64,000 nucleotides of DNA from a bacterium. GTDB taxonomy: Bacteria > Hinthialibacterota > Hinthialibacteria > Hinthialibacterales > Hinthialibacteraceae. Numbering within the stretch: position 1 is the stretch's first letter; the number at the start of each line of letters is the position of its first letter. Positions 1-64,000 of this stretch are shown here, in pieces. A model generated the notes under the pieces. That model was not told where the DNA came from and did not search any database. It saw only the letters and a program-made list of their open reading frames with translations. The stretch is taken from the NCBI GenBank assembly GCA_016125385.1, contig WGLV01000013.1:26006-90005 (forward strand), written 5' to 3'. A program made the translations under genes and the position numbers.

Positions 1-627
1 CATAACGCTCGAACCGCCCGCCAACGTGGCGATGATAGCCGCACCGGTGGGCGTAACCATTTCATGAGTCCGACCGGTCGAGTACAGCTCAAAACCTTTA
101 AGCATCTCGCTGGCGGCGGGCGGTGGATTGGGAATGTCGCCGTGCCGGGTTCCGGTAATGATGCCTTCACCGACGTGAACCCGCCCGCAGACCACGCGCT
201 CAACGCCCAACAGGTGAACCGCCAGCATGCTTCCGCTGATATCGACGATAGCGTCGAACGAACCGACTTCGTGAAAATGAATCTGATCGAAAGGCTTGTC
301 GTGAACCTTGCCTTCCGCCCGGGCCAGCAGAGTAAACGCGTTTTCAATTCGTTCGCGCACCGCGCCCGGCCACTCAACGCGGTCGACAATCGCGAGCACG
401 TCGCCGAGTTTGCGGTGAACGTGATGCTCTTCTTCAACCGAGACGTGAACCTTTACGCCGGAGAGCGAACCGCGCCGCACCCGCTCCGAACGCAGATCGA
501 ACCCGGGAATTCGCATGCCCGACAGGCGGACGCGCAATTCATCAAGCGGGCAACCCAGATCGGTCAACGCCCCGAGGGTCATATCGCCGCTGACACCGGC
601 GTATGGATCGAAAAATAGCGTTTTCAT
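1..627 (-). CDS. larC: LarC-like (DUF111) nickel-pincer cofactor biosynthesis / nickel insertion protein. N-terminal ~208 aa only; the 3' end runs off the window start.
   Basis: Reverse-strand translation from the ATG at 627 reads MKTLFFDPYAGVSGDMTLGALTDLGCPLDEL..., matching the conserved LarC/DUF111 N-terminus (FDxxSGxSGDMxLGAL). There is no stop inside the window. The plus-strand ORF 64..618 from the track is the antisense frame. Confidence 0.65.
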   Translation of the reverse strand, partial: MKTLFFDPYAGVSGDMTLGALTDLGCPLDELRVRLSGMRIPGFDLRSERVRRGSLSGVKVHVSVEEEHHVHRKLGDVLAIVDRVEWPGAVRERIENAFTLLARAEGKVHDKPFDQIHFHEVGSFDAIVDISGSMLAVHLLGVERVVCGRVHVGEGIITGTRHGDIPNPPPAASEMLKGFELYSTGRTHEMVTPTGAAIIATLAGGSSVM

Positions 628-978
628 GGCGTCTCTTACGTCCTTCCGGATGAATGCGCGCCAATGGCAATGCGGAAACTTGAACCTCAAAACCGCGCGC
701 CGTATAACTCGCCGGAACGTTTGATCTTATCGGCGAGACGAACCATCGTCCAGTGTTCACCGCGCCGAAAGGATGACCACCAGAGCGAAAGAACGTTATT
801 ATACTTTGTATGACGCCGTTGTATGGAGAGTGCTCGCTTTCATCGCGATTCGCTTTATGCTTACGATGATAATGGGGCGATCCTGGCTCCGCTTCGGGAC
901 GGTTGCGATTGACGCTTTTGCGATCAACTGATCGATTCCACTCGCTTTTCATGAATTGACGAACAAAGGATCTATGGA

Positions 979-2130
979 ATGAATTTTCAGTTTTTGACTC
1001 CCACGCGAATCATCGCTGGACAGGGTTGTTTTGAGGGACTGGGCGGCGAAGCGTCCGCTCTGAGTAAAAAAGCGTTTGTATTCTGCAGCAGCTCGATGGA
1101 GAAATTCGGCTGGCTCAAACGCGCACAGGCCAGTCTGAAAGCCGCGGGCGTCGCCTCACAAACGCTGGTGAAAACGCCCGGCGAACCAACCGTCGAGATG
1201 ACCGACGCGGCGGCCGCCGCGTTACGCGAATCGCGCGCCGAGGTGGTCATCTCCATCGGTGGGGGTTCCGTGATCGATCTCGCCAAAGCCGCCGCCGGTC
1301 TGGCGGTGAATCCCGGGAGCGTAAAAGATTATCTGGAAGGGGTGGGCAAGGGTTTGACTCCCTCCAAAACCGCGCTGCCGCATATCGCCGTTCCCGCCAC
1401 GGCGGGCGCCGGCGCCGAGGTCACCCGCAACGCGGTGATCGCCTGCCGCAAAGAACGCTTCAAAAAAAGTTTCCGCTCGCCGACGCTGTACCCTCGGCTC
1501 GCCCTGCTCGATCCGGAATTAACCGCGTCGCTCCCCCCCCGGCAAACCGCCTTCAGCGGGATGGACGCGATCACTCAATTGATCGAATCGCACTTGTGCG
1601 TGAAGTCGACTCCATTCACCGACGCGCTGGCTCTGCACGGTCTCAGCCTCGCGATGGCCTCCATCGAACGCGCATTCGACGACGGCGCCGATATGGAGGC
1701 GCGAGAAAACATGCTGATCGCCAGTACGATCAGCGGCGTTTGTCTCGCCAACGCGGGGCTCGGCATGGCGCACGGCTTCGCCTCGGGGCTGGGCGCGATG
1801 TACGACGTTCCTCACGGCAAGGTATGCGCGATCCTGTTGCCTTTCGCGTTACGCTTTAACCGGTGCGCGCGGTTTCCCCGCATGGTTGAGATCGCCCGCC
1901 GCATCGTCCCGGGCGAACGCTTGCCGGGCAACGAACAGGTCGACGCCGCCATGAAGCGGATCGACGAATTGAATAAAAAATTCGGCATCCCCAAGAACCT
2001 CGCCGAATTCAACATTCAGGACGCCGATCTCCCCGGGATCGCGGAAAAATCGATGGGGAACAGCATGTCAGGCAACCCCAGCCCGGTCACGCCATCCATC
2101 GCTCAAACGCTGCTCAAGTCGATGAAATGA
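979..2130 (+). CDS. Iron-containing (group III) alcohol dehydrogenase
   Basis: 383 aa. GGGSxxD motif (ISIGGGSVIDLAKAAA), the metal-binding His-containing GMAHGFA region, and overall Fe-ADH architecture. Confidence 0.85.
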   Translation: MNFQFLTPTRIIAGQGCFEGLGGEASALSKKAFVFCSSSMEKFGWLKRAQASLKAAGVASQTLVKTPGEPTVEMTDAAAAALRESRAEVVISIGGGSVIDLAKAAAGLAVNPGSVKDYLEGVGKGLTPSKTALPHIAVPATAGAGAEVTRNAVIACRKERFKKSFRSPTLYPRLALLDPELTASLPPRQTAFSGMDAITQLIESHLCVKSTPFTDALALHGLSLAMASIERAFDDGADMEARENMLIASTISGVCLANAGLGMAHGFASGLGAMYDVPHGKVCAILLPFALRFNRCARFPRMVEIARRIVPGERLPGNEQVDAAMKRIDELNKKFGIPKNLAEFNIQDADLPGIAEKSMGNSMSGNPSPVTPSIAQTLLKSMK

Positions 2131-3380
2131 TCGCCTCGCTCAACCGGTCCGCCCGGGCGGCGCTGTTCGCCCTGATCGTGATTCGCCCTTCGCTCGACGC
2201 GCTGACCGAATACGCGTGGCTGGGCGCATGGAAGATCAATCCCGCCGCGTTAACCGGCGGGCTGGCGGCTTTGCTCGGAGCGCTCTGGCTCATTACGCTG
2301 AAGCCCGCCGACCGCCGCCGTACAATGATGAATCAGCTCGGGCTGATATTCGCCGGATGGCTGCTTTGCCTGCTGCCCTGGGCGCTCGTTCCCATGCTCG
2401 GACACGGCGTTGAACGCGCCGCCGGATTGCGTGAATGGCTGCGCCTGTTGAGTTATCTTCCCCTGATCTGGCTGGGCGTTCATGAAGCGGCCGGGGGCCG
2501 GGCTCGCGCGCTCATCCTCGCGATCGCGGCTTCGGCGGTCGTTCCCGCGATAACGGGCGCGGCACAGGGTATTTTTCACACCAGCCCGGTGATTCAAGGG
2601 CTGCATCGAATTCGCGGAACCTTCGTTCATCCCAACCCGTTTTCTTTCTACCTGCTCACTGCGGCGGCGGCGGCGTACTGGCTGTGGCGCACGGAACGGC
2701 GCAAACGATGGGCGGCGGCGTTGGCCGCGCTGCTCGCTGTTTTACTCGCCACCTTCAGCCTGACAGGATTGGGCATGCTGGGGGTGTGGATGGCCGCCGT
2801 GGCGTGGGGCGAGGGCGGCGCGGCGCGATGGAGCGTTATCGCGCTTGGCGTGATGTTAATCGCCGGCATACTCGCCACTGATACAGGACGCACTCGCCTC
2901 GCCGGACTGACGCGCTGGGATAACCTTGATGAGATCGAACGCACTCAGCGCGTAACCGGTTCACACACATGGCGTCTGCTCAACTGGCGATATCTGATTC
3001 GGGAATGGAAGAAACAGCCGGTTTTCGGGTATGGCCTCGCCAGCATTCCCCGCGTGAATCCCAATATCAATAAACAATCCGGCGTGGGGCACGACGCCCA
3101 TAACGATTACGTGCGCTATCTGGTCGAAACCGGCGCGGTGGGTTTGACTCTCTGGCTCACGATGCTGGCTGGCGTGGGCGCCGTGCTGTATCGCGCCTGG
3201 CGTAAAGCGCGCGCGCCGGATATCCGGCGGCTCAGCCTGATCGGCCTGGCGCTGTTTTGCGCCTGGGCGGCGGGCAGCCTGAACGACAACCTCATCTCAG
3301 CCACCGCCTATCAATATCCGCTCTGGCTGATGATGGCGATGGCGGCGGGCGGCGGCGAGGAAACGACGTGCGCATCCTGA
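2127..3380 (+). CDS. O-antigen ligase family (Wzy_C/WaaL-like) polytopic membrane protein
   Basis: 417 aa with many TM segments. Signature HNDYVRYLVETGAVGLTLWL, typical of O-antigen ligase / Wzy_C proteins. Start overlaps the previous stop by 4 bp (ATGA). Confidence 0.7.
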   Translation: MIASLNRSARAALFALIVIRPSLDALTEYAWLGAWKINPAALTGGLAALLGALWLITLKPADRRRTMMNQLGLIFAGWLLCLLPWALVPMLGHGVERAAGLREWLRLLSYLPLIWLGVHEAAGGRARALILAIAASAVVPAITGAAQGIFHTSPVIQGLHRIRGTFVHPNPFSFYLLTAAAAAYWLWRTERRKRWAAALAALLAVLLATFSLTGLGMLGVWMAAVAWGEGGAARWSVIALGVMLIAGILATDTGRTRLAGLTRWDNLDEIERTQRVTGSHTWRLLNWRYLIREWKKQPVFGYGLASIPRVNPNINKQSGVGHDAHNDYVRYLVETGAVGLTLWLTMLAGVGAVLYRAWRKARAPDIRRLSLIGLALFCAWAAGSLNDNLISATAYQYPLWLMMAMAAGGGEETTCAS

Positions 3381-4543
3381 TCGTTCACCCATTCGATCCG
3401 TGGGGAGAGAAAACCGGCGGAATCGAAAACCTGACGCGCCTTCTGATCGCCCACGCGCCGGACGACGTATCGATCTCGGCCGCCGGCGTCAGCGAAGATC
3501 CCGCGCGCCCGCCTGAACGCTGGCATTCATTGCAATATGAAAACACGCCCGTCGAATTTTTCCCCCTGTTGTACGAAAACGATCCTAACCTGCGCAAAAC
3601 GATTCCTCTGTTTTTGCGATTCGCCTTTGCGTTGTGGCGTACGCCAATTGAGATGGATGACGCGGTTTGCCTGGTTCATCGCGTTGAGCCGCTGGCGGCG
3701 GCGCGCATTGTTTCCACACGCAACGCCCTCTGTTTTCATTCCGACCCGCGTGAAATAATCAGCCCCTCATCAGAAGTGAAATGGAAACACCTGCCCTGGC
3801 TGTATCGAGCGGTGGAAGCCCGCGCCGTGCGCAAAGCGGCCAGGCTGCTTTGCGTCAACGCCAGCACCGTTGATGAGCTCGCGCGGCGGTATCCTTCCGC
3901 GCCGCGCGCCACCCTGCTTCCGACCTCGTATCGTAATGATGTCTTTCATCGCGCTTCGCGAGAAAAACGCCAGGCGCAACGGGAACATTTCGCAAAAGAA
4001 TACGGTCTCGACGAATCGGCTCGATGGATTGTTTTCGCCGCGCGGCTTGAACGGCAGAAACACCCCGAACTTGCGTTACGGACGCTGGCGGAAACGGCGC
4101 GGCAAGAGCACGTTAACATGCTGGTAATTGGAGAGGGCGGTCTGCGAAGAGAATGTGAGCGTCTCGCCCGGGAACTGGGTCTGAAGGGCTCGGCGCGGTT
4201 CGCCGGACGGCTCGCTCCCGGCGCGTTAGCAAACGCCATGCGCGCGTCGGACCTGTTCTTGATGACATCGCGCTTTGAAGGATTGCCTCTCGCCGCGCTG
4301 GAGGCGTTGGCCTGCGGCTTGCCCGTGGTCAGCACATCCGTGGGTGAGATGGAACACGTGATCCAACCCGGAGTAAACGGCGAACTCGCCGAGGCGAACG
4401 CGGAGGCGCTGGCTAACGCGGCGCTCACCGTTTTGCGCTCTCCTGATCGCTACCCGCCGGAAGTTTGCGCGCGAAGCGCGGCGCCATACCAGCCGGAAAC
4501 CGTCGTCCAGCAATGGTATGACGCCCTGCGCGAACTCGCGTGA
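3368..4543 (+). CDS. Glycosyltransferase family 4 (GT-B, group 1)
   Basis: C-terminal EGLPLAALEALACGLPVVSTSVGEM motif (EX7E region of GT4). Track ORF starts at 3257 inside the upstream gene. A GTG at 3368 (VRILIVHPFDPWGEKTGG) is a more plausible start; the exact start is uncertain. Confidence 0.75.
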   Translation: MRILIVHPFDPWGEKTGGIENLTRLLIAHAPDDVSISAAGVSEDPARPPERWHSLQYENTPVEFFPLLYENDPNLRKTIPLFLRFAFALWRTPIEMDDAVCLVHRVEPLAAARIVSTRNALCFHSDPREIISPSSEVKWKHLPWLYRAVEARAVRKAARLLCVNASTVDELARRYPSAPRATLLPTSYRNDVFHRASREKRQAQREHFAKEYGLDESARWIVFAARLERQKHPELALRTLAETARQEHVNMLVIGEGGLRRECERLARELGLKGSARFAGRLAPGALANAMRASDLFLMTSRFEGLPLAALEALACGLPVVSTSVGEMEHVIQPGVNGELAEANAEALANAALTVLRSPDRYPPEVCARSAAPYQPETVVQQWYDALRELA

Positions 4544-4555
4544 TTCATACAGCCG

Positions 4556-5137
4556 CTACAATTCGATTTTCGTTCCCAAAACTTTTAAAAATTCCGCCAG
4601 CCACTTGGGGTGCGCGGGCCAGGCGGGCGCGGTCACCAGGTTGCCGTCCACGTGCGCGTCGGTGACAGGTATATCGACGTACTTTCCGCCGCAGGCGTCG
4701 ACATCGGGTCCGACGGCTGGGTACGCGGTGCAAGTCTTCCCTTTCAGCGTTCCCGCCGCGGCCATCAGTTGCATCGCATGGCAGATGGCGGCGATGGGTT
4801 TATCCGCGCTGGCGAAATGCCGCACAATCTCGATCACCCGTTTGTTCAGACGAATATACTCGGGCGCTCGGCCTCCCGGCAGGCACAGCGCATCGTAACT
4901 TTCCGGCTCGATCAAGGCGAAATCGGCGTTCAGCGCGAAATTGTGTCCGGGCTTTTCGCTGTACGTCTGGTCGCCTTCAAAATCATGCACGGCGGTACGC
5001 ACCGTATCGCCCGCTTTTTTGTCGGGGCAGACGGCGTGAACGGTATGCCCCACCATCTGCAACGCCTGAAAGGGAACCATGACCTCGTAATCTTCCACGA
5101 AATCGCCCACAATCATCAGTATTTTTTTGGCTGGCAT
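4556..5137 (-). CDS. DJ-1/PfpI family protein (intracellular protease/amidase type)
   Basis: 193 aa. Nucleophile-elbow Cys in the [15 protein letters not shown] context, and class I glutamine-amidotransferase-like fold typical of the PfpI/YhbO subfamily. Confidence 0.8.
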
Positions 5138-5302
5138 ATCAGTCTCCTCAATCGATTTTCATGAACAGAATGACTTTCTCTCATAGTATACCGCTTGCGA
5201 TTTGCTGATCCGAAGCGGCCCCTCCACGATTAATCCGGCTGATTTGCGGCGCACTTCTCATCAGAGAAGAAAGTCGATTCGTTTTTTAAAAAGGAGATCA
5301 GC

Positions 5303-5560
5303 ATGCTTGAGAGCGCATGGAACTCGTTGAACAACAGAAAGACCAACATCGGCGCGGGGCTTTTGCTGGCGGCGGTGGTCATGCAGAACGTGGCGGGCAT
5401 CTGGACGGGAGCGAACGCCCCTGAATGGATTCCCAAGGCGGTTGAAACGATGAACTTCATCGGAAGCCTGATGGCGGGGGTTGGCCTGGGCCACAAGGGA
5501 GTAAAGGCGTTGAAAGGCGAGACCGCCAAAAATCCGGCGGCTACTTCAACGCCTCAATAA
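5303..5560 (+). CDS. Small hypothetical membrane protein (85 aa)
   Basis: Strong Shine-Dalgarno AAAGGAG 7 nt upstream of the ATG. One or two predicted TM helices (GAGLLLAAVVMQNVAGIW; FIGSLMAGVGLG). Its 3' end overlaps the convergent fliN-like gene by ~20 bp. Confidence 0.45.
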   Translation: MLESAWNSLNNRKTNIGAGLLLAAVVMQNVAGIWTGANAPEWIPKAVETMNFIGSLMAGVGLGHKGVKALKGETAKNPAATSTPQ

Positions 5561-6092
5561 TTTCAGTAACGCTGAGAATATCGGTTACGCGAACGCCGAA
5601 GTTTTCACCGATGACGATCATTTCACCCTTGGCGAAGCCACGCGCGTTCACCAAAAGGTCGACGGGCTCACCGTTCAGCTTGTTGAGTTCCAACACCGAA
5701 CCCGAGCCCATCTCCAGAATGTCGCGGACGGTTTTCCGGGTTTTGCCAAGCTCAACGCGAATCTCAAGGTCAAGGTTGAGAATCACGTCGAGGTTGGTGG
5801 TCTCCATCGCCGGTTCTTCTTCGTCAAACGGCACGAAGACGGCGGGCTGAACCTGAACCGAGCGATCCAGTTTGGCTGATCGCTGATGTTTGGTTTTTGA
5901 TTCGCCGCCCCCCTGCATCTGATCGAAGCTGGGCATGGAAGCGGAGGCGGAGGCGGATGAATAGGAAGGTTTTTTAGGCGCGGGACGCGGGGCTTCTTCC
6001 GCCACGTCGTCCTGCGCCTGATCGGCCAGACCCGACTTAAGCAGAAGATCGATTTCTTCTTGTGAAAGCAGATCGCTCATACCCGTCCTCAA
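5541..6092 (-). CDS. fliN: Flagellar motor switch protein FliN/FliY-type (SpoA domain) with an N-terminal CheY-binding peptide
   Basis: 183 aa. N-terminal LSQEEIDLLL (the FliM/FliY CheY-P binding motif), then an acidic/Ser-rich linker. The C-terminal block TTNLDVILNLDLEIRVELGKTRKTVRDILEMGSGSVLELNKLNGEPVDLLVNARGFAKGEMIVIGENFGVRVTDI is a clear FliN (SpoA) domain. Confidence 0.75.
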   Translation of the reverse strand: MRTGMSDLLSQEEIDLLLKSGLADQAQDDVAEEAPRPAPKKPSYSSASASASMPSFDQMQGGGESKTKHQRSAKLDRSVQVQPAVFVPFDEEEPAMETTNLDVILNLDLEIRVELGKTRKTVRDILEMGSGSVLELNKLNGEPVDLLVNARGFAKGEMIVIGENFGVRVTDILSVTEIIEALK

Positions 6093-6214
6093 CCATCAAA
6101 CTCAATGAATTCTGACCGCATCATAGCACAAAATCAACTTTTTTCATTCCACGAAAAGACATGCGGACGCGAGCGCCATCGTTCACGCCTGTTGAAACGA
6201 ACCCTCGCGCACGC

Positions 6215-7306
6215 TTACAGATTCAGTTTTTTCTTTAATTTTTTATACACCGTGTAGGCGTATTCAAACACGGCCTCGGCGTGGGCGTTCCATTCAAAAT
6301 AGTGTTCTTTGACGCCTTCCGGCGAGATGAGCGAACGCCCCAGCGAGTCATCGCTTCCATGAAACGGAAGCAACTCCTCCACGATGCCGATAAACTGAAC
6401 TCCATACCCCACCGGATACGGATAAGGGCAGTTGGGCGGCTCCGGCCCCGTATGCTCAATGCGAATAATGCCCAGCATCTTCACGTGAGATAGCGATACG
6501 CCGATCTGGCGGGACGCCTCACGCCGGAAGGTATCTTCGGGCGATTCGCCGATATCGATCCGGCCGCCGATAATCTCCCAACCCCGGCCAGGAATGTTGG
6601 CGAGCACCAGTTTATCGCCATGAAAGACGAACCCGCCCGAGATACAGGTCAGATCGGGCGGCGGCAGATGTTCGGTGGGTTCAAAAAAGATTTTGCTGCC
6701 GCTGCCCCACGTCGTTTCAGGAAAGCGCGGTTTCTCGGTTTCGCGAGAAGGATGTTTTGGGCCTGCGGGTCTGATTTTGATCGAGGGCCTCACTACCTTT
6801 TTAGTCGAGGCCTTCACCGCCGCAGGGCTTTTCTTCACGGTTTTAACGGGAGACTTTGCGGCCGGCTTTGGCGATTTTTTCGTCTCGGGCTTTCGTACAT
6901 CCTTGACCTTCGTCTTTTTTACGGGCGAAGGTTTGGACGTTTTTTTCTGATTCGAAACGGCTTTAGGAACAGCACCCTTTTTGGTTACCGGCGTTTTCGA
7001 CGGCGATTTGGGGGCCGCTTTTTTTGAGGTGGCTTTTTGCGCCGCCGGATTGCTTTTCGCGGATTTTTTTACGGAGCCGGTTTTCGCCATTTTTGCGGGC
7101 TTGTTTTTTGGAGCGGCGCTCTTTTTCAGCGTGGATTTACTGGCGGATGCACGGGTGTTCGCCGCTTTCGCCCGGGTTTGATCAGCTTTTTTAGGGGTGG
7201 AGGTTGTTTTTTTCGCTTTCGCCTTGTTTTTTTGCGCGGCTCTGGACGCGGCGGAAGTCGACTGACTCTTTTTATTCGCTGATTTCTTTGAGTTTGCGGC
7301 CGCCAT
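6215..7306 (-). CDS. Fusion protein: histone-H1/AlgP-like Lys/Ala/Pro-rich N-terminal tail (~200 aa) + C-terminal Nudix hydrolase domain
   Basis: The N-terminal half is low-complexity KKxAxKxxxK repeats (AKAKKTTSTPKKADQTRAKAANT...). The C-terminal part carries a recognisable Nudix box GGRIDIGESPEDTFRREASRQIGV (G-x5-E-x7-RE...G), partially degenerate at the Glu-Glu positions. Confidence 0.65.
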   Translation of the reverse strand: MAAANSKKSANKKSQSTSAASRAAQKNKAKAKKTTSTPKKADQTRAKAANTRASASKSTLKKSAAPKNKPAKMAKTGSVKKSAKSNPAAQKATSKKAAPKSPSKTPVTKKGAVPKAVSNQKKTSKPSPVKKTKVKDVRKPETKKSPKPAAKSPVKTVKKSPAAVKASTKKVVRPSIKIRPAGPKHPSRETEKPRFPETTWGSGSKIFFEPTEHLPPPDLTCISGGFVFHGDKLVLANIPGRGWEIIGGRIDIGESPEDTFRREASRQIGVSLSHVKMLGIIRIEHTGPEPPNCPYPYPVGYGVQFIGIVEELLPFHGSDDSLGRSLISPEGVKEHYFEWNAHAEAVFEYAYTVYKKLKKKLNL

Positions 7307-7678
7307 GTTCTAATCCTTACTTGGATTGCCGCCCCGAGAGCACGTTTTCGAGCCACCCATTCCGAGCTCGCAGCGGAGAAAATTCATCCGATATTTACAT
7401 CATGGGCAGAATGCTTACGCCACAAATTATATTCGATTTTACTTTTGGGATGCAATACGGCAACCAAAAAGACCTCATTCTTTTTTTATTTATTAATACA
7501 AGCAAATTATTTGACAACGACATAAAATCATATTTTTATTACACTTACATAATTTTCCACTTATCCGAGACCCTGATGCAAATTAAACAAAAATGTCCTG
7601 AAAATCGCGAAAAATCGATTCAATCCACAAAATTAAGCCATTTCATGGCGTAAATTATGGCGGCTCAGAGTATTCAGA

Positions 7679-9652
7679 ATGCATTTTCCACCACTTTATT
7701 CATCCACTTCGATGAATTTCAATACCGGTAACGAAATGTCTTATCGACCCGTATGCGGATGCCGGACCATGGATGCTTCAACTCAACCACACGGAAAGCA
7801 AACCCGATTCAAATCGGCGTTCCGGTTTTCCTTCAATACAGGCAGCCGCCGCCTGTTTATCTTTCTATGGGCGATTTGTGGGCTGTGGCCTCTTTTTCTG
7901 CTCACTCTAACGGTATCAATCTCCAATCCCGGTTTTCTTGACTCGTGTCCAGTTACGTTGGCTTCTTTATCAGCTGGCGCGGGCCTGATCGCCGCTTTCG
8001 GTTTTACTCTAGCCTCCCGCCTGATCATGCGCGGGCGTTGGTCGAATTACCTCGTCCCGGCTCGGCGTATCACTGCGCTGGCCTGGATCATCCCCCTGGC
8101 GGGTTTCATGGCGCTGGGCATCGTTTCAGCCGGTTGGCGAATGAGCCAGCCCCGGCTCAATGACGCCCGTTTCATCGTGTTTGGGCTCGACGCCGCCACC
8201 TGGGATATCATCGATCCCCTGTTGGAACAGGATAAACTGCCCAATCTCAAAAGACTTATCGACTCAGGCGCTCGCGCCGATTTCATCAGCCTCGAACCGA
8301 TCCGTTCTCCGCTCGTTTGGACCAGCATCGCGACCGGGCGCCCGCCTGAAGCGCATGGAGTGGAAGGTTTTTTTTCGACCCGGCTTGACCTTCGCGTCCC
8401 GCGCCTGTGGGATGTGGCGCACGCCGCCCGGCTCCGCGTCGGTCTGTTTCGATGGCTGACAACCTGGCCGGTGCTCGATTCGTTTGAATTCGTCGTCCCG
8501 TCATGGATCGCGCGCTCGCCGGAAGCCTGGCCGGCGGATTGCGGCTGCATCCAGCAGACGCTGCTCGAACAAGGCGTGGATGGGGCCTATAACCCTGCCT
8601 CCGCGTTGTTTGGTTGCGCCCGGCTGGGCGCGGGAGCGGGCGCAATCGACCGGATGACGTGGTTCTACCTGAGCGACGCGGTGGGTTTAAGCGAAGAAGA
8701 ACGGCTGGAGCGAAAAGCGCTAAGCGAAGTACGTCTTCAGACCGATCTGTTCATAGCATTAATGCGGCGCCATCGCCCCAACGCCGCCGCATTCTGCCTG
8801 TACGGAACCGACCAACTGGGGCATCGATTCTGGCATTACATGAAACCAGACCAATTCCACTCTCCGCCGCCGAACGCCTGCCCTGAATTCGCCTCCGTGA
8901 TCGAACGCTATTACCACGCGGCGGATCGCGCCATTGGCCGCGTACTGCGTTCGCTTCCCCCTGATTGCCGCGTGGCGGTGATTTCAGACCACGGCATGAA
9001 GGCCGATCCCGCCCTGCCTGGCCAGTATTTCGCCGACATGGACGCCATTCTTTCCGCTCTGGGGCGGCGAGGCGAGTTTCGCCATCATACCATCGAACGG
9101 CATATTCTGATCGATCCCGCCCCCGGCCATGAAAATCAGCTGGACGCCCTCGCGAACGGCCTCGGCCGCATCCATTTCACCGGCGATGAAGATCCCATTT
9201 TCACGACCGAACGCGAAGGGAACACCCTGTCGGTACGCACCAATTTTTCACTGACCGCTCATCCCGATTCGCCGCTGGCACAGAATCCAACCATTGAGAT
9301 CGCGGGCGAAACCATCCCGACCGGGCGGCTCTTTTTTGTACGCTATTTTTCTGGGACGCATGATTTAAAAGGCGTAATGGTTCTGCACGGGCCGGGCGTA
9401 AGGGCGGGGGCGCGTCTGGGCGAGGTTTCATTGCTCGATTTCGCCCCCACGGCGTTGTACTGGCTCGATCTGCCCATCAGCCGTGAGATGGAAGGCCGTG
9501 TCGTCAGCGAAGCGTTCAAGGAAGGCGCGCTGGAAGCCCGGCCGGCGAAGTACGTGGACGAGTATCCCGCGCTGAGGGAGAATGGGGGCGAGGTTCCCGG
9601 CGACCAGAACGCCTTTATGGAGCGCCTGCGCAGCCTGGGTTATGTTGAATAA
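7679..9652 (+). CDS. Membrane-anchored alkaline-phosphatase-superfamily enzyme (type I phosphodiesterase / nucleotide pyrophosphatase family, PF01663-like)
   Basis: N-terminal TM helices, then FGLDAATWDIIDPLLEQDKLPNLKRL...SPLVWTSIATG (metal-ligand Asp/Thr region) and the downstream VISDHGM motif typical of PF01663/AlkP-core enzymes. The true start is probably downstream of 7679. Confidence 0.65.
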   Translation: MHFPPLYSSTSMNFNTGNEMSYRPVCGCRTMDASTQPHGKQTRFKSAFRFSFNTGSRRLFIFLWAICGLWPLFLLTLTVSISNPGFLDSCPVTLASLSAGAGLIAAFGFTLASRLIMRGRWSNYLVPARRITALAWIIPLAGFMALGIVSAGWRMSQPRLNDARFIVFGLDAATWDIIDPLLEQDKLPNLKRLIDSGARADFISLEPIRSPLVWTSIATGRPPEAHGVEGFFSTRLDLRVPRLWDVAHAARLRVGLFRWLTTWPVLDSFEFVVPSWIARSPEAWPADCGCIQQTLLEQGVDGAYNPASALFGCARLGAGAGAIDRMTWFYLSDAVGLSEEERLERKALSEVRLQTDLFIALMRRHRPNAAAFCLYGTDQLGHRFWHYMKPDQFHSPPPNACPEFASVIERYYHAADRAIGRVLRSLPPDCRVAVISDHGMKADPALPGQYFADMDAILSALGRRGEFRHHTIERHILIDPAPGHENQLDALANGLGRIHFTGDEDPIFTTEREGNTLSVRTNFSLTAHPDSPLAQNPTIEIAGETIPTGRLFFVRYFSGTHDLKGVMVLHGPGVRAGARLGEVSLLDFAPTALYWLDLPISREMEGRVVSEAFKEGALEARPAKYVDEYPALRENGGEVPGDQNAFMERLRSLGYVE

Positions 9653-9670
9653 AAACCGAAATACGCAGAG

Positions 9671-10021
9671 TTAAGACTCGGATTTCGCGTGTTGTTCGAC
9701 GAATTGCTTCCAGGCGTCGTCAAAGATTTCTTCGCGATGATCCCAAAGACCCTGACTGTTGAAAAAGGTCTGGATTTCAGGCTTGTTGAGTGCGATGCGT
9801 TTGATGGTTTCACGCGTCTGCTCGGGGTTTTCCTTCAACTGGGTCAACACGTCGGGGTTCTGCTTAACCGCCGAGTCGAATACGCCGAGCAGTTCGTTCC
9901 TGCATTTCTCCTGTCCGCTGGTGGCGGTATTGAACACCATGAACCCGACAGCCAGCGCCGCGATCGCGAACAATGCAACGGCCCACAACCCGCTTGGAAC
10001 CTGTTTTTTTTCATCAGACAT
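9671..10021 (-). CDS. Small hypothetical membrane-anchored protein (116 aa)
   Basis: Single N-terminal TM helix (GLWAVALFAIAALAVGFMVF) followed by a hydrophilic domain. Transcribed divergently from the giant-paralog operon. Confidence 0.4.
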   Translation of the reverse strand: MSDEKKQVPSGLWAVALFAIAALAVGFMVFNTATSGQEKCRNELLGVFDSAVKQNPDVLTQLKENPEQTRETIKRIALNKPEIQTFFNSQGLWDHREEIFDDAWKQFVEQHAKSES

Positions 10022-10341
10022 GAATCGATTCTCCTGAAATTCCGTTTGGCGTCTATGACGCCGCGCCCGCGATTCGACCGCCGTTCGTACCCCCCGGGAT
10101 GAAGATTCCCTCGAAATCGTGGAGTAACCATTGTACCCTGTTGTCGTTATACATAAACGCGTCCGCGCCGGTTCAATACATCATCCATCCGGCGCGCCGG
10201 GGTCTGTATGGCATCCCGTTTATTCTGTTTTTGCGTTTCGCGCCCGCCGCGGAGCCGCTTCATTCACCTCGAACCGGGCCCCGTTTATTTTTTTACATTA
10301 TCTGATGCTGAATCAACGTCCTTCCAGAAAGGTGTTCGTGC

Positions 10342-13300
10342 ATGTTCGCTTCATTTTATCCGATTCGGAGACGCATCGGCGTCCTGTTTCTGCTGACCGC
10401 TTTATCGGCGCACGCTTTCGCCGCCGGGATGGGAGAGACCATCTGGCGCTCGTACCTCAGCCAGGGCGATCTCGACGCCGCGCTGGGCGGGTTTGAGAAA
10501 GCCCTGAAAGAACACCCCGATGACGCGCTGGCGCAGGCGGGTTACGCCTATCTCAGCGAAAGCCGCTCGGGCGCCGAACAGAGTTTCACCCATTTTCTCG
10601 ATGCGCTCGACGCGGGCAAAGACGACCCCGAAGCGACCCTTTATCTGTTTGAAGCCTATCAGCGAGCCAGCGGGCGCGAAGACCGTGAAACCCTGCTCAA
10701 ACGTCTGGACCCGTTGTTGAACAACGCTTCGGCGCCCGTGCATTTCGCCAGTCACGCGCGTTGGATTCAAGGGCGGCTGCTGCAACGGCTTGGCCGGTGG
10801 GATGAAGCCGAATCGGCATTCGACCGCCTGGGCTTTATCACCGATTTCTGGGTATGCGGCCCGTTTGACAACGCGGAAAAACGCGGCCACGCCCAGACCT
10901 TCGGCCCGGAAGAGAACCTCGACCTCGCCGCGCAATATCCCGGACGCCGCCGCCAGGTCGGCTGGCAACCGATTTCGCTGCAACCTTACGACGGCTATAT
11001 CGAACTGCATTCACAGGTTTCACCCTCACAGGAATCGACCGTTTACCTCGCCGCCCAGGTCACCAGCGACGCGACCCGCTCGGCGCGCCTGCTGGTTGGG
11101 TACGCCGGCGCGATAAAGGTGTGGGTGAATGGAGAGATCGCCCTCGACAACAACCGGTACCACTCCGCCATCCCCGATCAGTCGGCGGCGAACGTGGAGC
11201 TGCGGCCCGGCGCCAACGTTCTATTGCTGAAAGCCTCCGGCGGAGAAACGGGAAAATTCGGCGTATACGTTCGGCTCATCGATGACGATGGCCAACCGCT
11301 CAAGGCCGATCCGCTCGACTCCGGCCAACCGTTCGACTTTTCAAAATTCGCGAAAGTCTCCTCCAGTTCGATCGAAGGCGATTCACTCACGCATGAGCCG
11401 ACGGTGATCCGCCAGATGAAGGCGCTGGGTGAAAACCTCGCTCAGGAACCCTTCCGCGCGTTCTTTTACGTGCGGTTGATTGAACTGCTCGACGTACTGG
11501 ATGAAAACGACCAGACGGCCAACGCGCTGATGGGCCAGTTGTGCAAAGGCTTCCCCGGCAACACATTGCTGCTGCGCAATCTGGGCGCGACCGAGCCGCA
11601 GCCCAACCGCCAGCGGCTGGCGTATTCGCTGGTGCTGGAGAAAGACCCCAACGATCTGGCGGCGTTTTTAAAACTGCTAGATTACTACAAAGACTCTCCC
11701 TATGCGACAAAGGGCTTCGACCTCATCCGCGACTGGAAAAAACACGATGACGTACCGCTCAGCGCCGAGATCGCCAAAGCCCGCATGCTCAATCGCGAAG
11801 GGCTGCCCGAAGCCGCCGCCGAACTGCTCGCCCGCCACGAAGACGAACTCGACGCCGACGCGCGGTATCTTCTGCTGCAAACCATGGGCGGAACCCTGAC
11901 GCAAGACCAGCGAATCGAGCGTCTCAAGACGATTCTGAACGATGACGCGACGCACTCCGACGCGCTGCACGCCCTGCGCCGCATCGCCATGCAGGACGGC
12001 GACAAAGACCTGCTCAACGAAACTCTGAAACATGAACGCCGCATGGCGCCGTTTTCCATCGCGGGGTTGCTCGAACTCGCGGCGAATCAGCAGGCGCGCG
12101 GCCGGTATGACGAATCGATCGCGACGCTGCAAAAAGCGTTGACGATCGCGCCGGAAGATTTTCAGGCGCTGCGCATGACGGCCATCGCCTATAACCTGAC
12201 CGGAAAACGCGATGAAGCGCTCGGCGCGCTGGCGGCGGCTCAGACCATTCTGCCCTCCGATCCGTGGTGCCTCGAATATCAGAAATTTCTTCAGCCCGAC
12301 GATTCAAACTACGCCTCGCCCTACCTCCGCGACTGGAAAGAGGTCGAGATTCCCGATTCGCTCGATCTGTCGAAGGCGAACCATCTGGTGTTGATGCATC
12401 AGGAAATCGTCAAGGTGTTCCCCAACGGCAACTCGAGCCGCACCGTGCATGAAGCGGTGAAAATACTCACCGATAACGGCATCCGCATGCAGCAGGTGCG
12501 CGGCGTGTATTACGAAGCCGGCAGCGAAGACGTGGTGGTCAAACGCGCCCGCGTCTGGAAGCCCGGCGGAACCGTCTACGACGCGCCCGCGCCGGTGAAG
12601 CGGAGCGCCTCGTCCGCCTCCGACGCCGATTCGAAACTGTATCAGGATTACATGGTCGCGGCGCTTCAATTTCCCGCGCTGGAAAAAGGCAGCGTGCTTG
12701 AACTGGAATACGAGGTCGTCAGCAAAAAAGACAACATTTACGCGGACTATTTCGGCGACCAGTTCTTTATCGGCGACGGATTTTTCGAACCCACCGTCGA
12801 AACCGAGTACATCCTGATCTCGCCCGCCTCGCGCGAGTTTTATTACAAATTCATCGAACCTCACTACCCGCGATCGATCGTTCAGGCCGGCGCGCCCGAG
12901 CTCAAACCCGATCCGGAAGAAACCATCGGCGGTGCGGAGCGGGTGTGGCATTGGACTTTCCACTCGCTGCCGGCCATTCCACGCGAACCGCTGATGCCCG
13001 CCTCGTCCGAGATTCTGCCTTACATCAAAATCTCCACCTTCAAAACCTGGACGGAGATGATGGACTGGTACTGGAACCTCTCGAAAGATCAGTTAAAACC
13101 CGGCCCGGTGGTTAAAGACCGGCTTGAATTTCTGCTTCAGGAATATCGCCGCAAACGCGGTATTCCGGTCGAACACGAGCTGACGAAGTGGGAAAAAGTT
13201 CGCGCGGTGAATGAATACGTCAACACCGGCATCCGCTATCTGGGGCTTGAGTTTGGAATTCATGGCTATAAGCCGCACAAGGTCGATGAGATATGCAACG

Positions 13301-14244
13301 CGCAATACGGCGATTGCAAAGACAAGGCGGCGCTGGCGGTCGCCATGCTGGGCGAGTTGGGCATCGACGCGCGCATGGTGATTCTGCGCACGACCGACCG
13401 GGGTGAATTCGATTACGATCTGCCCATGCTCGGCATGTTCAACCACGCCATTTATTACCTCCCCGATCTCGACGGCAAGGAGATGTGGATCGACGGAACC
13501 GCCACCTTCTTCGACGCGTCCGAACTCCCGCCCGGCGATCGGGGCGCCAACAGCCTGATCGTCGTGCCCGGCGGCGACGGCTTTTTCAAGCGCATCCCCT
13601 ATTCCAGCGCCGACGACAACGGCGGGGTCTACACCACCCGCCTCACCATTGATGAAAACGGCGACGCCCAGGGCGTGCGCGCGTCCGAGTTCCGCGGTCT
13701 GTACAACCCCATCGTCCGCCGGACCTACGAAAACCAGACCAAGGCCAAGGAAGTGGTCGACCAGATCATGGCGGGGCAATATCCCGGCAGCGAATCGTCG
13801 AACATCCAACTCTCCGACCTCGACGATTACTCCACCTCCGAGAGCCTGACCTATGAGATGAAGATTCCCCAATTCGGGGGCAAACACGGCGGGCGGATGA
13901 TTTTCCCCAGCACGTTCTTCGGCGACGATCTCTCTCAGCGGTACGCGCAACTCTCCAATCGCGAGTACGACCTCGTTTTGAGTTACCCCTGGTCGCGCAC
14001 CAACATTCTCCAGCTGAACCTGCCCGATTCGTTCAGTTCGGTCGAGCTGCCCGCCGACCGCGATCTCGAAACCGAGTTCGGCTCGTATCAACGCAAGACC
14101 ACCCGCGAAAACGGAGTGATTGAAATCAGAGAGACGCTGATCTTCAAACCGGTGCGGGTCGCCCGCGAAAAATACGCCGATTTCCGTGAATTCTGCCGCC
14201 TGGTCGATCTGTACCAGGACGAAAACGTGAACGCGAACCTGTAA
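10342..14244 (+). CDS. Giant secreted protein (1300 aa): signal peptide, TPR-like repeats, beta-sandwich module, more TPR, DUF3857-like domain, transglutaminase-like cysteine-protease core (intact Cys-His-Asp) and a C-terminal domain
   Basis: Signal peptide MFASFYPIRRRIGVLFLLTALSAHAFAAG. TGase-like core YGDCKDKAALAVAMLGELGIDARMVILRT...FNHAIYYLPD...MWIDGTATFF, with Cys codon at 13315-13317, His at 13444-13446 and Asp at 13492-13494. The upstream EYEVVSKKDNIYADYF block is DUF3857-like. Confidence 0.8.
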   Translation: MFASFYPIRRRIGVLFLLTALSAHAFAAGMGETIWRSYLSQGDLDAALGGFEKALKEHPDDALAQAGYAYLSESRSGAEQSFTHFLDALDAGKDDPEATLYLFEAYQRASGREDRETLLKRLDPLLNNASAPVHFASHARWIQGRLLQRLGRWDEAESAFDRLGFITDFWVCGPFDNAEKRGHAQTFGPEENLDLAAQYPGRRRQVGWQPISLQPYDGYIELHSQVSPSQESTVYLAAQVTSDATRSARLLVGYAGAIKVWVNGEIALDNNRYHSAIPDQSAANVELRPGANVLLLKASGGETGKFGVYVRLIDDDGQPLKADPLDSGQPFDFSKFAKVSSSSIEGDSLTHEPTVIRQMKALGENLAQEPFRAFFYVRLIELLDVLDENDQTANALMGQLCKGFPGNTLLLRNLGATEPQPNRQRLAYSLVLEKDPNDLAAFLKLLDYYKDSPYATKGFDLIRDWKKHDDVPLSAEIAKARMLNREGLPEAAAELLARHEDELDADARYLLLQTMGGTLTQDQRIERLKTILNDDATHSDALHALRRIAMQDGDKDLLNETLKHERRMAPFSIAGLLELAANQQARGRYDESIATLQKALTIAPEDFQALRMTAIAYNLTGKRDEALGALAAAQTILPSDPWCLEYQKFLQPDDSNYASPYLRDWKEVEIPDSLDLSKANHLVLMHQEIVKVFPNGNSSRTVHEAVKILTDNGIRMQQVRGVYYEAGSEDVVVKRARVWKPGGTVYDAPAPVKRSASSASDADSKLYQDYMVAALQFPALEKGSVLELEYEVVSKKDNIYADYFGDQFFIGDGFFEPTVETEYILISPASREFYYKFIEPHYPRSIVQAGAPELKPDPEETIGGAERVWHWTFHSLPAIPREPLMPASSEILPYIKISTFKTWTEMMDWYWNLSKDQLKPGPVVKDRLEFLLQEYRRKRGIPVEHELTKWEKVRAVNEYVNTGIRYLGLEFGIHGYKPHKVDEICNAQYGDCKDKAALAVAMLGELGIDARMVILRTTDRGEFDYDLPMLGMFNHAIYYLPDLDGKEMWIDGTATFFDASELPPGDRGANSLIVVPGGDGFFKRIPYSSADDNGGVYTTRLTIDENGDAQGVRASEFRGLYNPIVRRTYENQTKAKEVVDQIMAGQYPGSESSNIQLSDLDDYSTSESLTYEMKIPQFGGKHGGRMIFPSTFFGDDLSQRYAQLSNREYDLVLSYPWSRTNILQLNLPDSFSSVELPADRDLETEFGSYQRKTTRENGVIEIRETLIFKPVRVAREKYADFREFCRLVDLYQDENVNANL

Positions 14245-14252
14245 GGATACCT

Positions 14253-17200
14253 ATGACGATGACGCGAGTTTTCAAACTTTCTCTTACGCTTTTCGCATGG
14301 CTGGCCTCCGCCTCCATCGCTTTCGCTTCGGTGGAAGACGGCTGGCGCCTGCTGCTTGATAACCGATTCGCCGAAGCGGACGCCGCTTTCGCGGCCGCGT
14401 CCGAACACGCGCCCAACGAGGCGGCGTTGCGCGGGCGCCTGCTGGCCGCCTGGGCGCGGGGCGACGACCCCGCCGCCGCCGAAGCGCTCACCGCGCTGAT
14501 CGAAAATTTTCCCGCCAGCCCCTGCCTGCCCGCCTACCTGGCGTTCTGCAGCCAGCCCAATCTGATGGGTTGGAGCCACGCCGGGCGCGAGCAGGCCGTG
14601 CGCCGCGCGCTGACTCAGACGATGCCCGCAGCGAACCACGCCCGCCTTCAGTTCGAGCTGATGCAATCGATGGAGGCGCTGATCGATAAAGCCGCCGGCG
14701 CGGCCGCGCGCGAAGCGGGCGTCATCATCGATGAGTGGAACGTCGTGGGGCCGTTCGGACGTCACGGCGCGGCCGATTTCTTCACGCCGTTCGGTCCCGA
14801 GGTTTCGTGGTCGCCGATCTACGACGGCTGGGCGGACCGAGTCGACATTCACCCCGTGGGGCAGGCCGATGAAGTGGGAACGCTCGACCTCGACGGGCTG
14901 GTTTACCCGAGTGAAGGCGTCGCGTACCTGATAAACGCGATCGAATCGCCGCGCGAGCAGGGCGTCGAACTCTCCATCCTGTCGCCCGCCGACGTTCGCG
15001 TGTGGGTCAACGGCGAGCCGCTGATGCAGAAGACGCGCCTGGCGCTGCACTCGGCGAACGCGCTATCCGCGAAAACGCGCCTGAAACAGGGGAAGAACCT
15101 GATCGCGGTCAAACTCTTGCGCACCGACGGTTGGCATCTGCGCGCCCAGCTTCGCCCCTTGGGCGGCGAGGCGGTCGAGTTCCACTCGATTCCCTTCGCG
15201 CTCACCGACTGGCGCAATCTCTATCTGACCCCCTTTGAAACCACCGGGCGGCTTGATGAAACCTGCGATGGACTCAAGCCGGACTATCCCTTCGAATTAC
15301 CGTCCGGCGATTCAACCTCCCAACGCATAGAGAACGCTCTGCTGCGCGCGTTCTGGCATCTCGACCGCTACGAACTCGCCGCCGCGCGCGACGCGGCGCG
15401 TGAGGCGAGCGCCGCCGCTCCGGATTTCGTACTTCCCTATTCGCTGATGGGCGATATCGCGCTTCGCCAGGCGAAAGACCGGCCCGGATCGTCGTCGCGG
15501 TTTCAGCAGGAGGCGGAAGAAGCCTTCCGCGCCGCGCTCGACCGGGCGCCGAACCTGCTGCCCGCGCTGATCGGCATGCAGACCTACCTGCTCGATCGCG
15601 ATCAGACCGACGCCGCGATGGCCCTGATCGATCGATATCCTCCCATGCAATACACCGGACGCGCCGATTACGTGGCGGGGGTGGTTTACGCCAAGAAAGG
15701 CTTTACCGCCGAGACGGCGCAACGATTTGAAAAAGCGCGGCAGGGTTTTCCGCCCAGTTTCGACGTCATCACTCGCCTGTTCGATTACTACAAAGCCAAC
15801 CGGGCCGATAAAGAAGCGCGGGAATTGATCGCCAGCGGTCTCGAAATCTACCCCTCATTTCTCTCGTTCATTCAGCGCGCCAATCAGCTCGACGAAGCGC
15901 CGTCCGGCGGCGCCGATCCAGAACCCCGGCTCAAGGCGCTGATCGAGATGCACCCCAACTCGCCCCAATACGCCTTTCAATTGGCCACCTGTTACGAAAA
16001 CGCCGGGCGGCTGGACGACGCGATGGCGCTGTATGGCGAGATGCAAAAACGGTTCTCCAATCACCCTCAGGTCGCCGAACGGATCGCGTCGCTGAACATG
16101 GTTCGCGGCAAGCGGGACAAGGCGCTGGAAGAATATTCGGCGATTCATCAGACCGAACCGCTGTGGATGGAACCGTTCCGCCTGTTGCGCGATTCCGGCG
16201 ACCGGGAATTCGCCTATCAGAAGTACGACGTTTCGCTCGACGACGTGAATGTCGAAGACGCCCAGCGCTGGAAGAATTCACGCGGGTCGTCCATCTACCT
16301 TCTCGACATCATGGTGCTCGAATATCACGAAGACGGAACCTACGACATGTACGTCCACCAGGCGGTTCAGGTGCTCAACCAGCAGGGCGTGCAGAAATGG
16401 GCCGAAGTGGTCATCCCCAAAGGCCCCAATGTCGAGATCATCAAAGGACGGACGATCACGCCCGACGGTCTTGAATGGGCGGTGTCGCACGTGCAGGACC
16501 TCAGCGGTCAACAGTCGCTCTCGATGTACGGCCTCGAAGAAGGCGGCGTCATCGAGTACGCCTACCTGCAACGGGGCGGACGCGACGATCCGGGTGTTCG
16601 AGCGCACACCGGCGGCTATTTCTTCGGCTCCGACGACGACCCCATGCTGCTCTCACAGCTCACGCTGATCGCCCCGGCCGATCTTCCATTGAACTTCGAT
16701 CGGCATCCCGTTGATTTCGATCCAGAAATTTCGGTCGACAACGGCCGCAAGGTTTACGTCTGGACGAACCGCCTGCAAGACGGTCTCAAGCCGGAGCGTT
16801 TCGCCCCGCCGCTGGCGCAGCGGGTGAAATCCGTTCAATGGACCACCGGCGCCGACTGGCTGACGCTGGCCGAACGCTACCGCGCGTCGCGGCTCGGCTA
16901 TCAGGAAGATTCGGACGAAGTACGCGCCCGGACGGATGAACTCACCAAAGACGCGGGATCGAAACACGAGATCATTGAGCGGATCTATAACTGGATTCGC
17001 GAATCGATCGAAGACAGCGCGGGAGGCTCAACCACCGCCGATACCGTTAAGCTGAAAGCGGGCGGGCGCTATCAGAAACTGCGCCTCATGCGTCACATGC
17101 TGAGCCTGGCCGGCGTAAAAACGCAGATGGTCTACGCGCTGGAAGGCGAAAAAGACGACGGGACCCATCCCTTGCCCTATCCCGCCTATCCCGGCTCACT

Positions 17201-18017
17201 GCTGTTGCGCATCCCCGAGCAGGATGGCGTGGCTGAACCCATTCTGGTTGATTTCGCCAGCCGCTTCGCGCCGCTGGGTGAAGTCGGCCCGCACGAGAAA
17301 AAACAGCTCGCGCTCGTCTTTGACGGCGTGGTCCCCTATTTCTATCCGCTGATGCCCAAAATATGGGAGCAGGGCCTGCTGATCCGCCAGGCTGAAATGA
17401 CGTTTAACGACGACCTCACCGCCCAGGTCAGCGGCGATTACGAATTTGGCTACCTGTACGATCAACAGATTCGTCAGGCGCTCACCAATCCCGAAGTCCG
17501 CAACCGGCTCGCCGACGCGCAGACATCGAGCGATTTTCGGGGCATCCAGCTCGACTCCGCCGGATTCGAAGACACCGAAGACCTCGCGAAGACGCCCCGG
17601 CTGGTCTTTAAGGGAACCATGCCCGACGCGGCCAAACCCGACCAGAACGGCTCATTTCACATCGAACCGGTCATCGTTCGGTCTGAGGCTTCCGGACTGG
17701 TCAGCGACGCCACCCGCCAGTTTCCCATCAAGTTCGACGCCAGCCCGGTTCAGGATCATTTTGAAATGCGCTTCGACCTGTCGAACTGGTTGAAACAGGG
17801 CGCGCGGATTCAACTGCCGGATAACGCGCTGCTCATCTCAGACTTCGGCTTTTATTCGCTGTATTTCGCATGGGATGGAGACGACGTCGTCATGAGACGC
17901 TCGTTCCTGATCCCCAGTCAGACCATCGAAACGGACGATTATCCGCGTTTCGTCGAGTTTTGCCGGTCGATCGACCAGATCGAAGACCGGGTGATCCGGG
18001 TTTATCCCGCATCATAA
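14253..18017 (+). CDS. Giant secreted paralog (1254 aa) of the upstream gene: same TPR / beta-sandwich / DUF3857-like / TGase-like layout but the catalytic Cys and His are replaced (predicted pseudo-enzyme)
   Basis: Signal peptide MTMTRVFKLSLTLFAWLASASIAFA. Shares the beta-sandwich module (W-x3-GPF ... VWVNGE) and DUF3857-like block (VIEYAYLQ) with 10342..14244. At the position of GDCKDKAAL it has GRYQKLRLMRHMLSLAG (no Cys), and at the His position it has YPGSLLLRIP. The start lies 8 bp after the upstream stop, so the two genes form an operon. Confidence 0.75.
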   Translation: MTMTRVFKLSLTLFAWLASASIAFASVEDGWRLLLDNRFAEADAAFAAASEHAPNEAALRGRLLAAWARGDDPAAAEALTALIENFPASPCLPAYLAFCSQPNLMGWSHAGREQAVRRALTQTMPAANHARLQFELMQSMEALIDKAAGAAAREAGVIIDEWNVVGPFGRHGAADFFTPFGPEVSWSPIYDGWADRVDIHPVGQADEVGTLDLDGLVYPSEGVAYLINAIESPREQGVELSILSPADVRVWVNGEPLMQKTRLALHSANALSAKTRLKQGKNLIAVKLLRTDGWHLRAQLRPLGGEAVEFHSIPFALTDWRNLYLTPFETTGRLDETCDGLKPDYPFELPSGDSTSQRIENALLRAFWHLDRYELAAARDAAREASAAAPDFVLPYSLMGDIALRQAKDRPGSSSRFQQEAEEAFRAALDRAPNLLPALIGMQTYLLDRDQTDAAMALIDRYPPMQYTGRADYVAGVVYAKKGFTAETAQRFEKARQGFPPSFDVITRLFDYYKANRADKEARELIASGLEIYPSFLSFIQRANQLDEAPSGGADPEPRLKALIEMHPNSPQYAFQLATCYENAGRLDDAMALYGEMQKRFSNHPQVAERIASLNMVRGKRDKALEEYSAIHQTEPLWMEPFRLLRDSGDREFAYQKYDVSLDDVNVEDAQRWKNSRGSSIYLLDIMVLEYHEDGTYDMYVHQAVQVLNQQGVQKWAEVVIPKGPNVEIIKGRTITPDGLEWAVSHVQDLSGQQSLSMYGLEEGGVIEYAYLQRGGRDDPGVRAHTGGYFFGSDDDPMLLSQLTLIAPADLPLNFDRHPVDFDPEISVDNGRKVYVWTNRLQDGLKPERFAPPLAQRVKSVQWTTGADWLTLAERYRASRLGYQEDSDEVRARTDELTKDAGSKHEIIERIYNWIRESIEDSAGGSTTADTVKLKAGGRYQKLRLMRHMLSLAGVKTQMVYALEGEKDDGTHPLPYPAYPGSLLLRIPEQDGVAEPILVDFASRFAPLGEVGPHEKKQLALVFDGVVPYFYPLMPKIWEQGLLIRQAEMTFNDDLTAQVSGDYEFGYLYDQQIRQALTNPEVRNRLADAQTSSDFRGIQLDSAGFEDTEDLAKTPRLVFKGTMPDAAKPDQNGSFHIEPVIVRSEASGLVSDATRQFPIKFDASPVQDHFEMRFDLSNWLKQGARIQLPDNALLISDFGFYSLYFAWDGDDVVMRRSFLIPSQTIETDDYPRFVEFCRSIDQIEDRVIRVYPAS

Positions 18018-18042
18018 CCCGCTTGTTTTTCCCCTGATATTT

Positions 18043-18082
18043 CTTCAGCGCGCACCGGAAACGATGCGCGCTGAAATATTTT
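18043..18082 (+). terminator. Rho-independent terminator after the giant-paralog operon
   Basis: Perfect 11-bp inverted repeat TTCAGCGCGCA / TGCGCGCTGAA with an 11-nt loop, followed by ATATTTT. Confidence 0.6.
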
Positions 18083-18452
18083 CTATTGCACTGCGACGAA
18101 ATCGGTCTATTATATTTTTGATCGCGCAAAGATAGGTAATTTTGTGCTCGTTCACAGGTCGGTTGACGGTTCAAGCTCAGGTTCATACATCAATATCATT
18201 TGAGCATAGACGCCAATCCACCATTTTATATGTTCCACTTGCACCCAGTGCGCAAACTTGACATACAGTGCAACCCATCTCTATTGGCGGAAGGCACAAG
18301 CGAATCAAACAGGAACATTTGAATGAGTATGAAACCTGCTGCGTGAAATCATTTTTCAAATTCTCACGAGCCGGTTTTGCTGTCAGTCAGGCATGATTGA
18401 ATGGCTGTATTTTCTTGTGGCAGTTCTAATGACAGGTGGTTGAACAGTTTTC

Positions 18453-19238
18453 ATGAATCAAGAAGGCGGCATCCCGGGCGAACCACATCGTTCAGAGCCG
18501 AACCGCTCCGCTGAACGGGAGCTGAAGCGTATCGTTGAACTTCAGCGCAACTTTCTGCCCCAGCAATTTCCATCGTACCCCCCTCTTCATTGGGCGGCGA
18601 TGTATCACCCGTCGACCGATGTGGGCGGCGATTATTACGACGTGATTCCCATCGACGAAAACCGATGCGGCGTCGTCATCGCTGACGTGTCTGGACACGG
18701 AGCCTCGGCGGCGGTGGTAATGGCGCTGACCCAGATGGCAGTGAAGGAATTTCTGCCGCAATGCGATGACCCTGGCGAGGCGCTGCTCGTATTGAATCAG
18801 AAACTGAAACGCCACATGCTGCCTCATCATTTCGTCACCATGCTGATCGCCATCGCCGACGTCAGCCGGATGACGCTGTCATACGCTTCCGCCGGACACC
18901 CTCCCATGATCTGCCTTGAACACACCTGCAAATCGGTGAGCTTGCTCGACGTGGAACCGGGCTTCCCCCTCTGCACGCTGCCGGTGTCGTCGTATCCGCG
19001 GTATGAACGCCCGTTGAATTCGGAAGAGATTTACCTGCTCTATACCGACGGCGTGGTCGACACGCCCGATCCGCGAAACCGGTTTTTCGGCGACGACCGG
19101 CTGATGAAAACGTTAAAGAGCCTCGACACCTGCTCGGCTGAATTCGCCGTGCAGCATGTTTTTGAGCAGACGGAACAATACCGCGCCGGCGCCGAGCGCC
19201 TCGATGATTTTTCACTGCTCGCCATGGAGGTGAAGTGA
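18453..19238 (+). CDS. PP2C-type serine phosphatase (SpoIIE/RsbU-like catalytic domain only)
   Basis: 261 aa. Motifs GGDYYDV, ADVSGHGASAA, SAGHPP and YTDGVVD characteristic of the SpoIIE/PP2C phosphatase domain. No sensor or partner domain is present. Confidence 0.8.
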   Translation: MNQEGGIPGEPHRSEPNRSAERELKRIVELQRNFLPQQFPSYPPLHWAAMYHPSTDVGGDYYDVIPIDENRCGVVIADVSGHGASAAVVMALTQMAVKEFLPQCDDPGEALLVLNQKLKRHMLPHHFVTMLIAIADVSRMTLSYASAGHPPMICLEHTCKSVSLLDVEPGFPLCTLPVSSYPRYERPLNSEEIYLLYTDGVVDTPDPRNRFFGDDRLMKTLKSLDTCSAEFAVQHVFEQTEQYRAGAERLDDFSLLAMEVK

Positions 19239-19261
19239 TCCGTTGCCGCGAGGACGCGGTC

Positions 19262-20347
19262 TTATTTTTTGTATTCCGGCGTAAACTTCACTCCCGGCAA
19301 GACCGGTTCAATCAGCGGAATCACCGTCTGGGCGAACAACGACTCGCTCACGTCATGCCCCACCGTCACCACCGCGAGCCCTTTCTCACTGGCGTACCAC
19401 ATGTCGTGATACCCCGCCTCGCCGGTTAAAAACGCGTCAACGCCCAGCCCCGCCGCCAGCGGAATCAACGAACCGCCGCTGCCCGTACAGATCGCGATCC
19501 GTTTCACGCCGCGTTTAGCGTTAGGTCGCACCCCGCCCAGAGTGGGGGCGATCGGCGTCGCCTTCATGAGCGCGTCTTCAAATTGAGACCACGTGAGCCG
19601 TTGCGCGAATTCCGCGATCCACACCGCCTGGCTGAGGTCGCGCACGTCTTCCATCGAATAGAGATCGTACGCGGGTTCTTCGTATGGATGAGCGCGCCAC
19701 AGCGCGTTGATCACCGCCGATTTTCGCCCGGCGGGCAACACCATTTCGAGGCGTTCTTCCTCGACGCGCTCATGCCGGCCCGCTTCGCCGGTGAACGGAT
19801 TGCTGAGCATCGATCCGCGAAACGTGCCGGTTCCGGGCGTCTCAAACGAACACATTTCGTATTCGCCGATCACGCCCGCGCCCGCCTGCGCGAGCGCGGT
19901 TCTCACCGCGCCGGTATGGCTGCGCGGCGTAAACGTGACGATCTTCAGCAACCCGGCCTGAGGTTTAGACAGCAGCGGCTCGGCGGAAACGCAGCCCAGC
20001 CTTTCCGCCCAGATTTTCGCCATGCCCTCGGGATGAAGATCGACGTTGGTATGCGCGGCGTACAGCGCGGTCTCGCGGCGGATCAGTTCCCGCGCGATAC
20101 GCTGGACCGGGTCGCTGGATACGATGCGCTTGAGCGGCCGGTAGATCAGCGGATGGTGAACGAACAGCAGGTCGGCGCGCGTACGGAACACGCGCTTCAA
20201 CAGCGCCGATGACGCCTCCAGTGCAACGAAAACGCGCTCGACCTCCTGCCCCGGGTCGCCCAGATGAAGGCCGACCGGATCGTTGGGCAGCGCCCAGGCG
20301 GGCGGAAACACGCTTTCAATGGCTTGAACGATCTGGTGAAGTTTCAT
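19262..20347 (-). CDS. Nif3-family dinuclear metal-centre protein (YqfO/GTP cyclohydrolase 1 type 2 homolog)
   Basis: 361 aa. N-terminal ...DPVGLHLGDP...LFVHHPLIY and C-terminal ...AICTGSGGS...GEAGYHDMWYA...TVGHDVSE are typical of Nif3 proteins, with the inserted central domain seen in the YqfO subfamily. Confidence 0.8.
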   Translation of the reverse strand: MKLHQIVQAIESVFPPAWALPNDPVGLHLGDPGQEVERVFVALEASSALLKRVFRTRADLLFVHHPLIYRPLKRIVSSDPVQRIARELIRRETALYAAHTNVDLHPEGMAKIWAERLGCVSAEPLLSKPQAGLLKIVTFTPRSHTGAVRTALAQAGAGVIGEYEMCSFETPGTGTFRGSMLSNPFTGEAGRHERVEEERLEMVLPAGRKSAVINALWRAHPYEEPAYDLYSMEDVRDLSQAVWIAEFAQRLTWSQFEDALMKATPIAPTLGGVRPNAKRGVKRIAICTGSGGSLIPLAAGLGVDAFLTGEAGYHDMWYASEKGLAVVTVGHDVSESLFAQTVIPLIEPVLPGVKFTPEYKK

Positions 20348-20461
20348 GAGAGACCTCCCGTGTGAATCGTGAGCCCACAGAAATGAGAGTATAGAGCGGT
20401 TGTCAAAAACAGGTTCGTATCGAACCCTGGTATAATCGGTCCAAAATAGAACGACGCGGGT

Positions 20462-21343
20462 TTAATGCAGCGCGTACCTGCGGTATTCCAGCGTTTTTTC
20501 AACGAATTGACAGGGCCTGTCGCCCAGATGGGGGTGCGTCGGCTCGGCGCCGGCCAGCCGGTCGATGTACGACATCCAGTCTCGTTGAGTGAGGCCCGCC
20601 AGCCAATCGTCCCAATGCTGGTGCGGAAGCGGAAAACAGGCGAACCCTCTATCGAGAGGCCGGGCGAGATACGCGCGAAAGATTTCACGCCCCTCCGCCA
20701 ACACGCCCATCTTCGCCGCGAACGGACAATCGAGCGTCACATCGAGCAGAGTGGTTTCAGGCCAGGGCAGACGGTCGCGGTTATGCAGAAACAGCCCGCC
20801 CGCGCTGTGCATTGTGGAGCGTTTGTATATATAGAGCCGTGCGCCGGGATAACGTTGAAAAAATTCGCGGATGACGCCCGAATTGAGCGCGGCTTCTTTC
20901 ACGCGGCAATCTTCTTCAAGCGTCAGAGTCACCGGTTCGGGCGCGGCGGCGGGATGAGAATGGATAAACAGCGTCAGCATGGGAAGAAACAGGCAGGGCG
21001 CCGCCAGCACGCCAGCCAGCGGCAGGGGAATCCATCCCTGCAGATGGGCGAGGCTGGTCACCGCCGCGAACAGCGAAACGCCCATCAGCGTGAGATCGAA
21101 CGACCTTGACGCGGGCCGCCGTGCGGCGCGCGCCGCGATCCGGTTCAGCCGGTTGACGCCCAGTCCGGCGATCGCCGTCAGCGAGATCAGCCCGGCGATC
21201 GACAGACAGACTGACAACAGCGCGTCACGGGCGCGGGGATCGGCCGCCGCCCCCTCATCAGGCAGGATGAACCCTCCGATCAATACCAGTAATCCGGCCC
21301 AAAGCATGATTACCCGCGTTTTGGCAACAGAGCGCCCCGGCAC
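20462..21343 (-). CDS. Hypothetical polytopic membrane protein
   Basis: 293-aa ORF with several hydrophobic helices and no recognisable motif. The 5' end overlaps the upstream M16 peptidase gene by ~34 bp, so the true start may be an internal Met. Confidence 0.4.
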   Translation of the reverse strand: MPGRSVAKTRVIMLWAGLLVLIGGFILPDEGAAADPRARDALLSVCLSIAGLISLTAIAGLGVNRLNRIAARAARRPASRSFDLTLMGVSLFAAVTSLAHLQGWIPLPLAGVLAAPCLFLPMLTLFIHSHPAAAPEPVTLTLEEDCRVKEAALNSGVIREFFQRYPGARLYIYKRSTMHSAGGLFLHNRDRLPWPETTLLDVTLDCPFAAKMGVLAEGREIFRAYLARPLDRGFACFPLPHQHWDDWLAGLTQRDWMSYIDRLAGAEPTHPHLGDRPCQFVEKTLEYRRYALH

Positions 21344-22632
21344 CGCCGCGAGGGCGTCAGATGCGCATCGTACGCCCGCTGGATCGACTCGATATCGACT
21401 TCATCGAGCCGCTCCAGATAATGAATGGCGTGTTCGATGTCGGCGGCGACCCGGCTGTAGCCGTAGGTATGCGCCATCGACGAGATTTTTTCGTTGGAAA
21501 ATGAAAAATCGGCGCGCTCCATGCTCTTCACTTTTTCCAGTTCATCGAGCGTGATTCCATCGCGCACACGGTCGAGCTCCTCCTGCATGACCTGCTCGAC
21601 CCGGTCGATCTTATCGGCGTCGGTCGCGGCTTCCATGATGAAAAGAGTCGCGTTTTTGAGGCCCCAGGCCGAACAGCTGACGCTGGAAGCGATGCCCAGT
21701 TCATCGATAAGCCGCCGGTGCAGCCGCGACGACCGCCCCTCGCCGAGCAGGGTGGATAGCAAGTCAAGCGAGTATTCATCCGGCGTGCCAAGCGTGCGGG
21801 GCGCGGGGTATCCGATGAGCAGGTAAGCCTGATTGACGTCACGCCGCAGTTCGACATTGACGGGCGCTTCGATCAGCGGCCACTCGGCCGTTTCATCTTC
21901 AAACGGTTCGCTTGTTTCTCCGCCCATAATTTCACCCAGCGCGTCTTCCACTTCAGCGAGTGAAAAGTCGCCCGCCAGCGATAACGTCGTGTTCCGGGGG
22001 TGATAGCGTTTGCGCTGGTAATCCTGAAACACGCCCTGGTCGATGGTTTGCAGCGAATCGACCGTTCCCAGCACCTTGCGCTGATAGCGGTTGTTGGCGA
22101 AAGCCGCCTCGATGAATTCGTCGTAAATCTTCGCCCAGGGATTATCTTCGTGCCGCTTGATCTCTTCGACGATCACGGCTCGCTCGCGCTCGATTTCTTC
22201 GGGATCAAACAGCGGATGGAGCAGTGAATCGGCCATCACCTCAAGCGCCGCCCGCCAGCCCGCGCTGGGCAACACCACGTAGTAATGAGTGTAATCGAGC
22301 GAGGTCGCCGCGTTGTTATAGCCGCCCAGCGAAGTGATGATGCGATCCATCACGCCCACGCCGTGCTTTTCGGTGCCTTTAAAGAACATGTGTTCGTAAA
22401 AATGAGAGAGACCGAAATGGGGCTCGGGATCGTGGATGGCGCCGGTGTGGATCCAGAAGTCGAGAGTGACGATGGGAGCGCTGCGGACTTCTTTGTGAAT
22501 CAGGGTAAAACCGCTGGGCAGTTGTTTTTCGGTATACGGCAGAAGCGGGTTTCCATTACGAACCGGTTTCGTCATTAGGGTAAACGGGTGTCCTGTTTCA
22601 GTTTTTTTTAGTACAAACGCCAGGGCTTTCAA
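21310..22632 (-). CDS. M16-family (pitrilysin/insulinase-type) zinc peptidase
   Basis: 440 aa. Inverted zinc-binding motif HxxEH (LSHFYEHMFFKGT), the downstream Glu region (EEIKRHEDNP), and typical two-domain M16 architecture. Confidence 0.8.
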   Translation of the reverse strand: MKALAFVLKKTETGHPFTLMTKPVRNGNPLLPYTEKQLPSGFTLIHKEVRSAPIVTLDFWIHTGAIHDPEPHFGLSHFYEHMFFKGTEKHGVGVMDRIITSLGGYNNAATSLDYTHYYVVLPSAGWRAALEVMADSLLHPLFDPEEIERERAVIVEEIKRHEDNPWAKIYDEFIEAAFANNRYQRKVLGTVDSLQTIDQGVFQDYQRKRYHPRNTTLSLAGDFSLAEVEDALGEIMGGETSEPFEDETAEWPLIEAPVNVELRRDVNQAYLLIGYPAPRTLGTPDEYSLDLLSTLLGEGRSSRLHRRLIDELGIASSVSCSAWGLKNATLFIMEAATDADKIDRVEQVMQEELDRVRDGITLDELEKVKSMERADFSFSNEKISSMAHTYGYSRVAADIEHAIHYLERLDEVDIESIQRAYDAHLTPSRRCRGALLPKRG

Positions 22633-22700
22633 CCAGCCGCGCCGTCGTTCATCCAGTATATTTCATCGCGCCCGGTTCGAGTAGTCGCGAACCGAAGCGT

Positions 22701-24083
22701 TCAGCCCAGCACGTTCGCCATCGCGTCTTCAATCGCGTCGATGACGAAGTCGATCTCATCCGGCGTTGTGATCAGCGGCGGAATGAACACCAGCGTATTG
22801 CCCAATGGACGCAGCCACACGCCGCGTTCCCGCAACGCGAAACACACTTTCGCGCCCATTTTATCTTCAATGGGGTACGCCTCGGCGCGCGCGCGGCTTT
22901 TGACGAGGTCGATCCCCGCGATCAGCCCCAGATGGTGGATGTCGCCCACGCGATCGCTCTGGTCATACAACGCGTCGAGGCGCGCTTCGAGCCGGGCGGC
23001 GGCGGGTTTCATACGCTCAAGCGAACGGTCGCTTTCGAACAGATCGAGGCTGGCCAGCGCCGCCGCGCACGCCAGCTGGTTGCCGGTGTAGGAATGCCCG
23101 TGGAAAAACGCGCGAAATTCGTGGTATCCACCCAGAAAGGCGTCGTAGATCTTCTGAATCGCCAGCGTGGCCGCCAGCGGCAGGTAGCCGCCGCTGATGC
23201 CCTTGGCCAGCGTCATCAGATCGGGCGTGATTCCTTCCAGTTCACAGGCGAACATCGATCCGGTGCGGCCGAAGCCGGTGAAGACTTCATCACAGATCAA
23301 CAGGATTTCATATTCATCGCACAGGCGGCGCAGGTCTTTCAGAAAGCCCGGCGCCTGGGTGCGGATGCCCGAAGCGCCCTGCACCACCGGCTCGATGATG
23401 ACCGCCGCGCACTCGCCCGCGCGCCGTTTCAGTTCCGCCTCCACCGCCTCCAGCGATCGCGACGCGACGGCGGCGGGGCCTTCAGGGTTGGCGTATTTTG
23501 AATACACCGGGTACGGTACGGCATGCGTCTCGAACAGCAGCGGTTTGAATAATCCGTGAAACAGGCCGATGCCGCCCACGCTGACGCTGCCCAGCGTGTC
23601 GCCGTGGTACGATTCTTTAAACGTGATGAACGAACAGCGCTTCATATCGGGCGATTGCTTTTGCCGCCAGTACTGAAACGCCATTTTGAGCGCCACCTCC
23701 ACCGCCGTGGAGCCGTTGTCTGAATAAAACACTTTGCTCAAACCGTCCGGCGCGAGATCGATCAGCCGTCTGGCCAGTTCCGACGCGGGGACGTTGGCGG
23801 GCCCCAGCATCGTCGAGTGAGCGAGACGCGAGGCCTGATGCTCTATGGCTTGGTTGATTTCGGGCCGCGCGTGGCCATGAAGATTAACCCATAGCGACGA
23901 GTTTCCGTCGAAATAACGCTTCCCGTGAATGTCGTACAGATACGCGCCCTCACCGCGCGCGAACATGAGGGTGGGTTCTTCCACATAGTCGCGCATCTGG
24001 GTGAACGGATGCCACACGTATTGCTTGTCCCAGGCTTCAAGCTCAGCGGGATTTTTAATGAAATCTACAGAATTTTCGGCCAT
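22701..24083 (-). CDS. bioA: Adenosylmethionine-8-amino-7-oxononanoate aminotransferase
   Basis: 460 aa. N-terminal DKQYVWHPFTQM...GEGAYLYD, and the class III PLP-aminotransferase core with the PLP-lysine region. Overlaps bioD by 19 bp in an operon. Confidence 0.9.
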   Translation of the reverse strand: MAENSVDFIKNPAELEAWDKQYVWHPFTQMRDYVEEPTLMFARGEGAYLYDIHGKRYFDGNSSLWVNLHGHARPEINQAIEHQASRLAHSTMLGPANVPASELARRLIDLAPDGLSKVFYSDNGSTAVEVALKMAFQYWRQKQSPDMKRCSFITFKESYHGDTLGSVSVGGIGLFHGLFKPLLFETHAVPYPVYSKYANPEGPAAVASRSLEAVEAELKRRAGECAAVIIEPVVQGASGIRTQAPGFLKDLRRLCDEYEILLICDEVFTGFGRTGSMFACELEGITPDLMTLAKGISGGYLPLAATLAIQKIYDAFLGGYHEFRAFFHGHSYTGNQLACAAALASLDLFESDRSLERMKPAAARLEARLDALYDQSDRVGDIHHLGLIAGIDLVKSRARAEAYPIEDKMGAKVCFALRERGVWLRPLGNTLVFIPPLITTPDEIDFVIDAIEDAMANVLG

Positions 24084-24772
24084 TCAATCCGTCCTTCAAT
24101 CTGGTCCCACAGATCGCCGCGGCGGGCGCGCTCAAACAGCGCGGGTTCGAGATACGGAATCGTCCCCAGACGATCCACTCCGCCCAGCCGGACGATGGTT
24201 TCCATGTTATCGTTCAGAATATCCGCGTCGCCGCCCGGTTGGGGATGGGTAAAGATCACCCCCGCCAGCGCGCAACCGCGCGCGCGGATCGACTCGATGG
24301 TCAACAGTGTATGGTTGATCGCGCCGAGTTGATTGGCGGCGGCCAGTATCACCGGCCATTTCAGATCACGAGCCAGATCGGCGGCGAGATAATTCCGGTT
24401 GATGGGGACCAGCCATCCGCCGATCCCTTCCGCCAGAACGCATTCATAACGCCGCGTAAACGAACGGATATGCGCGAAAATCGCGTCAGGATCGATCGAT
24501 GCGCCTTCCAGTTCGGCGGCCAGGTGCGGTGAAGCGGGGCGCTGAAACGTCACCGCCGAAAGCGCGCCCGGTTTCAGGCCGGTATCACACAACCGCAGGT
24601 AAAACAGCGCGTCTTCTGAAACCCGCTCACCATCATGCCATATCGCGCCGCTCGCCACCGGCTTGATCGGGACGCACTCCACGCCCAGACGCCGCATTCC
24701 AAACGCGAGCAACGCGGTGACGACGGTCTTGCCCACTTCCGTCCCCGTCCCGGTAATGAAGTAATGATTCAT
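24065..24772 (-). CDS. bioD: Dethiobiotin synthetase
   Basis: 235 aa. N-terminal P-loop FITGTGTEVGKT, diagnostic of BioD. Confidence 0.85.
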   Translation of the reverse strand: MNHYFITGTGTEVGKTVVTALLAFGMRRLGVECVPIKPVASGAIWHDGERVSEDALFYLRLCDTGLKPGALSAVTFQRPASPHLAAELEGASIDPDAIFAHIRSFTRRYECVLAEGIGGWLVPINRNYLAADLARDLKWPVILAAANQLGAINHTLLTIESIRARGCALAGVIFTHPQPGGDADILNDNMETIVRLGGVDRLGTIPYLEPALFERARRGDLWDQIEGRIEWPKIL

Positions 24773-24947
24773 GAACGCCTCTTGCGGTTCCGAATACCTC
24801 TAACGCAATGGTTGCTGGTACACGGTACCGCGACGGAGCCAGGTTTCAAACCCGCACTTTCAGCCCGCAACGCCGCTTTTTCGAAAAGGCCAGACGCCCT
24901 CCGTTGCAGCAACCACCGGTATCGCCCGGTTGATCCAATCCCTGAAA

Positions 24948-26075
24948 CTAGCCACGCCCGCTGGCCGCTGCGTCTCGGATGGCGAAGGCGGGGACGCGTT
25001 CCTGAAACAGTTTCCAGCCTTCTTTGGGGCGGCCCCGATCGTCGAACAGCCCCAATGTTTCAAGAAACGAGGCGAACCGCTTAACGTTGGGGATGCGGTA
25101 GTATTCTTCAAATTGTTTGATCAGCGAATCGGGAAAATCGGACATCAGAAAAAAATTCACGCCGATGAACCGATCTGGATTCAGCGCGGTCAGGTTTAAC
25201 ACATGCGCGATAAAACTCGCCTGGTTGCGCTCGGATGAGCGGTTCAACTCTGACGAGCTGTAGCCCGCTTCCTGCAGAAGAATTTTTTTTGATCCCGCGA
25301 ACTGGAACATGCGCTTGAAGTCACCTTCAACGCAACCGGGCGGGCGAAAGGTAAAATCTCCCCGCATGGGATAATAGGTCATCGCGATAAATTCGCTCTG
25401 GTCCACAAAATCCGTCATCGACCGTTCGACGAATTCCAGCCCGCCAAACGTGATGGTTGCGCTGACCTGAATATCGGGCCGGATCGTCTGGATCCGCTCC
25501 CGGGCCTGCGCGACGATTTGCGTAAACCGGCCCGTGTCGCCGGGATGTTCCTTGAGATACGAATCGACCTCATTACCGATCATGATGTATTTAACGCTGG
25601 CGCCGCAATGGGGCAACATGGCGTCGATCAGGCTCATCATGCGCGTTTCCAGCGTGGCGTCGTTGATGGCCACCCCCGCCATGCCGGATGGAACCAGCAA
25701 GTTATTGGTATCGACCCAGCGCAGGTTGTACGCAACGGGCATATCCCGTTCGTCGCCGATCCGGCTCCAGACGTCGAGGTCATGAAAGCGATATTCGCCG
25801 GGCGCGGGTTCCATATCAGGCCAGGTCGCGTTTTTGTCGCCGAGTATGGAGATGCCCGCCTCGTATGCCATTTCAAACTTTGCCAGCCGGTTTTCATCGG
25901 TTATCGCTTCATTGGCGAACGGATTGACGTTGAGACCAATACGGACAGGCGAAGCAGGCTCGATCGGTTCAGGAATCGGCGCGGCGTATTTGGCGTGTTT
26001 GTACCACGGCGACAACACGTAACCGATCGCCAGCAGAAAAGCGATCGCGAAGATCATCCGCGCACGTTTCATCAT
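24948..26075 (-). CDS. Membrane-anchored glycoside hydrolase, clan GH-A (TIM barrel) type
   Basis: 375 aa. N-terminal TM helix. Candidate acid/base Glu in IMIGNEVD and candidate nucleophile Glu in LLQEAGYSS, the classic GH-A arrangement. The family is not assignable by eye. Confidence 0.55.
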   Translation of the reverse strand: MMKRARMIFAIAFLLAIGYVLSPWYKHAKYAAPIPEPIEPASPVRIGLNVNPFANEAITDENRLAKFEMAYEAGISILGDKNATWPDMEPAPGEYRFHDLDVWSRIGDERDMPVAYNLRWVDTNNLLVPSGMAGVAINDATLETRMMSLIDAMLPHCGASVKYIMIGNEVDSYLKEHPGDTGRFTQIVAQARERIQTIRPDIQVSATITFGGLEFVERSMTDFVDQSEFIAMTYYPMRGDFTFRPPGCVEGDFKRMFQFAGSKKILLQEAGYSSSELNRSSERNQASFIAHVLNLTALNPDRFIGVNFFLMSDFPDSLIKQFEEYYRIPNVKRFASFLETLGLFDDRGRPKEGWKLFQERVPAFAIRDAAASGRG

Positions 26076-26206
26076 GGTTCCATTCTCCCTGAGACGTTGA
26101 CTTCTTTATATACAGCATACGACGCGCATCGTTGAGTCATTCCACAAAAAAAGAGGGCGTGGAATTTTCCACGCCCTCTTGAGTCTTACACAACCAGTAA
26201 AGCGGC

Positions 26207-27394
26207 TTACGCGCCCAGTGGAGCGGGAAGCGCAAAGCCCATGATGACGCCCATCACTACCAGAATCACCGCCACCGCGCCGGCGACGACCATACTGTCT
26301 TTGATCGTTTTGCCTTCGCCGGTCGCCAGCGAACCCATCCACGCGGGCACGAAGATCGCGCCCAACAGGCCCACGGCGAAGATGATGCTGAAGCCGGTGC
26401 CCGCCACGGCGCCTTCGACGCGCGCGAACATCAAACCGGCGATGGTGGGGAACATCGGCGCGAACAGCAGGCCGATCAGAATAATGAACAGCGTCGCCGT
26501 GCCTTCGCTTTTAACGGTTTTCAGCCCGAACAGCAATACCGCCGCGACCACCGCAAGCCCCGCGACGAACCACGGGCCCTGGGCGCCCGACAGGGCGAGG
26601 TATTGACCGATTACCAGCGCCGCGAAAAGACGGCCAACCATGATCGCGACCGAGAAGAACGAAAGAACGGTTGAGGCCTTGGTCTCTGTGGCGCCGACCT
26701 TGGTCATGTAGGTGGTGATCCAGCCCGCCATCGACACTTCAAGCGCGATGTAGCACATCAGCGCCAGCGCGCAGAGAATGATGGTGGGGTTGGCGATCAG
26801 GCTGGTTACCGCCGCCGCGCTGAAGTTGCCGCCCGACTCGGGAAACGCGCCGGTCAACGCGAAATACAGCGGGATCAACAGAATCACCGCCAATACGGTG
26901 AGCGTTCCGCTGAAGCTCATCTTCTTGAAGAAAAACGCCGTCAGAATCGGCGCGCAAAACGCGCCCACGCCAAAGAACACGTTGCCCAGGTTGCCTGAAC
27001 GGCCGGGGTCGGCGTAAATAATCGCGGGGTTGCCGAGAAGAACGTTACCCGCCGTGTTCATGAACATGCTGCCCACGCCAAGAAACAGGCACGCCATGAT
27101 GGCGAAACTGTACGTCTTGGAGAGGCCCATGACGAACATGGCCGCCGCGCCCGCGGCAAAACCGCCCACCGCGACAGCCTTGTAGCCGAACTGGTCGCAC
27201 ACGATGCCGGCCACGAGAACGAAGATCAGGTTGCTGAAGTTGTAAACCGAGAAGAGTTTGCCCATCTGAGCGTCATTGATGCCCAGCTCCTGCGTCAATC
27301 GCAACTTGACGCTGCCGAGCAAAAACATCGACAGACCCAAGCCGAAGACGCTGGTTACGGCGACGATATCCGCGAACAGCATGCTGTTTTCCAT
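26207..27394 (-). CDS. MFS transporter (sugar-type, FucP-like)
   Basis: 395 aa with 12 predicted TM helices. An MFS signature-like loop (GIVCDQFGYK). Confidence 0.75.
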   Translation of the reverse strand: MENSMLFADIVAVTSVFGLGLSMFLLGSVKLRLTQELGINDAQMGKLFSVYNFSNLIFVLVAGIVCDQFGYKAVAVGGFAAGAAAMFVMGLSKTYSFAIMACLFLGVGSMFMNTAGNVLLGNPAIIYADPGRSGNLGNVFFGVGAFCAPILTAFFFKKMSFSGTLTVLAVILLIPLYFALTGAFPESGGNFSAAAVTSLIANPTIILCALALMCYIALEVSMAGWITTYMTKVGATETKASTVLSFFSVAIMVGRLFAALVIGQYLALSGAQGPWFVAGLAVVAAVLLFGLKTVKSEGTATLFIILIGLLFAPMFPTIAGLMFARVEGAVAGTGFSIIFAVGLLGAIFVPAWMGSLATGEGKTIKDSMVVAGAVAVILVVMGVIMGFALPAPLGA

Positions 27395-27674
27395 CTGCGA
27401 AATCCTCCCTTTTAGGTACGGTAGACTACCGAATGTTCGTTAAGCGGAACGAAATCGCTCCGCCGGATGCCTTACACGAGATGAGTGAAAACCCGTATCA
27501 CCCCGATTGATCTGAATACAAATAAAAATCTGCGGGAGACCTACTGAAACCTTCCCGCGAGATGCGCGATTATCTCATGCCGCCCGTTCAGGATCAACGT
27601 CCTGAGCGTTCAAATTCGTTACATTTTTGTCGAGATCAATCGATAGGGTTCCAGCCCCCGATAGGAACATTTCG

Positions 27675-28913
27675 TCAATCCGAATCGTGTTCCCAGATAT
27701 CCTTGATCGCCCCTTCCTGATTGAAACCGCCGGGAACCTCCGCGCTGGGCCGGTTGGCCCAATACCAGCGTTTGCCGTCGGCGGGGCTGGCCAGCGTACG
27801 GCTGGCGGGCATCTGCAGATAACCATTGGGATCGGCGCGGCGCACCCAGTTCCAGGCGTAATACAGCCACAGATCCCGGTAGTGTTCATTCTGATGGGCG
27901 AACCAGCTGATTTCGTCGTATCCCCAACACCAGTAGTCGTTTCGATCTTCCCCTTCAAAGTTGCTGCGGCCCCAGTTATCGAGTTCGGCCAGGTAGGGCA
28001 ACGACTCGCATTTCCAGCCGCTGGGCGTCATCCCACCCTTGCTGCGGCCATAAATGCTGTCGATAAAGCCCTCTCGTAACACGCCTTCCAGAGGTTTATC
28101 CGGAACGGCCTTAATGCGCAGCGGAAAAGAGTGAAAATCGAACAGCAGCCTTCCATCCGCCAGAACGATCCCCCCGCTGGGGACATGAGCGTCGCAGAGG
28201 ACGAGATGCCGGCGGGCGTGCTCTCTGGCGTACTGGCGAACGCGAGTCATCATGTCCAGCCAGTTTTCATGTTCGGGGTCGCGATCGTCCATGATCTCGA
28301 CCTGGCCAAAGTGGATCGCCTCAACGCCGATTTCGATATACCGGGCGGAGAGATAAGTAAACCACATCCGGGTTTCCAGCTGACTCATATCAGGCACGGA
28401 CTGGCCCTCGCGCCACTGGTTCACGCGACGACCGTCGGGATAGAGCATGGCTTCGTAATTGAAATGGCGTGATTCCGGCGTCTGATCAAACGCCTCGAAC
28501 ACCCAGGCGGGAACCGGGATGCCGTTTACCTCAGTAGTAACGATCTCGAATACCGCCGCCTGCAGAATCACATCCGGGTCGGCTTGATGCACTTTTTCGG
28601 CGGTCGCTTTTCCATTCGCGATGATCGATTCAATACGCGATTCCCCGCCCCACATAAAGATCGAGCGTCCCGCGAATTTCATCCCGGTTTCCGTGATCAT
28701 GCGGATGTTGTCATCCACGTTTCCACCCAGCCGGGTTTCGGTGTTGACGGGATCAAGCAGGTCTGAAAACGTCATCGCCCGGGAAAGATAGTTGCACAAT
28801 ACGTCGCGTGAGATCGTCCCGTCGAAGGCGTAATCGCGTTCAGCAGCGCATACGGATAGGGGGAGCGACGCGAACAATAGAAACACGATGGTAAAACAGC
28901 GATGGGATTGCAT
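27675..28913 (-). CDS. Secreted hypothetical protein, possibly glycan-active (no family assignable)
   Basis: Signal peptide MQSHRCFTIVFLLFASLPLSVCAA; the start is chosen at the internal Met at 28913 rather than the track start at 29006. Located between the MFS/GH genes and the NDP-sugar genes. Confidence 0.45.
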   Translation of the reverse strand: MQSHRCFTIVFLLFASLPLSVCAAERDYAFDGTISRDVLCNYLSRAMTFSDLLDPVNTETRLGGNVDDNIRMITETGMKFAGRSIFMWGGESRIESIIANGKATAEKVHQADPDVILQAAVFEIVTTEVNGIPVPAWVFEAFDQTPESRHFNYEAMLYPDGRRVNQWREGQSVPDMSQLETRMWFTYLSARYIEIGVEAIHFGQVEIMDDRDPEHENWLDMMTRVRQYAREHARRHLVLCDAHVPSGGIVLADGRLLFDFHSFPLRIKAVPDKPLEGVLREGFIDSIYGRSKGGMTPSGWKCESLPYLAELDNWGRSNFEGEDRNDYWCWGYDEISWFAHQNEHYRDLWLYYAWNWVRRADPNGYLQMPASRTLASPADGKRWYWANRPSAEVPGGFNQEGAIKDIWEHDSD

Positions 28914-29067
28914 GAAATCTCCCTCCAGACGGAATAACTCACGGCATCGATTGATGGAAAAAAACCGCCGTGATTCGATTCGCAATGCTACCAGACGAGA
29001 ATTCACACTGAAAGCGGAGGGCGCTCATGCGCTCTCCGCTCATCTTTCGAAGCATGGGGTATCAGGA

Positions 29068-29802
29068 TCAGACGTTGTTGGCGCCGGTTTTTTCAATCAG
29101 ACAAGCGGCTTCGTGGAGGGAAAAACGGGTCTCGCCGCAATCGGCCCACCAACCATCGAGAATATCGTAGGTCATCGTTCCTTCGCGCAGGTAGGCGTTG
29201 TTTACATCGGTTATCTCGAGCTCGCCGCGCGCCGAGACTTCAAGTTTGTCGATAATATCGAACACGCGCGAGTCATACATATACACGCCGATGACGGCGT
29301 AGCGCGAAGGTGGGTTCTTAGGTTTTTCGATGATTTCGGCGATGCGGTTTTTGGCGTCGAACCGCGGGACGCCGTAACTCTCGGGATGGTCGACTTCTTT
29401 CAGAATGATTCGCGCACCCTTTTGTTGTTCGCGGAACTTTTCGACGAAGGAAACGATGTTCTTCTCGATAATGTTGTCGCCTAACATGACGGCGACGCTG
29501 TCGCCCGCGACGAAGTCGCGCGTCAGCGCCAGCGCTTCGGCGATGCCGCCTTCACGCGCCTGATAGGCGTAATGCAGGCGCTTGAGGCCAAAATCCTTCC
29601 CATCGCCCAGCAACGGCAGAAAATCGCCCGCATGTTTACCACCCGTAATGATCATGATCTCTTCGATTCCCGCCTGAGCGAGGGTTTCGATGGGGTAAAA
29701 GATCATCGGCCGGTCATAGACCGGCAGCAGGTGTTTGTTGGTGACGCGGGTCATGGGCAACAGACGAGTTCCCAGTCCCCCGGCGGTGATGACGCCTTTC
29801 AT
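29068..29802 (-). CDS. Sugar-1-phosphate nucleotidyltransferase, RmlA-like short form (glucose-1-phosphate thymidylyltransferase family)
   Basis: 244 aa. N-terminal MKGVITAGGLGTRLLPMTRVTNKHLLPVYDRPMIFYPIETLAQAGI closely parallels the RmlA G(G/A)xGTRL nucleotide-binding loop and KQLLP region. Confidence 0.75.
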   Translation of the reverse strand: MKGVITAGGLGTRLLPMTRVTNKHLLPVYDRPMIFYPIETLAQAGIEEIMIITGGKHAGDFLPLLGDGKDFGLKRLHYAYQAREGGIAEALALTRDFVAGDSVAVMLGDNIIEKNIVSFVEKFREQQKGARIILKEVDHPESYGVPRFDAKNRIAEIIEKPKNPPSRYAVIGVYMYDSRVFDIIDKLEVSARGELEITDVNNAYLREGTMTYDILDGWWADCGETRFSLHEAACLIEKTGANNV

Positions 29803-30830
29803 GCCGTTTTTTTCGCTTTCGCCAGACGATCGCCGTATTGTTTTTTATAATAGGCCTGAAAATCGCCTTCTTTGAGTTTTTTCCACCAGTCTTTGTTCTT
29901 TTTATACCAGTTTACCGTACGAACAAGACCGGCATCCAGATCGACCTCCGGTTTCCAGCCCAGCGCGCGCAACTTGGAATCATCAAGCGCGTACCGAAAA
30001 TCGTGGCCGGGCCGATCGTCGACGAACGCGATCAGGTCTTCGGGCTTTTTCAGGCACTCCAGAATCTTTTTGACAACCATCAGGTTGGTCATGTCGCCCT
30101 GACCGCCGATGTTATAAATCTCGCCGGGTTCACCCGCGCTCAAGACCAGATCGATGGCGCGGCAACTGTCTTCGACGTACAGCCATTCACGCATCTGGGA
30201 GCCGTCGCCGTAGATGGGCAGCGGTTCGTTTTCCAGCGCGTTGGTGACGCAGAGCGGGATCAGTTTTTCGGGATGCTGGTACGGACCGTAATTGTTCGCC
30301 ATACGCACGATCACCACCGGCGACTTGTAGGTCGAGTAATAAGCCCGGCACAGAAGGTCGCCGCCTCCCTTGCCCGCCGAATAGGGCGACGAGGGATTGA
30401 GAGGCGATGTCTCGGTCATGGGGCCTTCAAGCGCGGGGCCGTACACCTCGTCGGTGCTGATCTGCACGTATTTCTTCACGCCGAACTGGCGCGAGGCCTC
30501 AAGCAGGCTGAACACGCCGAAAACGTCCGTGCGCAAAAAATCGTCCGGCTTTGAGATCGAACGGTCGACATGGGTCTCGGCGGCGAAGTTGACGATGGCG
30601 TCGATGGGTTTGCGCGAAATCAGGTCCATCAGCAGTTGGCGGTCGCCGATGTCGCCGTGAAAAAAGGTATACCGGGGATCGCTCTGTACGGTTTTAAGGT
30701 TATCGAGGTTGCCCGCGTACGTCAGTTTATCGAGATTGATAACTTCGAGGTCTTCATGCGCGGTCAGACAGTGTTGAATAAAGTTAGAGCCGATAAAGCC
30801 CGCGCCGCCCGTGACTAAAATGCGTTTCAT
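29799..30830 (-). CDS. rmlB: dTDP-glucose 4,6-dehydratase
   Basis: 343 aa. TGGAGFIGSNF Rossmann motif, catalytic YxxxK region (YSAGKGGGDLL) and the conserved ISTDEVYG block of RmlB. Confidence 0.88.
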   Translation of the reverse strand: MKRILVTGGAGFIGSNFIQHCLTAHEDLEVINLDKLTYAGNLDNLKTVQSDPRYTFFHGDIGDRQLLMDLISRKPIDAIVNFAAETHVDRSISKPDDFLRTDVFGVFSLLEASRQFGVKKYVQISTDEVYGPALEGPMTETSPLNPSSPYSAGKGGGDLLCRAYYSTYKSPVVIVRMANNYGPYQHPEKLIPLCVTNALENEPLPIYGDGSQMREWLYVEDSCRAIDLVLSAGEPGEIYNIGGQGDMTNLMVVKKILECLKKPEDLIAFVDDRPGHDFRYALDDSKLRALGWKPEVDLDAGLVRTVNWYKKNKDWWKKLKEGDFQAYYKKQYGDRLAKAKKTA

Positions 30831-31127
30831 AATGGTTCAAACCCCTCCAACCGGCGCGGCTTCGTTTTCCGCCGCGCCACGTGTCATCCCATTCATCATC
30901 ATTTCAGAAAAACAGATCCGCATCAACAAAATATGGTCTCGTTCAACGCCGTGAAATGCAATACCCCCCAGACAAGGGAAAAGGCCGCCACGAGGGCGGC
31001 CTCACGTAGAACGAAAAAATATATAGAAATTATGCCGGTTCCAAGCATTATTGTAATCAAAACTCGATGACTGTCCAGCAAAAAAAATAAACCGCCCGGC
31101 CTGGTATATCCCTTCCGCCGCCGCCGA

Positions 31128-32966
31128 TCAGGCTTCGCCACTCATAAGAACCTCTTTTAACTGGAGATGCGCTTCTTCCACCGCCTTCGTCAGAGCATCC
31201 ATCCGGCGCTGACACTCCACCAGCATCTGGTCTTCGGTGATGTCGCCCGGTCCCAGCTTGAGGAACTCGAACAGGGCGCGCGGCGCGGCGTATTCGATCA
31301 GGTATTCATCCGCCGGGTGAGAAAACAGCATTTTTCGCGCCTCTTCAAGCGCTTCAAAACAGGCTTCGATGTCACCCGCGCCCAGCGCGCGCATGCGTTC
31401 ACCCGCCTGGCGGGCGTCATTTAACCGGTCATCAAGCCGCTCGCTTAACTCGCGCCGCAACGCTTCCGCGTCAACAGGTTCTCGCTTCGCCGCTGAGTCC
31501 GCCTTTGTCAGTGCGGCGGATGGCTCGAATCCAATCGTTTTCGCCTGTTCGATCGCCTCGGCCAGCGTCATGACTTGCGTTCCCGGAATCTTGGCTCCGC
31601 CCTCGGTAGCGTCGATGACGCGCGCCTTCATGCGGGCGATGTCGTTCGCCAGCATGTGGATATACACAAGAAAACTCTGTACGGTGGGGACGGGATTCCC
31701 ATCGACCCCCTCCACCCAATACAGGTTTTCCCGGCTGGTCTTCTCATCAATCAACGGGACGTCGACATGGTCGCGGTCCCCTTCAATGAAGCCCGCCTGA
31801 CGGCGTAACGCGGCACCGGGCAGGTGCGTCCAGCCTTCGGCGGAATCGAGAGCGAGGTCCTGCCCCACGAGTATGATCGGATCGCAGCCCAGAAACTCGG
31901 CGGCGTACAGCCCCATCTGGGATACCATCCCGCCTTTTTTGATCACGCCCACCCCGCCCAGCCGCTCATCGAGCCACTGGAAAAAATCGTGTTTGTCGGT
32001 CATGGCGGTGAGCGGCCTGTCGAAACGGGCGGCGATTTCTGGCCGCGACTCGGGATCGAACAGCAGCCAGGGCGTGTCGCCGTAATGATCGCGAGGGAAA
32101 TGGCGCAGGTTCAGTTCGGTGGGGTCGACGGTAACCACCCAGTGCGGCTCGATTCCCTGAGCGCGTAATGGTTCCAGAGCGGTATCGACCGCGATGACAA
32201 GACAGTGCTCAGCCGCCTCTTTAAGCTGGTGCATGCTTTTAGCGAGCGAGGGGCCGGCGGCGGCGATCACGGCGGGAGCGCCGCGAAACGCATCGCCAAA
32301 ATCGCGTAGCCCGCGCGCACGGGTGAGCGTTTTCAGATTGCGCAGCAGATTACGCAGCGTAAGCGGGCCGTCTTTGAACTTGGTCAGCATCCCGCTCTGG
32401 CCCAGCCGCATGGCTTCCTGAACCTGGCGCTTCATCGAAGCCGTCCATTCAGGAAACGCACCCGCCGTGGGTGGATATTCAAGCATCGTGACCGAATTCG
32501 CCATCAGATCGGGAAGGTGAGCGGTCAGGCGGGGGAACGCGCCGGTCTCTTTTTCGGCGATGATCCACTCGACCGCCGGATCGCCGAGCAGCGCGGTCAG
32601 GTCCATGCGCTGCAGGGCGGTACGGAATACGCTGAGCGAAGGTTCGAGAACATACAGATGACGCAGACCGCGCGCCCGCTCGCGCAACAGCAGAGGGACG
32701 TACCCCAACCCGCAGCCGAACAAAATCAGGTTACGCAACGCGGCGAGCCCCTCTACGCTCTCAACAAACTCAAGCGCGTGCTCAAGAGGCCGCTCGGGGT
32801 GATGCAACGCAAAGGTCTGACCGTTGTGTTGCACCAGCAGCGTGGGGTAAGGCGTCGGGGTTTCACGCAACGCCAGCAAGGCGTCTTCTTCGTTGCTTTC
32901 GACCCGCGCCGCCAGCGCCGCGTCTCTCTTCTTTAAACGAATCAGATTTTCATGGAAGATAGTCAT
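31128..32966 (-). CDS. Maf-like (motility-accessory-factor) DUF115 / MptE-like protein, putative nonulosonic-acid/glycan transferase
   Basis: 612 aa. Central ...VIAAAGPSL...CLVIAVDTAL...VVTVDP... core matches the DUF115 (6-hydroxymethylpterin diphosphokinase MptE-like) fold of Campylobacter/Helicobacter Maf proteins. Size and architecture fit Maf. Confidence 0.55.
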   Translation of the reverse strand: MTIFHENLIRLKKRDAALAARVESNEEDALLALRETPTPYPTLLVQHNGQTFALHHPERPLEHALEFVESVEGLAALRNLILFGCGLGYVPLLLRERARGLRHLYVLEPSLSVFRTALQRMDLTALLGDPAVEWIIAEKETGAFPRLTAHLPDLMANSVTMLEYPPTAGAFPEWTASMKRQVQEAMRLGQSGMLTKFKDGPLTLRNLLRNLKTLTRARGLRDFGDAFRGAPAVIAAAGPSLAKSMHQLKEAAEHCLVIAVDTALEPLRAQGIEPHWVVTVDPTELNLRHFPRDHYGDTPWLLFDPESRPEIAARFDRPLTAMTDKHDFFQWLDERLGGVGVIKKGGMVSQMGLYAAEFLGCDPIILVGQDLALDSAEGWTHLPGAALRRQAGFIEGDRDHVDVPLIDEKTSRENLYWVEGVDGNPVPTVQSFLVYIHMLANDIARMKARVIDATEGGAKIPGTQVMTLAEAIEQAKTIGFEPSAALTKADSAAKREPVDAEALRRELSERLDDRLNDARQAGERMRALGAGDIEACFEALEEARKMLFSHPADEYLIEYAAPRALFEFLKLGPGDITEDQMLVECQRRMDALTKAVEEAHLQLKEVLMSGEA

Positions 32967-33039
32967 AGTGAATTTCGTCAGTATACACGGAAACGATCGC
33001 CCCGGATACGATTCTCACCCATCTCGTAAAGGATATCTC

Positions 33040-33666
33040 ATGACGGAACCGCAGTGGCTGAAATGGGCGAAAGAACTACAGGCCATCGCCCAGACCGGCA
33101 ATCACTTCGCTCAGAACGATTTCGACGTCGAACGCTTCACCCGCGTTGGTGAAATCGCCGCCGAGATGCTCGCCCGGCAGTCGAACGCCTCACGCGAGGA
33201 AATTCTTTCATGGAACCTGAACGAACAAGGCTACGCCACGCCCAAGGTCGACGTGCGCGGCGCCGCCTTCCGCGACGGTAAAATTCTGATGGTGCGTGAA
33301 CGCCTCGACAACGACCGCTGGACGCTGCCCGGCGGCTGGGCCGACGTGAACGAAACACCCCGCGAAGCGGTCGAACGTGAAGTATTCGAAGAATCGGGTT
33401 TTCAGGTCAAAGCCGTCAAACTGGCGATGGCGCTCGACCGGGTAAAACAGGGCCACCTGCCTCACTATCCCCATCACGTATACAAGCTGTTTTTTTTATG
33501 CGACATCACCGGCGGCGAGGCGCGGGTAAACATGGAAGCCAGCGAGGTCGCCTTTTTCGCGCTGGAAGACATAGGCGATCTGTCCGCCTCGCGCGTCAAT
33601 ATGCGCCAGATTGAACTGCTGTTCGCACATCGGCGAAACCTCGCCCTGCCCACCGAGTTCGATTGA
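33040..33666 (+). CDS. Nudix hydrolase with an N-terminal accessory domain
   Basis: Canonical Nudix box GGWADVNETPREAVEREVFEESGF (GX5EX7REVXEEXGU). Start chosen at the ATG at 33040, preceded by AAAGGA; the track ORF begins at 32893 inside the convergent gene. Confidence 0.8.
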   Translation: MTEPQWLKWAKELQAIAQTGNHFAQNDFDVERFTRVGEIAAEMLARQSNASREEILSWNLNEQGYATPKVDVRGAAFRDGKILMVRERLDNDRWTLPGGWADVNETPREAVEREVFEESGFQVKAVKLAMALDRVKQGHLPHYPHHVYKLFFLCDITGGEARVNMEASEVAFFALEDIGDLSASRVNMRQIELLFAHRRNLALPTEFD

Positions 33667-33709
33667 ACGCGATTTGCATAAGGCCTCTCCGGATGGCTAT
33701 ACTGCCCTC

Positions 33710-33964
33710 ATGACGACAACATTTACCATTCTGTTATTTGGCCCCCAGGCGCAACGAGCGGGACGGCGCAAACTTCAGATCGAACTTGAAGCCGAAGCGC
33801 CCGCCTGCCGCGATCTGCGCGAAGCCATCGCCGCCGCCGCGCCCGAGCTGGCGGAAACGCTATCAGCCAGCCGATTCGCCGTCAATCATGAATATGCGGG
33901 CGAGGACCGCCTCATCTCGCCCGGCGACGAGATCGCGCTGATCGGCCCGGTGAGTGGAGGTTGA
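33710..33964 (+). CDS. moaD: Molybdopterin synthase sulfur-carrier subunit
   Basis: 84 aa ending in Gly-Gly (...LIGPVSGG*), ubiquitin-like size, immediately upstream of moaE. Confidence 0.75.
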   Translation: MTTTFTILLFGPQAQRAGRRKLQIELEAEAPACRDLREAIAAAAPELAETLSASRFAVNHEYAGEDRLISPGDEIALIGPVSGG

Positions 33965-33967
33965 ACC

Positions 33968-34351
33968 ATGACGGTCACGGTTGAGTTTATCGAAGGCCCC
34001 ATCATTTCGCCTCCATGCCATGCGATCCCATCTGGGGCGGGAGGCGTGGTGATTTTCGAGGGGAGGGTACGAGCGCTGGAGGACGGGCGTCCCATAACCG
34101 CGCTGCGATATGAAGCGTACCCGCCGATGACGGATCGCGAAATGCGGAGAGCCGCTGAATCAGCCGCCTCCAGGCATGGATTGCTCGCCCTCCATATTGA
34201 ACACTCCACCGGACGCGTTGGCATTGATGAATGCTCGTTTCGCGCGATGGCCGCCGCTCCCCACCGCAAGGAAGCATTCGCTGCTCTGCAGGAATTCATC
34301 GACGAGATGAAACAATCAGTTCCCCTCTGGAAAATCCCCGTCTGGGAATAA
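33968..34351 (+). CDS. moaE: Molybdopterin synthase catalytic subunit
   Basis: 127 aa. VVIFEGRVR, ...YEAYPPM... and the C-terminal PLWKIPVWE, typical of MoaE. Confidence 0.85.
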   Translation: MTVTVEFIEGPIISPPCHAIPSGAGGVVIFEGRVRALEDGRPITALRYEAYPPMTDREMRRAAESAASRHGLLALHIEHSTGRVGIDECSFRAMAAAPHRKEAFAALQEFIDEMKQSVPLWKIPVWE

Positions 34352-34663
34352 TTCCCCACTTATATGCATTTCAACCGGCTACCTTTATAGACAATCTTTT
34401 TTCATAAAGAGCATAGGCTCTATAAAAACCCTGTTGCCAAATTACTTTTGATCTATTAGTATAGGCGGTGATTTAAAATAATTACTTGATTTTTCTCATC
34501 GTTGATTCCACACAAGCCATACCTTTTTTGTCAATCATCGTGGCGATGCACCCGTGCATGATTCTTTTGTGTAGGGGGTAACAGTGTATGGCGTGATTAA
34601 AACCCGCATTCTGATTTACGCACAATTATCTACAATAACAAAAAAAAAGAAAGGGTATACCTG

Positions 34664-36481
34664 ATGCTGAAACGTATTTCCGCCATTTTTGTGATGTCAA
34701 TTCTCATCGCCAGCGGAGCCTGGTCACAAGTTTTGATGAACGAAACGTTTGATGATGTCGACATCTTCGCCGGCATTCCCCTCAACGACGAGCAGACCGG
34801 ACAGCCCATCACCGATCCCGCTACGTTTGAATATTTCGCTCCCAGCGGCTGGACGGCGACTTCCGAAATGAGGCCGGAAGAAGACGGATTCACCGAAGAT
34901 TTTCCATTCCCCTGCCTGACCGTAATGGAACTTTTCCAATGGGTCGACCGGGGCAACAGCCGCGATCTGGCGGTTAACGAACGTGACGTCGATTTCTTTG
35001 ACGGCAACATCGTCATGTCCGACTCGGACTCCTTCGGTGATCGCGGATACCGAACCTGGTTCCGTTCGCCGGTTATGGAAAACGTGACGGCGCCGTACGT
35101 CCGCGTTAAATTCGCCAGCCATTACAAACATAACGACAACCAGATCGCCGCACTCGATTACCGCTGGGACGGTGGAGACTGGCAGCGCGTGTTTGAGTGG
35201 AGCGACGCAAACCGCAGTGATAACCAGGACTACCTCTCCGTTGAAAAGCACATCATTGACCGCCCGGACGGCGCCAAAAACCTCCAGCTTCAGTTCATTT
35301 TCGCCGGCGACGCCGATCAGGACGGGTACACCGATTACGACTGGTTCTGGGCGTTTGATAACGTCGTGGTTGAAGGCCTGCAGAGCGTTTCGTTCCCCGA
35401 TACGCCCGAGTTAACCGCGCCGGCTGAAGTTCGCGGCGTTCAAGACATCAGCATCACCGCTTCGGCCTATCATGACCCCGAAAACACGCCTCACAAAAGC
35501 ACGCAGTGGCAGGTGGCGCTCGACCGTGGTTTCACCCAGATGCTGATTCCCGCGGCGGACGACGACGTCAATCTGACCTCGTTAACGCTTCCCGCTTCCA
35601 TCGCTCCCTGGGGATCAACGATCTATGTCAGAGCCCAATACGTGAACGAAAACGGCAACCGGACCGATTTTTCCGCCATCTCCGAGATTCAGGTGCTTCC
35701 GCCGGAAGGCGTTCGCCTGCTGTCAGATGAATCGTTTAACGATGTGGCGGTTGGCTCGATTCCCGACGGATGGTCGGTGGTCAGTTTTAACGGCGGTGAA
35801 AGCGGCGACCCCGTTTACGACAACGCGGCGTCATGGGAAGTCGTGGATGAAACAACGCTGGGTTCATTCGGCGGCGACCGCGTCAACATCGCCGTTTATG
35901 ATGGCAACAGCATCTACGTCAATTCAGACGGTTTCGATCCCTATCAGGAATCGCACCTGTTCTCGCCATCCTTCGACTTTTCAAACACCACGAACGTCTA
36001 TCTCGCTTACTGGAGCAACTATGTCCAGAATCAGGACAACATTGGCGTGGTTGAATATACCACAGACGGCGGCGGGCTCTCGGACGCTCGCGAGGTAAGC
36101 GGAACGTGGAACCCCGTTGTGTACATGCTTGACGATGACAGCCAGGCGGAAGACATCATCTACACCGACGACACCCACACGACCGTTGACGTAGCCGCGA
36201 CGCTGGCGGCAGCGGCTGATGGGGCCAACCTGAATTACGGCGATTACGTCTTCGCGCCACAGTCTCAGGACCTCGCCCCCTATTTCTCAGGCCGGATCGA
36301 CGACAACAAGACGGAAAGCAAACGATTTGAAAAATTCCGTCTGGATAAGGCCGACGGCCAGGCGAACGTCAAAATCCGCTGGATGAACATGGGTACCAAC
36401 AGTTGGTTCTGGGGCTTGGACAACATCCAGATCTGGGGTGACGACGGCCAGACCTCGGTGCCGGACTGGTCATTGTTCTAA
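34664..36481 (+). CDS. Secreted protein with two tandem copies of a ~250-aa lectin-like module (internal duplication)
   Basis: Signal peptide MLKRISAIFVMSILIASGAWS. Both halves end with WFW(A/G)(F/L)DN(V/I)x(V/I)xG (DYDWFWAFDNVVVEG and TNSWFWGLDNIQIWG) and share upstream blocks (ETFDD.../ESFND...; P/DGW). Long AT-rich upstream leader. Confidence 0.6.
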   Translation: MLKRISAIFVMSILIASGAWSQVLMNETFDDVDIFAGIPLNDEQTGQPITDPATFEYFAPSGWTATSEMRPEEDGFTEDFPFPCLTVMELFQWVDRGNSRDLAVNERDVDFFDGNIVMSDSDSFGDRGYRTWFRSPVMENVTAPYVRVKFASHYKHNDNQIAALDYRWDGGDWQRVFEWSDANRSDNQDYLSVEKHIIDRPDGAKNLQLQFIFAGDADQDGYTDYDWFWAFDNVVVEGLQSVSFPDTPELTAPAEVRGVQDISITASAYHDPENTPHKSTQWQVALDRGFTQMLIPAADDDVNLTSLTLPASIAPWGSTIYVRAQYVNENGNRTDFSAISEIQVLPPEGVRLLSDESFNDVAVGSIPDGWSVVSFNGGESGDPVYDNAASWEVVDETTLGSFGGDRVNIAVYDGNSIYVNSDGFDPYQESHLFSPSFDFSNTTNVYLAYWSNYVQNQDNIGVVEYTTDGGGLSDAREVSGTWNPVVYMLDDDSQAEDIIYTDDTHTTVDVAATLAAAADGANLNYGDYVFAPQSQDLAPYFSGRIDDNKTESKRFEKFRLDKADGQANVKIRWMNMGTNSWFWGLDNIQIWGDDGQTSVPDWSLF

Positions 36482-36519
36482 CCACTTGATACAAGGTTTG
36501 TTAATACCATGAAAGTTTG

Positions 36520-36550
36520 GGCGCTTCCCTTCGGGGGAGCGCCTTTTTTC
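36520..36550 (+). terminator. Rho-independent terminator
   Basis: GGCGCTTCCC-TTCG-GGGGAGCGCC hairpin (one G-U position) followed by TTTTTT. Confidence 0.6.
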
Positions 36551-36872
36551 ATTCCTGAAAAAAATGGTTGCAATCGCTTGTTACTTTATTTATTATTTTC
36601 ATAAAATTAATCGGCATTACTGATTCATCGATTGTTATTTTGTTGTGTAACGGGGATTCAGATCCACAATTCGACAGATTAGCGGCATGACGCATCCATC
36701 AAGCGGATTCTTGTTTTTCTAATCGGCCTCTCACATAAATCTGACAATTCCAGTGCAACCTGACGCCCGGCGTCTCATACACTGAATTTACGGTTCAATT
36801 TGGCATACAGCGCGTTTGAAATCAGCTCCTGTTGATAACCCACCAAGCGCTCAACCATAGAAAAGAGCGAAT

Positions 36873-37496
36873 ATGAAGTCAAAAGCATTTACCTTGATCG
36901 AATTGCTTATCGTCGTCGCCATCATCGGCATCCTCGCGGCGATCGCGGTCCCCAATTTTCTTAACGCTCAGATCCGAGCCAAGATCGCCCGCAGTCAATC
37001 CGACATCCGCACCATCGTCGACTCCGTCCAGATGATGCACATGGATAACAACAAATGGCTCATCGACGGAAACGATTGTGATGGGACCGACGACTGCTGT
37101 TTTGACGGCCCGTTTATTGGCAAAGACCCACTGCAAACCACGGTTTCAGCCCTGAAAGGCAGCAATCACCACAATGGCCAGATTTACAAGCCATTGACCA
37201 CTCCGATTAACTACCTCGGTTCGATTCCCGTCGACCCGTTCGCCGCCGGCTTGTTTTATTCTTATGAAGACTGGGGATGCTCCAACAAAAACGGGTCATT
37301 CAGCGTCCTCGCCGCCGCCGGTCCCGATGGAGACAATGGCGACTGGCACCCCGATTATATGACCGTCGCCTATGATGGAAGCAACGGTCTCGCCAGCAAC
37401 GGCGATATCTGGTATTCATGGGAATTCCGCAAAGGCGATGGAACGCCGATCTTCAAAAAGTGGTTCAAACACGAAGGCTGGAGCACCCAGCAGTAA
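36873..37496 (+). CDS. Prepilin-type N-terminal cleavage/methylation domain protein (type IV pilin / T2SS pseudopilin-like), PVC-style
   Basis: N-terminus MKSKAFTLIELLIVVAIIGILAAIAVPNF is the canonical prepilin leader + Phe+1/Glu+5 helix. The C-terminal globular part has a Cys cluster, CDGTDDCCFDG. Confidence 0.75.
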   Translation: MKSKAFTLIELLIVVAIIGILAAIAVPNFLNAQIRAKIARSQSDIRTIVDSVQMMHMDNNKWLIDGNDCDGTDDCCFDGPFIGKDPLQTTVSALKGSNHHNGQIYKPLTTPINYLGSIPVDPFAAGLFYSYEDWGCSNKNGSFSVLAAAGPDGDNGDWHPDYMTVAYDGSNGLASNGDIWYSWEFRKGDGTPIFKKWFKHEGWSTQQ

Positions 37497-37744
37497 ACCG
37501 GCGCCCCCAGCAGATATCTGACACCCGGATAGAGTCTTTACCGTTCTATCCGGGTTTTTATATTCCACACGATTCCGGCGATCTCATCCTCTCCTGATTG
37601 AGACCGTTCGCCGGCGCTCTCCCCCCCTTCGCCCCGCCCGTTACTCCCGCCGCGCCCCGGCATTACAATTCATGTCACGAAACCAGGGTTGTGTTACCCT
37701 TCCCCGATAAAAACGGATTCCGGTTCCAGGATAAATAGTCGACC

Positions 37745-40700
37745 ATGAAAAAAATCGTTTTACTGATCGCTCTGATCGTTCACTTCGCCGCGCCCGTTCA
37801 TCCCCAGGACGGTTCCGCGCCTTACTCCAGAACCTTGGGAGGGCTGGCGGCCGGCGCGGTTCATATTCTGCCTGACGGCCGTTTCGGCGACATCACCACT
37901 AACAACAATTTCAATCATCCCATCTCGATGGATGAAAACGCATTCGCCGCGGTCTTCGCCAAAAACGCCAACCGGAAGGCGTATAAGCGTCTCTTCTCCG
38001 GCGGAGAAAACGGCGTTTCAGCAATTACGCTGAGCGGCTCCTACCCAGAAACCATCGTTACCTATGAAGACGAATCGCTGCCCGTTCAGGTAAAGTTAGA
38101 AGCGTTTACACCTTTTCAGCCCGGCGACGTCAAGGCGTCTTCAAACCCGGTCATTGTGTTCCGTTACCGCCTGACCAATCCATCCGCCGGCCCCGTCGAC
38201 GCGGCGGTCGCGATGAGTTGGAGCAACCTGATTGGCATCGGCGGCTCGGGAGCACGCGGTTTCACGCTGGATGGCGAATGTTCGCAGACGACCCTGAGAC
38301 GCGGAGGCGTCAATGGCGTGCAATTCGGCTATAAACCCGCGAACGCCTCGACCGTAGAGCAAAACGCGCTGGGCGAGTACGTCCTCGCCGCGCTGGACGA
38401 CTCCCCTCGCGTCACCCTGAACACGGCGTGGAACGCCAGCGGCGTGGATGGATTCTGGAACTCGTTCGCCGCCTCGGGCCGCCTGACGGAATCAAAAGAC
38501 TCTTCATCAAGCGGATCGAATCCGCGTCCCGCCGCCGCCGTCGCTATCAGCAAAACCATCCCCCCGGGTGAAACGTCCGACTACGTCTTCGTCTTCGCGT
38601 GGCGCATGCCCCATCGATTCACGACCGAAGGCGAAGACCGGGGCGCATACCCCGCCAGCGTATGGAGTTCGGCGTTAAAACTGGCCGAGACCGCGAAAGA
38701 CCGCTGGCCTCGCTGGCAGGAAGAGATTCACGCATGGAAAGAGGCGTTTATTCAAACATCGCTCCCCGAATGGTTTTCACATCGGCTGATGGATGGAATT
38801 GGCTTATTGTCCGATTCGAGTGTGATCTTTGAAAACGGCGATTTCGCATTTTTGACGCATGATCCGCGCTTTCCCGGCGCAATCGGCTCACCTGAAGAGT
38901 TGCTCGCGGCTTTCCCGATGTTGATGAGCACGTTCCCTCAACTGCTTGAATCGCAATTACGCCTGTTCGCGGCGTGTCAGCTCAGCGATGGCGAGGTTCC
39001 CAGTGCGGCGGGCCGGATTGATGGCCGCCTCGGGACGGGCGACGTCGCGGGCGGTTTCATGGGGCGGCCCGATTCGGCTTCGGCCTTCGTCCTGATGCTG
39101 TACCGGTATTACGCGCTGACCGGCGATGATGACTTTCTCAACGAGATGGCGCCCCACCTGCGCGCCGCGCTGGTATGGCTCGCCAAACGGGCGGAAGGCG
39201 GCGACGCGCTGCCTCATGGCCCGGCGCTCGACGCAGGCTTCGGTGAATCGGAAACATTGATGGTCACCGCCGATCTGTTCACCGCGGCGATGCGCACCGG
39301 CGAGGAACTCGGTTATTACAGCGGCGATCTGGAATTTCAATCGATCAGCCGGGCCAACACCCAGAACGCGGCCCGATCCGCTATCAGCCAGTTATGGAAC
39401 GGCTCCGGATTTCTGCAATCATTCAATCCCCAGAATCCAATCCGGCAGGACGGCGATCAACAGCCGCTGGGCGCCATGCCGGGAACCTGTTTTCTTCAGG
39501 CGATGGGCTTCCCTCCCGAACTCGGCGCGGATCGAATTCAACAACGCTGGCTCACCCGAATCGAGCGGCTCACATCCGGCGATGAGACCGGCTCGCTTCA
39601 ATGGGCCGAATCGCTCGACCCCGCGTCGATGACGTACACCGGCTTCCCCAGCGCCGCGATGGATTGGGTGCGTACATCCGCGCCCGCTCATGACGCTCCC
39701 TTCGGATCGCTTCACAACGCGGGGTTGTGGTGGATGAGGCAGGCGCTGACCGGAGCCTCAATCGATTTTCACCGCCAGTGTCTGACAGTAGGTCCGAACC
39801 CTCCTGAACCGGATAAGATATTTGAAGCGCCGGTCGAGACGGCGCGCTTTTCAGCCCGCATGAGTTGGCGGCGTTCGCCGCTTACCGGACAGGAATATTG
39901 TTCACTGACCTTCGACCGCGCCGATTCGAATCTGAAGATCAAACAGGCCGCGTATCGCACACCCTCGGCTGAAGAAGCCGAGCTGCGCATTCTGCGCGTG
40001 CTGATTAATGGAGAACCGGCGGCGGGTCAGGATTTCACGCGCGGATCATTGCGGGCGTTTGAGTTAAAAACAGCGCGCACCATCAAGCGCGGCGATGTGA
40101 TCGAATTCATCTTCGCTTCAACGGGAGGCGGCCGCATCCGGATCGATGCGACGGCGGAAACCGCCGTCAATCTCGGAGCGCGCTGTTCCATCGAAAAGAG
40201 CGGCGGCTCAAGCGGCGCCCTGACGTTTACGATTCAGAACCTGTTGCATACGCAGCAGATCGTTCTGCTGGAAATGCAGAACCTCGGTTCAAACGGCGCG
40301 CTGATCGCGCTCAACGGCGAGTCGCTGGCCGCGCCCTCGCAGGCGGGCGATGGCGTGCCCGTTTTGCTCGGAACCAGTTCGCTGTCTCCGGAAGACAGCG
40401 AATGGCTGCGGCGTACGCAGGCGGCCTGTATTGAAGCGACCAAACTCTTCGCGCGCGAACCCGCCGCCAGAGATTTGCTGGGCCGGTTGTGGGATCTGCA
40501 GGAACGAATCGACTCCGTGATCAGAGCCGACGCCGAACAGCGCGGCTTCCGCCTTGAGATCGGCGCGGCGGAAACACTGAGCGCGAGAGAAAACGACCGG
40601 AAACGCACCCGGTCGAACTCGCTGGTCAACGACTACAACCGCGCGCGCGACGCCGCCGCCGAGTTCCGCAAAAACCTGCCGCGTTACAACGCCGATCCCG

Positions 40701-41545
40701 TTCTGGCGGCCCGCGTCAATGGCTTTTTCGCTCCGGTCGATCTCAAGGCGTCGCTTGGTCCCACTCAACCGGGCGCGGCGCCGTTTACGGTCTCAACCGA
40801 AGCCTCATTCCCCCCCGGCGCCGCGCTCGACATGCGTTTGACGCTGCAATTGCCCGACGGCTGGAGAGCGGAAGCCTCCGGTCCGCTTCAGCCCGGCCCC
40901 GAACAACTCAAACAGGGCCGCTTCAGTACCGGGTTCACCGTCACGCCGCAAGGCGATCTGTGGAGCCGCCGCACCACGCTCCCGCTGACGCTGGCCGGTC
41001 TGTGGGAAAACGAACCGTTCCGCCGCCAGATCGATCTGGCCGTGGGACATCAGTTTATCAACCAGTGGATGATCGCGGGGCCGGTCTCGAACGAACGCGG
41101 CGAAGCGTTTTCGGCGCTGACGCCGCCCGAGACCAACATCAAACTCGACGAAACCTTCAAAGGCCTGAACGGCGCAGTGGGCTGGTCAAGTATGACGTTC
41201 CCCAGCGGCTACGTCGATTTCAATTCGATCTATCCGCTTGATAAACCTTCGGCGGCGTTCGCATACGTCGGCGTTTATTCGCCGCGCGAACAACCCGTCC
41301 GGCTCGAATTCGGCGCGGCGGGCGACATGAAAATCTTTATGAATTACAAAGAGATTTACGCGAAACGCCATCTCAACCAGCCGCTGCCTTCCAGTGAAAT
41401 CATGGTGACCAAGCTCTTCGAGGGCTGGAACCACTTTCTGGTTAAACTCAGCGCGCAGGAGCCGCCCTGGGGATTCTATTTCGAAATCGTCGACATTGAG
41501 GGCAAGACGATTCCCGGTCTGGTGTACGCGCTCGACAAAATCTGA
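37745..41545 (+). CDS. Large secreted glycoside hydrolase, GH116-like (GBA2 / bile-acid beta-glucosidase type N-terminal beta-sandwich + (alpha/alpha)6 catalytic region) with an extra C-terminal beta-sandwich module
   Basis: Signal peptide MKKIVLLIALIVHFAAPVHPQ. N-terminal RTLGGLAAGAVHILPDGRF resembles the GH116 N-domain LGGIGxG...GRF motif. The central region carries six-hairpin-like helical repeats. C-terminal residues ~1105-1266 repeat the W-x3-GP...module shared with the two giant paralogs. Family assignment from motif memory only. Confidence 0.55.
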   Translation: MKKIVLLIALIVHFAAPVHPQDGSAPYSRTLGGLAAGAVHILPDGRFGDITTNNNFNHPISMDENAFAAVFAKNANRKAYKRLFSGGENGVSAITLSGSYPETIVTYEDESLPVQVKLEAFTPFQPGDVKASSNPVIVFRYRLTNPSAGPVDAAVAMSWSNLIGIGGSGARGFTLDGECSQTTLRRGGVNGVQFGYKPANASTVEQNALGEYVLAALDDSPRVTLNTAWNASGVDGFWNSFAASGRLTESKDSSSSGSNPRPAAAVAISKTIPPGETSDYVFVFAWRMPHRFTTEGEDRGAYPASVWSSALKLAETAKDRWPRWQEEIHAWKEAFIQTSLPEWFSHRLMDGIGLLSDSSVIFENGDFAFLTHDPRFPGAIGSPEELLAAFPMLMSTFPQLLESQLRLFAACQLSDGEVPSAAGRIDGRLGTGDVAGGFMGRPDSASAFVLMLYRYYALTGDDDFLNEMAPHLRAALVWLAKRAEGGDALPHGPALDAGFGESETLMVTADLFTAAMRTGEELGYYSGDLEFQSISRANTQNAARSAISQLWNGSGFLQSFNPQNPIRQDGDQQPLGAMPGTCFLQAMGFPPELGADRIQQRWLTRIERLTSGDETGSLQWAESLDPASMTYTGFPSAAMDWVRTSAPAHDAPFGSLHNAGLWWMRQALTGASIDFHRQCLTVGPNPPEPDKIFEAPVETARFSARMSWRRSPLTGQEYCSLTFDRADSNLKIKQAAYRTPSAEEAELRILRVLINGEPAAGQDFTRGSLRAFELKTARTIKRGDVIEFIFASTGGGRIRIDATAETAVNLGARCSIEKSGGSSGALTFTIQNLLHTQQIVLLEMQNLGSNGALIALNGESLAAPSQAGDGVPVLLGTSSLSPEDSEWLRRTQAACIEATKLFAREPAARDLLGRLWDLQERIDSVIRADAEQRGFRLEIGAAETLSARENDRKRTRSNSLVNDYNRARDAAAEFRKNLPRYNADPVLAARVNGFFAPVDLKASLGPTQPGAAPFTVSTEASFPPGAALDMRLTLQLPDGWRAEASGPLQPGPEQLKQGRFSTGFTVTPQGDLWSRRTTLPLTLAGLWENEPFRRQIDLAVGHQFINQWMIAGPVSNERGEAFSALTPPETNIKLDETFKGLNGAVGWSSMTFPSGYVDFNSIYPLDKPSAAFAYVGVYSPREQPVRLEFGAAGDMKIFMNYKEIYAKRHLNQPLPSSEIMVTKLFEGWNHFLVKLSAQEPPWGFYFEIVDIEGKTIPGLVYALDKI

Positions 41546-41676
41546 TCGCGCCAGCGTAGAGACGCCGCTTTCATGATGCGTCGCGAGTATAGACCTTCGC
41601 CCGCGCTTTTAGTTAAATGGACGGGCTTGGATTCCAAGTGGAATATTCAACTCATTTTTGATGTGGAGGACGAACG

Positions 41677-42381
41677 ATGACCCGATATTTCTTGACGCCG
41701 CTCGCACTGACCGCGGTGCTGACGATGGCCTGCATCAGCGCCCAGGCGCAGCGCAGTTTTCCCACCAACAAGCCCGAAGGCGACCTGAACGTGCTGACCG
41801 CCGACGAAAAAGCCGACGGCTGGCAGTTGCTTTTCAACGGCAAGAATCTCGACGGCTGGGCGCCTGACCAAGGCGACTGGAGCGTCGAAGACGGTATGAT
41901 CATCGGCCAGCACGGAACCGGCCACCTCTTCAGCGACCGCGTTTTCAAAGACGTCGTCGCCGAGTGGGACGTCTGCGCTTATGACGTCGCCATCCCCAAA
42001 AAACGCTTCGGCAACTCGGGCGTCTTCGTGCGCACCGTCAAAACCGGCGGAAGCTTCCCCAAGGGCTACGAGATTCAATTCGACCCCTACGACGTCAACA
42101 ACCCCACCGGCGGAATCTACGGACGCAATCCGGGAACCTTGCTGGTCGAAAACGGCAAATGGAAGAAAGACGCCTTTTTCGAGGTGCATGAGGGCAAATG
42201 GATTCATCAGAAGGTTGAAGTGCGCGGCAATCACTTCAAACTCTGGGTCAACGGCGAACTCTGCATGGACTGGACGGACGACGATAACGCCTTTCCCGAC
42301 GCGGATCCGCTGGCGTTGCAGTGCCACCACCCCACCGACGTCGTGCTTTTCGCCAACATCAAGGTGAAGCCGCTCGACTGA
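41677..42381 (+). CDS. DUF1080 (3-keto-disaccharide hydrolase / LamG-like) secreted protein
   Basis: Signal peptide, then the hallmark GWQLLFNGKNLDGW and C-terminal HFKLWVNGELC...IKVKPL jelly-roll pattern of PF06439. Confidence 0.8.
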   Translation: MTRYFLTPLALTAVLTMACISAQAQRSFPTNKPEGDLNVLTADEKADGWQLLFNGKNLDGWAPDQGDWSVEDGMIIGQHGTGHLFSDRVFKDVVAEWDVCAYDVAIPKKRFGNSGVFVRTVKTGGSFPKGYEIQFDPYDVNNPTGGIYGRNPGTLLVENGKWKKDAFFEVHEGKWIHQKVEVRGNHFKLWVNGELCMDWTDDDNAFPDADPLALQCHHPTDVVLFANIKVKPLD

Positions 42382-42511
42382 TGCGCGGTTGCGTTTCACA
42401 CGATCGCAAAGGGCGGCTGATAAGCCGCCCTTTTTCGTGAGGTTCTCGATCAAACAAAACGGGCGGCAGATGAGCCGCCCGTCGGTTTGCATGAATGAGC
42501 AGGAGAAGCGA

Positions 42512-44134
42512 TCAGATTTTCGGCGCCGCCTTGAGAATCTCGTCGCTCGCCTTGTCCTGAAATTTCGCGAAATTTTTCACGAACATGCTTGCCAGTTCCT
42601 TCGCTTTCTGATCGTAGGCGTCTTTGTCGGCCCAGGTGTTTTTGGGGTTCATCACGTCGCCGGGCACGCCGGGGCAAGACTGTGGAACCTCGAACCCGAA
42701 AATGGGGTCGGTCTTGAACTCGACGTTCGCCAGACGGCCTTCAATCGCCGAGTTGACGATCGCGCGGGTGTGATCGATGCGCATACGCTTGCCCACGCCG
42801 TAGGCGCCGCCGGTCCAGCCGGTGTTGATCAGCCACACGGTGGCGTCGTGTTCCTTCATCTTTTTCGCCAGCAGTTCGGCGTACACGGTGGGGTGAAGCG
42901 GAAGGAAGGGCGCTCCAAAACAGGCGCTGAAGGTGGCCTGCGGTTCGGTGACGCCGCGTTCCGTACCGGCCACCTTCGCGGTGTAACCGGAGATGAAGTG
43001 ATACATCGCCTGCGAGGGATTGAGGCGCGCGGCCGGCGGCAACACGCCGAAAGCGTCGCAGGTGAGAAACAGAATGTTTTTCGGATGCCCGGTGACGCTG
43101 GACAGTTTGGCGTTATGGATATTGGTCAGCGGGTACGCCGCGCGGGTGTTCTCGGTGCGTGACGCGTCGGTATAGTCGACCGCGCGGGAATGCGGATCGT
43201 AGCCGACGTTTTCGAGAATCGCGCCGAAGCGGATCGCGTTCCAGATGTCGGGCTCCATCTCCTGGCTCAGGTTGATGGTTTTGGCGTAGCAACCGCCTTC
43301 AAAGTTGAAGATGCCCCGATCGGTCCAGCCGTGTTCATCGTCGCCGATCAGCGCGCGTTTCGGGTCGGCGGAGAGGGTGGTTTTGCCCGTGCCCGACAGG
43401 CCGAAAAAGATGGCCACGTCGTCGTCATCGCCCACGTTGCACGAGCAGTGCATGGAGAGAACGCCGCGCTTGGGCAGTATGTAATTCAGAATCGAGAAGA
43501 TGCCTTTTTTCATCTCGCCGGCGTAGCCGGTTCCACCCACGATAATCATCTTGCGGGCGATGTTGACGATGATGAAGGTCGAGCTGCGCAGACCGTATTT
43601 TTCGGCGTCGGCTTTATAGCCGGGGCAGTCGATAATCGTCCAGTTGAGCGGCATCGGGTTCTTGAGATCGTCTTCGGTGGGCTCAATGAACAGTTTCTGG
43701 CAGAACAGGTTGTGCCAGCCGAGTTCGTTAATCATGCGGACGGTGATGCGCTCGGCGGGATCGGCGCCGGCGAACCCTTCAAATACGAAGATTTCCTTGT
43801 CGGCGAGATAGGTGCAGAGTTCTTTGTGAAGCGCGTCGAATACCTCCGCTTTGATCGGGGTATTGACCGGGCCCCACCACACGTCGTTTTTGGTGGTTTC
43901 GTCTTCGACGACATATTTATCCTGGGGTGAACGACCGGTGTATTTTCCGGTATTGACGATAAACGCCCCGGTGTTGGCGAATTCGCCGCGGCCGCTTTTT
44001 ACTTCTTCTTCAATCAGGCGGGGAGCGGAATAGTTCCAGTGAACCGTTTTGCAGGCGGAGACGCCGTTGTCTGACAGGGGGTTCGCGATGCGTTGAATCC
44101 CGTACTTCGCCATACTAACCTCCGTTTGAAGCAA
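42512..44134 (-). CDS. pckA: Phosphoenolpyruvate carboxykinase (ATP)
   Basis: 540 aa. ...TGKYTGRSPQDKYVV..., kinase-1a GLSGTGKTTLS, and ...DDEHGW... blocks. An alternative start is MAKYGIQ at 44113. Confidence 0.9.
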   Translation of the reverse strand: MLQTEVSMAKYGIQRIANPLSDNGVSACKTVHWNYSAPRLIEEEVKSGRGEFANTGAFIVNTGKYTGRSPQDKYVVEDETTKNDVWWGPVNTPIKAEVFDALHKELCTYLADKEIFVFEGFAGADPAERITVRMINELGWHNLFCQKLFIEPTEDDLKNPMPLNWTIIDCPGYKADAEKYGLRSSTFIIVNIARKMIIVGGTGYAGEMKKGIFSILNYILPKRGVLSMHCSCNVGDDDDVAIFFGLSGTGKTTLSADPKRALIGDDEHGWTDRGIFNFEGGCYAKTINLSQEMEPDIWNAIRFGAILENVGYDPHSRAVDYTDASRTENTRAAYPLTNIHNAKLSSVTGHPKNILFLTCDAFGVLPPAARLNPSQAMYHFISGYTAKVAGTERGVTEPQATFSACFGAPFLPLHPTVYAELLAKKMKEHDATVWLINTGWTGGAYGVGKRMRIDHTRAIVNSAIEGRLANVEFKTDPIFGFEVPQSCPGVPGDVMNPKNTWADKDAYDQKAKELASMFVKNFAKFQDKASDEILKAAPKI

Positions 44135-44608
44135 GATGTTGAACCCATGCTGGGTGTGAAAATCAAAGTCGCTCGTGGCGATACGGATAAAACCGGTGTT
44201 GCTCTTTCTTCAGTTTACCATCCGTCAGAATCATGTGAATTTTACCATCTTGATCTGAAAAATTGAATCGCCATAGATGGATAAATATATAACCCTATTT
44301 TCGCTGTCATCCATATCATATTCCCTGATTCAAAAGCGGGAAGTGCTAAACAGTACTATTTTTTATCTATTTCCCCACTCTCTCCCCTACGGCTCAAATT
44401 ACCGATAAACGTTTAAATAAACTGTGCAGTCACATTGTACAGCCACGGCCTCACGTGAATCCGCCAGTGCGCGCCGTCGCGTTCAGCGCAAAAACTCACT
44501 TCCCTTAAACCCCGCGATGATAGATAATTTTATAGTCAATGCAAGATATTTTTCAAACATAACAGGCAGATGATCGATATTTTTCCAGGATGCGATGTAC
44601 GAGGAATG

Positions 44609-45550
44609 TCAATCGGAAGGGATGGCGGCCTGACGCAGCTCATCTCGATCGACGCCCGCGATGCGTCCCGCGAACGCCGCCCGCATAAAGGGGATTCCCA
44701 GCAACGCCAGCAGCCAGTAGCCGTAAATCGAATACAACACGCCCACCGCCAGGTTGGTTTCATAGGCGGCATAGCCCTGAAAGAGCAGAATCATGGCGCC
44801 GTCGCGCGTCCCCATGCCCGAGATGGTAATCGGCAGCAGCCCGGCGAAAATGGCGATGGGCAACGCCGCGCAGACCTGCCCCAGCGGAACCGGCGCGCCC
44901 AGACTGCGATAACAAAGCCAGGTCTGTACATACGAGCCAAACCAGTTCACCATCGTGATAAACAGAATCAGCGCGAGCGCCTTGGGCGAGGCATAGACAC
45001 GCCGCGCCGCCAGAGCGACGTCGTCAGCAAGGGGGTGCAACCGTCCTGGCAGCCACGACGTCCAACCCGACGCCGCCAGGGCGAATCCTCCCGCCGCCGC
45101 CAGCAGAATGGCCGCGCCCGCTCCCGCGACGGCGGTCCGACCCAGCCAGAAACCACCCGCGCAGGCGCAGGCGCTGAGCACGCCGACGTCGATCAGGCGC
45201 TCGGCGAGCACGATGCCCGCCGTCTGCCCGGCGGGCAGACGATGGCGTAAAAAGACGGCTTTGATCAGGTCGCCCGACTTGGCCGGGGTCACCGCGCCCA
45301 GCGGCCAGGCCGCCATGATCAGCTTGAGGCTGTCCCAGAATGAGATGGGGGCGTCGAGCCTGCGCATGATCCATTGCCAGCGCAGAGCGCTCAGCAGGGG
45401 GAAGGTCAACGTCAGCGCAGCCGCCGCCATCAAAATATCAATCCGCGCGGATCGCAGCACGCTCCAGGCGGCCCGGGGATCGACCCCGGTCAGCAGCAGG
45501 ATGAAGATCGCCGTGGTCACGGCGGCGAGAATCAGTTTTCGTTTCCACAT
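44609..45550 (-). CDS. UPF0104 / lysylphosphatidylglycerol-synthase-TM-region-like (flippase-like) membrane protein
   Basis: Polytopic membrane protein. Start chosen at MWKRKLILAAV... (45550); the track ORF starts 9 codons upstream at 45577. Architecture typical of the LPG_synthase_TM / UPF0104 family. Confidence 0.6.
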   Translation of the reverse strand: MWKRKLILAAVTTAIFILLLTGVDPRAAWSVLRSARIDILMAAAALTLTFPLLSALRWQWIMRRLDAPISFWDSLKLIMAAWPLGAVTPAKSGDLIKAVFLRHRLPAGQTAGIVLAERLIDVGVLSACACAGGFWLGRTAVAGAGAAILLAAAGGFALAASGWTSWLPGRLHPLADDVALAARRVYASPKALALILFITMVNWFGSYVQTWLCYRSLGAPVPLGQVCAALPIAIFAGLLPITISGMGTRDGAMILLFQGYAAYETNLAVGVLYSIYGYWLLALLGIPFMRAAFAGRIAGVDRDELRQAAIPSD

Positions 45551-46151
45551 GGTCTGGTTTCGCCCTGCGCCAGGCAAAAAAGGTTAATCCGGGCTCAGCG
45601 GCATCATCGGCGGGGTGTGCGGCGGGGTCAAGCGCGGCGGTGAAGCCCGGAGGGTGACCGGAATTTTCAAGAATCGCACTGATCTTAACCAAACACTGAC
45701 AATACCGGGCTATCGTTTACAATGTGAGGGGGATGTGAGGTTGGCAAGAGGGGGTTTTTAGTCAAAGCATCAAAAAACCGATTGACAAAATTATTGTTAC
45801 GATTAAACTCTCTTTTTTGTGGCAGATCGATGAACTCTGCATGCGGATACAGACGGAAGTTTTGGATTTTACGATTCAGCGCCGCCTCATCGATCCTTCA
45901 GTGATCACCCTTCCGCCATCGCTTACTGAGTTTTCCATTGCTTCATACGTTGCGGGAGAAGAATGGGCGTCATCGTGTGCGGTTTAAGCGCGGGATACGC
46001 GTCTTTGCGTCTCATCCCCGGCTCAACCCGCTTCACGTGACAGGAACGGCGTTCGTGCGCCCTTCGGGGCGGCATGGGGCCTCACGACACGAATTCAGTT
46101 CGACTTTACGAATAAATTGACCGTTAGGAAAAACCAAAAGAGGAAGAAATC

Positions 46152-48248
<2,097 letters not shown>

Positions 48249-48361
48249 ACCCGCACCGGATTCAATGCGATCACGAAATGGGCCTTCGGGCCCATTTCTT
48301 TTTGCGTAAAATCGAAAGCGATATCCACCCATCCTGATCCAGAACCCAGAGTCGCCGCGTC

Positions 48362-49129
48362 ATGACAAAAATCACCGCGCTGGTCCCCGTTCAGAATGAA
48401 GAAGCCAACCTGCCCGAATGCCTCGACGGGCTGGGGTGGGTGGATGAGATATTCGTTGTCGACGGATACTCGACCGACCGGACGGTGGAGATCGCCGAAT
48501 CGTACGGCGCCCGCGTGGTTCAGCATGAATACAAGAGTAACGCGGCGCAGAAAAACTGGGCGATTCCCCAATGCGCTCACGAGTGGGTGCTGATTGTTGA
48601 AGGCGATGAAAGAGTCACGCCCGCGCTGCGCGACGAGATTCAGCGCCTGCTTGACGAGGGACCGCGGCACGACGCCTATTACGTCTACCGGCGGAATTTC
48701 GTCTACGGCCACGAGGTCCGGCGCGGCGGGTGGGAACGCGATAAAGTGATCCGGCTGATCCACCGCGACCGCTGCCGGTACGAAAACCGCCAGGTTGCGC
48801 CTGAAATCATGCTCGACAAACCGGCTGGCTGGCTGCGTGAGAGGATGCCGCATTACCCATACCGGGAATTCGATCAGTATTACGCCAAATTTCAGCGATA
48901 TACCGTCTGGTCGGCGATAGAAATGCACAAACAGGGACGGCGCGCGCATCTCACCGATCTCACCTTGCGGCCGTTCTACGATTTCTTCAAACAGTACATC
49001 CTCCGGCTGGGCGTACTGGATGGAACCATCGGCCTGATTCTGGCGGGCCAGACCGCGTGTTACGTTTTCACCAAGTACGCCAGACTCTGGTACATGCAGA
49101 CCCGAACGCCATCGAAACCCGCCGATTGA
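48362..49129 (+). CDS. Glycosyltransferase family 2 (LPS-core WaaE/KdtX-like)
   Basis: 255 aa. N-terminal ALVPVQNEEANLPECLDGL...DEIFVVDGYSTDRT is a classic GT2 DxD-containing A-domain. Confidence 0.8.
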   Translation: MTKITALVPVQNEEANLPECLDGLGWVDEIFVVDGYSTDRTVEIAESYGARVVQHEYKSNAAQKNWAIPQCAHEWVLIVEGDERVTPALRDEIQRLLDEGPRHDAYYVYRRNFVYGHEVRRGGWERDKVIRLIHRDRCRYENRQVAPEIMLDKPAGWLRERMPHYPYREFDQYYAKFQRYTVWSAIEMHKQGRRAHLTDLTLRPFYDFFKQYILRLGVLDGTIGLILAGQTACYVFTKYARLWYMQTRTPSKPAD

Positions 49130-49183
49130 TCCACGCGGCTTCACGTGGAATCACATCCGCGAACCGTCTATACTACTCCCACT

Positions 49184-50185
49184 ATGAACAAGCCCAATCA
49201 TGAAATTCTGCTGGACGTCCAAAACCTGCAAACCCGCTTCTTCACTGTTGAGGGCGAGGGGCGAGCGGTCGACGGCGTGTCTTTTCAGGTCCGGCGAGGC
49301 GAAACTCTGGGTCTGGTGGGCGAATCGGGTTGCGGCAAAAGCATGACCTCGCTCTCGATTCTGCGGCTGGTTCCCAATCCGCCGGGCCGAATCGTGGGTG
49401 GAAAGATCGTCTTCAAAGGGCAGGATCTTTTAACGCTGCCTGAACGCGGCATGCGCGCCATCCGCGGCAACCAGATTTCAATGATCTTTCAGGAACCGAT
49501 GACGGCGCTCAACCCGGTGTTCACCGTGGGCGACCAGATCGCCGAGGTATACCGCATTCACCGCCGGATGAGCCATCGCGACGCGTTCGACGCCGCCGTT
49601 CAGATGATGGAAAAAGTCCGTATTCCCGCCGCGCCGCAACGCGCGCGCGAATACCCTCATCAGCTCTCGGGCGGCATGCGTCAGCGGATCATGATCGCGA
49701 TGGCGCTGGCCTGCGACCCCGACCTGCTCATCGCCGACGAACCCACCACCGCGCTCGACGTCACCGTACAGGCGCAGATTCTGGCGCTGATGGACGACCT
49801 GAAAGAGCGGACCAACGCTTCTATCATCCTCATCACCCACGATCTGGGCGTTATCGCCGAAACCGCCGACCGGGTCGCGGTCATGTACGCGGGTAAGATC
49901 GTCGAGGAATCGCCGGTCGGCGAGTTGTTCAGAGAACCTAAACATCCTTATACGCGGGGTTTATTACGGTCCATTCCCCGGCTGAACGAAGAAACCCAGA
50001 GCAAACTCAACGTGATTTCCGGTACGGTACCCAGCCCGTTCCGTTTTCCAGCGGGCTGCCGTTTCCATCCCCGTTGCGAACATCGCTTTGAGCCCTGCGA
50101 CCAGTCAGAGCCTGAGATGTACGAAACCGGCGGAGACAGCCGGGCGCGTTGCTTTTTATTCGATGAAAAAAAAACAGATGGCTGA
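49184..50185 (+). CDS. ABC transporter ATP-binding protein, oligopeptide/dipeptide (DppD/OppD) type, orphan
   Basis: Walker A GESGCGKS, signature LSGGMRQR, Walker [13 protein letters not shown], and a C-terminal oligopeptide-ABC Cys/His tail. No permease or SBP gene is adjacent. Start chosen at the internal Met [10 protein letters not shown]. Confidence 0.8.
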
Positions 50186-50296
50186 GCCAGCCGCGGCGGG
50201 TTGAAAAAGTGGCGTCCGGATCGTCCGCGCCGATTGACGGGTGATCCCGTAAGGCTACAATCTTTTCTTGCGTAATTCTCAAGGAGACCACCGATC

Positions 50297-50503
50297 ATGA
50301 AACAGGAAATTCATCCGACTTATTATCTGGCGAATATTCATTGCGCCTGTGGAAATACATTCCAGGCCGGGTCAACCGAGCCGGAACTCAAGGTTGAAAT
50401 CTGCTCCGCCTGCCATCCGTTTTACACCGGCAAGCAGAAGGCGTCCGCGGCGGGCGGCCGGATTGAAAAATTCCGCAAAAAATACGGCGCTCAAGCGAAG
50501 TAA
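50297..50503 (+). CDS. rpmE: 50S ribosomal protein L31
   Basis: 68 aa. [10 protein letters not shown]...CxC...[13 protein letters not shown] zinc-ribbon L31 pattern. Confidence 0.9.
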
Positions 50504-50531
50504 GAATTTTCCCTCTAAGAATACGAAAAAA

Positions 50532-50557
50532 GGAGAACCGATCGGTTCTCCTTTTTT
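50532..50557. terminator. Bidirectional rho-independent terminator between rpmE (+) and the microcompartment operon (-)
   Basis: Perfect palindrome GGAGAACCGA|TCGGTTCTCC flanked by AAAAAA upstream and TTTTTT downstream, so it can terminate transcripts from both strands. Confidence 0.65.
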
Positions 50558-50578
50558 AATTTCCACATTTTCACGAGA

Positions 50579-50890
50579 TCAGGCTGTCTGGGACTCCGTT
50601 TCCGACCCAACGTTCAACATCAGAACGCGGTGGACGCCGTAATCTGAAAGTTGTCTTGCCATCGCGGGAGAGCATTGTACGAAAAGCGTGATTTCATCTT
50701 TGCGTAATTTCCCGTTCACCAACAGCAAACGCCCCAGAGAATGAGCGTCAAGCAATCCCTCGCCGCAAAAGCGCATCCTCAACGCATTGGGGCTTTTTTT
50801 TATCGCTCCAATTGCGAAATCAGGAAACAATTCGCGTAATCTCTCGCCGGAATCGTCCGCGCGCGGATCAAAGTCATGTGCGGAGATCAT
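50579..50890 (-). CDS. Small hypothetical protein (103 aa) at the 3' end of the microcompartment operon; weak BMC-P (EutN/CcmL)-like pattern
   Basis: Segment RFCGEGLLDAHSLGRLLLV loosely resembles the EutN/PduN R-x-x-G-x(6)-SL-x-G-x-LLLV beta-barrel strand region, but the rest does not align well. Confidence 0.3.
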   Translation of the reverse strand: MISAHDFDPRADDSGERLRELFPDFAIGAIKKSPNALRMRFCGEGLLDAHSLGRLLLVNGKLRKDEITLFVQCSPAMARQLSDYGVHRVLMLNVGSETESQTA

Positions 50891-50908
50891 GACGCCGCAC
50901 AGCCCCGC

Positions 50909-52378
50909 TTACACGAAGCGCATGGCGTTGGCGATGGCGAAACGGCGGCGGCGGCTGAAGGTTTTTGGCGTACAGGGGCCCTCGCCTGACTTGCCCGCGA
51001 TGGTGAAGGCGGTGTATCCCTCGCCTCCATTGCCGAGGCAGGCGCCGCACGACGAATTGGCGACGAACAGGTTGCAGTCCATCAACTGAGCGAATTCGGT
51101 AATGCGGTCGATGCGCTGGGTATGAATAATGGCGGTATGTTTAAAGCCATGCTCGGCGTGGTGAGCGGCCTGAATGGCTTCTTCATAGCTGTTGCAGCGC
51201 ACGATGCCGAGCAGCGGAATCATCAACTCGTGAACGATGAAGGGATGATCGCGGCCGACTTCGGCGATCAGCAGATCGCAATTCGATGAAACCGTCACGC
51301 CAACCGCCTGCTGCGCGACGTAGGATGCATCCTTGCCGATATAGTCTTTATTGACGTGATCGTCAGGCGTGATGACGGCGCGCGTCATTGCTTCGGTCTG
51401 CTGGCGGTCGAGGAGGTAAGCGCCGCGCTGACGAATGGCGGCGAGAAATTCGTCATACACCGCCGATACGACAAAGCAGGATTTTTCGGTAATACAGGGC
51501 AGGTTGTTATCGAAACTGGAGCCTTCATACACGCTGACGGCGGCGTGTCCCACGTTGGCGGTTTCATCGACCACTACCGGGGGGTTGCCGGGACCGGCGA
51601 CGATGGCGCGTTTGGGGCTTTCCATCGCGGCGCGCACGACGGCCGGGCCGCCGGTGACCACCAGCAGCGAGATGTCGTCATGCGTCATGATCACTTTGGC
51701 GGTCTTGAGGGTGGGCTCGCTGACCGAGGTCATCAGGTTGGCGGGCGCGCCCGCCGCGGTCAGCGCGCGGTTGATCTCCTGCATCGATTGCAGGGTGCAT
51801 TGCACGGCGTTGGGATGCGGACCGAATACGATGGTATTGCCCGCTGAGAGCATCGCGATGGAATGGTTAATCACCGTCGCCACCGGATTGGTGGTGGGAG
51901 TGATAGTGCCGATCACGCCGAAGGGGGTGTATTCCTCCAGCATCATGCCTTTATCGCCGGTCTGGCAGTAGGTCGAGAGTTCTTCGGGGCCGGGCGTCAG
52001 TTCATACGCCAGCCGGTTTTTGATTTCCTTGTGGGAGGCGCGGCCCATGTTGGTGTCGCGCACGGTCATCTCGGCCCATTCGTGGTTGCGCTGTTTAGAC
52101 AGATCGCGAATGATCTGGATGTAACGTTTGCGCTCGCTGAGCGGAACCTTTGACCAGCGGGTAAAGGCCTGTTTCGCGGCGGCGATGGCGTCTTCGATCG
52201 AGTTAAACACGCCGTCGCGCCCGCCGCTGACCGCGCCGCCCATGCAGGTGGCGACGTGACCGCGCGGGGCGGTTGCGCCTTGCGGCTGGGTTTGCAGTTC
52301 GCTGAGAACGCGTCTTACGATTTCGGCGATTCGCTGGTCGTCCATCGGGATTCCGCTCCTGAACGGGAATTCTTTCAC
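50909..52378 (-). CDS. CoA-acylating aldehyde dehydrogenase of the EutE/PduP type, with N-terminal encapsulation-peptide-like helix
   Basis: 489 aa ALDH-superfamily fold with catalytic Cys region. N-terminus MDDQRIAEIVRRVLSELQ is an amphipathic helix of the kind that targets PduP/EutE into microcompartments. Co-located with pduL and a BMC-H gene. Confidence 0.85.
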   Translation of the reverse strand: MKEFPFRSGIPMDDQRIAEIVRRVLSELQTQPQGATAPRGHVATCMGGAVSGGRDGVFNSIEDAIAAAKQAFTRWSKVPLSERKRYIQIIRDLSKQRNHEWAEMTVRDTNMGRASHKEIKNRLAYELTPGPEELSTYCQTGDKGMMLEEYTPFGVIGTITPTTNPVATVINHSIAMLSAGNTIVFGPHPNAVQCTLQSMQEINRALTAAGAPANLMTSVSEPTLKTAKVIMTHDDISLLVVTGGPAVVRAAMESPKRAIVAGPGNPPVVVDETANVGHAAVSVYEGSSFDNNLPCITEKSCFVVSAVYDEFLAAIRQRGAYLLDRQQTEAMTRAVITPDDHVNKDYIGKDASYVAQQAVGVTVSSNCDLLIAEVGRDHPFIVHELMIPLLGIVRCNSYEEAIQAAHHAEHGFKHTAIIHTQRIDRITEFAQLMDCNLFVANSSCGACLGNGGEGYTAFTIAGKSGEGPCTPKTFSRRRRFAIANAMRFV

Positions 52379-52394
52379 TTGGGTCCGCCGCGCC

Positions 52395-53282
52395 TTATTT
52401 TTGCGGGACGATAACCACTTCGATGCCCCGCCGCGTGAGTTTTTCCATCGCCAGCGGAGTAATCAATCCGCCCCGAACGGCTTTTACCACGGGGCCTTTG
52501 AGTTTGTCGGCGTCTTCTTCGGTGATGATATACGTAATCAGATCGGGACTCTCGCTGTCGGCCTTGTTGGTCGCGGCGCGGTGCGTCTCTTTCAGCGCGT
52601 CCGGCGCGGGCAGCAGTTTCACTCCCATTTTGCTCAACTGGTTGCGATACCCGTCGAGAACCTCCTGCACGCCGGGCACGTTGTTGCCGAACACGATGCA
52701 GGCGTCTTTGGCGAGCCCCTCCGTCGACGCAATGGTCGGGACCTTATGCGCCAGCGCGGCGAGGTTGACCTTGAGCGCGTGGTCATCGGTGATGGCCAGC
52801 GCCAGCTTGGCGGCGTGGTTCCGGCACACCGACGGCATATAAACCGCCGCGTAACGGCTCATGTCGAGCCGCAGGGCCTGAATCTCATCCTTGCACTTGA
52901 TCAGCCGGATTCCGAGGCCGTTCAGCTCGGCCTCCGTGAACGCGCCGGGCGCGTCGGCGGAAAAAATCGCCTCAATAGTAACGCCTTCTTCGCGCCACAG
53001 GCGAAACGTTTTCTGATGAATATCCCACGGTTCACGCGCGCCGGTCAGAATCAGCAACACCGCCGGGCCGTCGAGGGGCGATGGAGCCGGAGCGGCCGCG
53101 CCTGATTTGGACTCCACAGTCTCGCCGCCGCATGAGCATGAACACGCCGGACTCTTGCAGGCGTTCGCGTCGATGGTTTCGGCGGCGCTGGGCGGAAGCA
53201 GGGTCGATTCGCCGCGCTGTTGCTCGGCGAGCGCCTTTTTGACCTCTTCAATGATGATGCGTTCCAGCTCGCGCGCGTCCAT
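52395..53282 (-). CDS. Microcompartment-locus protein of unknown function: encapsulation-peptide-like N-terminus, Cys-rich linker, Rossmann/flavoprotein-like alpha/beta domain
   Basis: N-terminus MDARELERIIIEEVKKALAEQQ (amphipathic helix), then CKSPACSCSCGG. The C-terminal domain has alternating beta-alpha pattern (AVLLILTGAREPW...; ...GIEVVIVPQK) weakly reminiscent of PF02441 flavoprotein folds. Confidence 0.4.
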   Translation of the reverse strand: MDARELERIIIEEVKKALAEQQRGESTLLPPSAAETIDANACKSPACSCSCGGETVESKSGAAAPAPSPLDGPAVLLILTGAREPWDIHQKTFRLWREEGVTIEAIFSADAPGAFTEAELNGLGIRLIKCKDEIQALRLDMSRYAAVYMPSVCRNHAAKLALAITDDHALKVNLAALAHKVPTIASTEGLAKDACIVFGNNVPGVQEVLDGYRNQLSKMGVKLLPAPDALKETHRAATNKADSESPDLITYIITEEDADKLKGPVVKAVRGGLITPLAMEKLTRRGIEVVIVPQK

Positions 53283-53407
53283 GTGTGGTTATCGTCTTCC
53301 GTGTAACGGAACGAGTTTGATTTTATGAATCCCCATCCGGCGGGGAAACGAGGCGAAAGCCGAATGATTTAATTCACTCGGCGTCCGGCTGGCTTCTCCC
53401 GGCGGAT

Positions 53408-54118
53408 TCAGGGGAGAATTTCAACCATCTCGCCGCCGCGCAACCCGCAGGCGTTGCCGTCGTCGGTATCGAGATGCATTTCGTCTTTAAACAGGTCGAG
53501 CACGCGAATCTGGCATTCTTCCAGAATGGTTTTCTTGCCGTTGGCTTCAATGCGAACCCGAACGCTCTGATTGTCGCTCAACCCCCATTTTTTCGCCGAT
53601 TCCACCGAAATGTGAATGTGGCGGTTAGCGAGAATCACGCCCTTCTGAAGGTGCAACACGCCATGAGGCCCGACGAGAATCAGTTTTTCGCTATTGGTAT
53701 GGTCGCCCGAACGGTTCACCGGCGGATCGATGCCCAGATAGATGGCGTCGGTACGCGAGACCTCCACCTGAGTGTATTTGCGCAACGGCCCCAGAATACG
53801 GACTTCGCCCAGGCAGCGCATGCGCGGCCCGACCAGCGTCAGCGTCTGCTTTGACGCGAATTCACCGGTCTGGTAGAGGGGGCGCAATACTTCCAGCTCG
53901 GAACCTGGCCCGTACAGCGCGTCCATGCTTTTCCGGTCGAGGTGAATGTGCCGGACGGAGATATTACAGGGGACCAGCATCTTGCCGCCCGGCGCTGACG
54001 CCGGTGGCGTGGAGGCGAGTTCGCCCTGCAGCCGCGCCACTACGCGGCGCGTGATCTGCTCAACCAGGGCGTCGTTCAGATTCGGGGAAGACATACCTGC
54101 AATTTCCCTTCGATCCAC
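53408..54118 (-). CDS. pduL: Phosphate propanoyl/acetyl-transferase PduL (PTAC) with N-terminal encapsulation-peptide-like helix
   Basis: Two PduL half-repeats containing the RH(I/V)H motif (ISVRHIHLDRKSMDAL and ANRHIHISVESAKKWGL). N-terminal LNDALVEQITRRVVARLQ amphipathic helix. Confidence 0.85.
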   Translation of the reverse strand: MDRREIAGMSSPNLNDALVEQITRRVVARLQGELASTPPASAPGGKMLVPCNISVRHIHLDRKSMDALYGPGSELEVLRPLYQTGEFASKQTLTLVGPRMRCLGEVRILGPLRKYTQVEVSRTDAIYLGIDPPVNRSGDHTNSEKLILVGPHGVLHLQKGVILANRHIHISVESAKKWGLSDNQSVRVRIEANGKKTILEECQIRVLDLFKDEMHLDTDDGNACGLRGGEMVEILP

Positions 54119-54207
54119 GCGCGGGATTCAGGGCGGAGACGCGGAGCCATCCGGAAAAAGTTCACCGCCCAAACGTGCGCAAACCGGATTCACGCTGCGT
54201 TCGGGCG

Positions 54208-54253
54208 AAAACAATTACAGATAAACCAAGCGTGGCTGAGCGGCCACGCTTGG
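54208..54253 (-). terminator. Intrinsic terminator/attenuator directly downstream of the BMC-H shell gene (minus strand)
   Basis: 10-11 bp perfect inverted repeat CCAAGCGTGGC...GCCACGCTTGG (54226..54253) followed, in the minus-strand reading direction, by TTTATCTGTAATTGTTTT. Confidence 0.5.
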
Positions 54254-54318
54254 GCGTCGTTCGCAAACCGGAAAACGCGTTGCGAAACCAGACGGGCCGT
54301 CCGCGCCGTCCAGCCGCA

Positions 54319-54612
54319 TCAGCCTTTCGCGGGCAGAATGGCTTCCAGGTCCGAATGAGGACGCGGAATGACGTGAACCGAAACGACTTCGCCCACTTTG
54401 CGGGCCGCCGCCGCGCCAGCGTCCGTCGCGGCTTTCACCGCGCCGACGTCGCCGCGCACCATCACGGTCACGAAACCACCGCCGATTTTTTCCTTGCCGA
54501 TGAGCGTAACGCTCGCCGCTTTCACCATCGCATCGGCCGCTTCAATAGCGCCGACCAGACCGCGTGTTTCAACCAGGCCAAGAGCTTTCCCTTCCACGGG
54601 AATATCCTCCAT
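54319..54612 (-). CDS. Bacterial microcompartment hexameric shell protein (BMC-H; PduA/EutM/CcmK family)
   Basis: 97 aa. [60 protein letters not shown] is an almost textbook BMC (Pfam PF00936) domain. Confidence 0.92.
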
Positions 54613-54731
54613 CGTTGTAACGTTGATTTGACGAAAGTTACGAAAACGCGGATCAAGACCCGCTTTTTCGCGGCTTTACGTTCTCGTAGGCTACTGAAAA
54701 GGGGATTGAGTGTCAAGCGCGGCTGGAACAA

Positions 54732-55715
54732 TCAGCCAGCCGGTTCCGCCGAAAATCCGGTTAATTCCGGCGATTTTGGGGATCCGGCGTTTTCCACCCG
54801 GCGCCAGACCGCGTCTCTCACCACCAGCGGCAAGGGGGCGTCTTCAATCGAGGGGTGGCGCGGCGCGGCGGAGTCGATCTTGTCGAGCGTGAATGCGTCG
54901 ATGGGCGCATCGAGCGACGCGGGATCGCTCAGATCGGGCCCGTCCAGGTGAACCGCCGACACGCCCTCTTCATGCGAATAAAAAAGATAGCGCGTCAGAA
55001 CCGCGCCGTCTTCAATCGGGCGCAGCTCTTTCAGATCGATCGGCATCTGCAGGATGAGGTCCTCACGCAATCCGGGGCGTTCCATGCGCGGCCGGCGATG
55101 CAGAAACAGGCAGGTCGCGTGCTCGTTTTTCACCGCGTTATCGACGACGAACACCGCGCCCGGCGGCAGCAGACGAATAAAACGCAACGTCAGATCGGAT
55201 CGCTCGGCAATTTTGCGGATCGAATCGCCCGAAAGCTGTTCCGATTCAAGCCGCTTGAGATGCCGAGGGCGCCAGAGCGACGCAATCCATACCGGGGCCG
55301 CCACCGTGACCAGCGCCGAACCGGGGTAAGCAAACCACCACGGAACGCGCAACATGCGCAAGATCAACACGCTTACGGCATGGGCCAGCATCACCCAGGT
55401 GATCATGTCTTTCAGGTCTTCCATATACGATCGGCGATCGGCGGCAGGCCAGAATACGTTCATCAAGGTGCGCAGAATCGCTGAAAACCAGAAAAAAGCA
55501 TAATGCAGTTCTTCCACCCAGTCCGGATACAGAACGAAGCGGCTGGTATCGGCCATCGCCAATCCGCCACCCATACGAATGAATGCTTCCATCACGTAAT
55601 TGATTTGAAGCGACGAGCCAACGACGATGCAGAGGAATACCCAGATCAACATAAGCGAACAGGTCGAGCCCGGCTCGATTCCCCCCTGAATAGTATGGAC
55701 ATAAACCGAACTCAC
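54732..55715 (-). CDS. Hypothetical membrane protein
   Basis: 327-aa ORF with several hydrophobic segments in the N-terminal half (LMLIWVFLCIVVG; ITWVMLAHAVSVLIL; LVTVAAPVWIASL) and no recognised motif. Immediately upstream, on the same strand, of the BMC-H gene. Confidence 0.4.
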   Translation of the reverse strand: MSSVYVHTIQGGIEPGSTCSLMLIWVFLCIVVGSSLQINYVMEAFIRMGGGLAMADTSRFVLYPDWVEELHYAFFWFSAILRTLMNVFWPAADRRSYMEDLKDMITWVMLAHAVSVLILRMLRVPWWFAYPGSALVTVAAPVWIASLWRPRHLKRLESEQLSGDSIRKIAERSDLTLRFIRLLPPGAVFVVDNAVKNEHATCLFLHRRPRMERPGLREDLILQMPIDLKELRPIEDGAVLTRYLFYSHEEGVSAVHLDGPDLSDPASLDAPIDAFTLDKIDSAAPRHPSIEDAPLPLVVRDAVWRRVENAGSPKSPELTGFSAEPAG

Positions 55716-55719
55716 CGGC

Positions 55720-56220
55720 TCAGCGGCGGCGGTCGTCCGAAGGCAACAACATTCTCATGCGGCGGACCACTTCATCTTCATTACGAATATCCGCCGCGAT
55801 TGTTTTCGCGTAATAATCCTCCGCCTTGTCGCGTACTCCCAACAGCGCGTAAGCGTCGGCGAGACGGAGAAACAGGATGGGCTGATTGGGCGAGAGGCGC
55901 AGCGCTTCCTGATATTTTTCCACGGAGAGTTTTAAAAAGGGAATCTGGGCGTTGCGATTATCGAACAGAAACGCTTTGACGAAATACTTGTCGCCCAGTT
56001 GCAGATACGTGACCGACCGTTCGCGCAGGTCCGACGATTGGCTGGAGAGAAGGGCGTCCAGTTGTTCGATCTCCTGATTGATCGTCTCTTTACTGGCGCT
56101 GCGGACTTCGCTGAGAATGAATACGGGCGTCGGCAGGGGTTTTTCCCACCGCAACGCTTCCACGCACGTCCAACCGAAGACGAGCCAGATCACGCCGAGT
56201 ATCACGTATAAAAAGCGCAT
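55720..56220 (-). CDS. Membrane-anchored TPR-like repeat protein (hypothetical)
   Basis: 166 aa. N-terminal TM helix (FLYVILGVIWLVFGW), then TPR-like helical pairs (YLQLGDKYFVKAF...; LADAYALLGVRDKAEDYY). Confidence 0.4.
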   Translation of the reverse strand: MRFLYVILGVIWLVFGWTCVEALRWEKPLPTPVFILSEVRSASKETINQEIEQLDALLSSQSSDLRERSVTYLQLGDKYFVKAFLFDNRNAQIPFLKLSVEKYQEALRLSPNQPILFLRLADAYALLGVRDKAEDYYAKTIAADIRNEDEVVRRMRMLLPSDDRRR

Positions 56221-56344
56221 GGTTTACTCATTCACACATAAATTCACTGCCGTGTATTGTACCTTTCAATCTCTGAAATCGCCGTCTCTACTTCGGCCCA
56301 TCCCGGTGAATCGGCGCGGGTTCGTGCGATTCCGCCCCGCCTGA

Positions 56345-57721
56345 ATGGAACAATATCACAAGCGCCGTTACAATGAACGACTGGAATACCGTACCTCCGG
56401 GGAGAAACCGATGACCGTTATGGATTTGCCCGTCATTCAGCCCACGCGCGTCAAGCCGCTGCAGTCGGTGTTAATCAAACCGACCGGCGCCGACTGCAAC
56501 CTCGATTGCGTCTACTGCTTCTACCTCGAAAAAGCCGAGCTCTACCCCAACGCCAAAGTCCATCGCATGAGCGTCGAAGTGTTGGAAGAAATGGTCCGCC
56601 AGATTATGAACGACGGCGGACAGCAGGTGTCGTTCGGCTGGCAGGGCGGCGAACCCACCATGATGGGAGTCGATTTTTTTCGCAAGGCGGTTGAATTCCA
56701 ACAGAAGTACGGCCGGCGCGGCCAGGTGGTCGGCAACGGCCTGCAAACCAACGGCCTGCTGATTAACGAAGAATGGTGCGAATTTCTTCGGGAATACCAG
56801 TTTCTGGTGGGGCTGTCGCTCGACGGGCCTGAACACATTCACGACAAATACCGTTTCACCAAGGGCGGTCGCCCCTCGTGGGAACGCGTGCGCGAATCGG
56901 GACGACTGATGCTCGACCGGGGCGTCGCGGTCAACGCGCTGGTGGTGGTCAACGATTATTCGTGCAACTACGCCGATGAAATCTATGATTTTCATAAAGA
57001 CATGGGGTTTGAATTCATGCAGTTCATCCCCTGCGTCGAACTCGATCACGCCGACTCAAGCCGAGCGGCGTCCTGGTCGGTTTCGGCGGAGCAGTACGGG
57101 CGTTTTCTCTGCGATATCTTCGACCGCTGGAAGGCCGATTTCCGCGATGGAAAACCCACGACCTCTGTCCGCTGGATCGATTCGGTCTTTCACACCTACG
57201 TCGGTATGCAGCCGCCGGAATGCACTCTGTTGCAGGAATGCGGATGTTACGTGGTGGTCGAACACAACGGCGACATCTATTCATGCGACTTCTTCGTCGA
57301 ACCCGAGTGGAAACTGGGTAACCTGACCGAAGGCCGCATCATTGAGATGCTCAACAGCGAGCGTCAGCAGGAATTCGGCGTATGGAAATCGAAACTGCCG
57401 CCTGAATGCCCCGAATGCCAGTGGTTGACGCACTGCTGGGGCGGTTGCACCAAGGACCGGCTGCGCGATCCGCATGACCGGGGTTCGAATCACTTTTGCC
57501 AGTCATACATCATGTTCTTTGAGCACGCCGACGCCGAATTACGGCGGCTGGCCGACGAATGGCTGGAAAACCAGCAACGCGAACACGACGCCGCCGAGCG
57601 CCGTCTGCGCGAGCTGCGTCAATCCGTATCCGCCTCAACGCCCCCGGCGCCCGAGGTGGGACGAAACGAGCCCTGCCCCTGCGGCAGCGGCAAAAAATAT
57701 AAAAAATGCTGTGGAAAATGA
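56345..57721 (+). CDS. Radical SAM / SPASM-domain maturase (anaerobic sulfatase-maturating-enzyme-like) with C-terminal SEC-C zinc-finger motif
   Basis: CNLDCVYCFY (CxxxCxxC radical-SAM cluster). Multiple downstream Cys clusters of a SPASM domain (CTLLQECGC...SCDFF; CPECQWLTHCWGGC). The last 20 aa, EPCPCGSGKKYKKCCGK, match the SecA C-terminal SEC-C motif. An alternative start is at 56411 (MTVMDLPV). Confidence 0.8.
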   Translation: MEQYHKRRYNERLEYRTSGEKPMTVMDLPVIQPTRVKPLQSVLIKPTGADCNLDCVYCFYLEKAELYPNAKVHRMSVEVLEEMVRQIMNDGGQQVSFGWQGGEPTMMGVDFFRKAVEFQQKYGRRGQVVGNGLQTNGLLINEEWCEFLREYQFLVGLSLDGPEHIHDKYRFTKGGRPSWERVRESGRLMLDRGVAVNALVVVNDYSCNYADEIYDFHKDMGFEFMQFIPCVELDHADSSRAASWSVSAEQYGRFLCDIFDRWKADFRDGKPTTSVRWIDSVFHTYVGMQPPECTLLQECGCYVVVEHNGDIYSCDFFVEPEWKLGNLTEGRIIEMLNSERQQEFGVWKSKLPPECPECQWLTHCWGGCTKDRLRDPHDRGSNHFCQSYIMFFEHADAELRRLADEWLENQQREHDAAERRLRELRQSVSASTPPAPEVGRNEPCPCGSGKKYKKCCGK

Positions 57722-57823
57722 CTTGCCCGGTTCCGGGAAGACTGCTAAATTTCATCCTGTAGTGATATTCATTTTTTTGCGCGCTGCGTGTTGAGTTGAT
57801 GCTGCTGGATTGGAGGCTTTCTG

Positions 57824-58507
57824 TTGGGATCGCTGCTTGTTTTTAACAAACAGTACGACGATCTGCTGTCCACCGTGTTGTATCATCCCGAACAACCGAC
57901 CAGTGGAACGCTGGATCGGTTGTTGTCAGCCGCCGCCGATGAAGGCGAGCAGGTGACTTTTATTCTATGCTCGATCGACCAGTTCGACGAACTCGCCTCC
58001 AACCCGCGCCGTAAAACCGTCTTGAAAAAAGCCTGCGCCGGCATGATCGGCGTACTTGTTGAACAAACCCCGCAGGACGTATATCTCGATTGCCCCGGCG
58101 TAAACCAGTTTTTACTGATTCTGCCCAACATCACTTGTGAACGCGCACACGATTTCGCTGAAGAGATTCAGCGGCGCTTTACCGCGCTCGCCTCAAAAAT
58201 CCGGTCGCGCCCGGCGGTGACGATCACCATGAGCGCCGCCTGCGCGGCGTTTCCCGCTGACGCCGACAATCGCGCCGACCTGCTCAGGGGGTTGCGTGAG
58301 TCGATCAAACGATGTCAGAAAGAGCGCGAAGGATGCGTTTGCGCTTTCGCTCCCCCCGATCTGGAACCGGTCAAAGTCAATCTCACCGCCACTCAGATTC
58401 AGGCGCTTGAAGCGATCGCCTCCGATCAGAACAGCGCCATTGACGCGCTCGTCCGCGCGGCCGTCGATGGCTTTCTGGAAGAAAATCGCCCCTCATTGAG
58501 TGAATAA
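57824..58507 (+). CDS. Degenerate GGDEF-like domain protein (predicted non-catalytic)
   Basis: YLDCPGVNQFLLILPNITCERAHDFAEEIQRRF aligns to the RYGGEEF-VILLP...A.E.AERIR region of diguanylate cyclases, but the GG(D/E)EF residues are replaced. Confidence 0.45.
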   Translation: MGSLLVFNKQYDDLLSTVLYHPEQPTSGTLDRLLSAAADEGEQVTFILCSIDQFDELASNPRRKTVLKKACAGMIGVLVEQTPQDVYLDCPGVNQFLLILPNITCERAHDFAEEIQRRFTALASKIRSRPAVTITMSAACAAFPADADNRADLLRGLRESIKRCQKEREGCVCAFAPPDLEPVKVNLTATQIQALEAIASDQNSAIDALVRAAVDGFLEENRPSLSE

Positions 58508-58648
58508 CCTCTCCTCGAATAAACCGCTCTGTTAATAAGACTTGCTGATTTTACCGCAAGTGAACATGCGAGCAGGCACGCCGTTTGCACAGTAACGATC
58601 CGCAAGGCTTATTTCTCCAAAATTTCAAACACTTGTGGAGGCGTTATC

Positions 58649-59281
58649 GTGACCGATTTTGAAAAAAGACGAAAAAGAAACTCTGACGACCATGGCCAGC
58701 CGGAGGAATGGGAACGTCTGCTCGACGACGTCACCGTCGCCCGCGATTACCACGAGGCGACATGGAACCCGAACATTCTGGCGGCCATCTGCGACCAGAA
58801 CAGCCATGCGCCGTTGAACGAACTTCAGATCGCCCCGATCCCTTCAAAAGAGGTCGAAAAACAGCTGGACGCCATCCGGCGCATTGCGATGAAAAAGCTC
58901 AGCGGAATCAACCAGCAGTGCATTCTGGCGTTGATGTCGACCGGGGCGGGGCCGCGCCGTCTCGCCCAGTTATTGCGCGTGTCTGAAGACACCGTGTTGC
59001 GCGCGTTCAAACGAGGGGTCAAGGTCATCCGTGAATGCCTGGGCGAAAAAGCGTCGCTGGATTTCCCCACTGAAAAGGGGAAACGCCCCGTGGTGAGGGC
59101 GGCGGTGATGCCGCTCGACCTGGTGGAAGAGCGCGAACGCTTCGCGGCGTTCATCAATGAGCGGACGATTATGCACGTGTCATATCGCGGCGACGATCTG
59201 TTTCGTGAGGCGCTGGTAATTTATCTGGTGGGCAAAATGGGGAGCGGAAGGCGTAGGGAAACGCTGAACGATGCGGCGTAA
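58649..59281 (+). CDS. Hypothetical regulator with sigma-70-region-4-like helix-turn-helix
   Basis: ILALMSTGAGPRRLAQLLRVSEDTVLRAFKRGVKVIRECL resembles region 4 (-35 binding HTH) of ECF-type sigma factors. The rest is unassigned. Confidence 0.4.
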   Translation: MTDFEKRRKRNSDDHGQPEEWERLLDDVTVARDYHEATWNPNILAAICDQNSHAPLNELQIAPIPSKEVEKQLDAIRRIAMKKLSGINQQCILALMSTGAGPRRLAQLLRVSEDTVLRAFKRGVKVIRECLGEKASLDFPTEKGKRPVVRAAVMPLDLVEERERFAAFINERTIMHVSYRGDDLFREALVIYLVGKMGSGRRRETLNDAA

Positions 59282-59284
59282 GTC

Positions 59285-60172
59285 TTATTTCTTCTTTTTG
59301 GGCGGCTCGCCGCAGTCACGGCCGACCGCGCCGCAATTCTGGCAGACCCATTTTTCTTCGGTCTGAAGCAAAAGGTAAAACGCGCCCAGAATCAAGACGA
59401 ATCCCCACCCGCCCCATAACGAGACGAACATCATGATGCACAGCATGATGCCAAGCCAGAGCGCGATGAGAATCATGAAGATGTTATACCGCTGGCGGCG
59501 TTCGATATCGATGATGCCTCCACAGGAGGCGCAGGGAGGAAAGTGAACCGGGGCCTGCGGCGGCGGAGGTTCGGGTTTTTTCTTTTTTGCGCCTTGCAGC
59601 CGGGGCAGCGGCCCCGAAGGCTGAACGGAGGGTTCGGAAACAGGCGGGGCGGGGGCGTATCCTCCTCCCCAGTTCTCTTCGCCGGTTTCATCGTACTGCT
59701 CTTCCTCGGGGGGCGGGGCTTCTTCTTCAACGGGAGCGGGCTCGCCGTTTAATTCGGCTTCTTCTTCCGTGGGCGCGGGTTCTTCTTCAGTCAGATCGGG
59801 GGGGGCAACCGCTTCCGGTTCTTCTCTGGTTTCGGGATTCCGGTCTTCTTCGTCAATGGAATACGCGCCAACGATTTCCTGAAAAAGATTCTCATTTCTG
59901 ATCGGGTCGAACTCGCGGTCTTCCTTCGCCCAGTCGACGCATTGCGGGGCGAGCTGTGCGGCGCGGTGCAAATATTTGATCGCGTTATGCGTATCGCCCA
60001 GCATGGAATAACAGCAGGCGAGGTTATACATCGCCTCGAACGATTGCGCGTCTTCCATGATCGCTTCGTACAGAAATTGAGACGCCTCCTGGTATTCTCC
60101 CTTGTGGAAGAAGGTGAGGCCCTTCTCAAGTAGAAGCCGCGCTTTGTTCGCGCTTTTGGATTCCGCGGGCAT
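59285..60172 (-). CDS. TPR - acidic Pro/Glu-rich linker - zinc-ribbon - double-TM protein (hypothetical)
   Basis: N-terminal TPR pair. Long E/P-rich acidic low-complexity stretch, CASCGG...C-x2-C cysteine pairs flanking two hydrophobic helices, and a poly-Lys C-terminus. Confidence 0.45.
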   Translation of the reverse strand: MPAESKSANKARLLLEKGLTFFHKGEYQEASQFLYEAIMEDAQSFEAMYNLACCYSMLGDTHNAIKYLHRAAQLAPQCVDWAKEDREFDPIRNENLFQEIVGAYSIDEEDRNPETREEPEAVAPPDLTEEEPAPTEEEAELNGEPAPVEEEAPPPEEEQYDETGEENWGGGYAPAPPVSEPSVQPSGPLPRLQGAKKKKPEPPPPQAPVHFPPCASCGGIIDIERRQRYNIFMILIALWLGIMLCIMMFVSLWGGWGFVLILGAFYLLLQTEEKWVCQNCGAVGRDCGEPPKKKK

Positions 60173-60402
60173 GTCCGCCGCCTATCTCGTTCGATTCGCT
60201 TGGCTTATCAGCGTTACATTCTGGATAACGCTATTTTACGATGAAAAAATCTTTTTTGGGGAGTTTTTTTTCAAAAAATTACATGGGCCCATGTCTGAAT
60301 CGAATATAAGCTGAGACTTTCAACCCGGTTAGAACCGATAAGAATTAAATCGAATTTTTGAAGTTATACCAGTGATAATCTTTTTTTGAAAAAAATGACT
60401 TG

Positions 60403-60422
60403 ACACCACAATATATTGGGTC
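60403..60422 (+). promoter_or_regulatory. Candidate NrdR box upstream of nrdJ
   Basis: ACACCACAATATATTGGGTC contains the near-palindromic core CACAATATATTG, which matches the NrdR operator consensus (acaCwAtATaTwGtgt) ~115 nt upstream of the nrdJ start. A consensus AAGGAG RBS sits 7 nt before the ATG. Confidence 0.4.
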
Positions 60423-60537
60423 TAATTTCTATTTCGCCTCAACAGGTAGGAAATTAATCGCATGATTTTGTGTTGATATTCATCTGACAAAATTACGATA
60501 ACAATTCAATAAAAGTTATGCTATAAGGAGAATCCTG

Positions 60538-63339
60538 ATGGCAATTCTCGACTCGAACCGCCTCAAGGCGCAGGGCGAAACCATGATTACCGACAAGAAG
60601 AATTCAAGCGAAAAATCCGAAACACGCAAGTTACGTTTCTCACGACGCTATACCGAGGCGGGAAAAGCGCCGTTCGATCAGGTCGAGTGGGAAAAACGCG
60701 ACGCCGTGATCTCCGGTGAAAAAGGCGACGTTGTTTTTGAACAGCGTGGAGTCGAGTTCCCCAAAAAGTGGTCGCAACTCGCGACCAATGTGGTGGTATC
60801 AAAATACTTTCGCGGCACAATGGGCTCGCCCGAGCGTGAAAGCAGCGTCCGCCAGCTGATCGGCCGCGTGGTCAACACCATTGTCTCATGGGGTCAGCGC
60901 CAGATGTATTTCGCCACCCAGAACGATCAGGACGCCTTCCGCGATGAGTTAACCTACCTGCTGCTTCATCAGCACGCGTCGTTCAACAGCCCCGTCTGGT
61001 TTAACGTGGGCGTTGAAAAAGAGCCCCAGTGCTCAGCCTGTTTCATCAATTCGGTCAACGATACGATGGAATCGATCCTCACCCTGGCGCGCACCGAAGG
61101 CATGCTGTTCAAATTCGGCTCGGGCACGGGGTCGAACTTGTCGGCCATCCGTTCATCGAAAGAGAAACTGCGCGGCGGCGGCAGCGCCTCCGGCCCGGTC
61201 TCGTTCATGAAGGGCTATGACGCGTTCGCCGGCGTAATCAAATCGGGCGGCAAAACCCGCCGCGCCGCCAAGATGGTGATTCTCAATATGGATCACCCCG
61301 ACGTCGTTGAATTCATTCAAAGCAAGGCGAAAGAAGAGAAAAAAGCCTGGGCGTTGATCGACGCGGGTTACGATTCGTCGTTCAACGGCGAAGCCTACAG
61401 TTCAATCTTCTTCCAAAACGCCAACCACAGCGTGCGCGTGACCGATGATTACATGCGCGCGGTGGAGGAAAACGGCGAGTGGAGCACGAAGTACGTATTG
61501 GGCGGCGCCCCCTGTGAAACCTACAAGGCGCGCGACCTGATGCGCATGGTGGCGCAGTGCACCTACGACTGCGGCGACCCCGGCATGCAGTTCCATACCA
61601 CCGTTAACAAGTGGCACACCTGCCCCGCCGACGGCCCCATCAACGCCTCCAACCCGTGCTCTGAATATATGTTCCTCGACGATACCGCCTGCAACCTGGC
61701 GTCGATCAACCTGATGAAGTACATGCGCGAGGATGGAACCTTCGACGTGGACGCCTTCAAACACACCGTCGACGTGATGATCACCGCGCAGGAGATTCTG
61801 GTCGATAACGCCAGCTACCCGACGGAAAAAATCGATGAGAAAAGCCATATCTTCCGCACGCTGGGGCTGGGTTACGCCAACCTGGGCGCACTGTTGATGG
61901 CCAATGGCCTGCCCTACGACAGCGATGAAGGACGCGGCTACGCGGCGGCGATCACTTCGCTGATGTGCGGCGAAGCCTACGCGCAGAGCGCGCGGATCGC
62001 CGAGTCGATGGGGCCGTTCGAGGGCTACGCCCGCAACGAAAAACCTATGCTCGACGTGATCCGTATGCACCGCGACGCCTCGTACGGCATCGATTCACGT
62101 CTCGCGCCCAAACGCCTGCATGACGCCGCCAACCAGTCATGGGAAGACGCGGTGCAGCTGGGTGAAAGCCACGGATACCGCAACGCCCAGGTCACCGTGC
62201 TGGCCCCGACCGGTACCATCGCCTTCATGATGGATTGCGACACCACCGGCATCGAGCCCGATATCGCGCTGGTGAAATACAAGAGCCTTGTAGGCGGCGG
62301 CGTGTTGAAAATCGTCAATAACACCGTACCCAAGGCGCTGAAAAAACTGGGTTACAGCCAGGACCAGGTGTTGAAGGTCGTTGGCTACGTCGATGAAAAC
62401 GACACCATCGAAGGCGCGCCCGCGCTGAACGATGACCACCTGCCGGTTTTCGACTGCGCCTTCAAGCCCGCCAACGGCAAGCGCTCGATTCATTACATGG
62501 GCCACATCCGCATGATGGGCGCGGTTCAGCCCTTTATCTCGGGCGCGATCTCCAAAACGGTGAATCTGCCTGAAGAAGCCAGCGTCGAAGAGATTGAAAA
62601 CGCCTACATGGCCGCCTGGAAACTCGGTCTCAAAGCGGTGGCGATCTACCGTGACGGCTGCAAAAAGGTTCAGCCGCTTCAGACCCGCAAGAGCAGCAGC
62701 AAGGCGGAAGCGAAACCCGCCGCCGAGACGAGCGCCCCGGGCAAACCCTACCGCCGCCGTCTGCCCGACGAACGCGAGGCGATCACCCACAAATTCAGCA
62801 TCGCGGGGCACGAGGGCTATATCACCGTCGGCCTGTTCCCCGACGGCATGCCCGGCGAGATCTTTTTGACCATGGCCAAAGAAGGCAGCGTGGTTTCGGG
62901 CCTGATGGACGCCTTCGCCACGGCGATTTCGCTGGCGTTGCAGTACGGCGTTCCGCTGGAGGTTCTGGTCAATAAGTTCTCACACACGCGCTTTGAACCG
63001 GCGGGCTTCACCGGTAATCCGGAGATTCCCATCGCCAAGTCGATCACCGATTACATTTTCCGCTGGCTGGCTTCGAAGTTCCTCAACAAAGAGGCTCAGC
63101 AGCAACTTGGAATCATCGACCGGAGCAAAAAAGCGACCGCGAACGATTACAGCGACCTCAACGGCGTGGATAACGGCCTCTCGCCCGCGAGCGAAGACAG
63201 TGGAGCCAATAAAAACGGCGGCTTCACCTTCGAAGTGCAGGCCGACGCGCCTCCCTGCCACGAATGCGGCGCGATCATGGTGCGCAACGGAGCGTGTTAC
63301 AAGTGCATGAACTGCGGCGCGACCAGCGGCTGTTCGTGA
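60538..63339 (+). CDS. nrdJ: Adenosylcobalamin-dependent (class II) ribonucleoside-diphosphate/triphosphate reductase
   Basis: 933 aa. Class II RNR blocks (ATQNDQDAF..., CSACFINSV, SNPCSEYMFLDDTACNLASINL, thiyl-radical Cys region) and a C-terminal CxxC...CxxC zinc ribbon. Confidence 0.9.
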   Translation: MAILDSNRLKAQGETMITDKKNSSEKSETRKLRFSRRYTEAGKAPFDQVEWEKRDAVISGEKGDVVFEQRGVEFPKKWSQLATNVVVSKYFRGTMGSPERESSVRQLIGRVVNTIVSWGQRQMYFATQNDQDAFRDELTYLLLHQHASFNSPVWFNVGVEKEPQCSACFINSVNDTMESILTLARTEGMLFKFGSGTGSNLSAIRSSKEKLRGGGSASGPVSFMKGYDAFAGVIKSGGKTRRAAKMVILNMDHPDVVEFIQSKAKEEKKAWALIDAGYDSSFNGEAYSSIFFQNANHSVRVTDDYMRAVEENGEWSTKYVLGGAPCETYKARDLMRMVAQCTYDCGDPGMQFHTTVNKWHTCPADGPINASNPCSEYMFLDDTACNLASINLMKYMREDGTFDVDAFKHTVDVMITAQEILVDNASYPTEKIDEKSHIFRTLGLGYANLGALLMANGLPYDSDEGRGYAAAITSLMCGEAYAQSARIAESMGPFEGYARNEKPMLDVIRMHRDASYGIDSRLAPKRLHDAANQSWEDAVQLGESHGYRNAQVTVLAPTGTIAFMMDCDTTGIEPDIALVKYKSLVGGGVLKIVNNTVPKALKKLGYSQDQVLKVVGYVDENDTIEGAPALNDDHLPVFDCAFKPANGKRSIHYMGHIRMMGAVQPFISGAISKTVNLPEEASVEEIENAYMAAWKLGLKAVAIYRDGCKKVQPLQTRKSSSKAEAKPAAETSAPGKPYRRRLPDEREAITHKFSIAGHEGYITVGLFPDGMPGEIFLTMAKEGSVVSGLMDAFATAISLALQYGVPLEVLVNKFSHTRFEPAGFTGNPEIPIAKSITDYIFRWLASKFLNKEAQQQLGIIDRSKKATANDYSDLNGVDNGLSPASEDSGANKNGGFTFEVQADAPPCHECGAIMVRNGACYKCMNCGATSGCS

Positions 63340-63394
63340 TCTGAAACGCAAAAAGACGCATCCAATCCTGAAAAAATCTGAATAACCTTCCTTG

Positions 63395-63427
63395 CTCCCC
63401 GGTTTCGGCCGGGGAGTATTTTTTTGC
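63395..63427 (+). terminator. Rho-independent terminator after nrdJ
   Basis: CTCCCCGG-TTTCGG-CCGGGGAG hairpin followed by TATTTTTTT. Confidence 0.6.
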
Positions 63428-63610
63428 CGGTCCGGCTGGCTTGCGGCGTACTCGGCGCCTTACAATCGCATCGAAGCATCGTAAACTAATAGCGATTTTG
63501 CATCCGTCTCATGCGCCGCCGGCCGTCCGGCATCCTGAACCTCATCGAACCGGCGCGCGTTGCGTTGGCGTTGGAAGTTTCATGAAAATGAAACGATGCG
63601 GCGGTAACCC

Positions 63611-64000
63611 ATGCCGGAAAACAAATTACACGTCTGCCTCAATAAGGAAACGCGCGAAGTCTTTTTCGCTTCCATGGTCGATCGCAAAGACCTCCACGCC
63701 GACCTGCGCACGTCTTATAACATCGACAAGGGTATGACGCTGTTAATCATGCCCATTGCGGAAGACTGGAAAGGCGGAACCATCGCCGCCGACGCGATCG
63801 TCAATTCGACGAAATCGATCGAAGCCCACGTCATCCGAACGGAAGGCCGCGGCGCCTTCCGGGTGAGAATGTTAACCGGCGATCAGAAAGACATCGCCGA
63901 ACGGGTGCGATCCGGCGGATTGCGGGGCAACCGCCTCGCCGTCGATGTGCAGGAAGTCGGCGCGATCTTCGAGATTCGCCTCAGCGGGCGCATCGGCGTG
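63611..64000 (+). CDS. Hypothetical protein, 5' part only; runs off the window end
   Basis: Open frame from the ATG at 63611 (MPENKLHVCLNKETREVFFASMVDRKDLHADLRTSYNIDKGMTLLIMPIAEDWKGG...) with genome-typical codon usage and no stop before position 64000. Absent from the ORF track because it is unterminated. Confidence 0.4.
   Translation, partial: MPENKLHVCLNKETREVFFASMVDRKDLHADLRTSYNIDKGMTLLIMPIAEDWKGGTIAADAIVNSTKSIEAHVIRTEGRGAFRVRMLTGDQKDIAERVRSGGLRGNRLAVDVQEVGAIFEIRLSGRIGV

What the first reader, a model, noticed from the sequence alone, without database searches (positions are those of the whole stretch)
10342..18017. Two-gene operon of giant secreted paralogs: a transglutaminase-like enzyme with an intact Cys-His-Asp triad and a pseudo-enzyme partner
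Two adjacent 1300-aa and 1254-aa proteins, 8 bp apart, have the same architecture: signal peptide, TPR, beta-sandwich, TPR, DUF3857-like and transglutaminase-like core. The first keeps the catalytic triad (Cys at 13315-13317 in GDCKDKAAL, His at 13444-13446 in NHAIYY, Asp at 13492-13494 in IDGT). The second has lost the Cys and His (GRYQKLRLMRHMLSLAG; YPGSLLLRIP) while conserving the fold, the classic enzyme/pseudo-enzyme pairing. They are transcribed from a dedicated AT-rich promoter region and closed by a strong terminator (18043-18082). DUF3857+TGase proteins are known as single genes, mostly in Bacteroidetes. I do not know of a TPR-decorated, paired active/inactive, >1200-aa version having been characterised. 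Plausible roles are a secreted protease/cross-linking system acting on glycoconjugates or on a host/prey surface, with the dead paralog as substrate adaptor or inhibitor.
Basis: partly seen in the sequence, partly recalled or inferred. Interest (0 to 1): 0.75.

Follow-up and report, generated by a model that had tools for sequence, protein, structure and literature searches.

The report
Conserved live/dead transglutaminase-like protein pair
Two adjacent genes encode large exported look-alike proteins, one a transglutaminase-fold cysteine enzyme with its active site intact and the other a copy whose active site is gone; the same uncharacterised pair recurs in many bacterial phyla, so it is a real, widespread system of unknown function.

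Summary
ORFs A (10342-14244, 1300 aa) and B (14253-18017, 1254 aa) lie 8 bp apart and align end to end (20% identity, E 1e-19). Both have a signal peptide, TPR, a beta-sandwich, TPR, DUF3857, a transglutaminase-like core and a DUF3858-like domain. A keeps Cys992/His1035/Asp1051. These residues are invariant in 40 orthologues from at least 5 phyla, and the Cys aligns with the catalytic Cys of LapG and 3ISR. B has lost the Cys and His, yet its model still matches the three-domain 3KD4 fold (E 1e-29).

The pair is not peculiar to this window. Of 66 informative loci, 39 carry A followed by B (Myxococcota, Acidobacteriota, Planctomycetota, Verrucomicrobiota, Hinthialibacterota-type MAGs). A and B fall on opposite sides of one split in the tree and their trees mirror each other (Mantel r 0.94). 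B evolves faster, and its core has lost the extra conservation seen in A.

No member is characterised; databases call both proteins "DUF3857 domain-containing protein". The best reading is an exported transglutaminase-fold cysteine hydrolase or acyltransferase that works with a non-catalytic paralogue. Substrate, chemistry and physical association are all inferred. This is a new variant of a known kind, of moderate interest.

The parts
10022..10341 (+). 5' intergenic region between the divergent small gene (9671-10021, minus strand) and gene A. It presumably holds the promoter, which was not identified.
   Evidence: The upstream gene is on the opposite strand, so A must start a transcription unit. 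GC is 51-53% against about 60% in the genes. No sigma-70 consensus was found on the + strand.
10342..14244 (+). Gene A: 1300-aa exported protein with an intact transglutaminase-like active site.
   Evidence: It has 61-28% identical full-length orthologues.
10342..10425 (+). A signal peptide (aa 1-28, MFASFYPIRRRIGVLFLLTALSAHAFA|AG).
   Evidence: Judged by eye. Similar N-termini occur in orthologues. No predictor was run.
10429..10836 (+). A, first TPR block (aa about 30-165).
   Evidence: Pfam TPR_14/TPR_6/TPR_7 at 36-162.
10837..11316 (+). A beta-sandwich (aa about 166-325), weakly resembling PA14/galactose-binding-like domains.
   Evidence: All matches are below threshold. RhaB_D2 matches 4 of 12 family members (best E 1.3e-5). 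PDB profile hits are the PA14 domain of RsgI3 (E 0.0025) and BoGH31A (E 0.019).
11419..12291 (+). A, second TPR block (aa about 360-650).
   Evidence: Pfam TPR_2/TPR_16/TPR_19 at 520-641. The profile matches OGT and consensus-TPR structures over 426-643.
12421..12978 (+). A DUF3857 domain (aa 694-879).
   Evidence: Pfam E 6.9e-27. It is modelled with high confidence.
13177..13539 (+). A transglutaminase-like core (aa 946-1066), with Cys992 (13315-13317), His1035 (13444-13446) and Asp1051 (13492-13494).
13933..14193 (+). A C-terminal DUF3858-like domain (aa 1198-1284).
14242..14252 (+). A-B junction: stop codon TAA overlapping an AAGGA Shine-Dalgarno-like site, 5 nt before B's ATG.
   Evidence: In orthologous loci the A-B gap or overlap is 11, 11, -1, 103, -4 and -7 nt.
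14253..18017 (+). Gene B: 1254-aa exported paralogue with the same architecture and no active site.
16332..16772 (+). B DUF3857 domain (aa 694-840), the best conserved part of B.
   Evidence: Pfam E 2e-14. Identity to the L001 orthologue is 64% here against 53% overall. B-specific conserved positions are H702, E768, F791, P808, E848 and P859.
16926..17264 (+). B degenerate transglutaminase-like core (aa about 892-1004): Arg939 in place of the Cys, Gly981/Ser982 in place of the His, Asp1000 retained.
   Evidence: There is no Cys anywhere in this region of B. The fold is retained in the model.
18036..18087 (+). Intrinsic-terminator-like hairpin (GC-rich stem 18045-18054 / 18065-18074) with a U-rich tail.
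   Evidence: -23.3 kcal/mol, z -4.6.

Best explanation
A and B form a two-gene operon that has been inherited as a unit since an ancient duplication.

**Gene A.** A encodes a Sec-exported protein of about 145 kDa. Its C-terminal half is a DUF3857 / transglutaminase-core / DUF3858 module with a working papain-type Cys992-His1035-Asp1051 triad. It therefore forms a thioester acyl-enzyme intermediate on an amide bond of a peptide or a glutamine side chain. I consider hydrolysis (a protease or amidase, as in the periplasmic LapG-type enzymes) somewhat more likely than protein cross-linking.

**Gene B.** B encodes a paralogue that keeps the whole fold and the N-terminal TPR / beta-sandwich / TPR half but has lost the nucleophile and the general base. 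It is kept under selection as a non-catalytic partner. Most likely it assembles with A, or holds the substrate for A, in the periplasm or on or outside the cell surface.

**N-terminal halves.** The TPR blocks and the PA14/galactose-binding-like sandwich of both proteins are the probable binding surfaces for each other and for a protein or glycoconjugate substrate.

**Shown:**
- the paralogy and the shared architecture;
- the intact site in A against the eroded site in B;
- retention of the fold in B;
- tight gene linkage;
- conservation of the pair across phyla, and co-diversification of A and B.

**Inferred:**
- export and final location;
- catalytic activity and the type of chemistry;
- physical association of A with B;
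- the substrate.
For: - **Architecture and paralogy:**
- **Active site in A, sequence:** GDCKDKA aligns with the catalytic Cys motif of LapG (GDCEDYA) and 3ISR (GVCRDFA). The model puts the Cys at the N-terminus of a helix and the His and Asp on two neighbouring strands.
- **Conservation:** C992, H1035 and D1051, plus Y966, F971, G972, P978, D991, K993, D994, K995, D1066, R1126 and R1207, are 100% conserved in 40 A orthologues. In 80% of B orthologues the D-C-K triplet is deleted and the His position is variable.
- **Domain-wise constraint:** the transglutaminase core is A's most conserved domain (83% against 60% overall to L001). In B it is only average (57% against 53%), and DUF3857 is B's most conserved domain.
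- **B keeps the fold:** Foldseek to 3KD4 gives E 1e-29 and TM 0.73 over about 600 columns, and 3ISR is also hit.
- **Linkage:** an 8-bp gap with a Shine-Dalgarno-like site over A's stop codon. Orthologous loci have overlaps or short gaps.
- **Distribution:** A followed by B occurs in all 6 loci fetched through A homologues, down to 28% identity in Acidobacteriota, and in 39 of 66 informative genome loci.
- **Family size:** among the 135 full-length proteins in the best 150 representatives found with B, 112 lack GDCxD and 23 have it. This agrees with the A-versus-B HMM preference in 130 of 135.
- **Tree:** the 40 A sequences form one clade that contains no B. A and B distance matrices correlate (Mantel r 0.94, 0 of 2000 permutations reach it). 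B is the more diverged partner in 99% of genome pairs.
- **Export:** signal-peptide-like N-termini are conserved in both families.
Against: - No experiment exists for any member. DUF3857 and DUF3858 appear only incidentally in the searchable literature.
- Physical A-B association could not be tested, because no multimer prediction was available. Mirror trees follow from co-inheritance alone.
- The pair is not obligatory. Myxococcaceae and Archangium loci and locus L010 have a full-length A with no B downstream.
- No sequence-profile or residue-level structural alignment covers His and Asp. The Pfam match ends at residue 1022.
- B's model was built on an alignment that included A-type sequences, which may bias it toward A's fold.
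- No conserved third gene or candidate substrate was found in the neighbourhoods.
Confidence: 0.6

Rival explanations
1. A is a true transglutaminase or deamidase. It cross-links or deamidates glutamine residues of envelope or extracellular proteins rather than cleaving peptide bonds, and B acts as its scaffold.
Against: Most characterised bacterial members of this fold that are exported are hydrolases, such as LapG. The motif around the Cys (GDCxD) matches LapG better than the canonical G-x-C-x-x-F-A. The fold cannot decide between the two.
Confidence: 0.25
2. B does not bind A. It has taken on an independent non-enzymatic role, for example as a receptor, a decoy or competitive inhibitor that occupies A's substrate, or an envelope scaffold. 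The genes are merely co-regulated.
For: B's conserved residues lie in DUF3857, not at a recognisable interface. Some lineages keep A without an adjacent B. The solved relative 3KD4 also lacks the Cys, and its gene neighbourhood was not examined here.
Against: Adjacency in the same order, with overlapping or nearly abutting genes, is kept from Hinthialibacterota-type MAGs to Acidobacteriota and Planctomycetota. The A and B trees mirror each other. Gene order this stable usually marks subunits of one complex, but that is an inference.
Confidence: 0.3
3. This is a LapG-like regulated periplasmic protease system. A releases a large surface adhesin, and B together with the neighbouring signalling genes (PP2C, ECF sigma, cNMP-binding proteins) controls access to it.
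Against: Peptidase_C93 is far below its cut-off (14.2 bits against 27). No LapD-like receptor, LapA-like adhesin or type I secretion genes were seen next to the pair. None of the signalling neighbours is universal.
Confidence: 0.1
4. B is a decaying duplicate with no function.
For: B evolves faster than A, and its active site is eroded.
Against: B is an intact ORF of about 1200-1340 aa in more than 40 genomes from several phyla. At least 112 distinct 50%-identity clusters are of the B type. B has its own conserved positions, a conserved signal peptide and a confidently modelled fold.
Confidence: 0.02

Closest known systems
PDB 3KD4 (BDI_1141, Parabacteroides distasonis, 'putative protease'; DUF3857 / transglutaminase core / DUF3858, structural genomics)
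   Different: 3KD4 has 505 residues and no TPR / sandwich / TPR half, and its function is unknown. It has YGTPLEIA where A has YGDCKDKA, so it lacks the nucleophile and resembles B rather than A at that position.
LapG and the bacterial transglutaminase-like cysteine proteinases (BTLCP, Pfam Peptidase_C93)
   Different: LapG is a single domain of about 200 aa, regulated by LapD and c-di-GMP, and it cleaves the adhesin LapA. Here the profile match is below the cut-off (E 0.037), the core sits inside a 1300-aa multidomain protein, and no Lap partners are nearby.
Animal transglutaminases and the catalytically dead homologue protein 4.2
   Different: There is no detectable sequence relationship beyond the core, no TPR half, and the chemistry of A is unknown.
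Adjacent active/inactive paralogue pairs that form heterodimeric peptidases (for example M16 processing peptidase alpha/beta) - an analogy from general knowledge
   Same: Two same-fold paralogues are encoded side by side, and only one has catalytic residues.
   Different: The fold and the chemistry are unrelated, and heterodimer formation is not shown here.

Membership tests
Transglutaminase-like superfamily (Pfam PF01841 Transglut_core; papain-like clan CA) | Profile match above the curated cut-off. | tested here: met
   A scores 37.9 bits against a cut-off of 23 (E 2.3e-9). B alone does not meet it: 14.2 bits, E 0.053.
Transglutaminase-like superfamily (Pfam PF01841 Transglut_core; papain-like clan CA) | A nucleophilic Cys at the N-terminus of a helix that aligns with the catalytic Cys of characterised members. 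| tested here: met
   A's Cys992 aligns with the Cys of LapG (GDCEDYA) and 3ISR (GVCRDFA). It starts helix 338-351 of the model. B has Arg939 at that position, or a 3-residue deletion in 80% of B orthologues.
Transglutaminase-like superfamily (Pfam PF01841 Transglut_core; papain-like clan CA) | His and Asp of the triad on neighbouring beta-strands, superposable on those of known enzymes. | tested here: inconclusive
   H1035 and D1051 are invariant in 40 A orthologues and lie on consecutive strands of the model.
Transglutaminase-like superfamily (Pfam PF01841 Transglut_core; papain-like clan CA) | Overall core fold. | tested here: met
DUF3857 / DUF3858 three-domain family (Pfam PF12969, PF12970; type structure 3KD4) | DUF3857 profile match. 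| tested here: met
   A: E 6.9e-27. B: E 2e-14.
DUF3857 / DUF3858 three-domain family (Pfam PF12969, PF12970; type structure 3KD4) | A DUF3858 C-terminal domain. | tested here: inconclusive
   A scores 25.4 bits against a cut-off of 27, and B has no hit. Both models nevertheless align to 3KD4 through its C-terminal domain.
BTLCP / LapG family (Pfam PF06035 Peptidase_C93) | Profile match above the cut-off. | tested here: not met
   14.2 bits against a cut-off of 27, E 0.037.
BTLCP / LapG family (Pfam PF06035 Peptidase_C93) | Genomic partners: a LapD-type receptor, a LapA-type adhesin and type I secretion genes. | tested here: not met
   None was found among the window neighbours or in the orthologous loci.
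BTLCP / LapG family (Pfam PF06035 Peptidase_C93) | Calcium-dependent proteolysis. | not testable with these tools
   The only evidence is the shared acidic residues that flank the Cys (D991, D994 against LapG D-C-E-D, PMC4866520).
Enzyme/pseudoenzyme heteromeric complex | Paralogues with the same fold, one lacking catalytic residues, co-encoded and co-inherited. | tested here: met
Enzyme/pseudoenzyme heteromeric complex | Physical association of the two proteins. | not testable with these tools
   No multimer prediction or experimental data were available.

The most novel reading that the evidence does not exclude
The A-B pair is an obligate heteromeric machine of the bacterial cell envelope. 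A transglutaminase-fold enzyme would be active, or correctly targeted, only when clamped to its dead paralogue through the TPR / sandwich halves. It would act on a still unknown envelope or extracellular protein or glycoconjugate substrate that is common to Myxococcota, Acidobacteriota, Planctomycetota and their relatives. Loss of the active site would also have arisen more than once in this superfamily (the B clade, the short Terriglobales form, and 3KD4-type proteins), making pseudoenzyme partnership a general design principle of DUF3857 proteins.
Probability: 0.35. Interest if true: 0.65.

Novelty: new variant of a known kind. Interest (0 to 1): 0.5.

Why it matters
DUF3857/transglutaminase-like proteins are common in environmental and gut bacteria, and none has a known function. 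The only solved structure (3KD4) is labelled 'putative protease', yet the alignment shows it lacks the catalytic Cys.

Three results give a concrete starting point for experiments:
- There are two ancient, co-inherited lineages, one live and one dead.
- They are encoded side by side in many phyla.
- The constraint on the catalytic core is relaxed only in the dead lineage.

Together these say which protein to assay, which residue to mutate (C992), and which partner to co-express. The pair would also add a bacterial, exported example to the short list of enzyme/pseudoenzyme pairs. It does not by itself answer a long-standing question, because the substrate and the physiological role remain unknown.

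Tried and rejected
- **Third paralogue in the window.** The 1266-aa ORF at 37745-41545 is a GH116 glycosidase, not a relative.
- **Conserved third gene or substrate.** I clustered the flanking ORFs of 47 pair loci. PP2C/SpoIIE follows B only in the Hinthialibacterota-type lineage and one Planctomycetota locus. ECF sigma factors are nearby in 7 loci and cNMP-binding proteins in 6. Nothing is universal. The largest flanking ORFs of 20 diverse loci looked heterogeneous and partly spurious in high-GC DNA, so I did not pursue them.
- **Profile search with the B alignment in the word-indexed database.** It was swamped by generic TPR proteins and added only a few true members (P0029-P0033, P0039).
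- **PDB search with the whole C-half alignment.** This was also dominated by TPR hits. A core-only profile was needed to see the LapG and 3ISR alignments.
- **Named families.** NCBIfam gave only generic sub-threshold TPR hits. Rfam and tRNA scans of the window found nothing.
- **Identity of the beta-sandwich.** Only sub-threshold PA14/galactose-binding-like matches were found, so carbohydrate binding remains a lead, not a result.
- **B as a broken gene in L010 or Myxococcaceae.** tblastn with B found only the A gene there, so B is truly absent from those flanks.
- **Alternative nucleophile in B.** There is no Cys in B's core (Cys only at 91, 99, 338, 580 and 1237), and no conserved Ser, His or Cys appears there across B orthologues.
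- **Literature.** No functional study of DUF3857, DUF3858 or 3KD4 was found.


Full report
**1. Observation**

The three codons named for A are TGC (Cys992), CAC (His1035) and GAC (Asp1051), each in the quoted context. The two B strings are at aa 938-954 and 979-988.

Pfam results:

| Domain | A | B |
|---|---|---|
| TPR | about 36-162 and 520-640 | about 419-640 |
| DUF3857 | 694-879, E 6.9e-27 | 694-840, E 2e-14 |
| Transglut_core | 946-1022, E 2.3e-9, above cut-off | E 0.053, below cut-off |
| DUF3858 | 1198-1284, 25.4 bits (cut-off 27) | no hit |

BLASTP aligns A and B colinearly over about 1230 columns (20% identity, E 1e-19). They are full-length paralogues.

**2. Operon features**

- The gene upstream of A (9671-10021) is on the other strand, so A begins a transcription unit.
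- The upstream spacer is only mildly AT-rich (51-53% GC), and no sigma-70 consensus was found on the + strand. The promoter claim is therefore unverified.
- The A-B junction reads TAAGGATACCTATG. A Shine-Dalgarno-like AAGGA overlaps A's stop codon, 5 nt before B's ATG.
- After B, a GC-rich hairpin with a U-rich tail (18036-18087) folds at -23.3 kcal/mol, z -4.6.
- Both proteins start with a signal-peptide-like segment ending in AFA, as do their orthologues. This was judged by eye.

**3. Where the window comes from, and how common the pair is**

The exact proteins exist in public data as 'MAG: DUF3857 domain-containing protein [bacterium]' on a 184.8-kb contig. The best named relative is Ca. 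Hinthialibacter antarcticus, at 61% identity for A and 52% for B. That phylum (OLB16, formerly placed in Omnitrophota) is described as a degrader of complex polysaccharides (PMC9324843).

All six loci fetched through A homologues carry A directly followed by B. This holds down to 37% identity (L006) and 28% identity (L007, Acidobacteriota). The A-B gap or overlap is between -7 and +103 nt.

I scored the 80 best loci with A- and B-family HMMs:
- 39 have A followed by B. These include Myxococcota (with Polyangia, Nannocystaceae and Bradymonadales), Acidobacteriota (with Holophagae, Thermoanaerobaculia and Terriglobia), Planctomycetota, Verrucomicrobiota and Hinthialibacterota-type MAGs.
- 27 have A alone.
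- 14 are too short to tell.

The A-alone loci fall into these groups:
- Myxococcaceae and Archangium, and locus L010, have a full-length A with no B downstream; for L010, L016, L034 and L037 tblastn with B confirmed this.
- Poribacteria have proteins of about 910 aa.
- One other group has a different architecture, with the TPR at the C-terminus.
- Terriglobales have short proteins of about 670 aa.

An exhaustive HMMER search with B (aa 55-1254) found 812 representatives at E<=1e-10. Of the 135 full-length proteins among the best 150, 112 lack GDCxD and 23 have it. This agrees with the HMM preference in 130 of 135. The family is large, and B-type proteins form a big lineage of their own.

**4. 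Live against dead**

- In every A orthologue the motifs GDCKDKA, FNHAI and DGTA are kept. In every B orthologue the Cys and His are replaced or deleted.
- Over 40 genome-matched pairs, A has a block of 100% conserved positions in the core: Y966, F971, G972, P978, G990-D-C-K-D-K995, L998, F1033, H1035, P1041, D1051, T1053 and D1066, plus R1126 and R1207.
- In 80% of B sequences the D-C-K triplet is deleted, the His column is variable, and the Asp is kept in 70%.
- The transglutaminase core is A's most conserved domain (83% against 60% overall to L001). In B it is average (57% against 53%), and DUF3857 is B's best conserved domain.
- B has no Cys in the core at all.

**5. Structure**

- AlphaFold2 models of the C-terminal halves are confident. 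A aa 655-1300 has pLDDT 89.8. B aa 645-1254 has pLDDT 83.2. B's alignment included A-type sequences, which is a possible bias.
- A core-only profile aligns A's GDCKDKA with LapG GDCEDYA and 3ISR GVCRDFA. This is the catalytic Cys of a characterised Cys-His-Asp protease (PMC4359373 and PMC4866520).
- In the model the Cys opens a helix, and the His and Asp lie on the two following strands. This is the topology expected of the fold. I could not make a residue-level superposition for the His and Asp.
- The same alignment shows that 3KD4 has YGTPLEIA at the Cys position. The only solved member therefore lacks the nucleophile.

**6. Evolution**

- In a neighbour-joining tree of the C-terminal halves of 40 pairs, all 40 A sequences form one clade that contains no B. 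With the midpoint root the B sequences are not a clade of their own; they are the rest of the tree, so A and B are separated by a single split.
- The two subtrees have the same internal groupings.
- A-A and B-B distances correlate (Mantel r 0.94, 0 of 2000 permutations reach it). B is the more diverged partner in 99% of genome pairs.
- This points to one old duplication followed by co-inheritance, with relaxed but continuing constraint on B.
- Short Terriglobales proteins form adjacent dead-then-live pairs. These group with each other rather than with B, which suggests an independent loss. That conclusion rests on a distance tree only.

**7. N-terminal half**

The sandwich between the two TPR blocks gives only sub-threshold matches. 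All of them are to PA14/galactose-binding-like domains of carbohydrate-active proteins: RhaB_D2 in 4 of 12 members, the PA14 domain of RsgI3, BoGH31A, and the GH2 sugar-binding domain. This is a lead toward glycan binding and nothing more.

**8. Neighbourhood**

- A PP2C/SpoIIE phosphatase follows B in the window (18453-19238, after a 435-bp spacer of 44% GC). It does so in all Hinthialibacterota-type loci, usually fused to a receiver domain.
- ECF sigma factors lie nearby in 7 loci from several phyla.
- cNMP-binding proteins follow B in 5 Acidobacteriota loci, and a sixth lies upstream of A in L004.
- None of these is universal. The conserved unit is the A-B pair.

**9. Interpretation**

Shown: the two genes form a tightly linked, anciently duplicated, co-inherited pair of exported multidomain proteins. 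A has an intact transglutaminase-fold active site under strong constraint. B keeps the fold but not the site.

Inferred: A is a thiol acyl-enzyme hydrolase or transferase. I lean toward a protease or amidase, by analogy with LapG-type exported enzymes and because of the GDCxD motif. B is its non-catalytic partner, acting as an assembly partner, substrate adaptor or regulator. The TPR and sandwich halves mediate binding.

Rivals:
- A is a true cross-linking or deamidating enzyme.
- B acts independently of A.
- The pair is a LapG-like regulated adhesin-release system.
- B is a functionless relic. The conservation data exclude this one.

**10. Novelty and score**

The fold, the Pfam domains and the database label are known. 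No member has been characterised, and I found no description of the live/dead operon. I rate it a new variant of a known kind, with interest 0.5. It is a well-defined, widespread and testable enzyme/pseudoenzyme module, but its substrate and physiological role are unknown.

Noticed in passing
PDB 3KD4 (aligned to window 13177-13440): BDI_1141 is the only solved DUF3857 / transglutaminase / DUF3858 protein and is deposited as 'putative protease'. It has YGTPLEIA where A has YGDCKDKA, so it lacks the catalytic Cys and is a dead-type member. Its genomic neighbour was not checked.
   Followed up: partly
L071 3777-7854; also L074, L080, L081, L086, L087 (Terriglobales and relatives): Short proteins of about 670 aa with no TPR half occur as adjacent pairs in the reverse order (dead, then live). 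The upstream copy has lost the Cys and His. In the distance tree they group with each other rather than with the B clade, which suggests an independent loss of the active site.
   Followed up: partly
window 18018-19238: A 435-bp spacer of 44% GC is followed by a SpoIIE/PP2C phosphatase gene (18453-19238). A PP2C gene, usually fused to a receiver domain, follows B in every Hinthialibacterota-type locus and lies next to the pair in one Planctomycetota locus. A functional link to A-B is unknown.
   Followed up: partly
L002 692-1240; L006 5700-6374; L019, L025, L035, L060: ECF sigma factor genes lie next to the A-B pair in 7 loci from several phyla. cNMP-binding (sometimes FHA) proteins follow B in 5 Acidobacteriota loci (L007, L026, L028, L030, L039).
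   Followed up: partly
L014, L016, L017, L027, L029, L034, L037 (Myxococcaceae/Archangium) and L010: A full-length A-type gene of about 1250-1310 aa has no B downstream. tblastn with B on L010, L016, L034 and L037 finds no B: only the A gene is hit in the first three and nothing in L037. These include cultivable species (Archangium minus, Pyxidicoccus caerfyrddinensis) that could serve as natural 'A-only' comparators.
   Followed up: partly
window 9671-10021 (minus strand): A small 116-aa protein with one N-terminal hydrophobic helix is transcribed divergently from A. It has no Pfam or NCBIfam match, and it is conserved at the same position only in the closest relatives (L001, L002/L003).
   Followed up: partly
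window 37745-41545: A 1266-aa ORF with GH116 N-terminal and catalytic-region matches (beta-glucosidase 2 family). It is similar in size to A and B but unrelated to them.
   Followed up: no
window 60538-63339: A class II (B12-dependent) ribonucleotide reductase with a C-terminal TSCPD domain.
   Followed up: no
window 6001-8000: A local dip in GC (49% against about 59%) spans a NUDIX-domain gene (6215-7306, minus strand) and the start of a 657-aa type I phosphodiesterase/nucleotide pyrophosphatase gene (7679-9652).
   Followed up: no

Follow-up and report, generated by a model that had tools for sequence, protein, structure and literature searches.

A four-gene operon for one shell hexamer and three tagged enzymes is probably the enzyme-bearing fragment of a fragmented bacterial metabolosome

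A 64,000-nucleotide stretch of bacterial DNA (GCA_016125385.1 WGLV01000013.1:26006-90005; hereafter the window) carries a bacterial microcompartment (BMC) locus with a single shell gene, BMC-H, which raises the question of what kind of compartment so small a locus could serve. An initial annotation, made from the sequence alone, described a BMC-H gene followed by a PduL-type phosphotransacylase (PTAC), a protein of 295 aa and a CoA-acylating aldehyde dehydrogenase (AldDH), and proposed that a locus this reduced could be a satellite or a new functional type. The four-gene operon, encoding one shell protein and three enzymes with packaging tags, is real. We conclude that it is probably the piece that bears the enzymes in a metabolosome of the fragmented (FRAG2/FRAG7-like) kind, in the form of a self-contained operon for the major hexamer and an aldehyde-processing core. 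The features on which this reading rests are collected in Table 1.

Table 1. Features of the BMC operon and its boundaries, in window coordinates
Feature	Position	Strand	Details and evidence
Sigma-70-type promoter	54688..54716	-	TTGACA 54716-54711, 17-nt spacer, TAGCCT 54693-54688
BMC-H shell hexamer protein, 92 aa	54319..54597	-	PF00936, NF012018, PDB matches
Terminator-like / attenuator hairpin	54226..54253	-	CCAAGCGTGGC-loop-GCCACGCTTGG, then TTTAT; terminator scan
PduL-type phosphotransacylase (PTAC), 228 aa from ATG 54094	53408..54094	-	PF06130, NF011652
EP-tagged PF02441/HFCD-fold flavoprotein (PvmL-type BMC accessory), 295 aa	52395..53282	-	
CoA-acylating AldDH (PduP/EutE type), 478 aa from ATG 52345	50909..52345	-	PF00171, NF011927
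Small STAS-like protein (putative), 103 aa	50579..50890	-	Subclade-specific passenger at operon end
Bidirectional intrinsic terminator, common to convergent rpmE	50526..50557	.	AAAAAAGGAGAACC-GATC-GGTTCTCCTTTTTT

All of the ORFs in the initial annotation were found at the coordinates given there, and its identification of BMC-H, PduL and the acylating AldDH was borne out by profile searches. The BMC domain of ORF 54319-54612 matched PF00936 (E 2e-29) and the EutM-like NF012018 (E 2e-38), and the protein can be aligned along its whole length with PduA, EutM and HO BMC-H (PDB matches, E 1e-33 to 1e-40) and retains the standard hexamer interface motifs DAMVKAA, GGG (pore) and VIPRPH. PduL matched PF06130 (E 2e-62) and NF011652 (E 1e-65), and AldDH matched PF00171 (E 3e-38) and NF011927 (E 1e-172; score 575 bits, cutoff 403). 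The start sites were revised on the basis of ortholog alignments. The longest BMC-H ORF extends to ATG 54612, but the alignments favour GTG 54597, which is preceded by a ribosome-binding site (GGAGGA at 54605-54610) that is conserved together with the GTG, and the gene calls likewise give 92 aa. The starts of PduL (longest ORF 53408-54118) and AldDH (longest ORF 50909-52378) were moved to ATG 54094 and ATG 52345, respectively. The proposal that the enzymes begin with encapsulation peptides (EPs) was strengthened, as AldDH, PduL and the 295-aa protein carry an N-terminal amphipathic helix in every ortholog, each followed by a variable linker. In PduL the EP-like helix NDALVEQITRRVVARLQ and a linker precede two RHxH motifs, and in AldDH the helix MDDQRIAEIVRRVLSELQ is likewise followed by a linker, with both the EP and the start codon conserved among orthologs that are 51-69% identical. 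By analogy with known EPs, we infer that these helices direct the packaging of the three enzymes.

The 295-aa protein, which had been listed as unknown, is a divergent PF02441/HFCD-fold flavoprotein, corresponding to the PvmL-type accessory of the BMC catalog, with flavin binding predicted. It consists of a helix (residues 3-27), a conserved Cys pair (C42/C47), a Pro-rich linker, an alpha/beta domain (74-243) and a C-terminal module (250-293). The fold match to the HFCD Rossmann-like fold is strong, and the best structural match is of the redox carrier type DmrB/AfpA. In the Pfam scan the window copy gave no hit to PF02441, falling below the gathering score, and 27 of 33 relatives matched this family at E values up to 1 (best 1.3e-5); a motif resembling an FMN site was picked out by eye. 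Identity to HFCD/PF02441 proteins (DmrB/AfpA, EpiD, TvaF, PPC decarboxylase and UbiX) is 14-15%, and unlike these proteins the window protein adds an N-terminal EP, the Cys pair, the linker and, at the C terminus, a 45-aa module that is conserved, and is without the conserved catalytic His. Proteins of the pfam02441 family recur in BMC operons and have been discussed as possible electron acceptors (Sutter 2024, PMC11626177).

Could this flavoprotein be the signature enzyme of the compartment, making an aldehyde (or thioaldehyde) inside the shell, with the four genes forming a complete pathway? HFCD enzymes perform flavin-dependent oxidative decarboxylations, and such chemistry would agree with the strong fold match, with the placement of an EP-tagged protein between PduL and AldDH in every cassette copy, and with the fact that no other candidate is conserved beside the cassette. 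Against this, the family has no invariant histidine that would correspond to the HFCD catalytic His; the best structural match is to redox carriers; the homolog from Poribacteria has no EP; and in many BMC types PF02441 proteins are accessories beside a different signature enzyme. We consider a role as signature enzyme highly improbable.

The four-gene cassette was found unchanged in 12 independent genomic contexts with differing flanks, and the conserved unit runs in the order promoter, BMC-H, covarying terminator-like hairpin, PduL, flavoprotein and AldDH. Its hosts are uncultured bacteria of about 58% GC, labelled 'Candidatus Omnitrophota/Omnitrophica bacterium' or simply 'bacterium' by NCBI; we infer a link to Hinthialibacterota, with the phylum assignment uncertain. 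The promoter was kept in all seven alignable orthologous loci (TTGACA, 17-nt spacer, TAG(C/G/T)CT; the L088 copy has TTGACG in place of TTGACA), and the upstream genes of these loci differ. In the window the gene upstream encodes a membrane protein (54732-55715), and the promoter begins 16 nt past its stop codon. This gene had been counted as part of the operon but lies outside the conserved unit, separated from BMC-H by the conserved promoter. The 103-aa ORF, also counted as a member, occurs in a subclade only and falls outside the conserved core. At the far end, the terminator reported as shared with rpmE is a perfect 14-bp palindrome with A and T runs on either side, placed between the stop of the 103-aa ORF (50579) and position 50503, where rpmE ends.

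The intrinsic terminator reported after BMC-H also exists; in the terminator scan its stem is 11 bp long and GC-rich, and its T tail is weak. The hairpin is present in 10 of 11 cassette copies, 54-79 nt past the BMC-H stop. In the alignment 97.2% of the cells are paired, and 4 of the 11 pairs have compensatory double changes. The covariation score was reached by none of 500 shuffles, and slid registers pair at just 26-44%. This pattern of substitutions shows that the structure of the hairpin is under selection. BMC-H is about 92% identical across the lineage, versus about 52% for the flavoprotein, and is, by this measure, under very strong constraint.

The shell genes and enzymes that a complete locus would have were then sought in and around the window. 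With phmmer, and with a profile of 107 BMC-P (pentamer) sequences run on six-frame ORFs, no further BMC-H or BMC-T (trimer) gene and no BMC-P gene was found in the 64 kb; as a positive control, the phmmer queries recovered BMC-P in about 58 unrelated loci. A Pfam scan of all 49 window ORFs detected no aldolase, DeoC, glycyl radical enzyme, EutBC, PduCDE, PduS or acetate kinase. The list of missing components in the initial annotation was therefore correct for the signature enzyme, BMC-T, BMC-P and acetate kinase but not for alcohol dehydrogenase, as an iron-type enzyme without a terminal extension is encoded at 979-2130, 48 kb from the cassette. A full locus does not lie just outside the window either: the 12 orthologous contexts, examined with 10-kb flanks, each contain a single BMC-domain gene and show no signature enzyme, BMC-T or BMC-P, and no signature enzyme is conserved beside the cassette in these flanks. 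Among the 120 listed of about 8000 BMC-P matches, none was on a cassette-bearing contig.

These results could be read as a truly minimal compartment, in which the lineage has neither pentamer nor trimer genes and the lone BMC-H assembles into sheets, tubes or open-vertex shells, with the three EP-tagged enzymes as their cargo. The one shell gene in 12 of 12 contexts, the strong constraint on it and the autonomy of the cassette from promoter to terminator fit this reading, but the absence of pentamers was seen locally, in the 64-kb window and the 10-kb flanks. In every catalogued FRAG type the BMC-P triplet is elsewhere in the genome, with the FRAG7 and FRAG2 triplets of the green, grey and orange clades (Sutter et al. 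2021, Nat Commun 12:3809). Poribacteria, which have a homologous trio of genes, have one or two pfam00936 and three pfam03319 genes, which mostly lie in separate parts of the genome (Kamke 2014, PMC3909097), and a complete MAG of OLB16, formerly in Omnitrophota, encodes shell and vertex proteins (Williams 2022, PMC9324843). A minimal compartment is thus unlikely.

The closest counterparts of the locus are found among the catalogued fragmented types. The enzyme location of FRAG7 joins a standard BMC-H and a PduS-T pair with an AldDH whose N terminus bears an EP, a PTAC and a pfam02441 flavoprotein (Sutter et al. 2021), with the BMC-P triplet at a separate location in the two Ca. Hydrogenedentes genomes from which the type is known (Supplementary Data 2 of the same study). 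The window likewise combines BMC-H, EP-tagged AldDH, PTAC and a PF02441 flavoprotein with no BMC-P at that location, and by the catalog description its content equals the enzyme half of FRAG7 minus PduS-T. That MNdh/BMC-T pair is absent from the 64 kb and from the 10-kb flanks of every ortholog, and the window lineage is labelled Omnitrophota or unclassified rather than Ca. Hydrogenedentes. FRAG6 includes BMC-H and pfam02441, and FRAG2 is assigned to Poribacteria; its outliers come from 'Omnitrophica', Planctomycetes, Spirochaetes and other groups, and the 'Omnitrophica' members show HMM mismatches and may merit a separate type (Sutter et al. 2021, Supplementary Data 2). The FRAG2 loci of Poribacteria encode BMC-H and PduL proteins 77-79% and 41-43% identical to those of the window and a protein homologous to the flavoprotein (98% by hhalign, E 1e-13) in the same gene order, with a TPR gene preceding the trio as in the window, and the profile search ranks Poribacteria proteins directly after the cassette lineage. 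In contrast to the window, their flavoprotein is without the N-terminal EP and linker and is not followed by an AldDH, and FRAG2 is defined by a triplet of BMC-P genes as well as two for BMC-H, where the window has one.

Since it matches the enzyme piece of these catalogued loci, the locus is of a recognisable kind, the enzyme piece of the "fragmented" BMC loci of candidate phyla, and is functionally cryptic; the suggestion of a new functional type is not upheld, as fragmented types with the same content are already catalogued (Sutter et al. 2021). The remark on its PVM-like flavour was apt, since the catalog HMM table gives the label PvmL to the PF02441 group, of which the 295-aa protein is a member. 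PVM metabolosomes share AldDH, PduL and this flavoprotein with the window and occur in polysaccharide-degrading bacteria near the PVC group, a likeness to the window lineage, but each is one contiguous locus with a class II aldolase as signature enzyme, several BMC-H genes, three BMC-P genes and acetate kinase, a set of which nothing was found in the window or in the flanks of the orthologs. The EP-bearing AldDH and PTAC beside a shell gene also recall the canonical metabolosome core, from which the window differs in having neither a signature enzyme nor a packaged alcohol dehydrogenase; the packaged flavoprotein stands where one would expect a cofactor recycler.

As for a satellite, this would mean that a complete main BMC locus, for example of a PVM-like or sugar-phosphate type, lies elsewhere in the genome with a shell set and a signature enzyme of its own, and that the cassette adds a second hexamer and an extra aldehyde-processing module. 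Such loci are common, about a fifth of BMC genomes carrying several types (Sutter 2021). Fucose/rhamnose- and phosphonate-linked BMC use is predicted in a possibly related phylum (Williams 2022, PMC9324843), and the cassette flanks often hold polysaccharide-degrading genes (CBM9, GH38, GH127 and 3-keto-disaccharide hydrolase). Yet the full EP-tagged AldDH and PTAC core is main-locus content, the catalog gives this very content for the enzyme location of FRAG7, a type without any other main locus, and the cassette is kept as an intact unit throughout the lineage. We judge a satellite rather unlikely, and the word itself is not the best one because FRAG types have no main locus.

With the locus read as the enzyme-bearing fragment of a metabolosome, transcription would start at the conserved promoter of the cassette, and BMC-H would be translated from its GTG behind the strong GGAGGA site. 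The hairpin with its U-rich tail would act as an attenuator, stopping part of the transcripts just past BMC-H, and shell mRNA would therefore exceed enzyme mRNA; read-through RNA would give PduL, the PF02441-fold flavoprotein and AldDH. Under the EP paradigm, the amphipathic helix and flexible linker should dock each enzyme to the lumenal face of the shell. Inside, AldDH would turn aldehyde, CoA and NAD+ into acyl-CoA and NADH, and PduL would regenerate CoA by making acyl-phosphate, a reaction described in Erbilgin 2016 (PMC4784909), with the acyl-phosphate leaving for cytosolic ATP formation. As neither a packaged alcohol dehydrogenase nor a PduS/PduT pair is present, the co-packaged flavoprotein would most likely reoxidise NADH or relay its electrons. 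HFCD-fold proteins are not known to act as NADH oxidases, so a role in NAD+ recycling is offered as a conjecture. By analogy with the catalogued FRAG types, pentamers, any additional shell proteins and the enzyme that generates the aldehyde are presumably encoded elsewhere in the genome.

The cassette offers two testable leads: the conserved hairpin may set the shell-to-cargo ratio, and the packaged flavoprotein is a possible NAD+ recycler. It is quite improbable that these hold together with a lack of pentamers and trimers, such that a portable metabolosome with one shell protein uses the flavoprotein in place of alcohol dehydrogenase and PduS/PduT as its NAD+ recycler and the attenuator hairpin to set the ratio of shell to cargo. 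If the lineage had neither pentamer nor trimer genes, the four-gene cassette would be a complete, portable one-shell-protein metabolosome.

The initial annotation of the cassette holds in the coordinates and minus-strand orientation of its ORFs, and profile searches bore out the assignment of a shell hexamer with a BMC domain (BMC-H), a PduL, and an acylating aldehyde dehydrogenase (AldDH). The BMC-H could be aligned over its full length with PduA, EutM, and the Haliangium HO hexamer, and retains the DAMVKAA edge-lysine, GGG pore, and VIPRPH motifs. Its start was placed at the GTG at 54597 (92 aa) because a GGAGGA followed by this GTG is conserved across the ortholog alignment, and conserved ortholog N-termini placed the starts of PduL and AldDH at the ATG codons at 54094 and 52345, respectively. 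The 103-aa, 295-aa, and 327-aa proteins matched no Pfam or NCBIfam model.

Coordinates of the features discussed; handles beginning with L are comparison loci fetched from elsewhere, each with its own coordinates
Feature	Sequence	Position	Strand	Remark
BMC-H	window	54319-54612	-	PF00936 E 2e-29; EutM-like NCBIfam model E 2e-38
PduL	window	53408-54118	-	PF06130 E 2e-62
Flavoprotein (295 aa)	window	52395-53282	-	modelled: helix 3-27, then a disordered region holding the conserved Cys pair and Pro-rich linker; alpha/beta domain 74-243; small C-terminal domain 250-293
Cys pair of flavoprotein	window	53142-53159	-	residues 42-47
C-terminal module of flavoprotein	window	52398-52535	-	residues 250-295
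PduP/EutE-type AldDH	window	50909-52378	-	NF011927 E 1e-172, 575 bits against a cutoff of 403
103-aa ORF	window	50579-50890	-	
Homolog of 103-aa ORF; ORF of similar size and position	L088; L102	12361-12651; 12368-12661		
Promoter element	window	54688-54716	-	TTGACA 54716-54711, second hexamer 54693-54688; begins 16 nt past upstream stop codon
Hairpin in predicted BMC-H 5' UTR	window	54648-54663	-	terminator-like
Hairpin after BMC-H	window	54226-54253	-	
Hairpin after BMC-H	L002; L003; L088; L090	9167-9195; 9108-9135; 9205-9232; 9257-9291		
Hairpin after BMC-H	L095; L097; L092	9270-9305; 376-409; 583-608		
Radical SAM/SPASM, TPR, and membrane protein genes	window; L002; L088	55720-57721; 4287-7322; 5581-8504		
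SpoIIE/PP2C-type phosphatase	window	18453-19238	+	
Iron-type alcohol dehydrogenase	window	979-2130	+	PF00465/PF25137
Flavoprotein homolog, 248 aa	L014	11096-11842		Poribacteria; equivalents in L009, L010, L013
Spirochaetaceae BMC locus	L058	2513-14732		EutQ-like ORF N-terminus 9746-9900

The 295-aa protein (hereafter the flavoprotein) belongs to a small family, 35 clusters among 5.8 billion proteins, whose members all come from uncultured bacteria labelled by NCBI as "bacterium" or "Candidatus Omnitrophota/Omnitrophica"; the window's own copy is from an NCBI MAG (locus tag GC154_06275). The four genes keep the order BMC-H, PduL, flavoprotein, AldDH in all 12 independent contexts, which have differing flanks (the window, L002, L003, L006, L086, L088, L090, L095, L099, L100, L101, and L102), and each of these loci has a single BMC-domain gene. 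Across the lineage, BMC-H is ~92% identical versus ~52% for the flavoprotein. When metagenomes were scanned with the flavoprotein profile for distant relatives that keep the shell genes together, only seven loci were found, all further copies of the same cassette and family. Two genes that had been counted as part of the locus fall outside this core: the upstream membrane protein has a counterpart only in L002 and, by synteny, L088, and for the 103-aa ORF, L088 alone has a homolog, with an ORF of similar size at the same position in L102. This short ORF is a genuine gene confined to a subclade. Its modelled fold is STAS-like with modest confidence, an assignment for which Pfam returned no match; in a by-eye alignment, the site matching the phospho-serine of anti-sigma antagonists is Ser in the window's copy, whereas most relatives have Asp or Glu there. 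A reading of this protein as a divergent pentamer was discarded, as it matches no BMC-P (pentamer) profile and its fold differs. SpoIIE/PP2C-type phosphatases are the usual partners of STAS proteins in partner-switching modules, and one such gene is found in the window. Upstream of the cassette, a subset of genomes encodes a TPR protein, a radical SAM/SPASM protein whose C-terminus carries a SEC-C motif, and either one membrane protein without known family or two that are paralogous. The cassette also often adjoins polysaccharide-degradation genes (GH38, GH127, CBM9, 3-keto-disaccharide hydrolase, and pectate-lyase-like; L100, L102, L003, L086, and L090), flanks that are compatible with a sugar-derived aldehyde as substrate, with no single gene consistently linked.

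The cassette appears from its sequence to be an autonomous transcription unit. A promoter motif (TTGACA, a 17-nt spacer, and TAG(C/G/T)CT) aligned in all seven alignable loci, where the upstream genes differ, and in the window a small terminator-like hairpin, GCGGGTCTTGATCCGC followed by GTTTTCG, lies in the predicted BMC-H 5' UTR. At the 3' end of the operon, the proposed bidirectional terminator was found as a 14-bp palindrome without mismatches, bordered by runs of A and T and common to the convergent rpmE. The hairpin first noticed downstream of BMC-H is present in 10 of 11 cassette copies as a GC-rich stem with a T-rich tail, 54-79 nt past the stop codon. Its lower stem varies by lineage (CCAA/TTGG, CAGA/TCTG, or CACGG/CCGTG) and in its core a T-A pair is exchanged for C-G. 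Over the alignment, pairing holds in 97.2% of cells, compensatory double changes occur at 4 of 11 pairs, the covariation score was reached by none of 500 shuffles, and slid registers give only 26-44% pairing; this structure, which separates the shell gene from those for the enzymes, is thus under selection. It may act as a partial terminator or attenuator that keeps shell mRNA above enzyme mRNA. An Rfam scan of the locus matched no known RNA family.

AldDH, the flavoprotein, and PduL had each been proposed to carry an encapsulation peptide (EP), and in every ortholog all three begin with a conserved amphipathic helix followed by a variable Pro/Ala/Ser-rich linker, the known architecture of such peptides. 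The consensus sequences are MD[ED]QRI[AS]EIVRRVLxE for AldDH, MDxxELERIIxEEVKKALAE for the flavoprotein, and [ND]DALVEQ[IV]xRRVVARL for PduL, with the pattern [LI]xxI[IV]xxV[LVK]xxL common to the three, from which we infer that the three enzymes are packaged in the shell. The flavoprotein takes its name from PF02441 (Flavoprotein), matched at permissive thresholds by 27 of 33 family members (best E 1.3e-5); its AlphaFold model has a pLDDT of 80.8. Between the EP helix and the Pro-rich linker lies D-x-x-A-C-x-G-P-x-C-S, in a region modelled at low confidence, in which C42 is invariant and C47 is found in at least 90% of family members; this Cys pair might form a metal site, a disulfide, or a shell contact. 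The most conserved part of the protein is its C-terminal module (ITEEDAxKLKGPVVKxxRGGLITPLAxExLxxRGIEVVIVP), which may be a recurring BMC-associated small domain: it showed a weak similarity to the N-terminal part of a EutQ-like ORF from the Spirochaete BMC locus L058 (hhalign E 0.002, probability 14%), and 3 of 33 members match PF15953 PDU_like (E 0.059). A profile search of solved structures returned for the flavoprotein family only a weak similarity of this module to glutamate dehydrogenase (E 0.13), taken as chance. Locus L058 itself, its identities mostly read from translations by eye, looks like a hybrid EUT/aldolase BMC, in which EutA/B/C/L-like genes occur together with an apparent class II aldolase bearing a C-terminal EP-like tail; its AldDH is extended at the C-terminus and its BMC-H by 60 aa at the N-terminus, and of its four BMC-P genes three form a triplet.

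The initial annotation had described the window as lacking a signature enzyme, BMC-T, BMC-P, acetate kinase, and alcohol dehydrogenase, which held for all but the last. An iron-type alcohol dehydrogenase without terminal extension is encoded 48 kb from the cassette; it sits among cell-envelope genes, beside O-antigen ligase and glycosyltransferase genes, and nothing ties it to a BMC. Pfam scans of all 49 window ORFs detected no aldolase, DeoC, glycyl radical enzyme, EutBC, PduCDE, PduS, or acetate kinase. Neither phmmer nor a BMC-P profile of 107 sequences, searched against all six-frame ORFs, found a second BMC-domain gene or a BMC-P in the 64-kb window; the phmmer approach works, since its queries recovered pentamer genes in ~58 unrelated loci. 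No BMC-P was found within 10 kb of the cassette in the 12 contexts either, and the absence of pentamers is confirmed locally, over the window and these flanks. Beyond them, a BMC-P profile search gave ~8000 matches, and among the 120 listed none was on a cassette-bearing contig, a result that is uninformative rather than negative; because BMC-H is so conserved, a BMC-H scan of the genome collection returned 79 of 80 loci from unrelated lineages. A compartment built genuinely from BMC-H alone would need no pentamer; a complete MAG of OLB16/Hinthialibacterota, a phylum formerly filed under Omnitrophota to which the window may belong, is reported to encode vertex as well as shell proteins (Williams et al. 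2022, PMC9324843), and we regard such a compartment as distinctly unlikely. The cassette might instead be a satellite of a complete main locus elsewhere, which would supply the missing components; it recurs in the same order in differing surroundings, there are catalogued types whose shell genes are dispersed, and we consider this reading unlikely.

Fragmented BMC loci, whose compartments are functionally cryptic, occur widely across candidate phyla. In the fragmented (FRAG) types of the BMC catalog, shell genes are dispersed, at as many as six sites, and BMC-P triplets are common (Sutter et al. 2021, PMC8217296, Supplementary Data 2); EP searches in these genomes were mostly unsuccessful, and a PF02441 protein tied to BMCs appears in the catalog's HMM table as PvmL, with nine sub-HMMs (PMC8217296). 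FRAG7, known from two Hydrogenedentes genomes, has at one site a standard BMC-H, a PduS-T pair, an AldDh with an N-terminal EP, a PTAC, and a pfam02441 flavoprotein, with its BMC-P triplet at a different site, and in FRAG6 BMC-H adjoins a pfam02441 flavoprotein (PMC8217296). The cassette shares the FRAG7 content but lacks PduS-T. FRAG2 is mostly from Poribacteria, with "Candidatus Omnitrophica" members whose HMM mismatches, according to the authors, may justify a separate but similar type (PMC8217296). Poribacteria loci encode, in order, a TPR protein, a BMC-H (77-79% identical), a PduL (41-43%), and a 248-aa protein, the TPR gene lying just before BMC-H; a TPR protein is likewise encoded upstream of the cassette in the genome subset. 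The 248-aa protein is homologous to the flavoprotein, C-terminal module included (hhalign 98%, E 1e-13), and >80 Poribacteria proteins rank directly after the cassette lineage in a profile search. As this homolog lacks the EP helix and linker, lineages may differ in whether, or how, the same flavoprotein is packaged. Poribacteria genomes carry one to two pfam00936 and three pfam03319 genes each, generally in separate regions (Kamke et al. 2014, PMC3909097), and a search of the literature turned up no pertinent follow-up on FRAG types. While the component core and EPs of the earlier interpretation stand, its suggestion of a new functional type does not: the locus is a variant of a catalogued, functionally cryptic kind, with FRAG7 content minus PduS-T and homology to FRAG2. 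Beyond the catalog description, the cassette has a conserved, autonomous promoter, a covarying hairpin past BMC-H, and EPs on each of its three enzymes, the flavoprotein among them.

We think it likely that the cassette is the enzyme-bearing part of a fragmented metabolosome, with pentamers and the aldehyde source encoded elsewhere and the flavoprotein perhaps reoxidising NADH. It would provide the major hexamer and the aldehyde to acyl-CoA to acyl-phosphate core, with AldDH and PduL acting as in characterised metabolosomes, while pentamers and the aldehyde-producing enzyme would, on the FRAG precedent, lie at other sites. PduL is described as recycling CoA (PMC4784909). Two routes of NAD+ recycling are known, a packaged alcohol dehydrogenase and the PduS/PduT (MNdh/BMC-T) system (PMC11626177); because the cassette has neither, we hypothesize that the packaged flavoprotein reoxidises NADH or passes on its electrons. 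The flavoprotein could itself be the aldehyde-forming signature enzyme, for which the window offers no other candidate among the families searched; we judge this highly improbable. These findings leave current understanding in place, and the cassette offers a compact handle on fragmented BMCs: a conserved four-gene unit, from promoter to terminator, expressible as is and with all of its cargo visibly EP-bearing. Its covarying hairpin past the shell gene hints at a natural way of setting shell-to-cargo stoichiometry, which could be of use in shell engineering, and its packaged flavoprotein, present where the cofactor recycler is absent, allows a direct test of whether metabolosomes have a third way to regenerate NAD+.

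What the first reader, a model, noticed from the sequence alone, without database searches (positions are those of the whole stretch)
52395..53282. Unknown 295-aa microcompartment cargo candidate with encapsulation peptide, Cys-rich CSCSCGG linker and Rossmann-like domain
This protein is located between pduL and the aldehyde dehydrogenase. It carries an N-terminal amphipathic helix like the neighbouring encapsulated enzymes, then CKSPACSCSCGGETVE (possible metal or Fe-S site), then an alpha/beta domain with weak flavoprotein-like character (VLLILTGAREPW...GVTIEAIFSADAPGAF). It matches none of the standard BMC accessory proteins I can recall (PduS, PduO, PduX, EutJ, EutT, acetate kinase, aldolase). 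It could be a cofactor (NAD/CoA) recycling or redox partner specific to this BMC type.
Basis: inference. Interest (0 to 1): 0.55.

Follow-up and report, generated by a model that had tools for sequence, protein, structure and literature searches.

The report
PduM-like microcompartment flavoprotein with cysteine motif
The gene is real and encodes a targeted component of a bacterial microcompartment, but it is a divergent member of an already catalogued, functionally uncharacterised family of microcompartment "flavoproteins" related to the structural protein PduM, not a new kind of cargo.

Summary
The 295-aa ORF exists at 52395-53282, on the minus strand, between PduL and an acylating aldehyde dehydrogenase and downstream of a BMC-H shell gene. 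The order BMC-H > PduL > X > AldDh recurs in all 18 related MAG loci whose contig covers the four genes. These MAGs are labelled "bacterium" or "Ca. Omnitrophota". The N-terminal amphipathic helix is conserved. The central domain has the PF02441 (HFCD/UbiX-like) flavoprotein fold. The "CSCSCGG" run is clade-specific, and only a C-x4-C pair is conserved.

The protein is not an unknown class. Profile searches tie it to at least 421 clusters of 240-290-aa proteins with the same plan: targeting helix, flavoprotein fold and a C-terminal "IITPLA(R/K)D" module. These sit next to PduL in FRAG-like, GRM and PDU loci, and the 2021 BMC catalog lists such proteins as "pfam02441 flavoprotein" (PvmL).

The C-terminal module also occurs in PduM, EutQ and EutT. 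E. coli PduM matches both ends of the family profile.

The best reading is a PduM-type core-to-shell adaptor built on a probably FMN-binding body. An added redox role through the conserved cysteines is possible but unproven. The catalytic His of HFCD decarboxylases is absent.

The parts
52395..53282 (-). Gene X: 295-aa EP-bearing flavoprotein-fold protein (PduM/PvmL/TIGR02536-related)
   Evidence: The ORF is listed. Homologs: 35-44 full-length proteins. Synteny is conserved in 18 related loci.
53202..53282 (-). Residues 1-27: N-terminal amphipathic helix, a putative encapsulation peptide (LERIIIEEVKKALAE)
   Evidence: AF2 predicts a helix at 3-27 with pLDDT 87-90. I9 and E13 are invariant, and E7, R8, E12, V14, K16, L18 and E20 are at least 90% conserved. 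The hydrophobic moment is 0.67; family N-termini have a median of 0.61 against 0.45 for internal control segments. The neighbouring PduL and AldDh carry similar N-terminal helices.
53130..53201 (-). Residues 28-51: subfamily-specific conserved motif (L/F)PPxQxET(L/I)DxxAC(K/R/Q)(G/S)PxC, extended to C-x4-C-x-C-x-C in this clade
   Evidence: P30, T36, D38, A41 and C47 are at least 90% conserved and C42 is invariant. The C-x4-C pair sits at a fixed position in all X-family members. pLDDT is below 50.
53067..53129 (-). Residues 52-72: variable Pro/Ala/Ser-rich linker
   Evidence: Length and sequence vary across the family. The model is low-confidence here: residues 42-62 have pLDDT below 50, and the 61-70 block averages 62.
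52554..53066 (-). Residues 73-243: PF02441-type (HFCD/UbiX/DmrB-like) flavoprotein-fold domain. Its motifs are LTGA (79-82), FSxxA (107-111) and PSVCRNHAAKLALAITD (150-166).
   Evidence: Foldseek against the PDB gives E = 6e-8 and TM 0.6-0.74 to UbiX, EpiD, TvaF, PPC decarboxylase and DmrB. Of 33 family members, 27 match PF02441 at E <= 1. hhalign against E. coli Dfp/CoaC gives probability 90.8%.
52671..52724 (-). Residues 187-204: loop after strand 5 carrying C195. In most relatives it reads C-x-x-C-G-N-x-V-P-G; here C198 is replaced by F.
   Evidence: C195 is invariant. C198 is present in 34 of the 40 family members where the motifs could be parsed. It is lost in the window clade, which has S153>C plus extra linker Cys, and in P0031 and P0047, which have H156>C.
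52398..52553 (-). Residues 244-295: C-terminal beta-alpha-beta module ITEEDAxKLKGPVVKAVRGGLITPLAMEKLxxRGIEVVIVP, shared with the PduM C-terminus and the EutQ and EutT N-termini
   Evidence: These are the most conserved residues of the broad family: T275 in 177 of 180 sequences and A278 in 174 of 180. The module HMM scores 21.7 bits on E. coli EutT and 18-20 bits on EutQ, and hhalign gives probability 94.8% for EutQ. The family HMM scores 26.3 bits on the E. coli PduM C-terminus.
53408..54118 (-). PduL-type phosphotransacylase with an N-terminal EP-like helix, the upstream neighbour
   Evidence: PF06130 at 210 bits and PRK15070 at 221 bits.
50909..52378 (-). CoA-acylating-type aldehyde dehydrogenase with an N-terminal EP-like helix, the downstream neighbour
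   Evidence: PF00171, and PRK15398 at 575 bits. The hydrophobic moment is 0.81.
54319..54612 (-). BMC-H shell protein, the first gene of the cassette
   Evidence: PF00936 at 102 bits. It is 91-97% identical across related loci.
54226..54253 (-). Conserved terminator-like hairpin between BMC-H and PduL
   Evidence: An 11-bp stem followed by a T-rich tail. The same stem sequence recurs in most related loci, with changes on both sides of the stem in some.

Best explanation
X is an encapsulated accessory protein of an aldehyde-oxidising metabolosome. It belongs to the family of BMC-associated PF02441 'flavoproteins' (PvmL, TIGR02536, the FRAG6/7 flavoprotein). The analysis here indicates that PduM is a shortened relative of this family.

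Proposed mechanism:
1. The N-terminal amphipathic helix (residues 1-27) takes the protein into the enzyme core together with PduL and AldDh, which carry similar helices.
2. The flavoprotein-fold body (73-243) probably oligomerises as a trimer, as HFCD-fold proteins do, and probably still binds FMN.
3. The C-terminal beta-alpha-beta module (244-295), the same module as in the PduM C-terminus and the EutQ and EutT N-termini, docks onto the shell (BMC-H). The protein would thus tie the cargo core to the shell.
4. The conserved cysteines (linker C-x4-C plus the loop C-x-x-C) may add a metal, Fe-S or disulfide centre next to the flavin, giving a secondary electron-relay role.

Shown here: the gene, its synteny, the fold, the shared modules and their conservation. 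Inferred: encapsulation, trimerisation, FMN binding, shell docking and any redox chemistry.
For: Gene and synteny:
- The order BMC-H > PduL > X > AldDh holds in all 18 related loci whose contig covers the four genes, and their flanks differ from one another.
- The broad family is adjacent to PduL in FRAG-like (L022, L025, L029), GRM (L030: PTAC > flavoprotein > AldDh > BMC-P) and PDU loci. In L031 the gene occupies the pduM slot between pduL and pduN.

Fold:
- Foldseek gives E = 6e-8.
- 27 of 33 family members match PF02441 at E <= 1.
- hhalign of the family profile against E. coli CoaC gives probability 90.8%.
- The three FMN-site motifs of PF02441 proteins are kept as TG, S108-x-x-A111 and P150..R154-N/T..K159..D166; several of these positions are invariant.

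Shared modules and fusions:
- The encapsulation peptide is conserved and amphipathic.
- The C-terminal module matches EutT, EutQ and PduM. E. coli PduM scores 35.2 bits against the family HMM, split between the N-terminal EP and the C-terminal module; the best of 500 shuffles scores 8.0.
- Fusion proteins exist: PduL fused to the flavoprotein-like domain (P0085), and the flavoprotein-like domain fused to BMC-P (P0132).

Literature:
- The PduM N-terminus (residues 1-23) is a core-targeting signal, and loss of PduM partly separates core and shell (PMC12108088).
- EutQ binds the BMC-H protein EutM only when its N-terminal 100 residues are present and free (PMC4827028).
- A predicted trimer-on-trimer complex pairs a TIGR02536 protein with EutL (PMC13181095).
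Against: - There is no experimental data for this protein or any flavoprotein-type member.
- The window protein itself gives no Pfam or NCBIfam hit. Only its relatives and profiles do.
- The C-terminal module is modelled with low confidence, pLDDT about 50.
- The X-only profile against PduM is weak: hhalign E = 0.015, probability 3%.
- Strong conservation of the FMN-type motifs and cysteines would be unnecessary for a purely structural adaptor.
- Which surface of which shell protein is bound is unknown.
- No BMC-P or BMC-T gene lies in the window or within 10 kb of the related loci, so the complete organelle was not seen here.
Confidence: 0.5

Rival explanations
1. The protein is primarily a redox protein. 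It would be an encapsulated FMN protein, possibly with a Cys-ligated Fe-S or metal centre or a disulfide relay. It would re-oxidise the NADH made by AldDh, or accept electrons from another carrier, and pass them toward or through the shell. In this minimal cassette it would replace the alcohol dehydrogenase or MNdh(PduS)/BMC-T(SE) module.
For: - The cassette, and the annotated 10-kb flanks of L001 and L004, contain no alcohol dehydrogenase or PduS/PduT.
- FMN-site motifs are conserved.
- C42-x4-C47 is invariant or nearly so, and the loop reads C195-x-x-C198-G. Where C198 is lost, new cysteines appear in the linker and at positions 153 or 156.
- The structural neighbours DmrB and AfpA are electron-transfer flavoproteins.
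- The literature speculates that BMC pfam02441 proteins are electron shuttles or acceptors (PMC4207490, PMC11626177).
Against: - There is no recognisable NAD(P)H-binding element, and HFCD-fold proteins are not known NADH dehydrogenases.
- The window protein lacks the second loop cysteine.
- Broad-family members often have no cysteines at all, and PduM has lost the flavin motifs. The function shared by the whole family therefore cannot be redox.
- The family co-occurs with PduS/PduT in GRM and PDU loci, so it does not simply substitute for them.
- No model coordinates were available to check whether the cysteines lie near the flavin site.
Confidence: 0.3
2. The protein is a catalytic HFCD- or UbiX-type enzyme working inside the compartment on a thiol or CoA-related substrate. 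Examples would be a phosphopantothenoylcysteine-decarboxylase-like or flavin-prenyltransferase-like activity.
For: The best structural matches are UbiX, EpiD, TvaF and PPC decarboxylase. The family profile aligns to E. coli CoaC. CoA is the cofactor recycled by the neighbouring PduL and AldDh.
Against: - The catalytic His of HFCD enzymes (Dfp His75) aligns to Leu/Ile137, and no conserved His exists in that region of the family.
- The PxMNxxMW substrate motif is absent; a Cys-containing loop takes its place.
- The UbiX alignment is not significant, at probability 0.6%.
- Identity to all solved homologs is 9-17%.
Confidence: 0.05
3. The protein is a housekeeping flavoprotein that only happens to lie between BMC genes and has no role in the compartment.
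For: The window protein has no significant family hit of its own.
Against: - Synteny is identical in 18 divergent related loci with otherwise unrelated flanks.
- The N-terminal EP-like helix is conserved.
- The C-terminal module occurs otherwise in the BMC proteins PduM, EutQ and EutT.
- Fusions to PduL and to BMC-P exist.
Confidence: 0.02

Closest known systems
BMC-associated pfam02441 flavoproteins (PvmL of the PVM microcompartment; the flavoprotein of FRAG6/FRAG7 loci in Ca. Hydrogenedentes; GRM3 and EUT2B/D flavoproteins; NCBIfam TIGR02536 'eut_hyp')
   Same: - The fold is the same and the genes sit in shell/PTAC/AldDh loci. The FRAG7 description (BMC-H, AldDh, PTAC, pfam02441 flavoprotein, BMC-P triplet elsewhere) is close to this cassette (PMC8217296, supplementary file 6).
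- Remote members found here (L022, P0062, P0092) pass the PF02441 threshold. They share the EP, the P-x-L-T-R-N-T-A-A-K-L-A-L-G-I-x-D motif and the C-terminal IITPLA(R/K)D module.
   Different: - The X subfamily (about 44 proteins) is divergent. Only 2 of the 8 members examined individually pass the Pfam threshold, and the window protein gives no hit.
- It carries a conserved C-x4-C motif and a long linker after the EP that other members lack.
- No PduS/PduT pair lies nearby, unlike FRAG7.
- No function is established for any member.
PduM (structural protein of the Pdu microcompartment; TIGR04493, PRK15428, PF15953)
   Same: - It has an N-terminal core-targeting helix and the same C-terminal module.
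- The gene lies immediately after pduL.
- E. coli PduM scores 35.2 bits against the family HMM.
- In a Propionibacteriaceae pdu operon a flavoprotein-type member sits in the pduM slot.
   Different: - PduM is 163 aa and lacks the FMN-type motifs and most of the alpha/beta domain.
- X's own profile matches PduM only weakly (hhalign E = 0.015). In NCBIfam, 9 of 33 relatives hit the PduM model at E <= 1, and the window protein does not.
EutQ and EutT N-terminal ~45-residue module
   Same: The beta-alpha-beta 'ITxxDI...IITPxAR(E/D)' motif is the same. In EutQ the N-terminal 100 residues are required for binding the BMC-H protein EutM (PMC4827028).
   Different: In EutQ and EutT the module is N-terminal and attached to a cupin domain or an adenosyltransferase domain. 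Here it is C-terminal to a flavoprotein fold.
HFCD flavoenzymes and UbiX (EpiD, CoaC/Dfp, AtHAL3a, TvaF, UbiX) and DmrB/AfpA
   Same: They share the Rossmann-like flavoprotein fold and FMN-phosphate-binding-type motifs.
   Different: X lacks the catalytic His and the PxMNxxMW motif. Identity is 9-17%. X has extra N- and C-terminal BMC modules.
MNdh (PduS) with BMC-T(SE) (PduT), the NAD+-recycling module
   Same: This would be a functional analogue only if X proves to be a flavin plus Cys-cluster electron relay at the shell.
   Different: They are not homologous. X has no Complex1_51K, SLBB or Fer4 domains. MNdh co-occurs with family members in GRM and PDU loci.

Membership tests
BMC-associated PF02441 flavoprotein family (PvmL / TIGR02536 / FRAG6-7 flavoprotein) | PF02441-type flavoprotein fold | tested here: met
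   Foldseek against the PDB gives E = 6e-8 to UbiX and HFCD structures, with TM up to 0.74. Of 33 relatives, 27 match PF02441 at E <= 1. The family profile against E. coli CoaC gives probability 90.8%.
BMC-associated PF02441 flavoprotein family (PvmL / TIGR02536 / FRAG6-7 flavoprotein) | The protein's own sequence scores above the Pfam or NCBIfam family threshold | tested here: not met
   The window protein has no PF02441 or TIGR02536 hit at E <= 0.1 or E <= 1 respectively. Relatives P0028 and P0022 just pass the Pfam gathering score.
BMC-associated PF02441 flavoprotein family (PvmL / TIGR02536 / FRAG6-7 flavoprotein) | Encoded within a BMC locus next to shell, PTAC or AldDh genes | tested here: met
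   All 18 related loci whose contig covers the four genes keep the order BMC-H > PduL > X > AldDh. Broad-family members lie next to PTAC in FRAG-like, GRM and PDU loci.
BMC-associated PF02441 flavoprotein family (PvmL / TIGR02536 / FRAG6-7 flavoprotein) | Binds flavin (FMN) | not testable with these tools
   FMN-site-type motifs are conserved. No cofactor can be shown from sequence alone.
PduM family (TIGR04493 / PRK15428 / PF15953) | N-terminal core-targeting signal helix | tested here: met
   The amphipathic helix at residues 3-27 is conserved. The family HMM aligns its N-terminus to PduM residues 2-48.
PduM family (TIGR04493 / PRK15428 / PF15953) | PduM-type C-terminal region | tested here: inconclusive
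   The broad-family HMM scores 26.3 bits on PduM residues 119-162, against 8.0 for the best of 500 shuffles of the whole protein. The X-only profile gives hhalign E = 0.015 and probability 3%. Of 33 X-family members, 9 hit PRK15428 at E <= 1 (best 7e-4), and the window protein does not.
PduM family (TIGR04493 / PRK15428 / PF15953) | About 160-aa protein without a cofactor-binding domain | tested here: not met
   X is 295 aa and has a complete flavoprotein-fold domain.
HFCD decarboxylases (EpiD, CoaC/Dfp, AtHAL3a) | Active-site His (Dfp His75, EpiD His67) | tested here: not met
   Dfp His75 aligns to X Leu137. No His is conserved in residues 130-146 of the family.
HFCD decarboxylases (EpiD, CoaC/Dfp, AtHAL3a) | PxMNxxMW substrate-binding motif | tested here: not met
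   The motif is absent from the sequence. The equivalent loop is ASTEGLAKDACIVFGNNVPG.
UbiX flavin prenyltransferases | Sequence-profile similarity to UbiX, including the DMAP-binding residues | tested here: not met
   hhalign against E. coli UbiX gives probability 0.6%. Only the fold is similar.
MNdh/PduS NADH dehydrogenase | Complex1_51K/SLBB NADH-FMN domain plus two 4Fe-4S motifs | tested here: not met
   X has no such Pfam domains. These domains are present in separate genes of L030 and L031.

The most novel reading that the evidence does not exclude
X would be a shell-docked flavin plus four-cysteine (Fe-S, metal or disulfide-relay) electron conduit. It would regenerate NAD+, or otherwise vent reducing equivalents, for a minimal three-enzyme metabolosome. 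That would be a third solution to BMC cofactor recycling, alongside alcohol dehydrogenase and MNdh/BMC-T(SE). PduM, currently described as having no homologs outside Pdu compartments, would then be the degenerate, cofactor-less relic of this ancestral redox adaptor.
Probability: 0.15. Interest if true: 0.7.

Novelty: new variant of a known kind. Interest (0 to 1): 0.4.

Why it matters
Flavoprotein-type genes have been noted in many microcompartment loci for a decade, and none has an assigned function. PduM is experimentally important for core-shell attachment but has been described as having no known sequence homology to proteins outside Pdu MCPs (PMC12108088).

The comparisons made here place X, the catalogued pfam02441 BMC flavoproteins, TIGR02536 and PduM in one architectural family: targeting helix, a flavoprotein-derived body, and a module shared with EutQ and EutT. 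If that holds, it gives a concrete and testable model for how cargo cores are tied to shells across BMC types.

It also nominates the C-terminal module as a portable shell-binding tag. The lineage-specific cysteine motif offers a handle for testing whether some members have a redox role as well.

Tried and rejected
- Direct Pfam and NCBIfam scans of the window protein gave nothing except a spurious glutamate dehydrogenase match to the C-terminal beta-alpha-beta module at E = 0.011.
- A profile search of PDB sequences gave the same GDH artefact and no flavoprotein.
- hhalign of the shallow X-only alignment against single E. coli Dfp and UbiX sequences in global mode failed. A broader 180-sequence family profile was needed.
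- The idea that C198 corresponds to the active-site Cys of PPC decarboxylase ('ACGD') was dropped. The Cys loop follows strand 5, which is the PxMN position, not the C-terminal clamp.
- The neighbouring radical-SAM/SPASM gene was considered as a possible modifier of the Cys-rich linker. It was set aside because it is a bona fide anaerobic sulfatase maturase (TIGR03942, 436 bits). It is adjacent in only the window plus two other distinct related loci (L004/L010 and L019), and it lies on the opposite strand. This fits a sulfatase-rich OLB16/Hinthialibacterota-like organism (PMC9324843), but that taxonomy was not verified.
- tblastn with E. coli EutN, EutL, EutS and EutK found no BMC-P or BMC-T in the window or in the flanks of related loci.
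- The last word-indexed protein search, with a remote-member profile, mostly recovered Poribacteria relatives of the first query sequence, not named proteins from cultured organisms.
- The first E. coli hit for pduC was the dha glycerol dehydratase island, and the second strain had a frameshifted pduM. A third strain supplied an intact PduM.
Full report
**1. Observation**

The ORF listing shows an ATG-initiated 295-aa ORF at 52395-53282 on the minus strand. The plus-strand translation of the same interval is full of stops.

The ORF is the third of four co-directional genes:
- BMC-H, 54319-54612 (PF00936).
- PduL/PTAC, 53408-54118 (PF06130, 210 bits; NCBIfam PRK15070).
- X, 52395-53282.
- An acylating-type aldehyde dehydrogenase, 50909-52378 (PF00171; PRK15398, 575 bits).

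Downstream on the other strand is rpmE. X itself matches no Pfam or NCBIfam family.

**2. X is a real, conserved gene**

A search of 5.8 billion proteins gave 35 full-length relatives at 44-70% identity. A profile search raised this to 44. All are 'hypothetical' proteins from MAGs labelled 'bacterium' or 'Candidatus Omnitrophota'.

In the alignment:
- In the N-terminal LERII-EEV-KALAE segment, I9 and E13 are invariant and E7, R8, E12, V14, K16, L18 and E20 are at least 90% conserved.
- A stretch after it, (L/F)PPxQxET(L/I)DxxAC(K/R/Q)(G/S)PxC, is conserved, with C42 invariant and C47 in at least 90% of sequences.
- The following 20-40 residues are Pro/Ala/Ser-rich and variable.
- The rest of the protein is well conserved.

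C49 and C51 occur only in the window's own clade.

**3. Synteny**

A scan of one genome per species (GTDB) found 20 loci. tblastn with the window's proteins showed the order BMC-H > PduL > X > AldDh in all 18 related loci whose contig covers the four genes, and their flanks differ from one another.

Identity to the window's proteins across the closely related loci (the three distant ones, L021, L022 and L024, set aside) is 91-97% for BMC-H, 62-79% for AldDh, 60-80% for PduL and 46-67% for X. X is therefore the fastest-evolving member.

No BMC-P or BMC-T gene lies in the window or within 10 kb of these loci. This is the pattern the 2021 BMC catalog calls a fragmented (FRAG) or satellite locus.

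**4. Fold**

The AlphaFold2 model, built from the 33-sequence alignment, has mean pLDDT 76.7:
- Helix at residues 3-27, pLDDT 87-90.
- Low-confidence (disordered-looking) stretch at about residues 28-72, with pLDDT below 50 for residues 42-62.
- Rossmann-like alpha/beta domain at 74-243, pLDDT about 90.
- Low-confidence beta-alpha-beta tail at 245-295.

Foldseek against the PDB returns UbiX, EpiD, TvaF, PPC decarboxylase (AtHAL3a, human) and DmrB, with E down to 6e-8, TM (target-normalised) 0.54-0.74 and identity 9-17%.

Scanned individually, 27 of 33 family members match PF02441 'Flavoprotein' at E <= 1, with a best value of 1.3e-5. A 180-sequence family profile aligns X residues 71-172 to E. 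coli Dfp/CoaC residues 4-110 with hhalign probability 90.8%.

In that alignment:
- The three FMN-site motifs of the family are recognisable: L-T-G-A, F-S-x-x-A and P-S-x-S/C-R-N/T-H-A-A-K-L-A-L-G/A-I-T-D. Many of these positions are invariant.
- The catalytic His75 of Dfp falls on Leu137.
- No His is conserved nearby.
- The PxMNxxMW motif is missing.
- UbiX does not align significantly.

X is thus not an HFCD decarboxylase or a UbiX enzyme.

**5. The wider family**

An exhaustive HMMER search of 1.84 billion representatives with the X profile found 421 clusters at E <= 1e-3 and 69 at E <= 1e-10. Most are 240-290 aa and match profile positions about 70-291.

Sampled members have:
- An N-terminal amphipathic helix.
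- A short linker.
- The flavoprotein domain with the motif P-x-L-T-R-N-T-A-A-K-L-A-L-G-I-x-D.
- Often a C-x-x-C in the loop after strand 5.
- A C-terminal (V/L)ITxxDI...IITPLA(R/K)DxAxxxGI module.

Several pass the PF02441 threshold; L022 scores 48 bits. They give sub-threshold but consistent NCBIfam hits to TIGR02536 ('eut_hyp', ethanolamine utilization protein of unknown function), CoaBC, AfpA/DmrB and PduM. Within the X family, 11 of 33 hit TIGR02536 and 9 of 33 hit PduM models at E <= 1.

Their contexts are BMC loci of several types:

| Locus | Gene order or content |
|---|---|
| L025 | TPR > BMC-H > PTAC > flavoprotein |
| L022, L029 | PfkB kinase > PTAC > rSAM/SPASM > flavoprotein |
| L030 | Glycyl-radical (GRM) locus, PTAC > flavoprotein > AldDh > BMC-P, also with PduS/PduT |
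| L031 | Propionibacteriaceae pdu operon; a 488-aa member occupies the pduM slot between pduL and pduN |

Fusion proteins exist: PduL fused to the flavoprotein-like domain (P0085), and the flavoprotein-like domain fused to BMC-P (P0132).

**6. The end modules**

*N-terminus.* The hydrophobic moment of X residues 4-17 is 0.67, against a shuffle mean of 0.48; 6% of shuffles reach it. Family N-termini have a median of 0.61, against 0.45 for internal control segments. PduL and AldDh in the same operon carry similar N-terminal helices followed by linkers.

*C-terminus.* An HMM of the last ~50 residues of the family matches the N-termini of E. coli EutT (21.7 bits) and EutQ (18-20 bits; hhalign probability 94.8%), and no other Eut protein.

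An intact E. coli PduM (L035) scores 35.2 bits against the full family HMM. This splits into 7.6 bits for the N-terminal helix and first strand and 26.3 bits for the C-terminal module. The best of 500 shuffles scores 8.0.

T275 and A278 of the 'TPLA' turn are the most conserved residues in the whole family, present in 177 and 174 of 180 sequences.

**7. Cysteines**

In 34 of the 40 X-family sequences where the motifs could be parsed, the pattern is linker C-x4-C plus loop C195-x-x-C198-G-N-x-V-P-G. The six that lack C198 fall into two groups:
- The window's clade (P0001-P0004) has F at 198. It gains extra linker cysteines (C-x-C-x-C, or an added C-x-C) and a Cys at position 153 in the FMN-type motif.
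- P0031 and P0047 gain a Cys at position 156.

This looks like relocation of a ligand or partner cysteine. That would suggest a four-cysteine metal or Fe-S site, or a disulfide relay, next to the presumed flavin site. It rests on two or three evolutionary events, and no coordinates were available to measure distances. Many broad-family members have no such cysteines.

**8. What the literature says**

- The BMC catalog describes FRAG6 and FRAG7 loci of Ca. Hydrogenedentes. These hold a BMC-H plus 'a pfam02441 flavoprotein'; FRAG7 also has AldDh, PTAC and a PduS/T pair, with the BMC-P triplet elsewhere. The catalog's table equates PF02441 with PvmL of the planctomycete PVM compartment (PMC8217296, supplementary files 6 and 17).
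- Earlier work noted flavoproteins in EUT2B/D and GRM3 loci as possible electron shuttles (PMC4207490).
- A 2024 study mentions pfam02441 proteins as possible acceptors for MNdh/BMC-T(SE), without evidence (PMC11626177).
[quoted passage not shown] Its residues 1-23 target the core, and its loss partly separates core and shell (PMC12108088).
- EutQ binds the BMC-H protein EutM only with its N-terminal 100 residues present and untagged (PMC4827028).
- A structure-prediction atlas proposes a trimer-on-trimer complex of the Listeria TIGR02536 protein with EutL (PMC13181095).
- OLB16/Hinthialibacterota, formerly filed under Omnitrophota, are sulfatase-rich and encode BMCs (PMC9324843). That would fit the sulfatase maturase next to the cassette. 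The window's taxonomy was not verified.

**9. Interpretation**

The most economical reading is that X is the local version of a widespread BMC accessory family whose shared elements are the two end modules. The N-terminal helix would go into the cargo core. The C-terminal module would contact the shell. A flavoprotein-derived body, probably trimeric, lies between them. This would make it a PduM-type core-to-shell adaptor (confidence about 0.5).

Conservation of the FMN-type motifs and of the cysteines in the X subfamily suggests the body is not inert. A flavin/cysteine redox function is a serious rival or add-on (about 0.3). One such function would be NAD+ regeneration, since the cassette has no alcohol dehydrogenase or PduS/T in the annotated flanks. 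A catalytic HFCD/UbiX role (0.05) and a non-BMC role (0.02) are disfavoured by the tests above.

**10. Novelty and score**

The X subfamily is a divergent variant, mostly below the Pfam threshold, with a conserved Cys motif and a long linker.

Both are testable. They rest on profile scores of 20-35 bits and on synteny, not on experiment. Interest is 0.4.

Noticed in passing
window 54226-54253 (minus strand), between BMC-H and PduL; also L001, L004-L007, L009, L011-L014, L016, L018-L020: A conserved terminator-like hairpin, CCAAGCGTGGC-loop-GCCACGCTTGG followed by a T-rich tail, sits directly after the BMC-H gene. The stem sequence recurs in most related loci, and some loci show changes on both sides of the stem (GCGCGGC/GCCGCGC, GGCGTGGC/GCCACGCC). 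It is probably a partial terminator that sets a high shell-to-enzyme expression ratio.
   Followed up: partly
window 54732-55715 and 55720-56220 (minus strand); L004/L010, L006, L007, L019: A 327-aa protein with no family hit and a small TPR protein lie immediately upstream of BMC-H. The 327-aa protein appears to have hydrophobic N-terminal segments, judged by reading the sequence only. It recurs, sometimes as two paralogs, upstream of the cassette in four other distinct related loci. It may be a regulator or transporter linked to the compartment.
   Followed up: partly
window 56345-57721 (plus strand): A radical-SAM/SPASM anaerobic sulfatase maturase (TIGR03942, 436 bits) carries a C-terminal SEC-C metal-binding motif and is divergently oriented from the TPR gene. 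It is adjacent to the cassette in two other distinct related loci (L004/L010 and L019). An unrelated rSAM/SPASM gene sits between PduL and the flavoprotein in L022 and L029.
   Followed up: partly
P0085 (470 aa), P0132 (358 aa), P0168 (488 aa; L031 8001-9467): Natural fusions or expansions of the family exist. P0085 is PduL fused to the flavoprotein-like domain. P0132 is the flavoprotein-like domain fused to a BMC-P vertex protein. P0168 is a long member sitting in the pduM position of a Propionibacteriaceae pdu operon.
   Followed up: partly
L035 13427-13918 (E. coli O8:H8 pduM); L034 20427-20917: E. coli PduM matches the BMC-flavoprotein family HMM at both its N-terminal signal helix and its C-terminal module, with 35.2 bits in total, although a 2025 paper states that it has no known homologs outside Pdu compartments. 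In strain E189 pduM is annotated as frameshifted.
   Followed up: partly
window 50909-52378 (minus strand): The AldDh ORF as listed starts at a GTG, 11 codons upstream of the Met that precedes the EP-like helix (MDDQRIAEIVRRVLSEL). The true start may be that internal ATG, which would put it about 50 nt downstream of X's stop codon (52395-52397), not the 16 nt implied by the listed GTG start.
   Followed up: no
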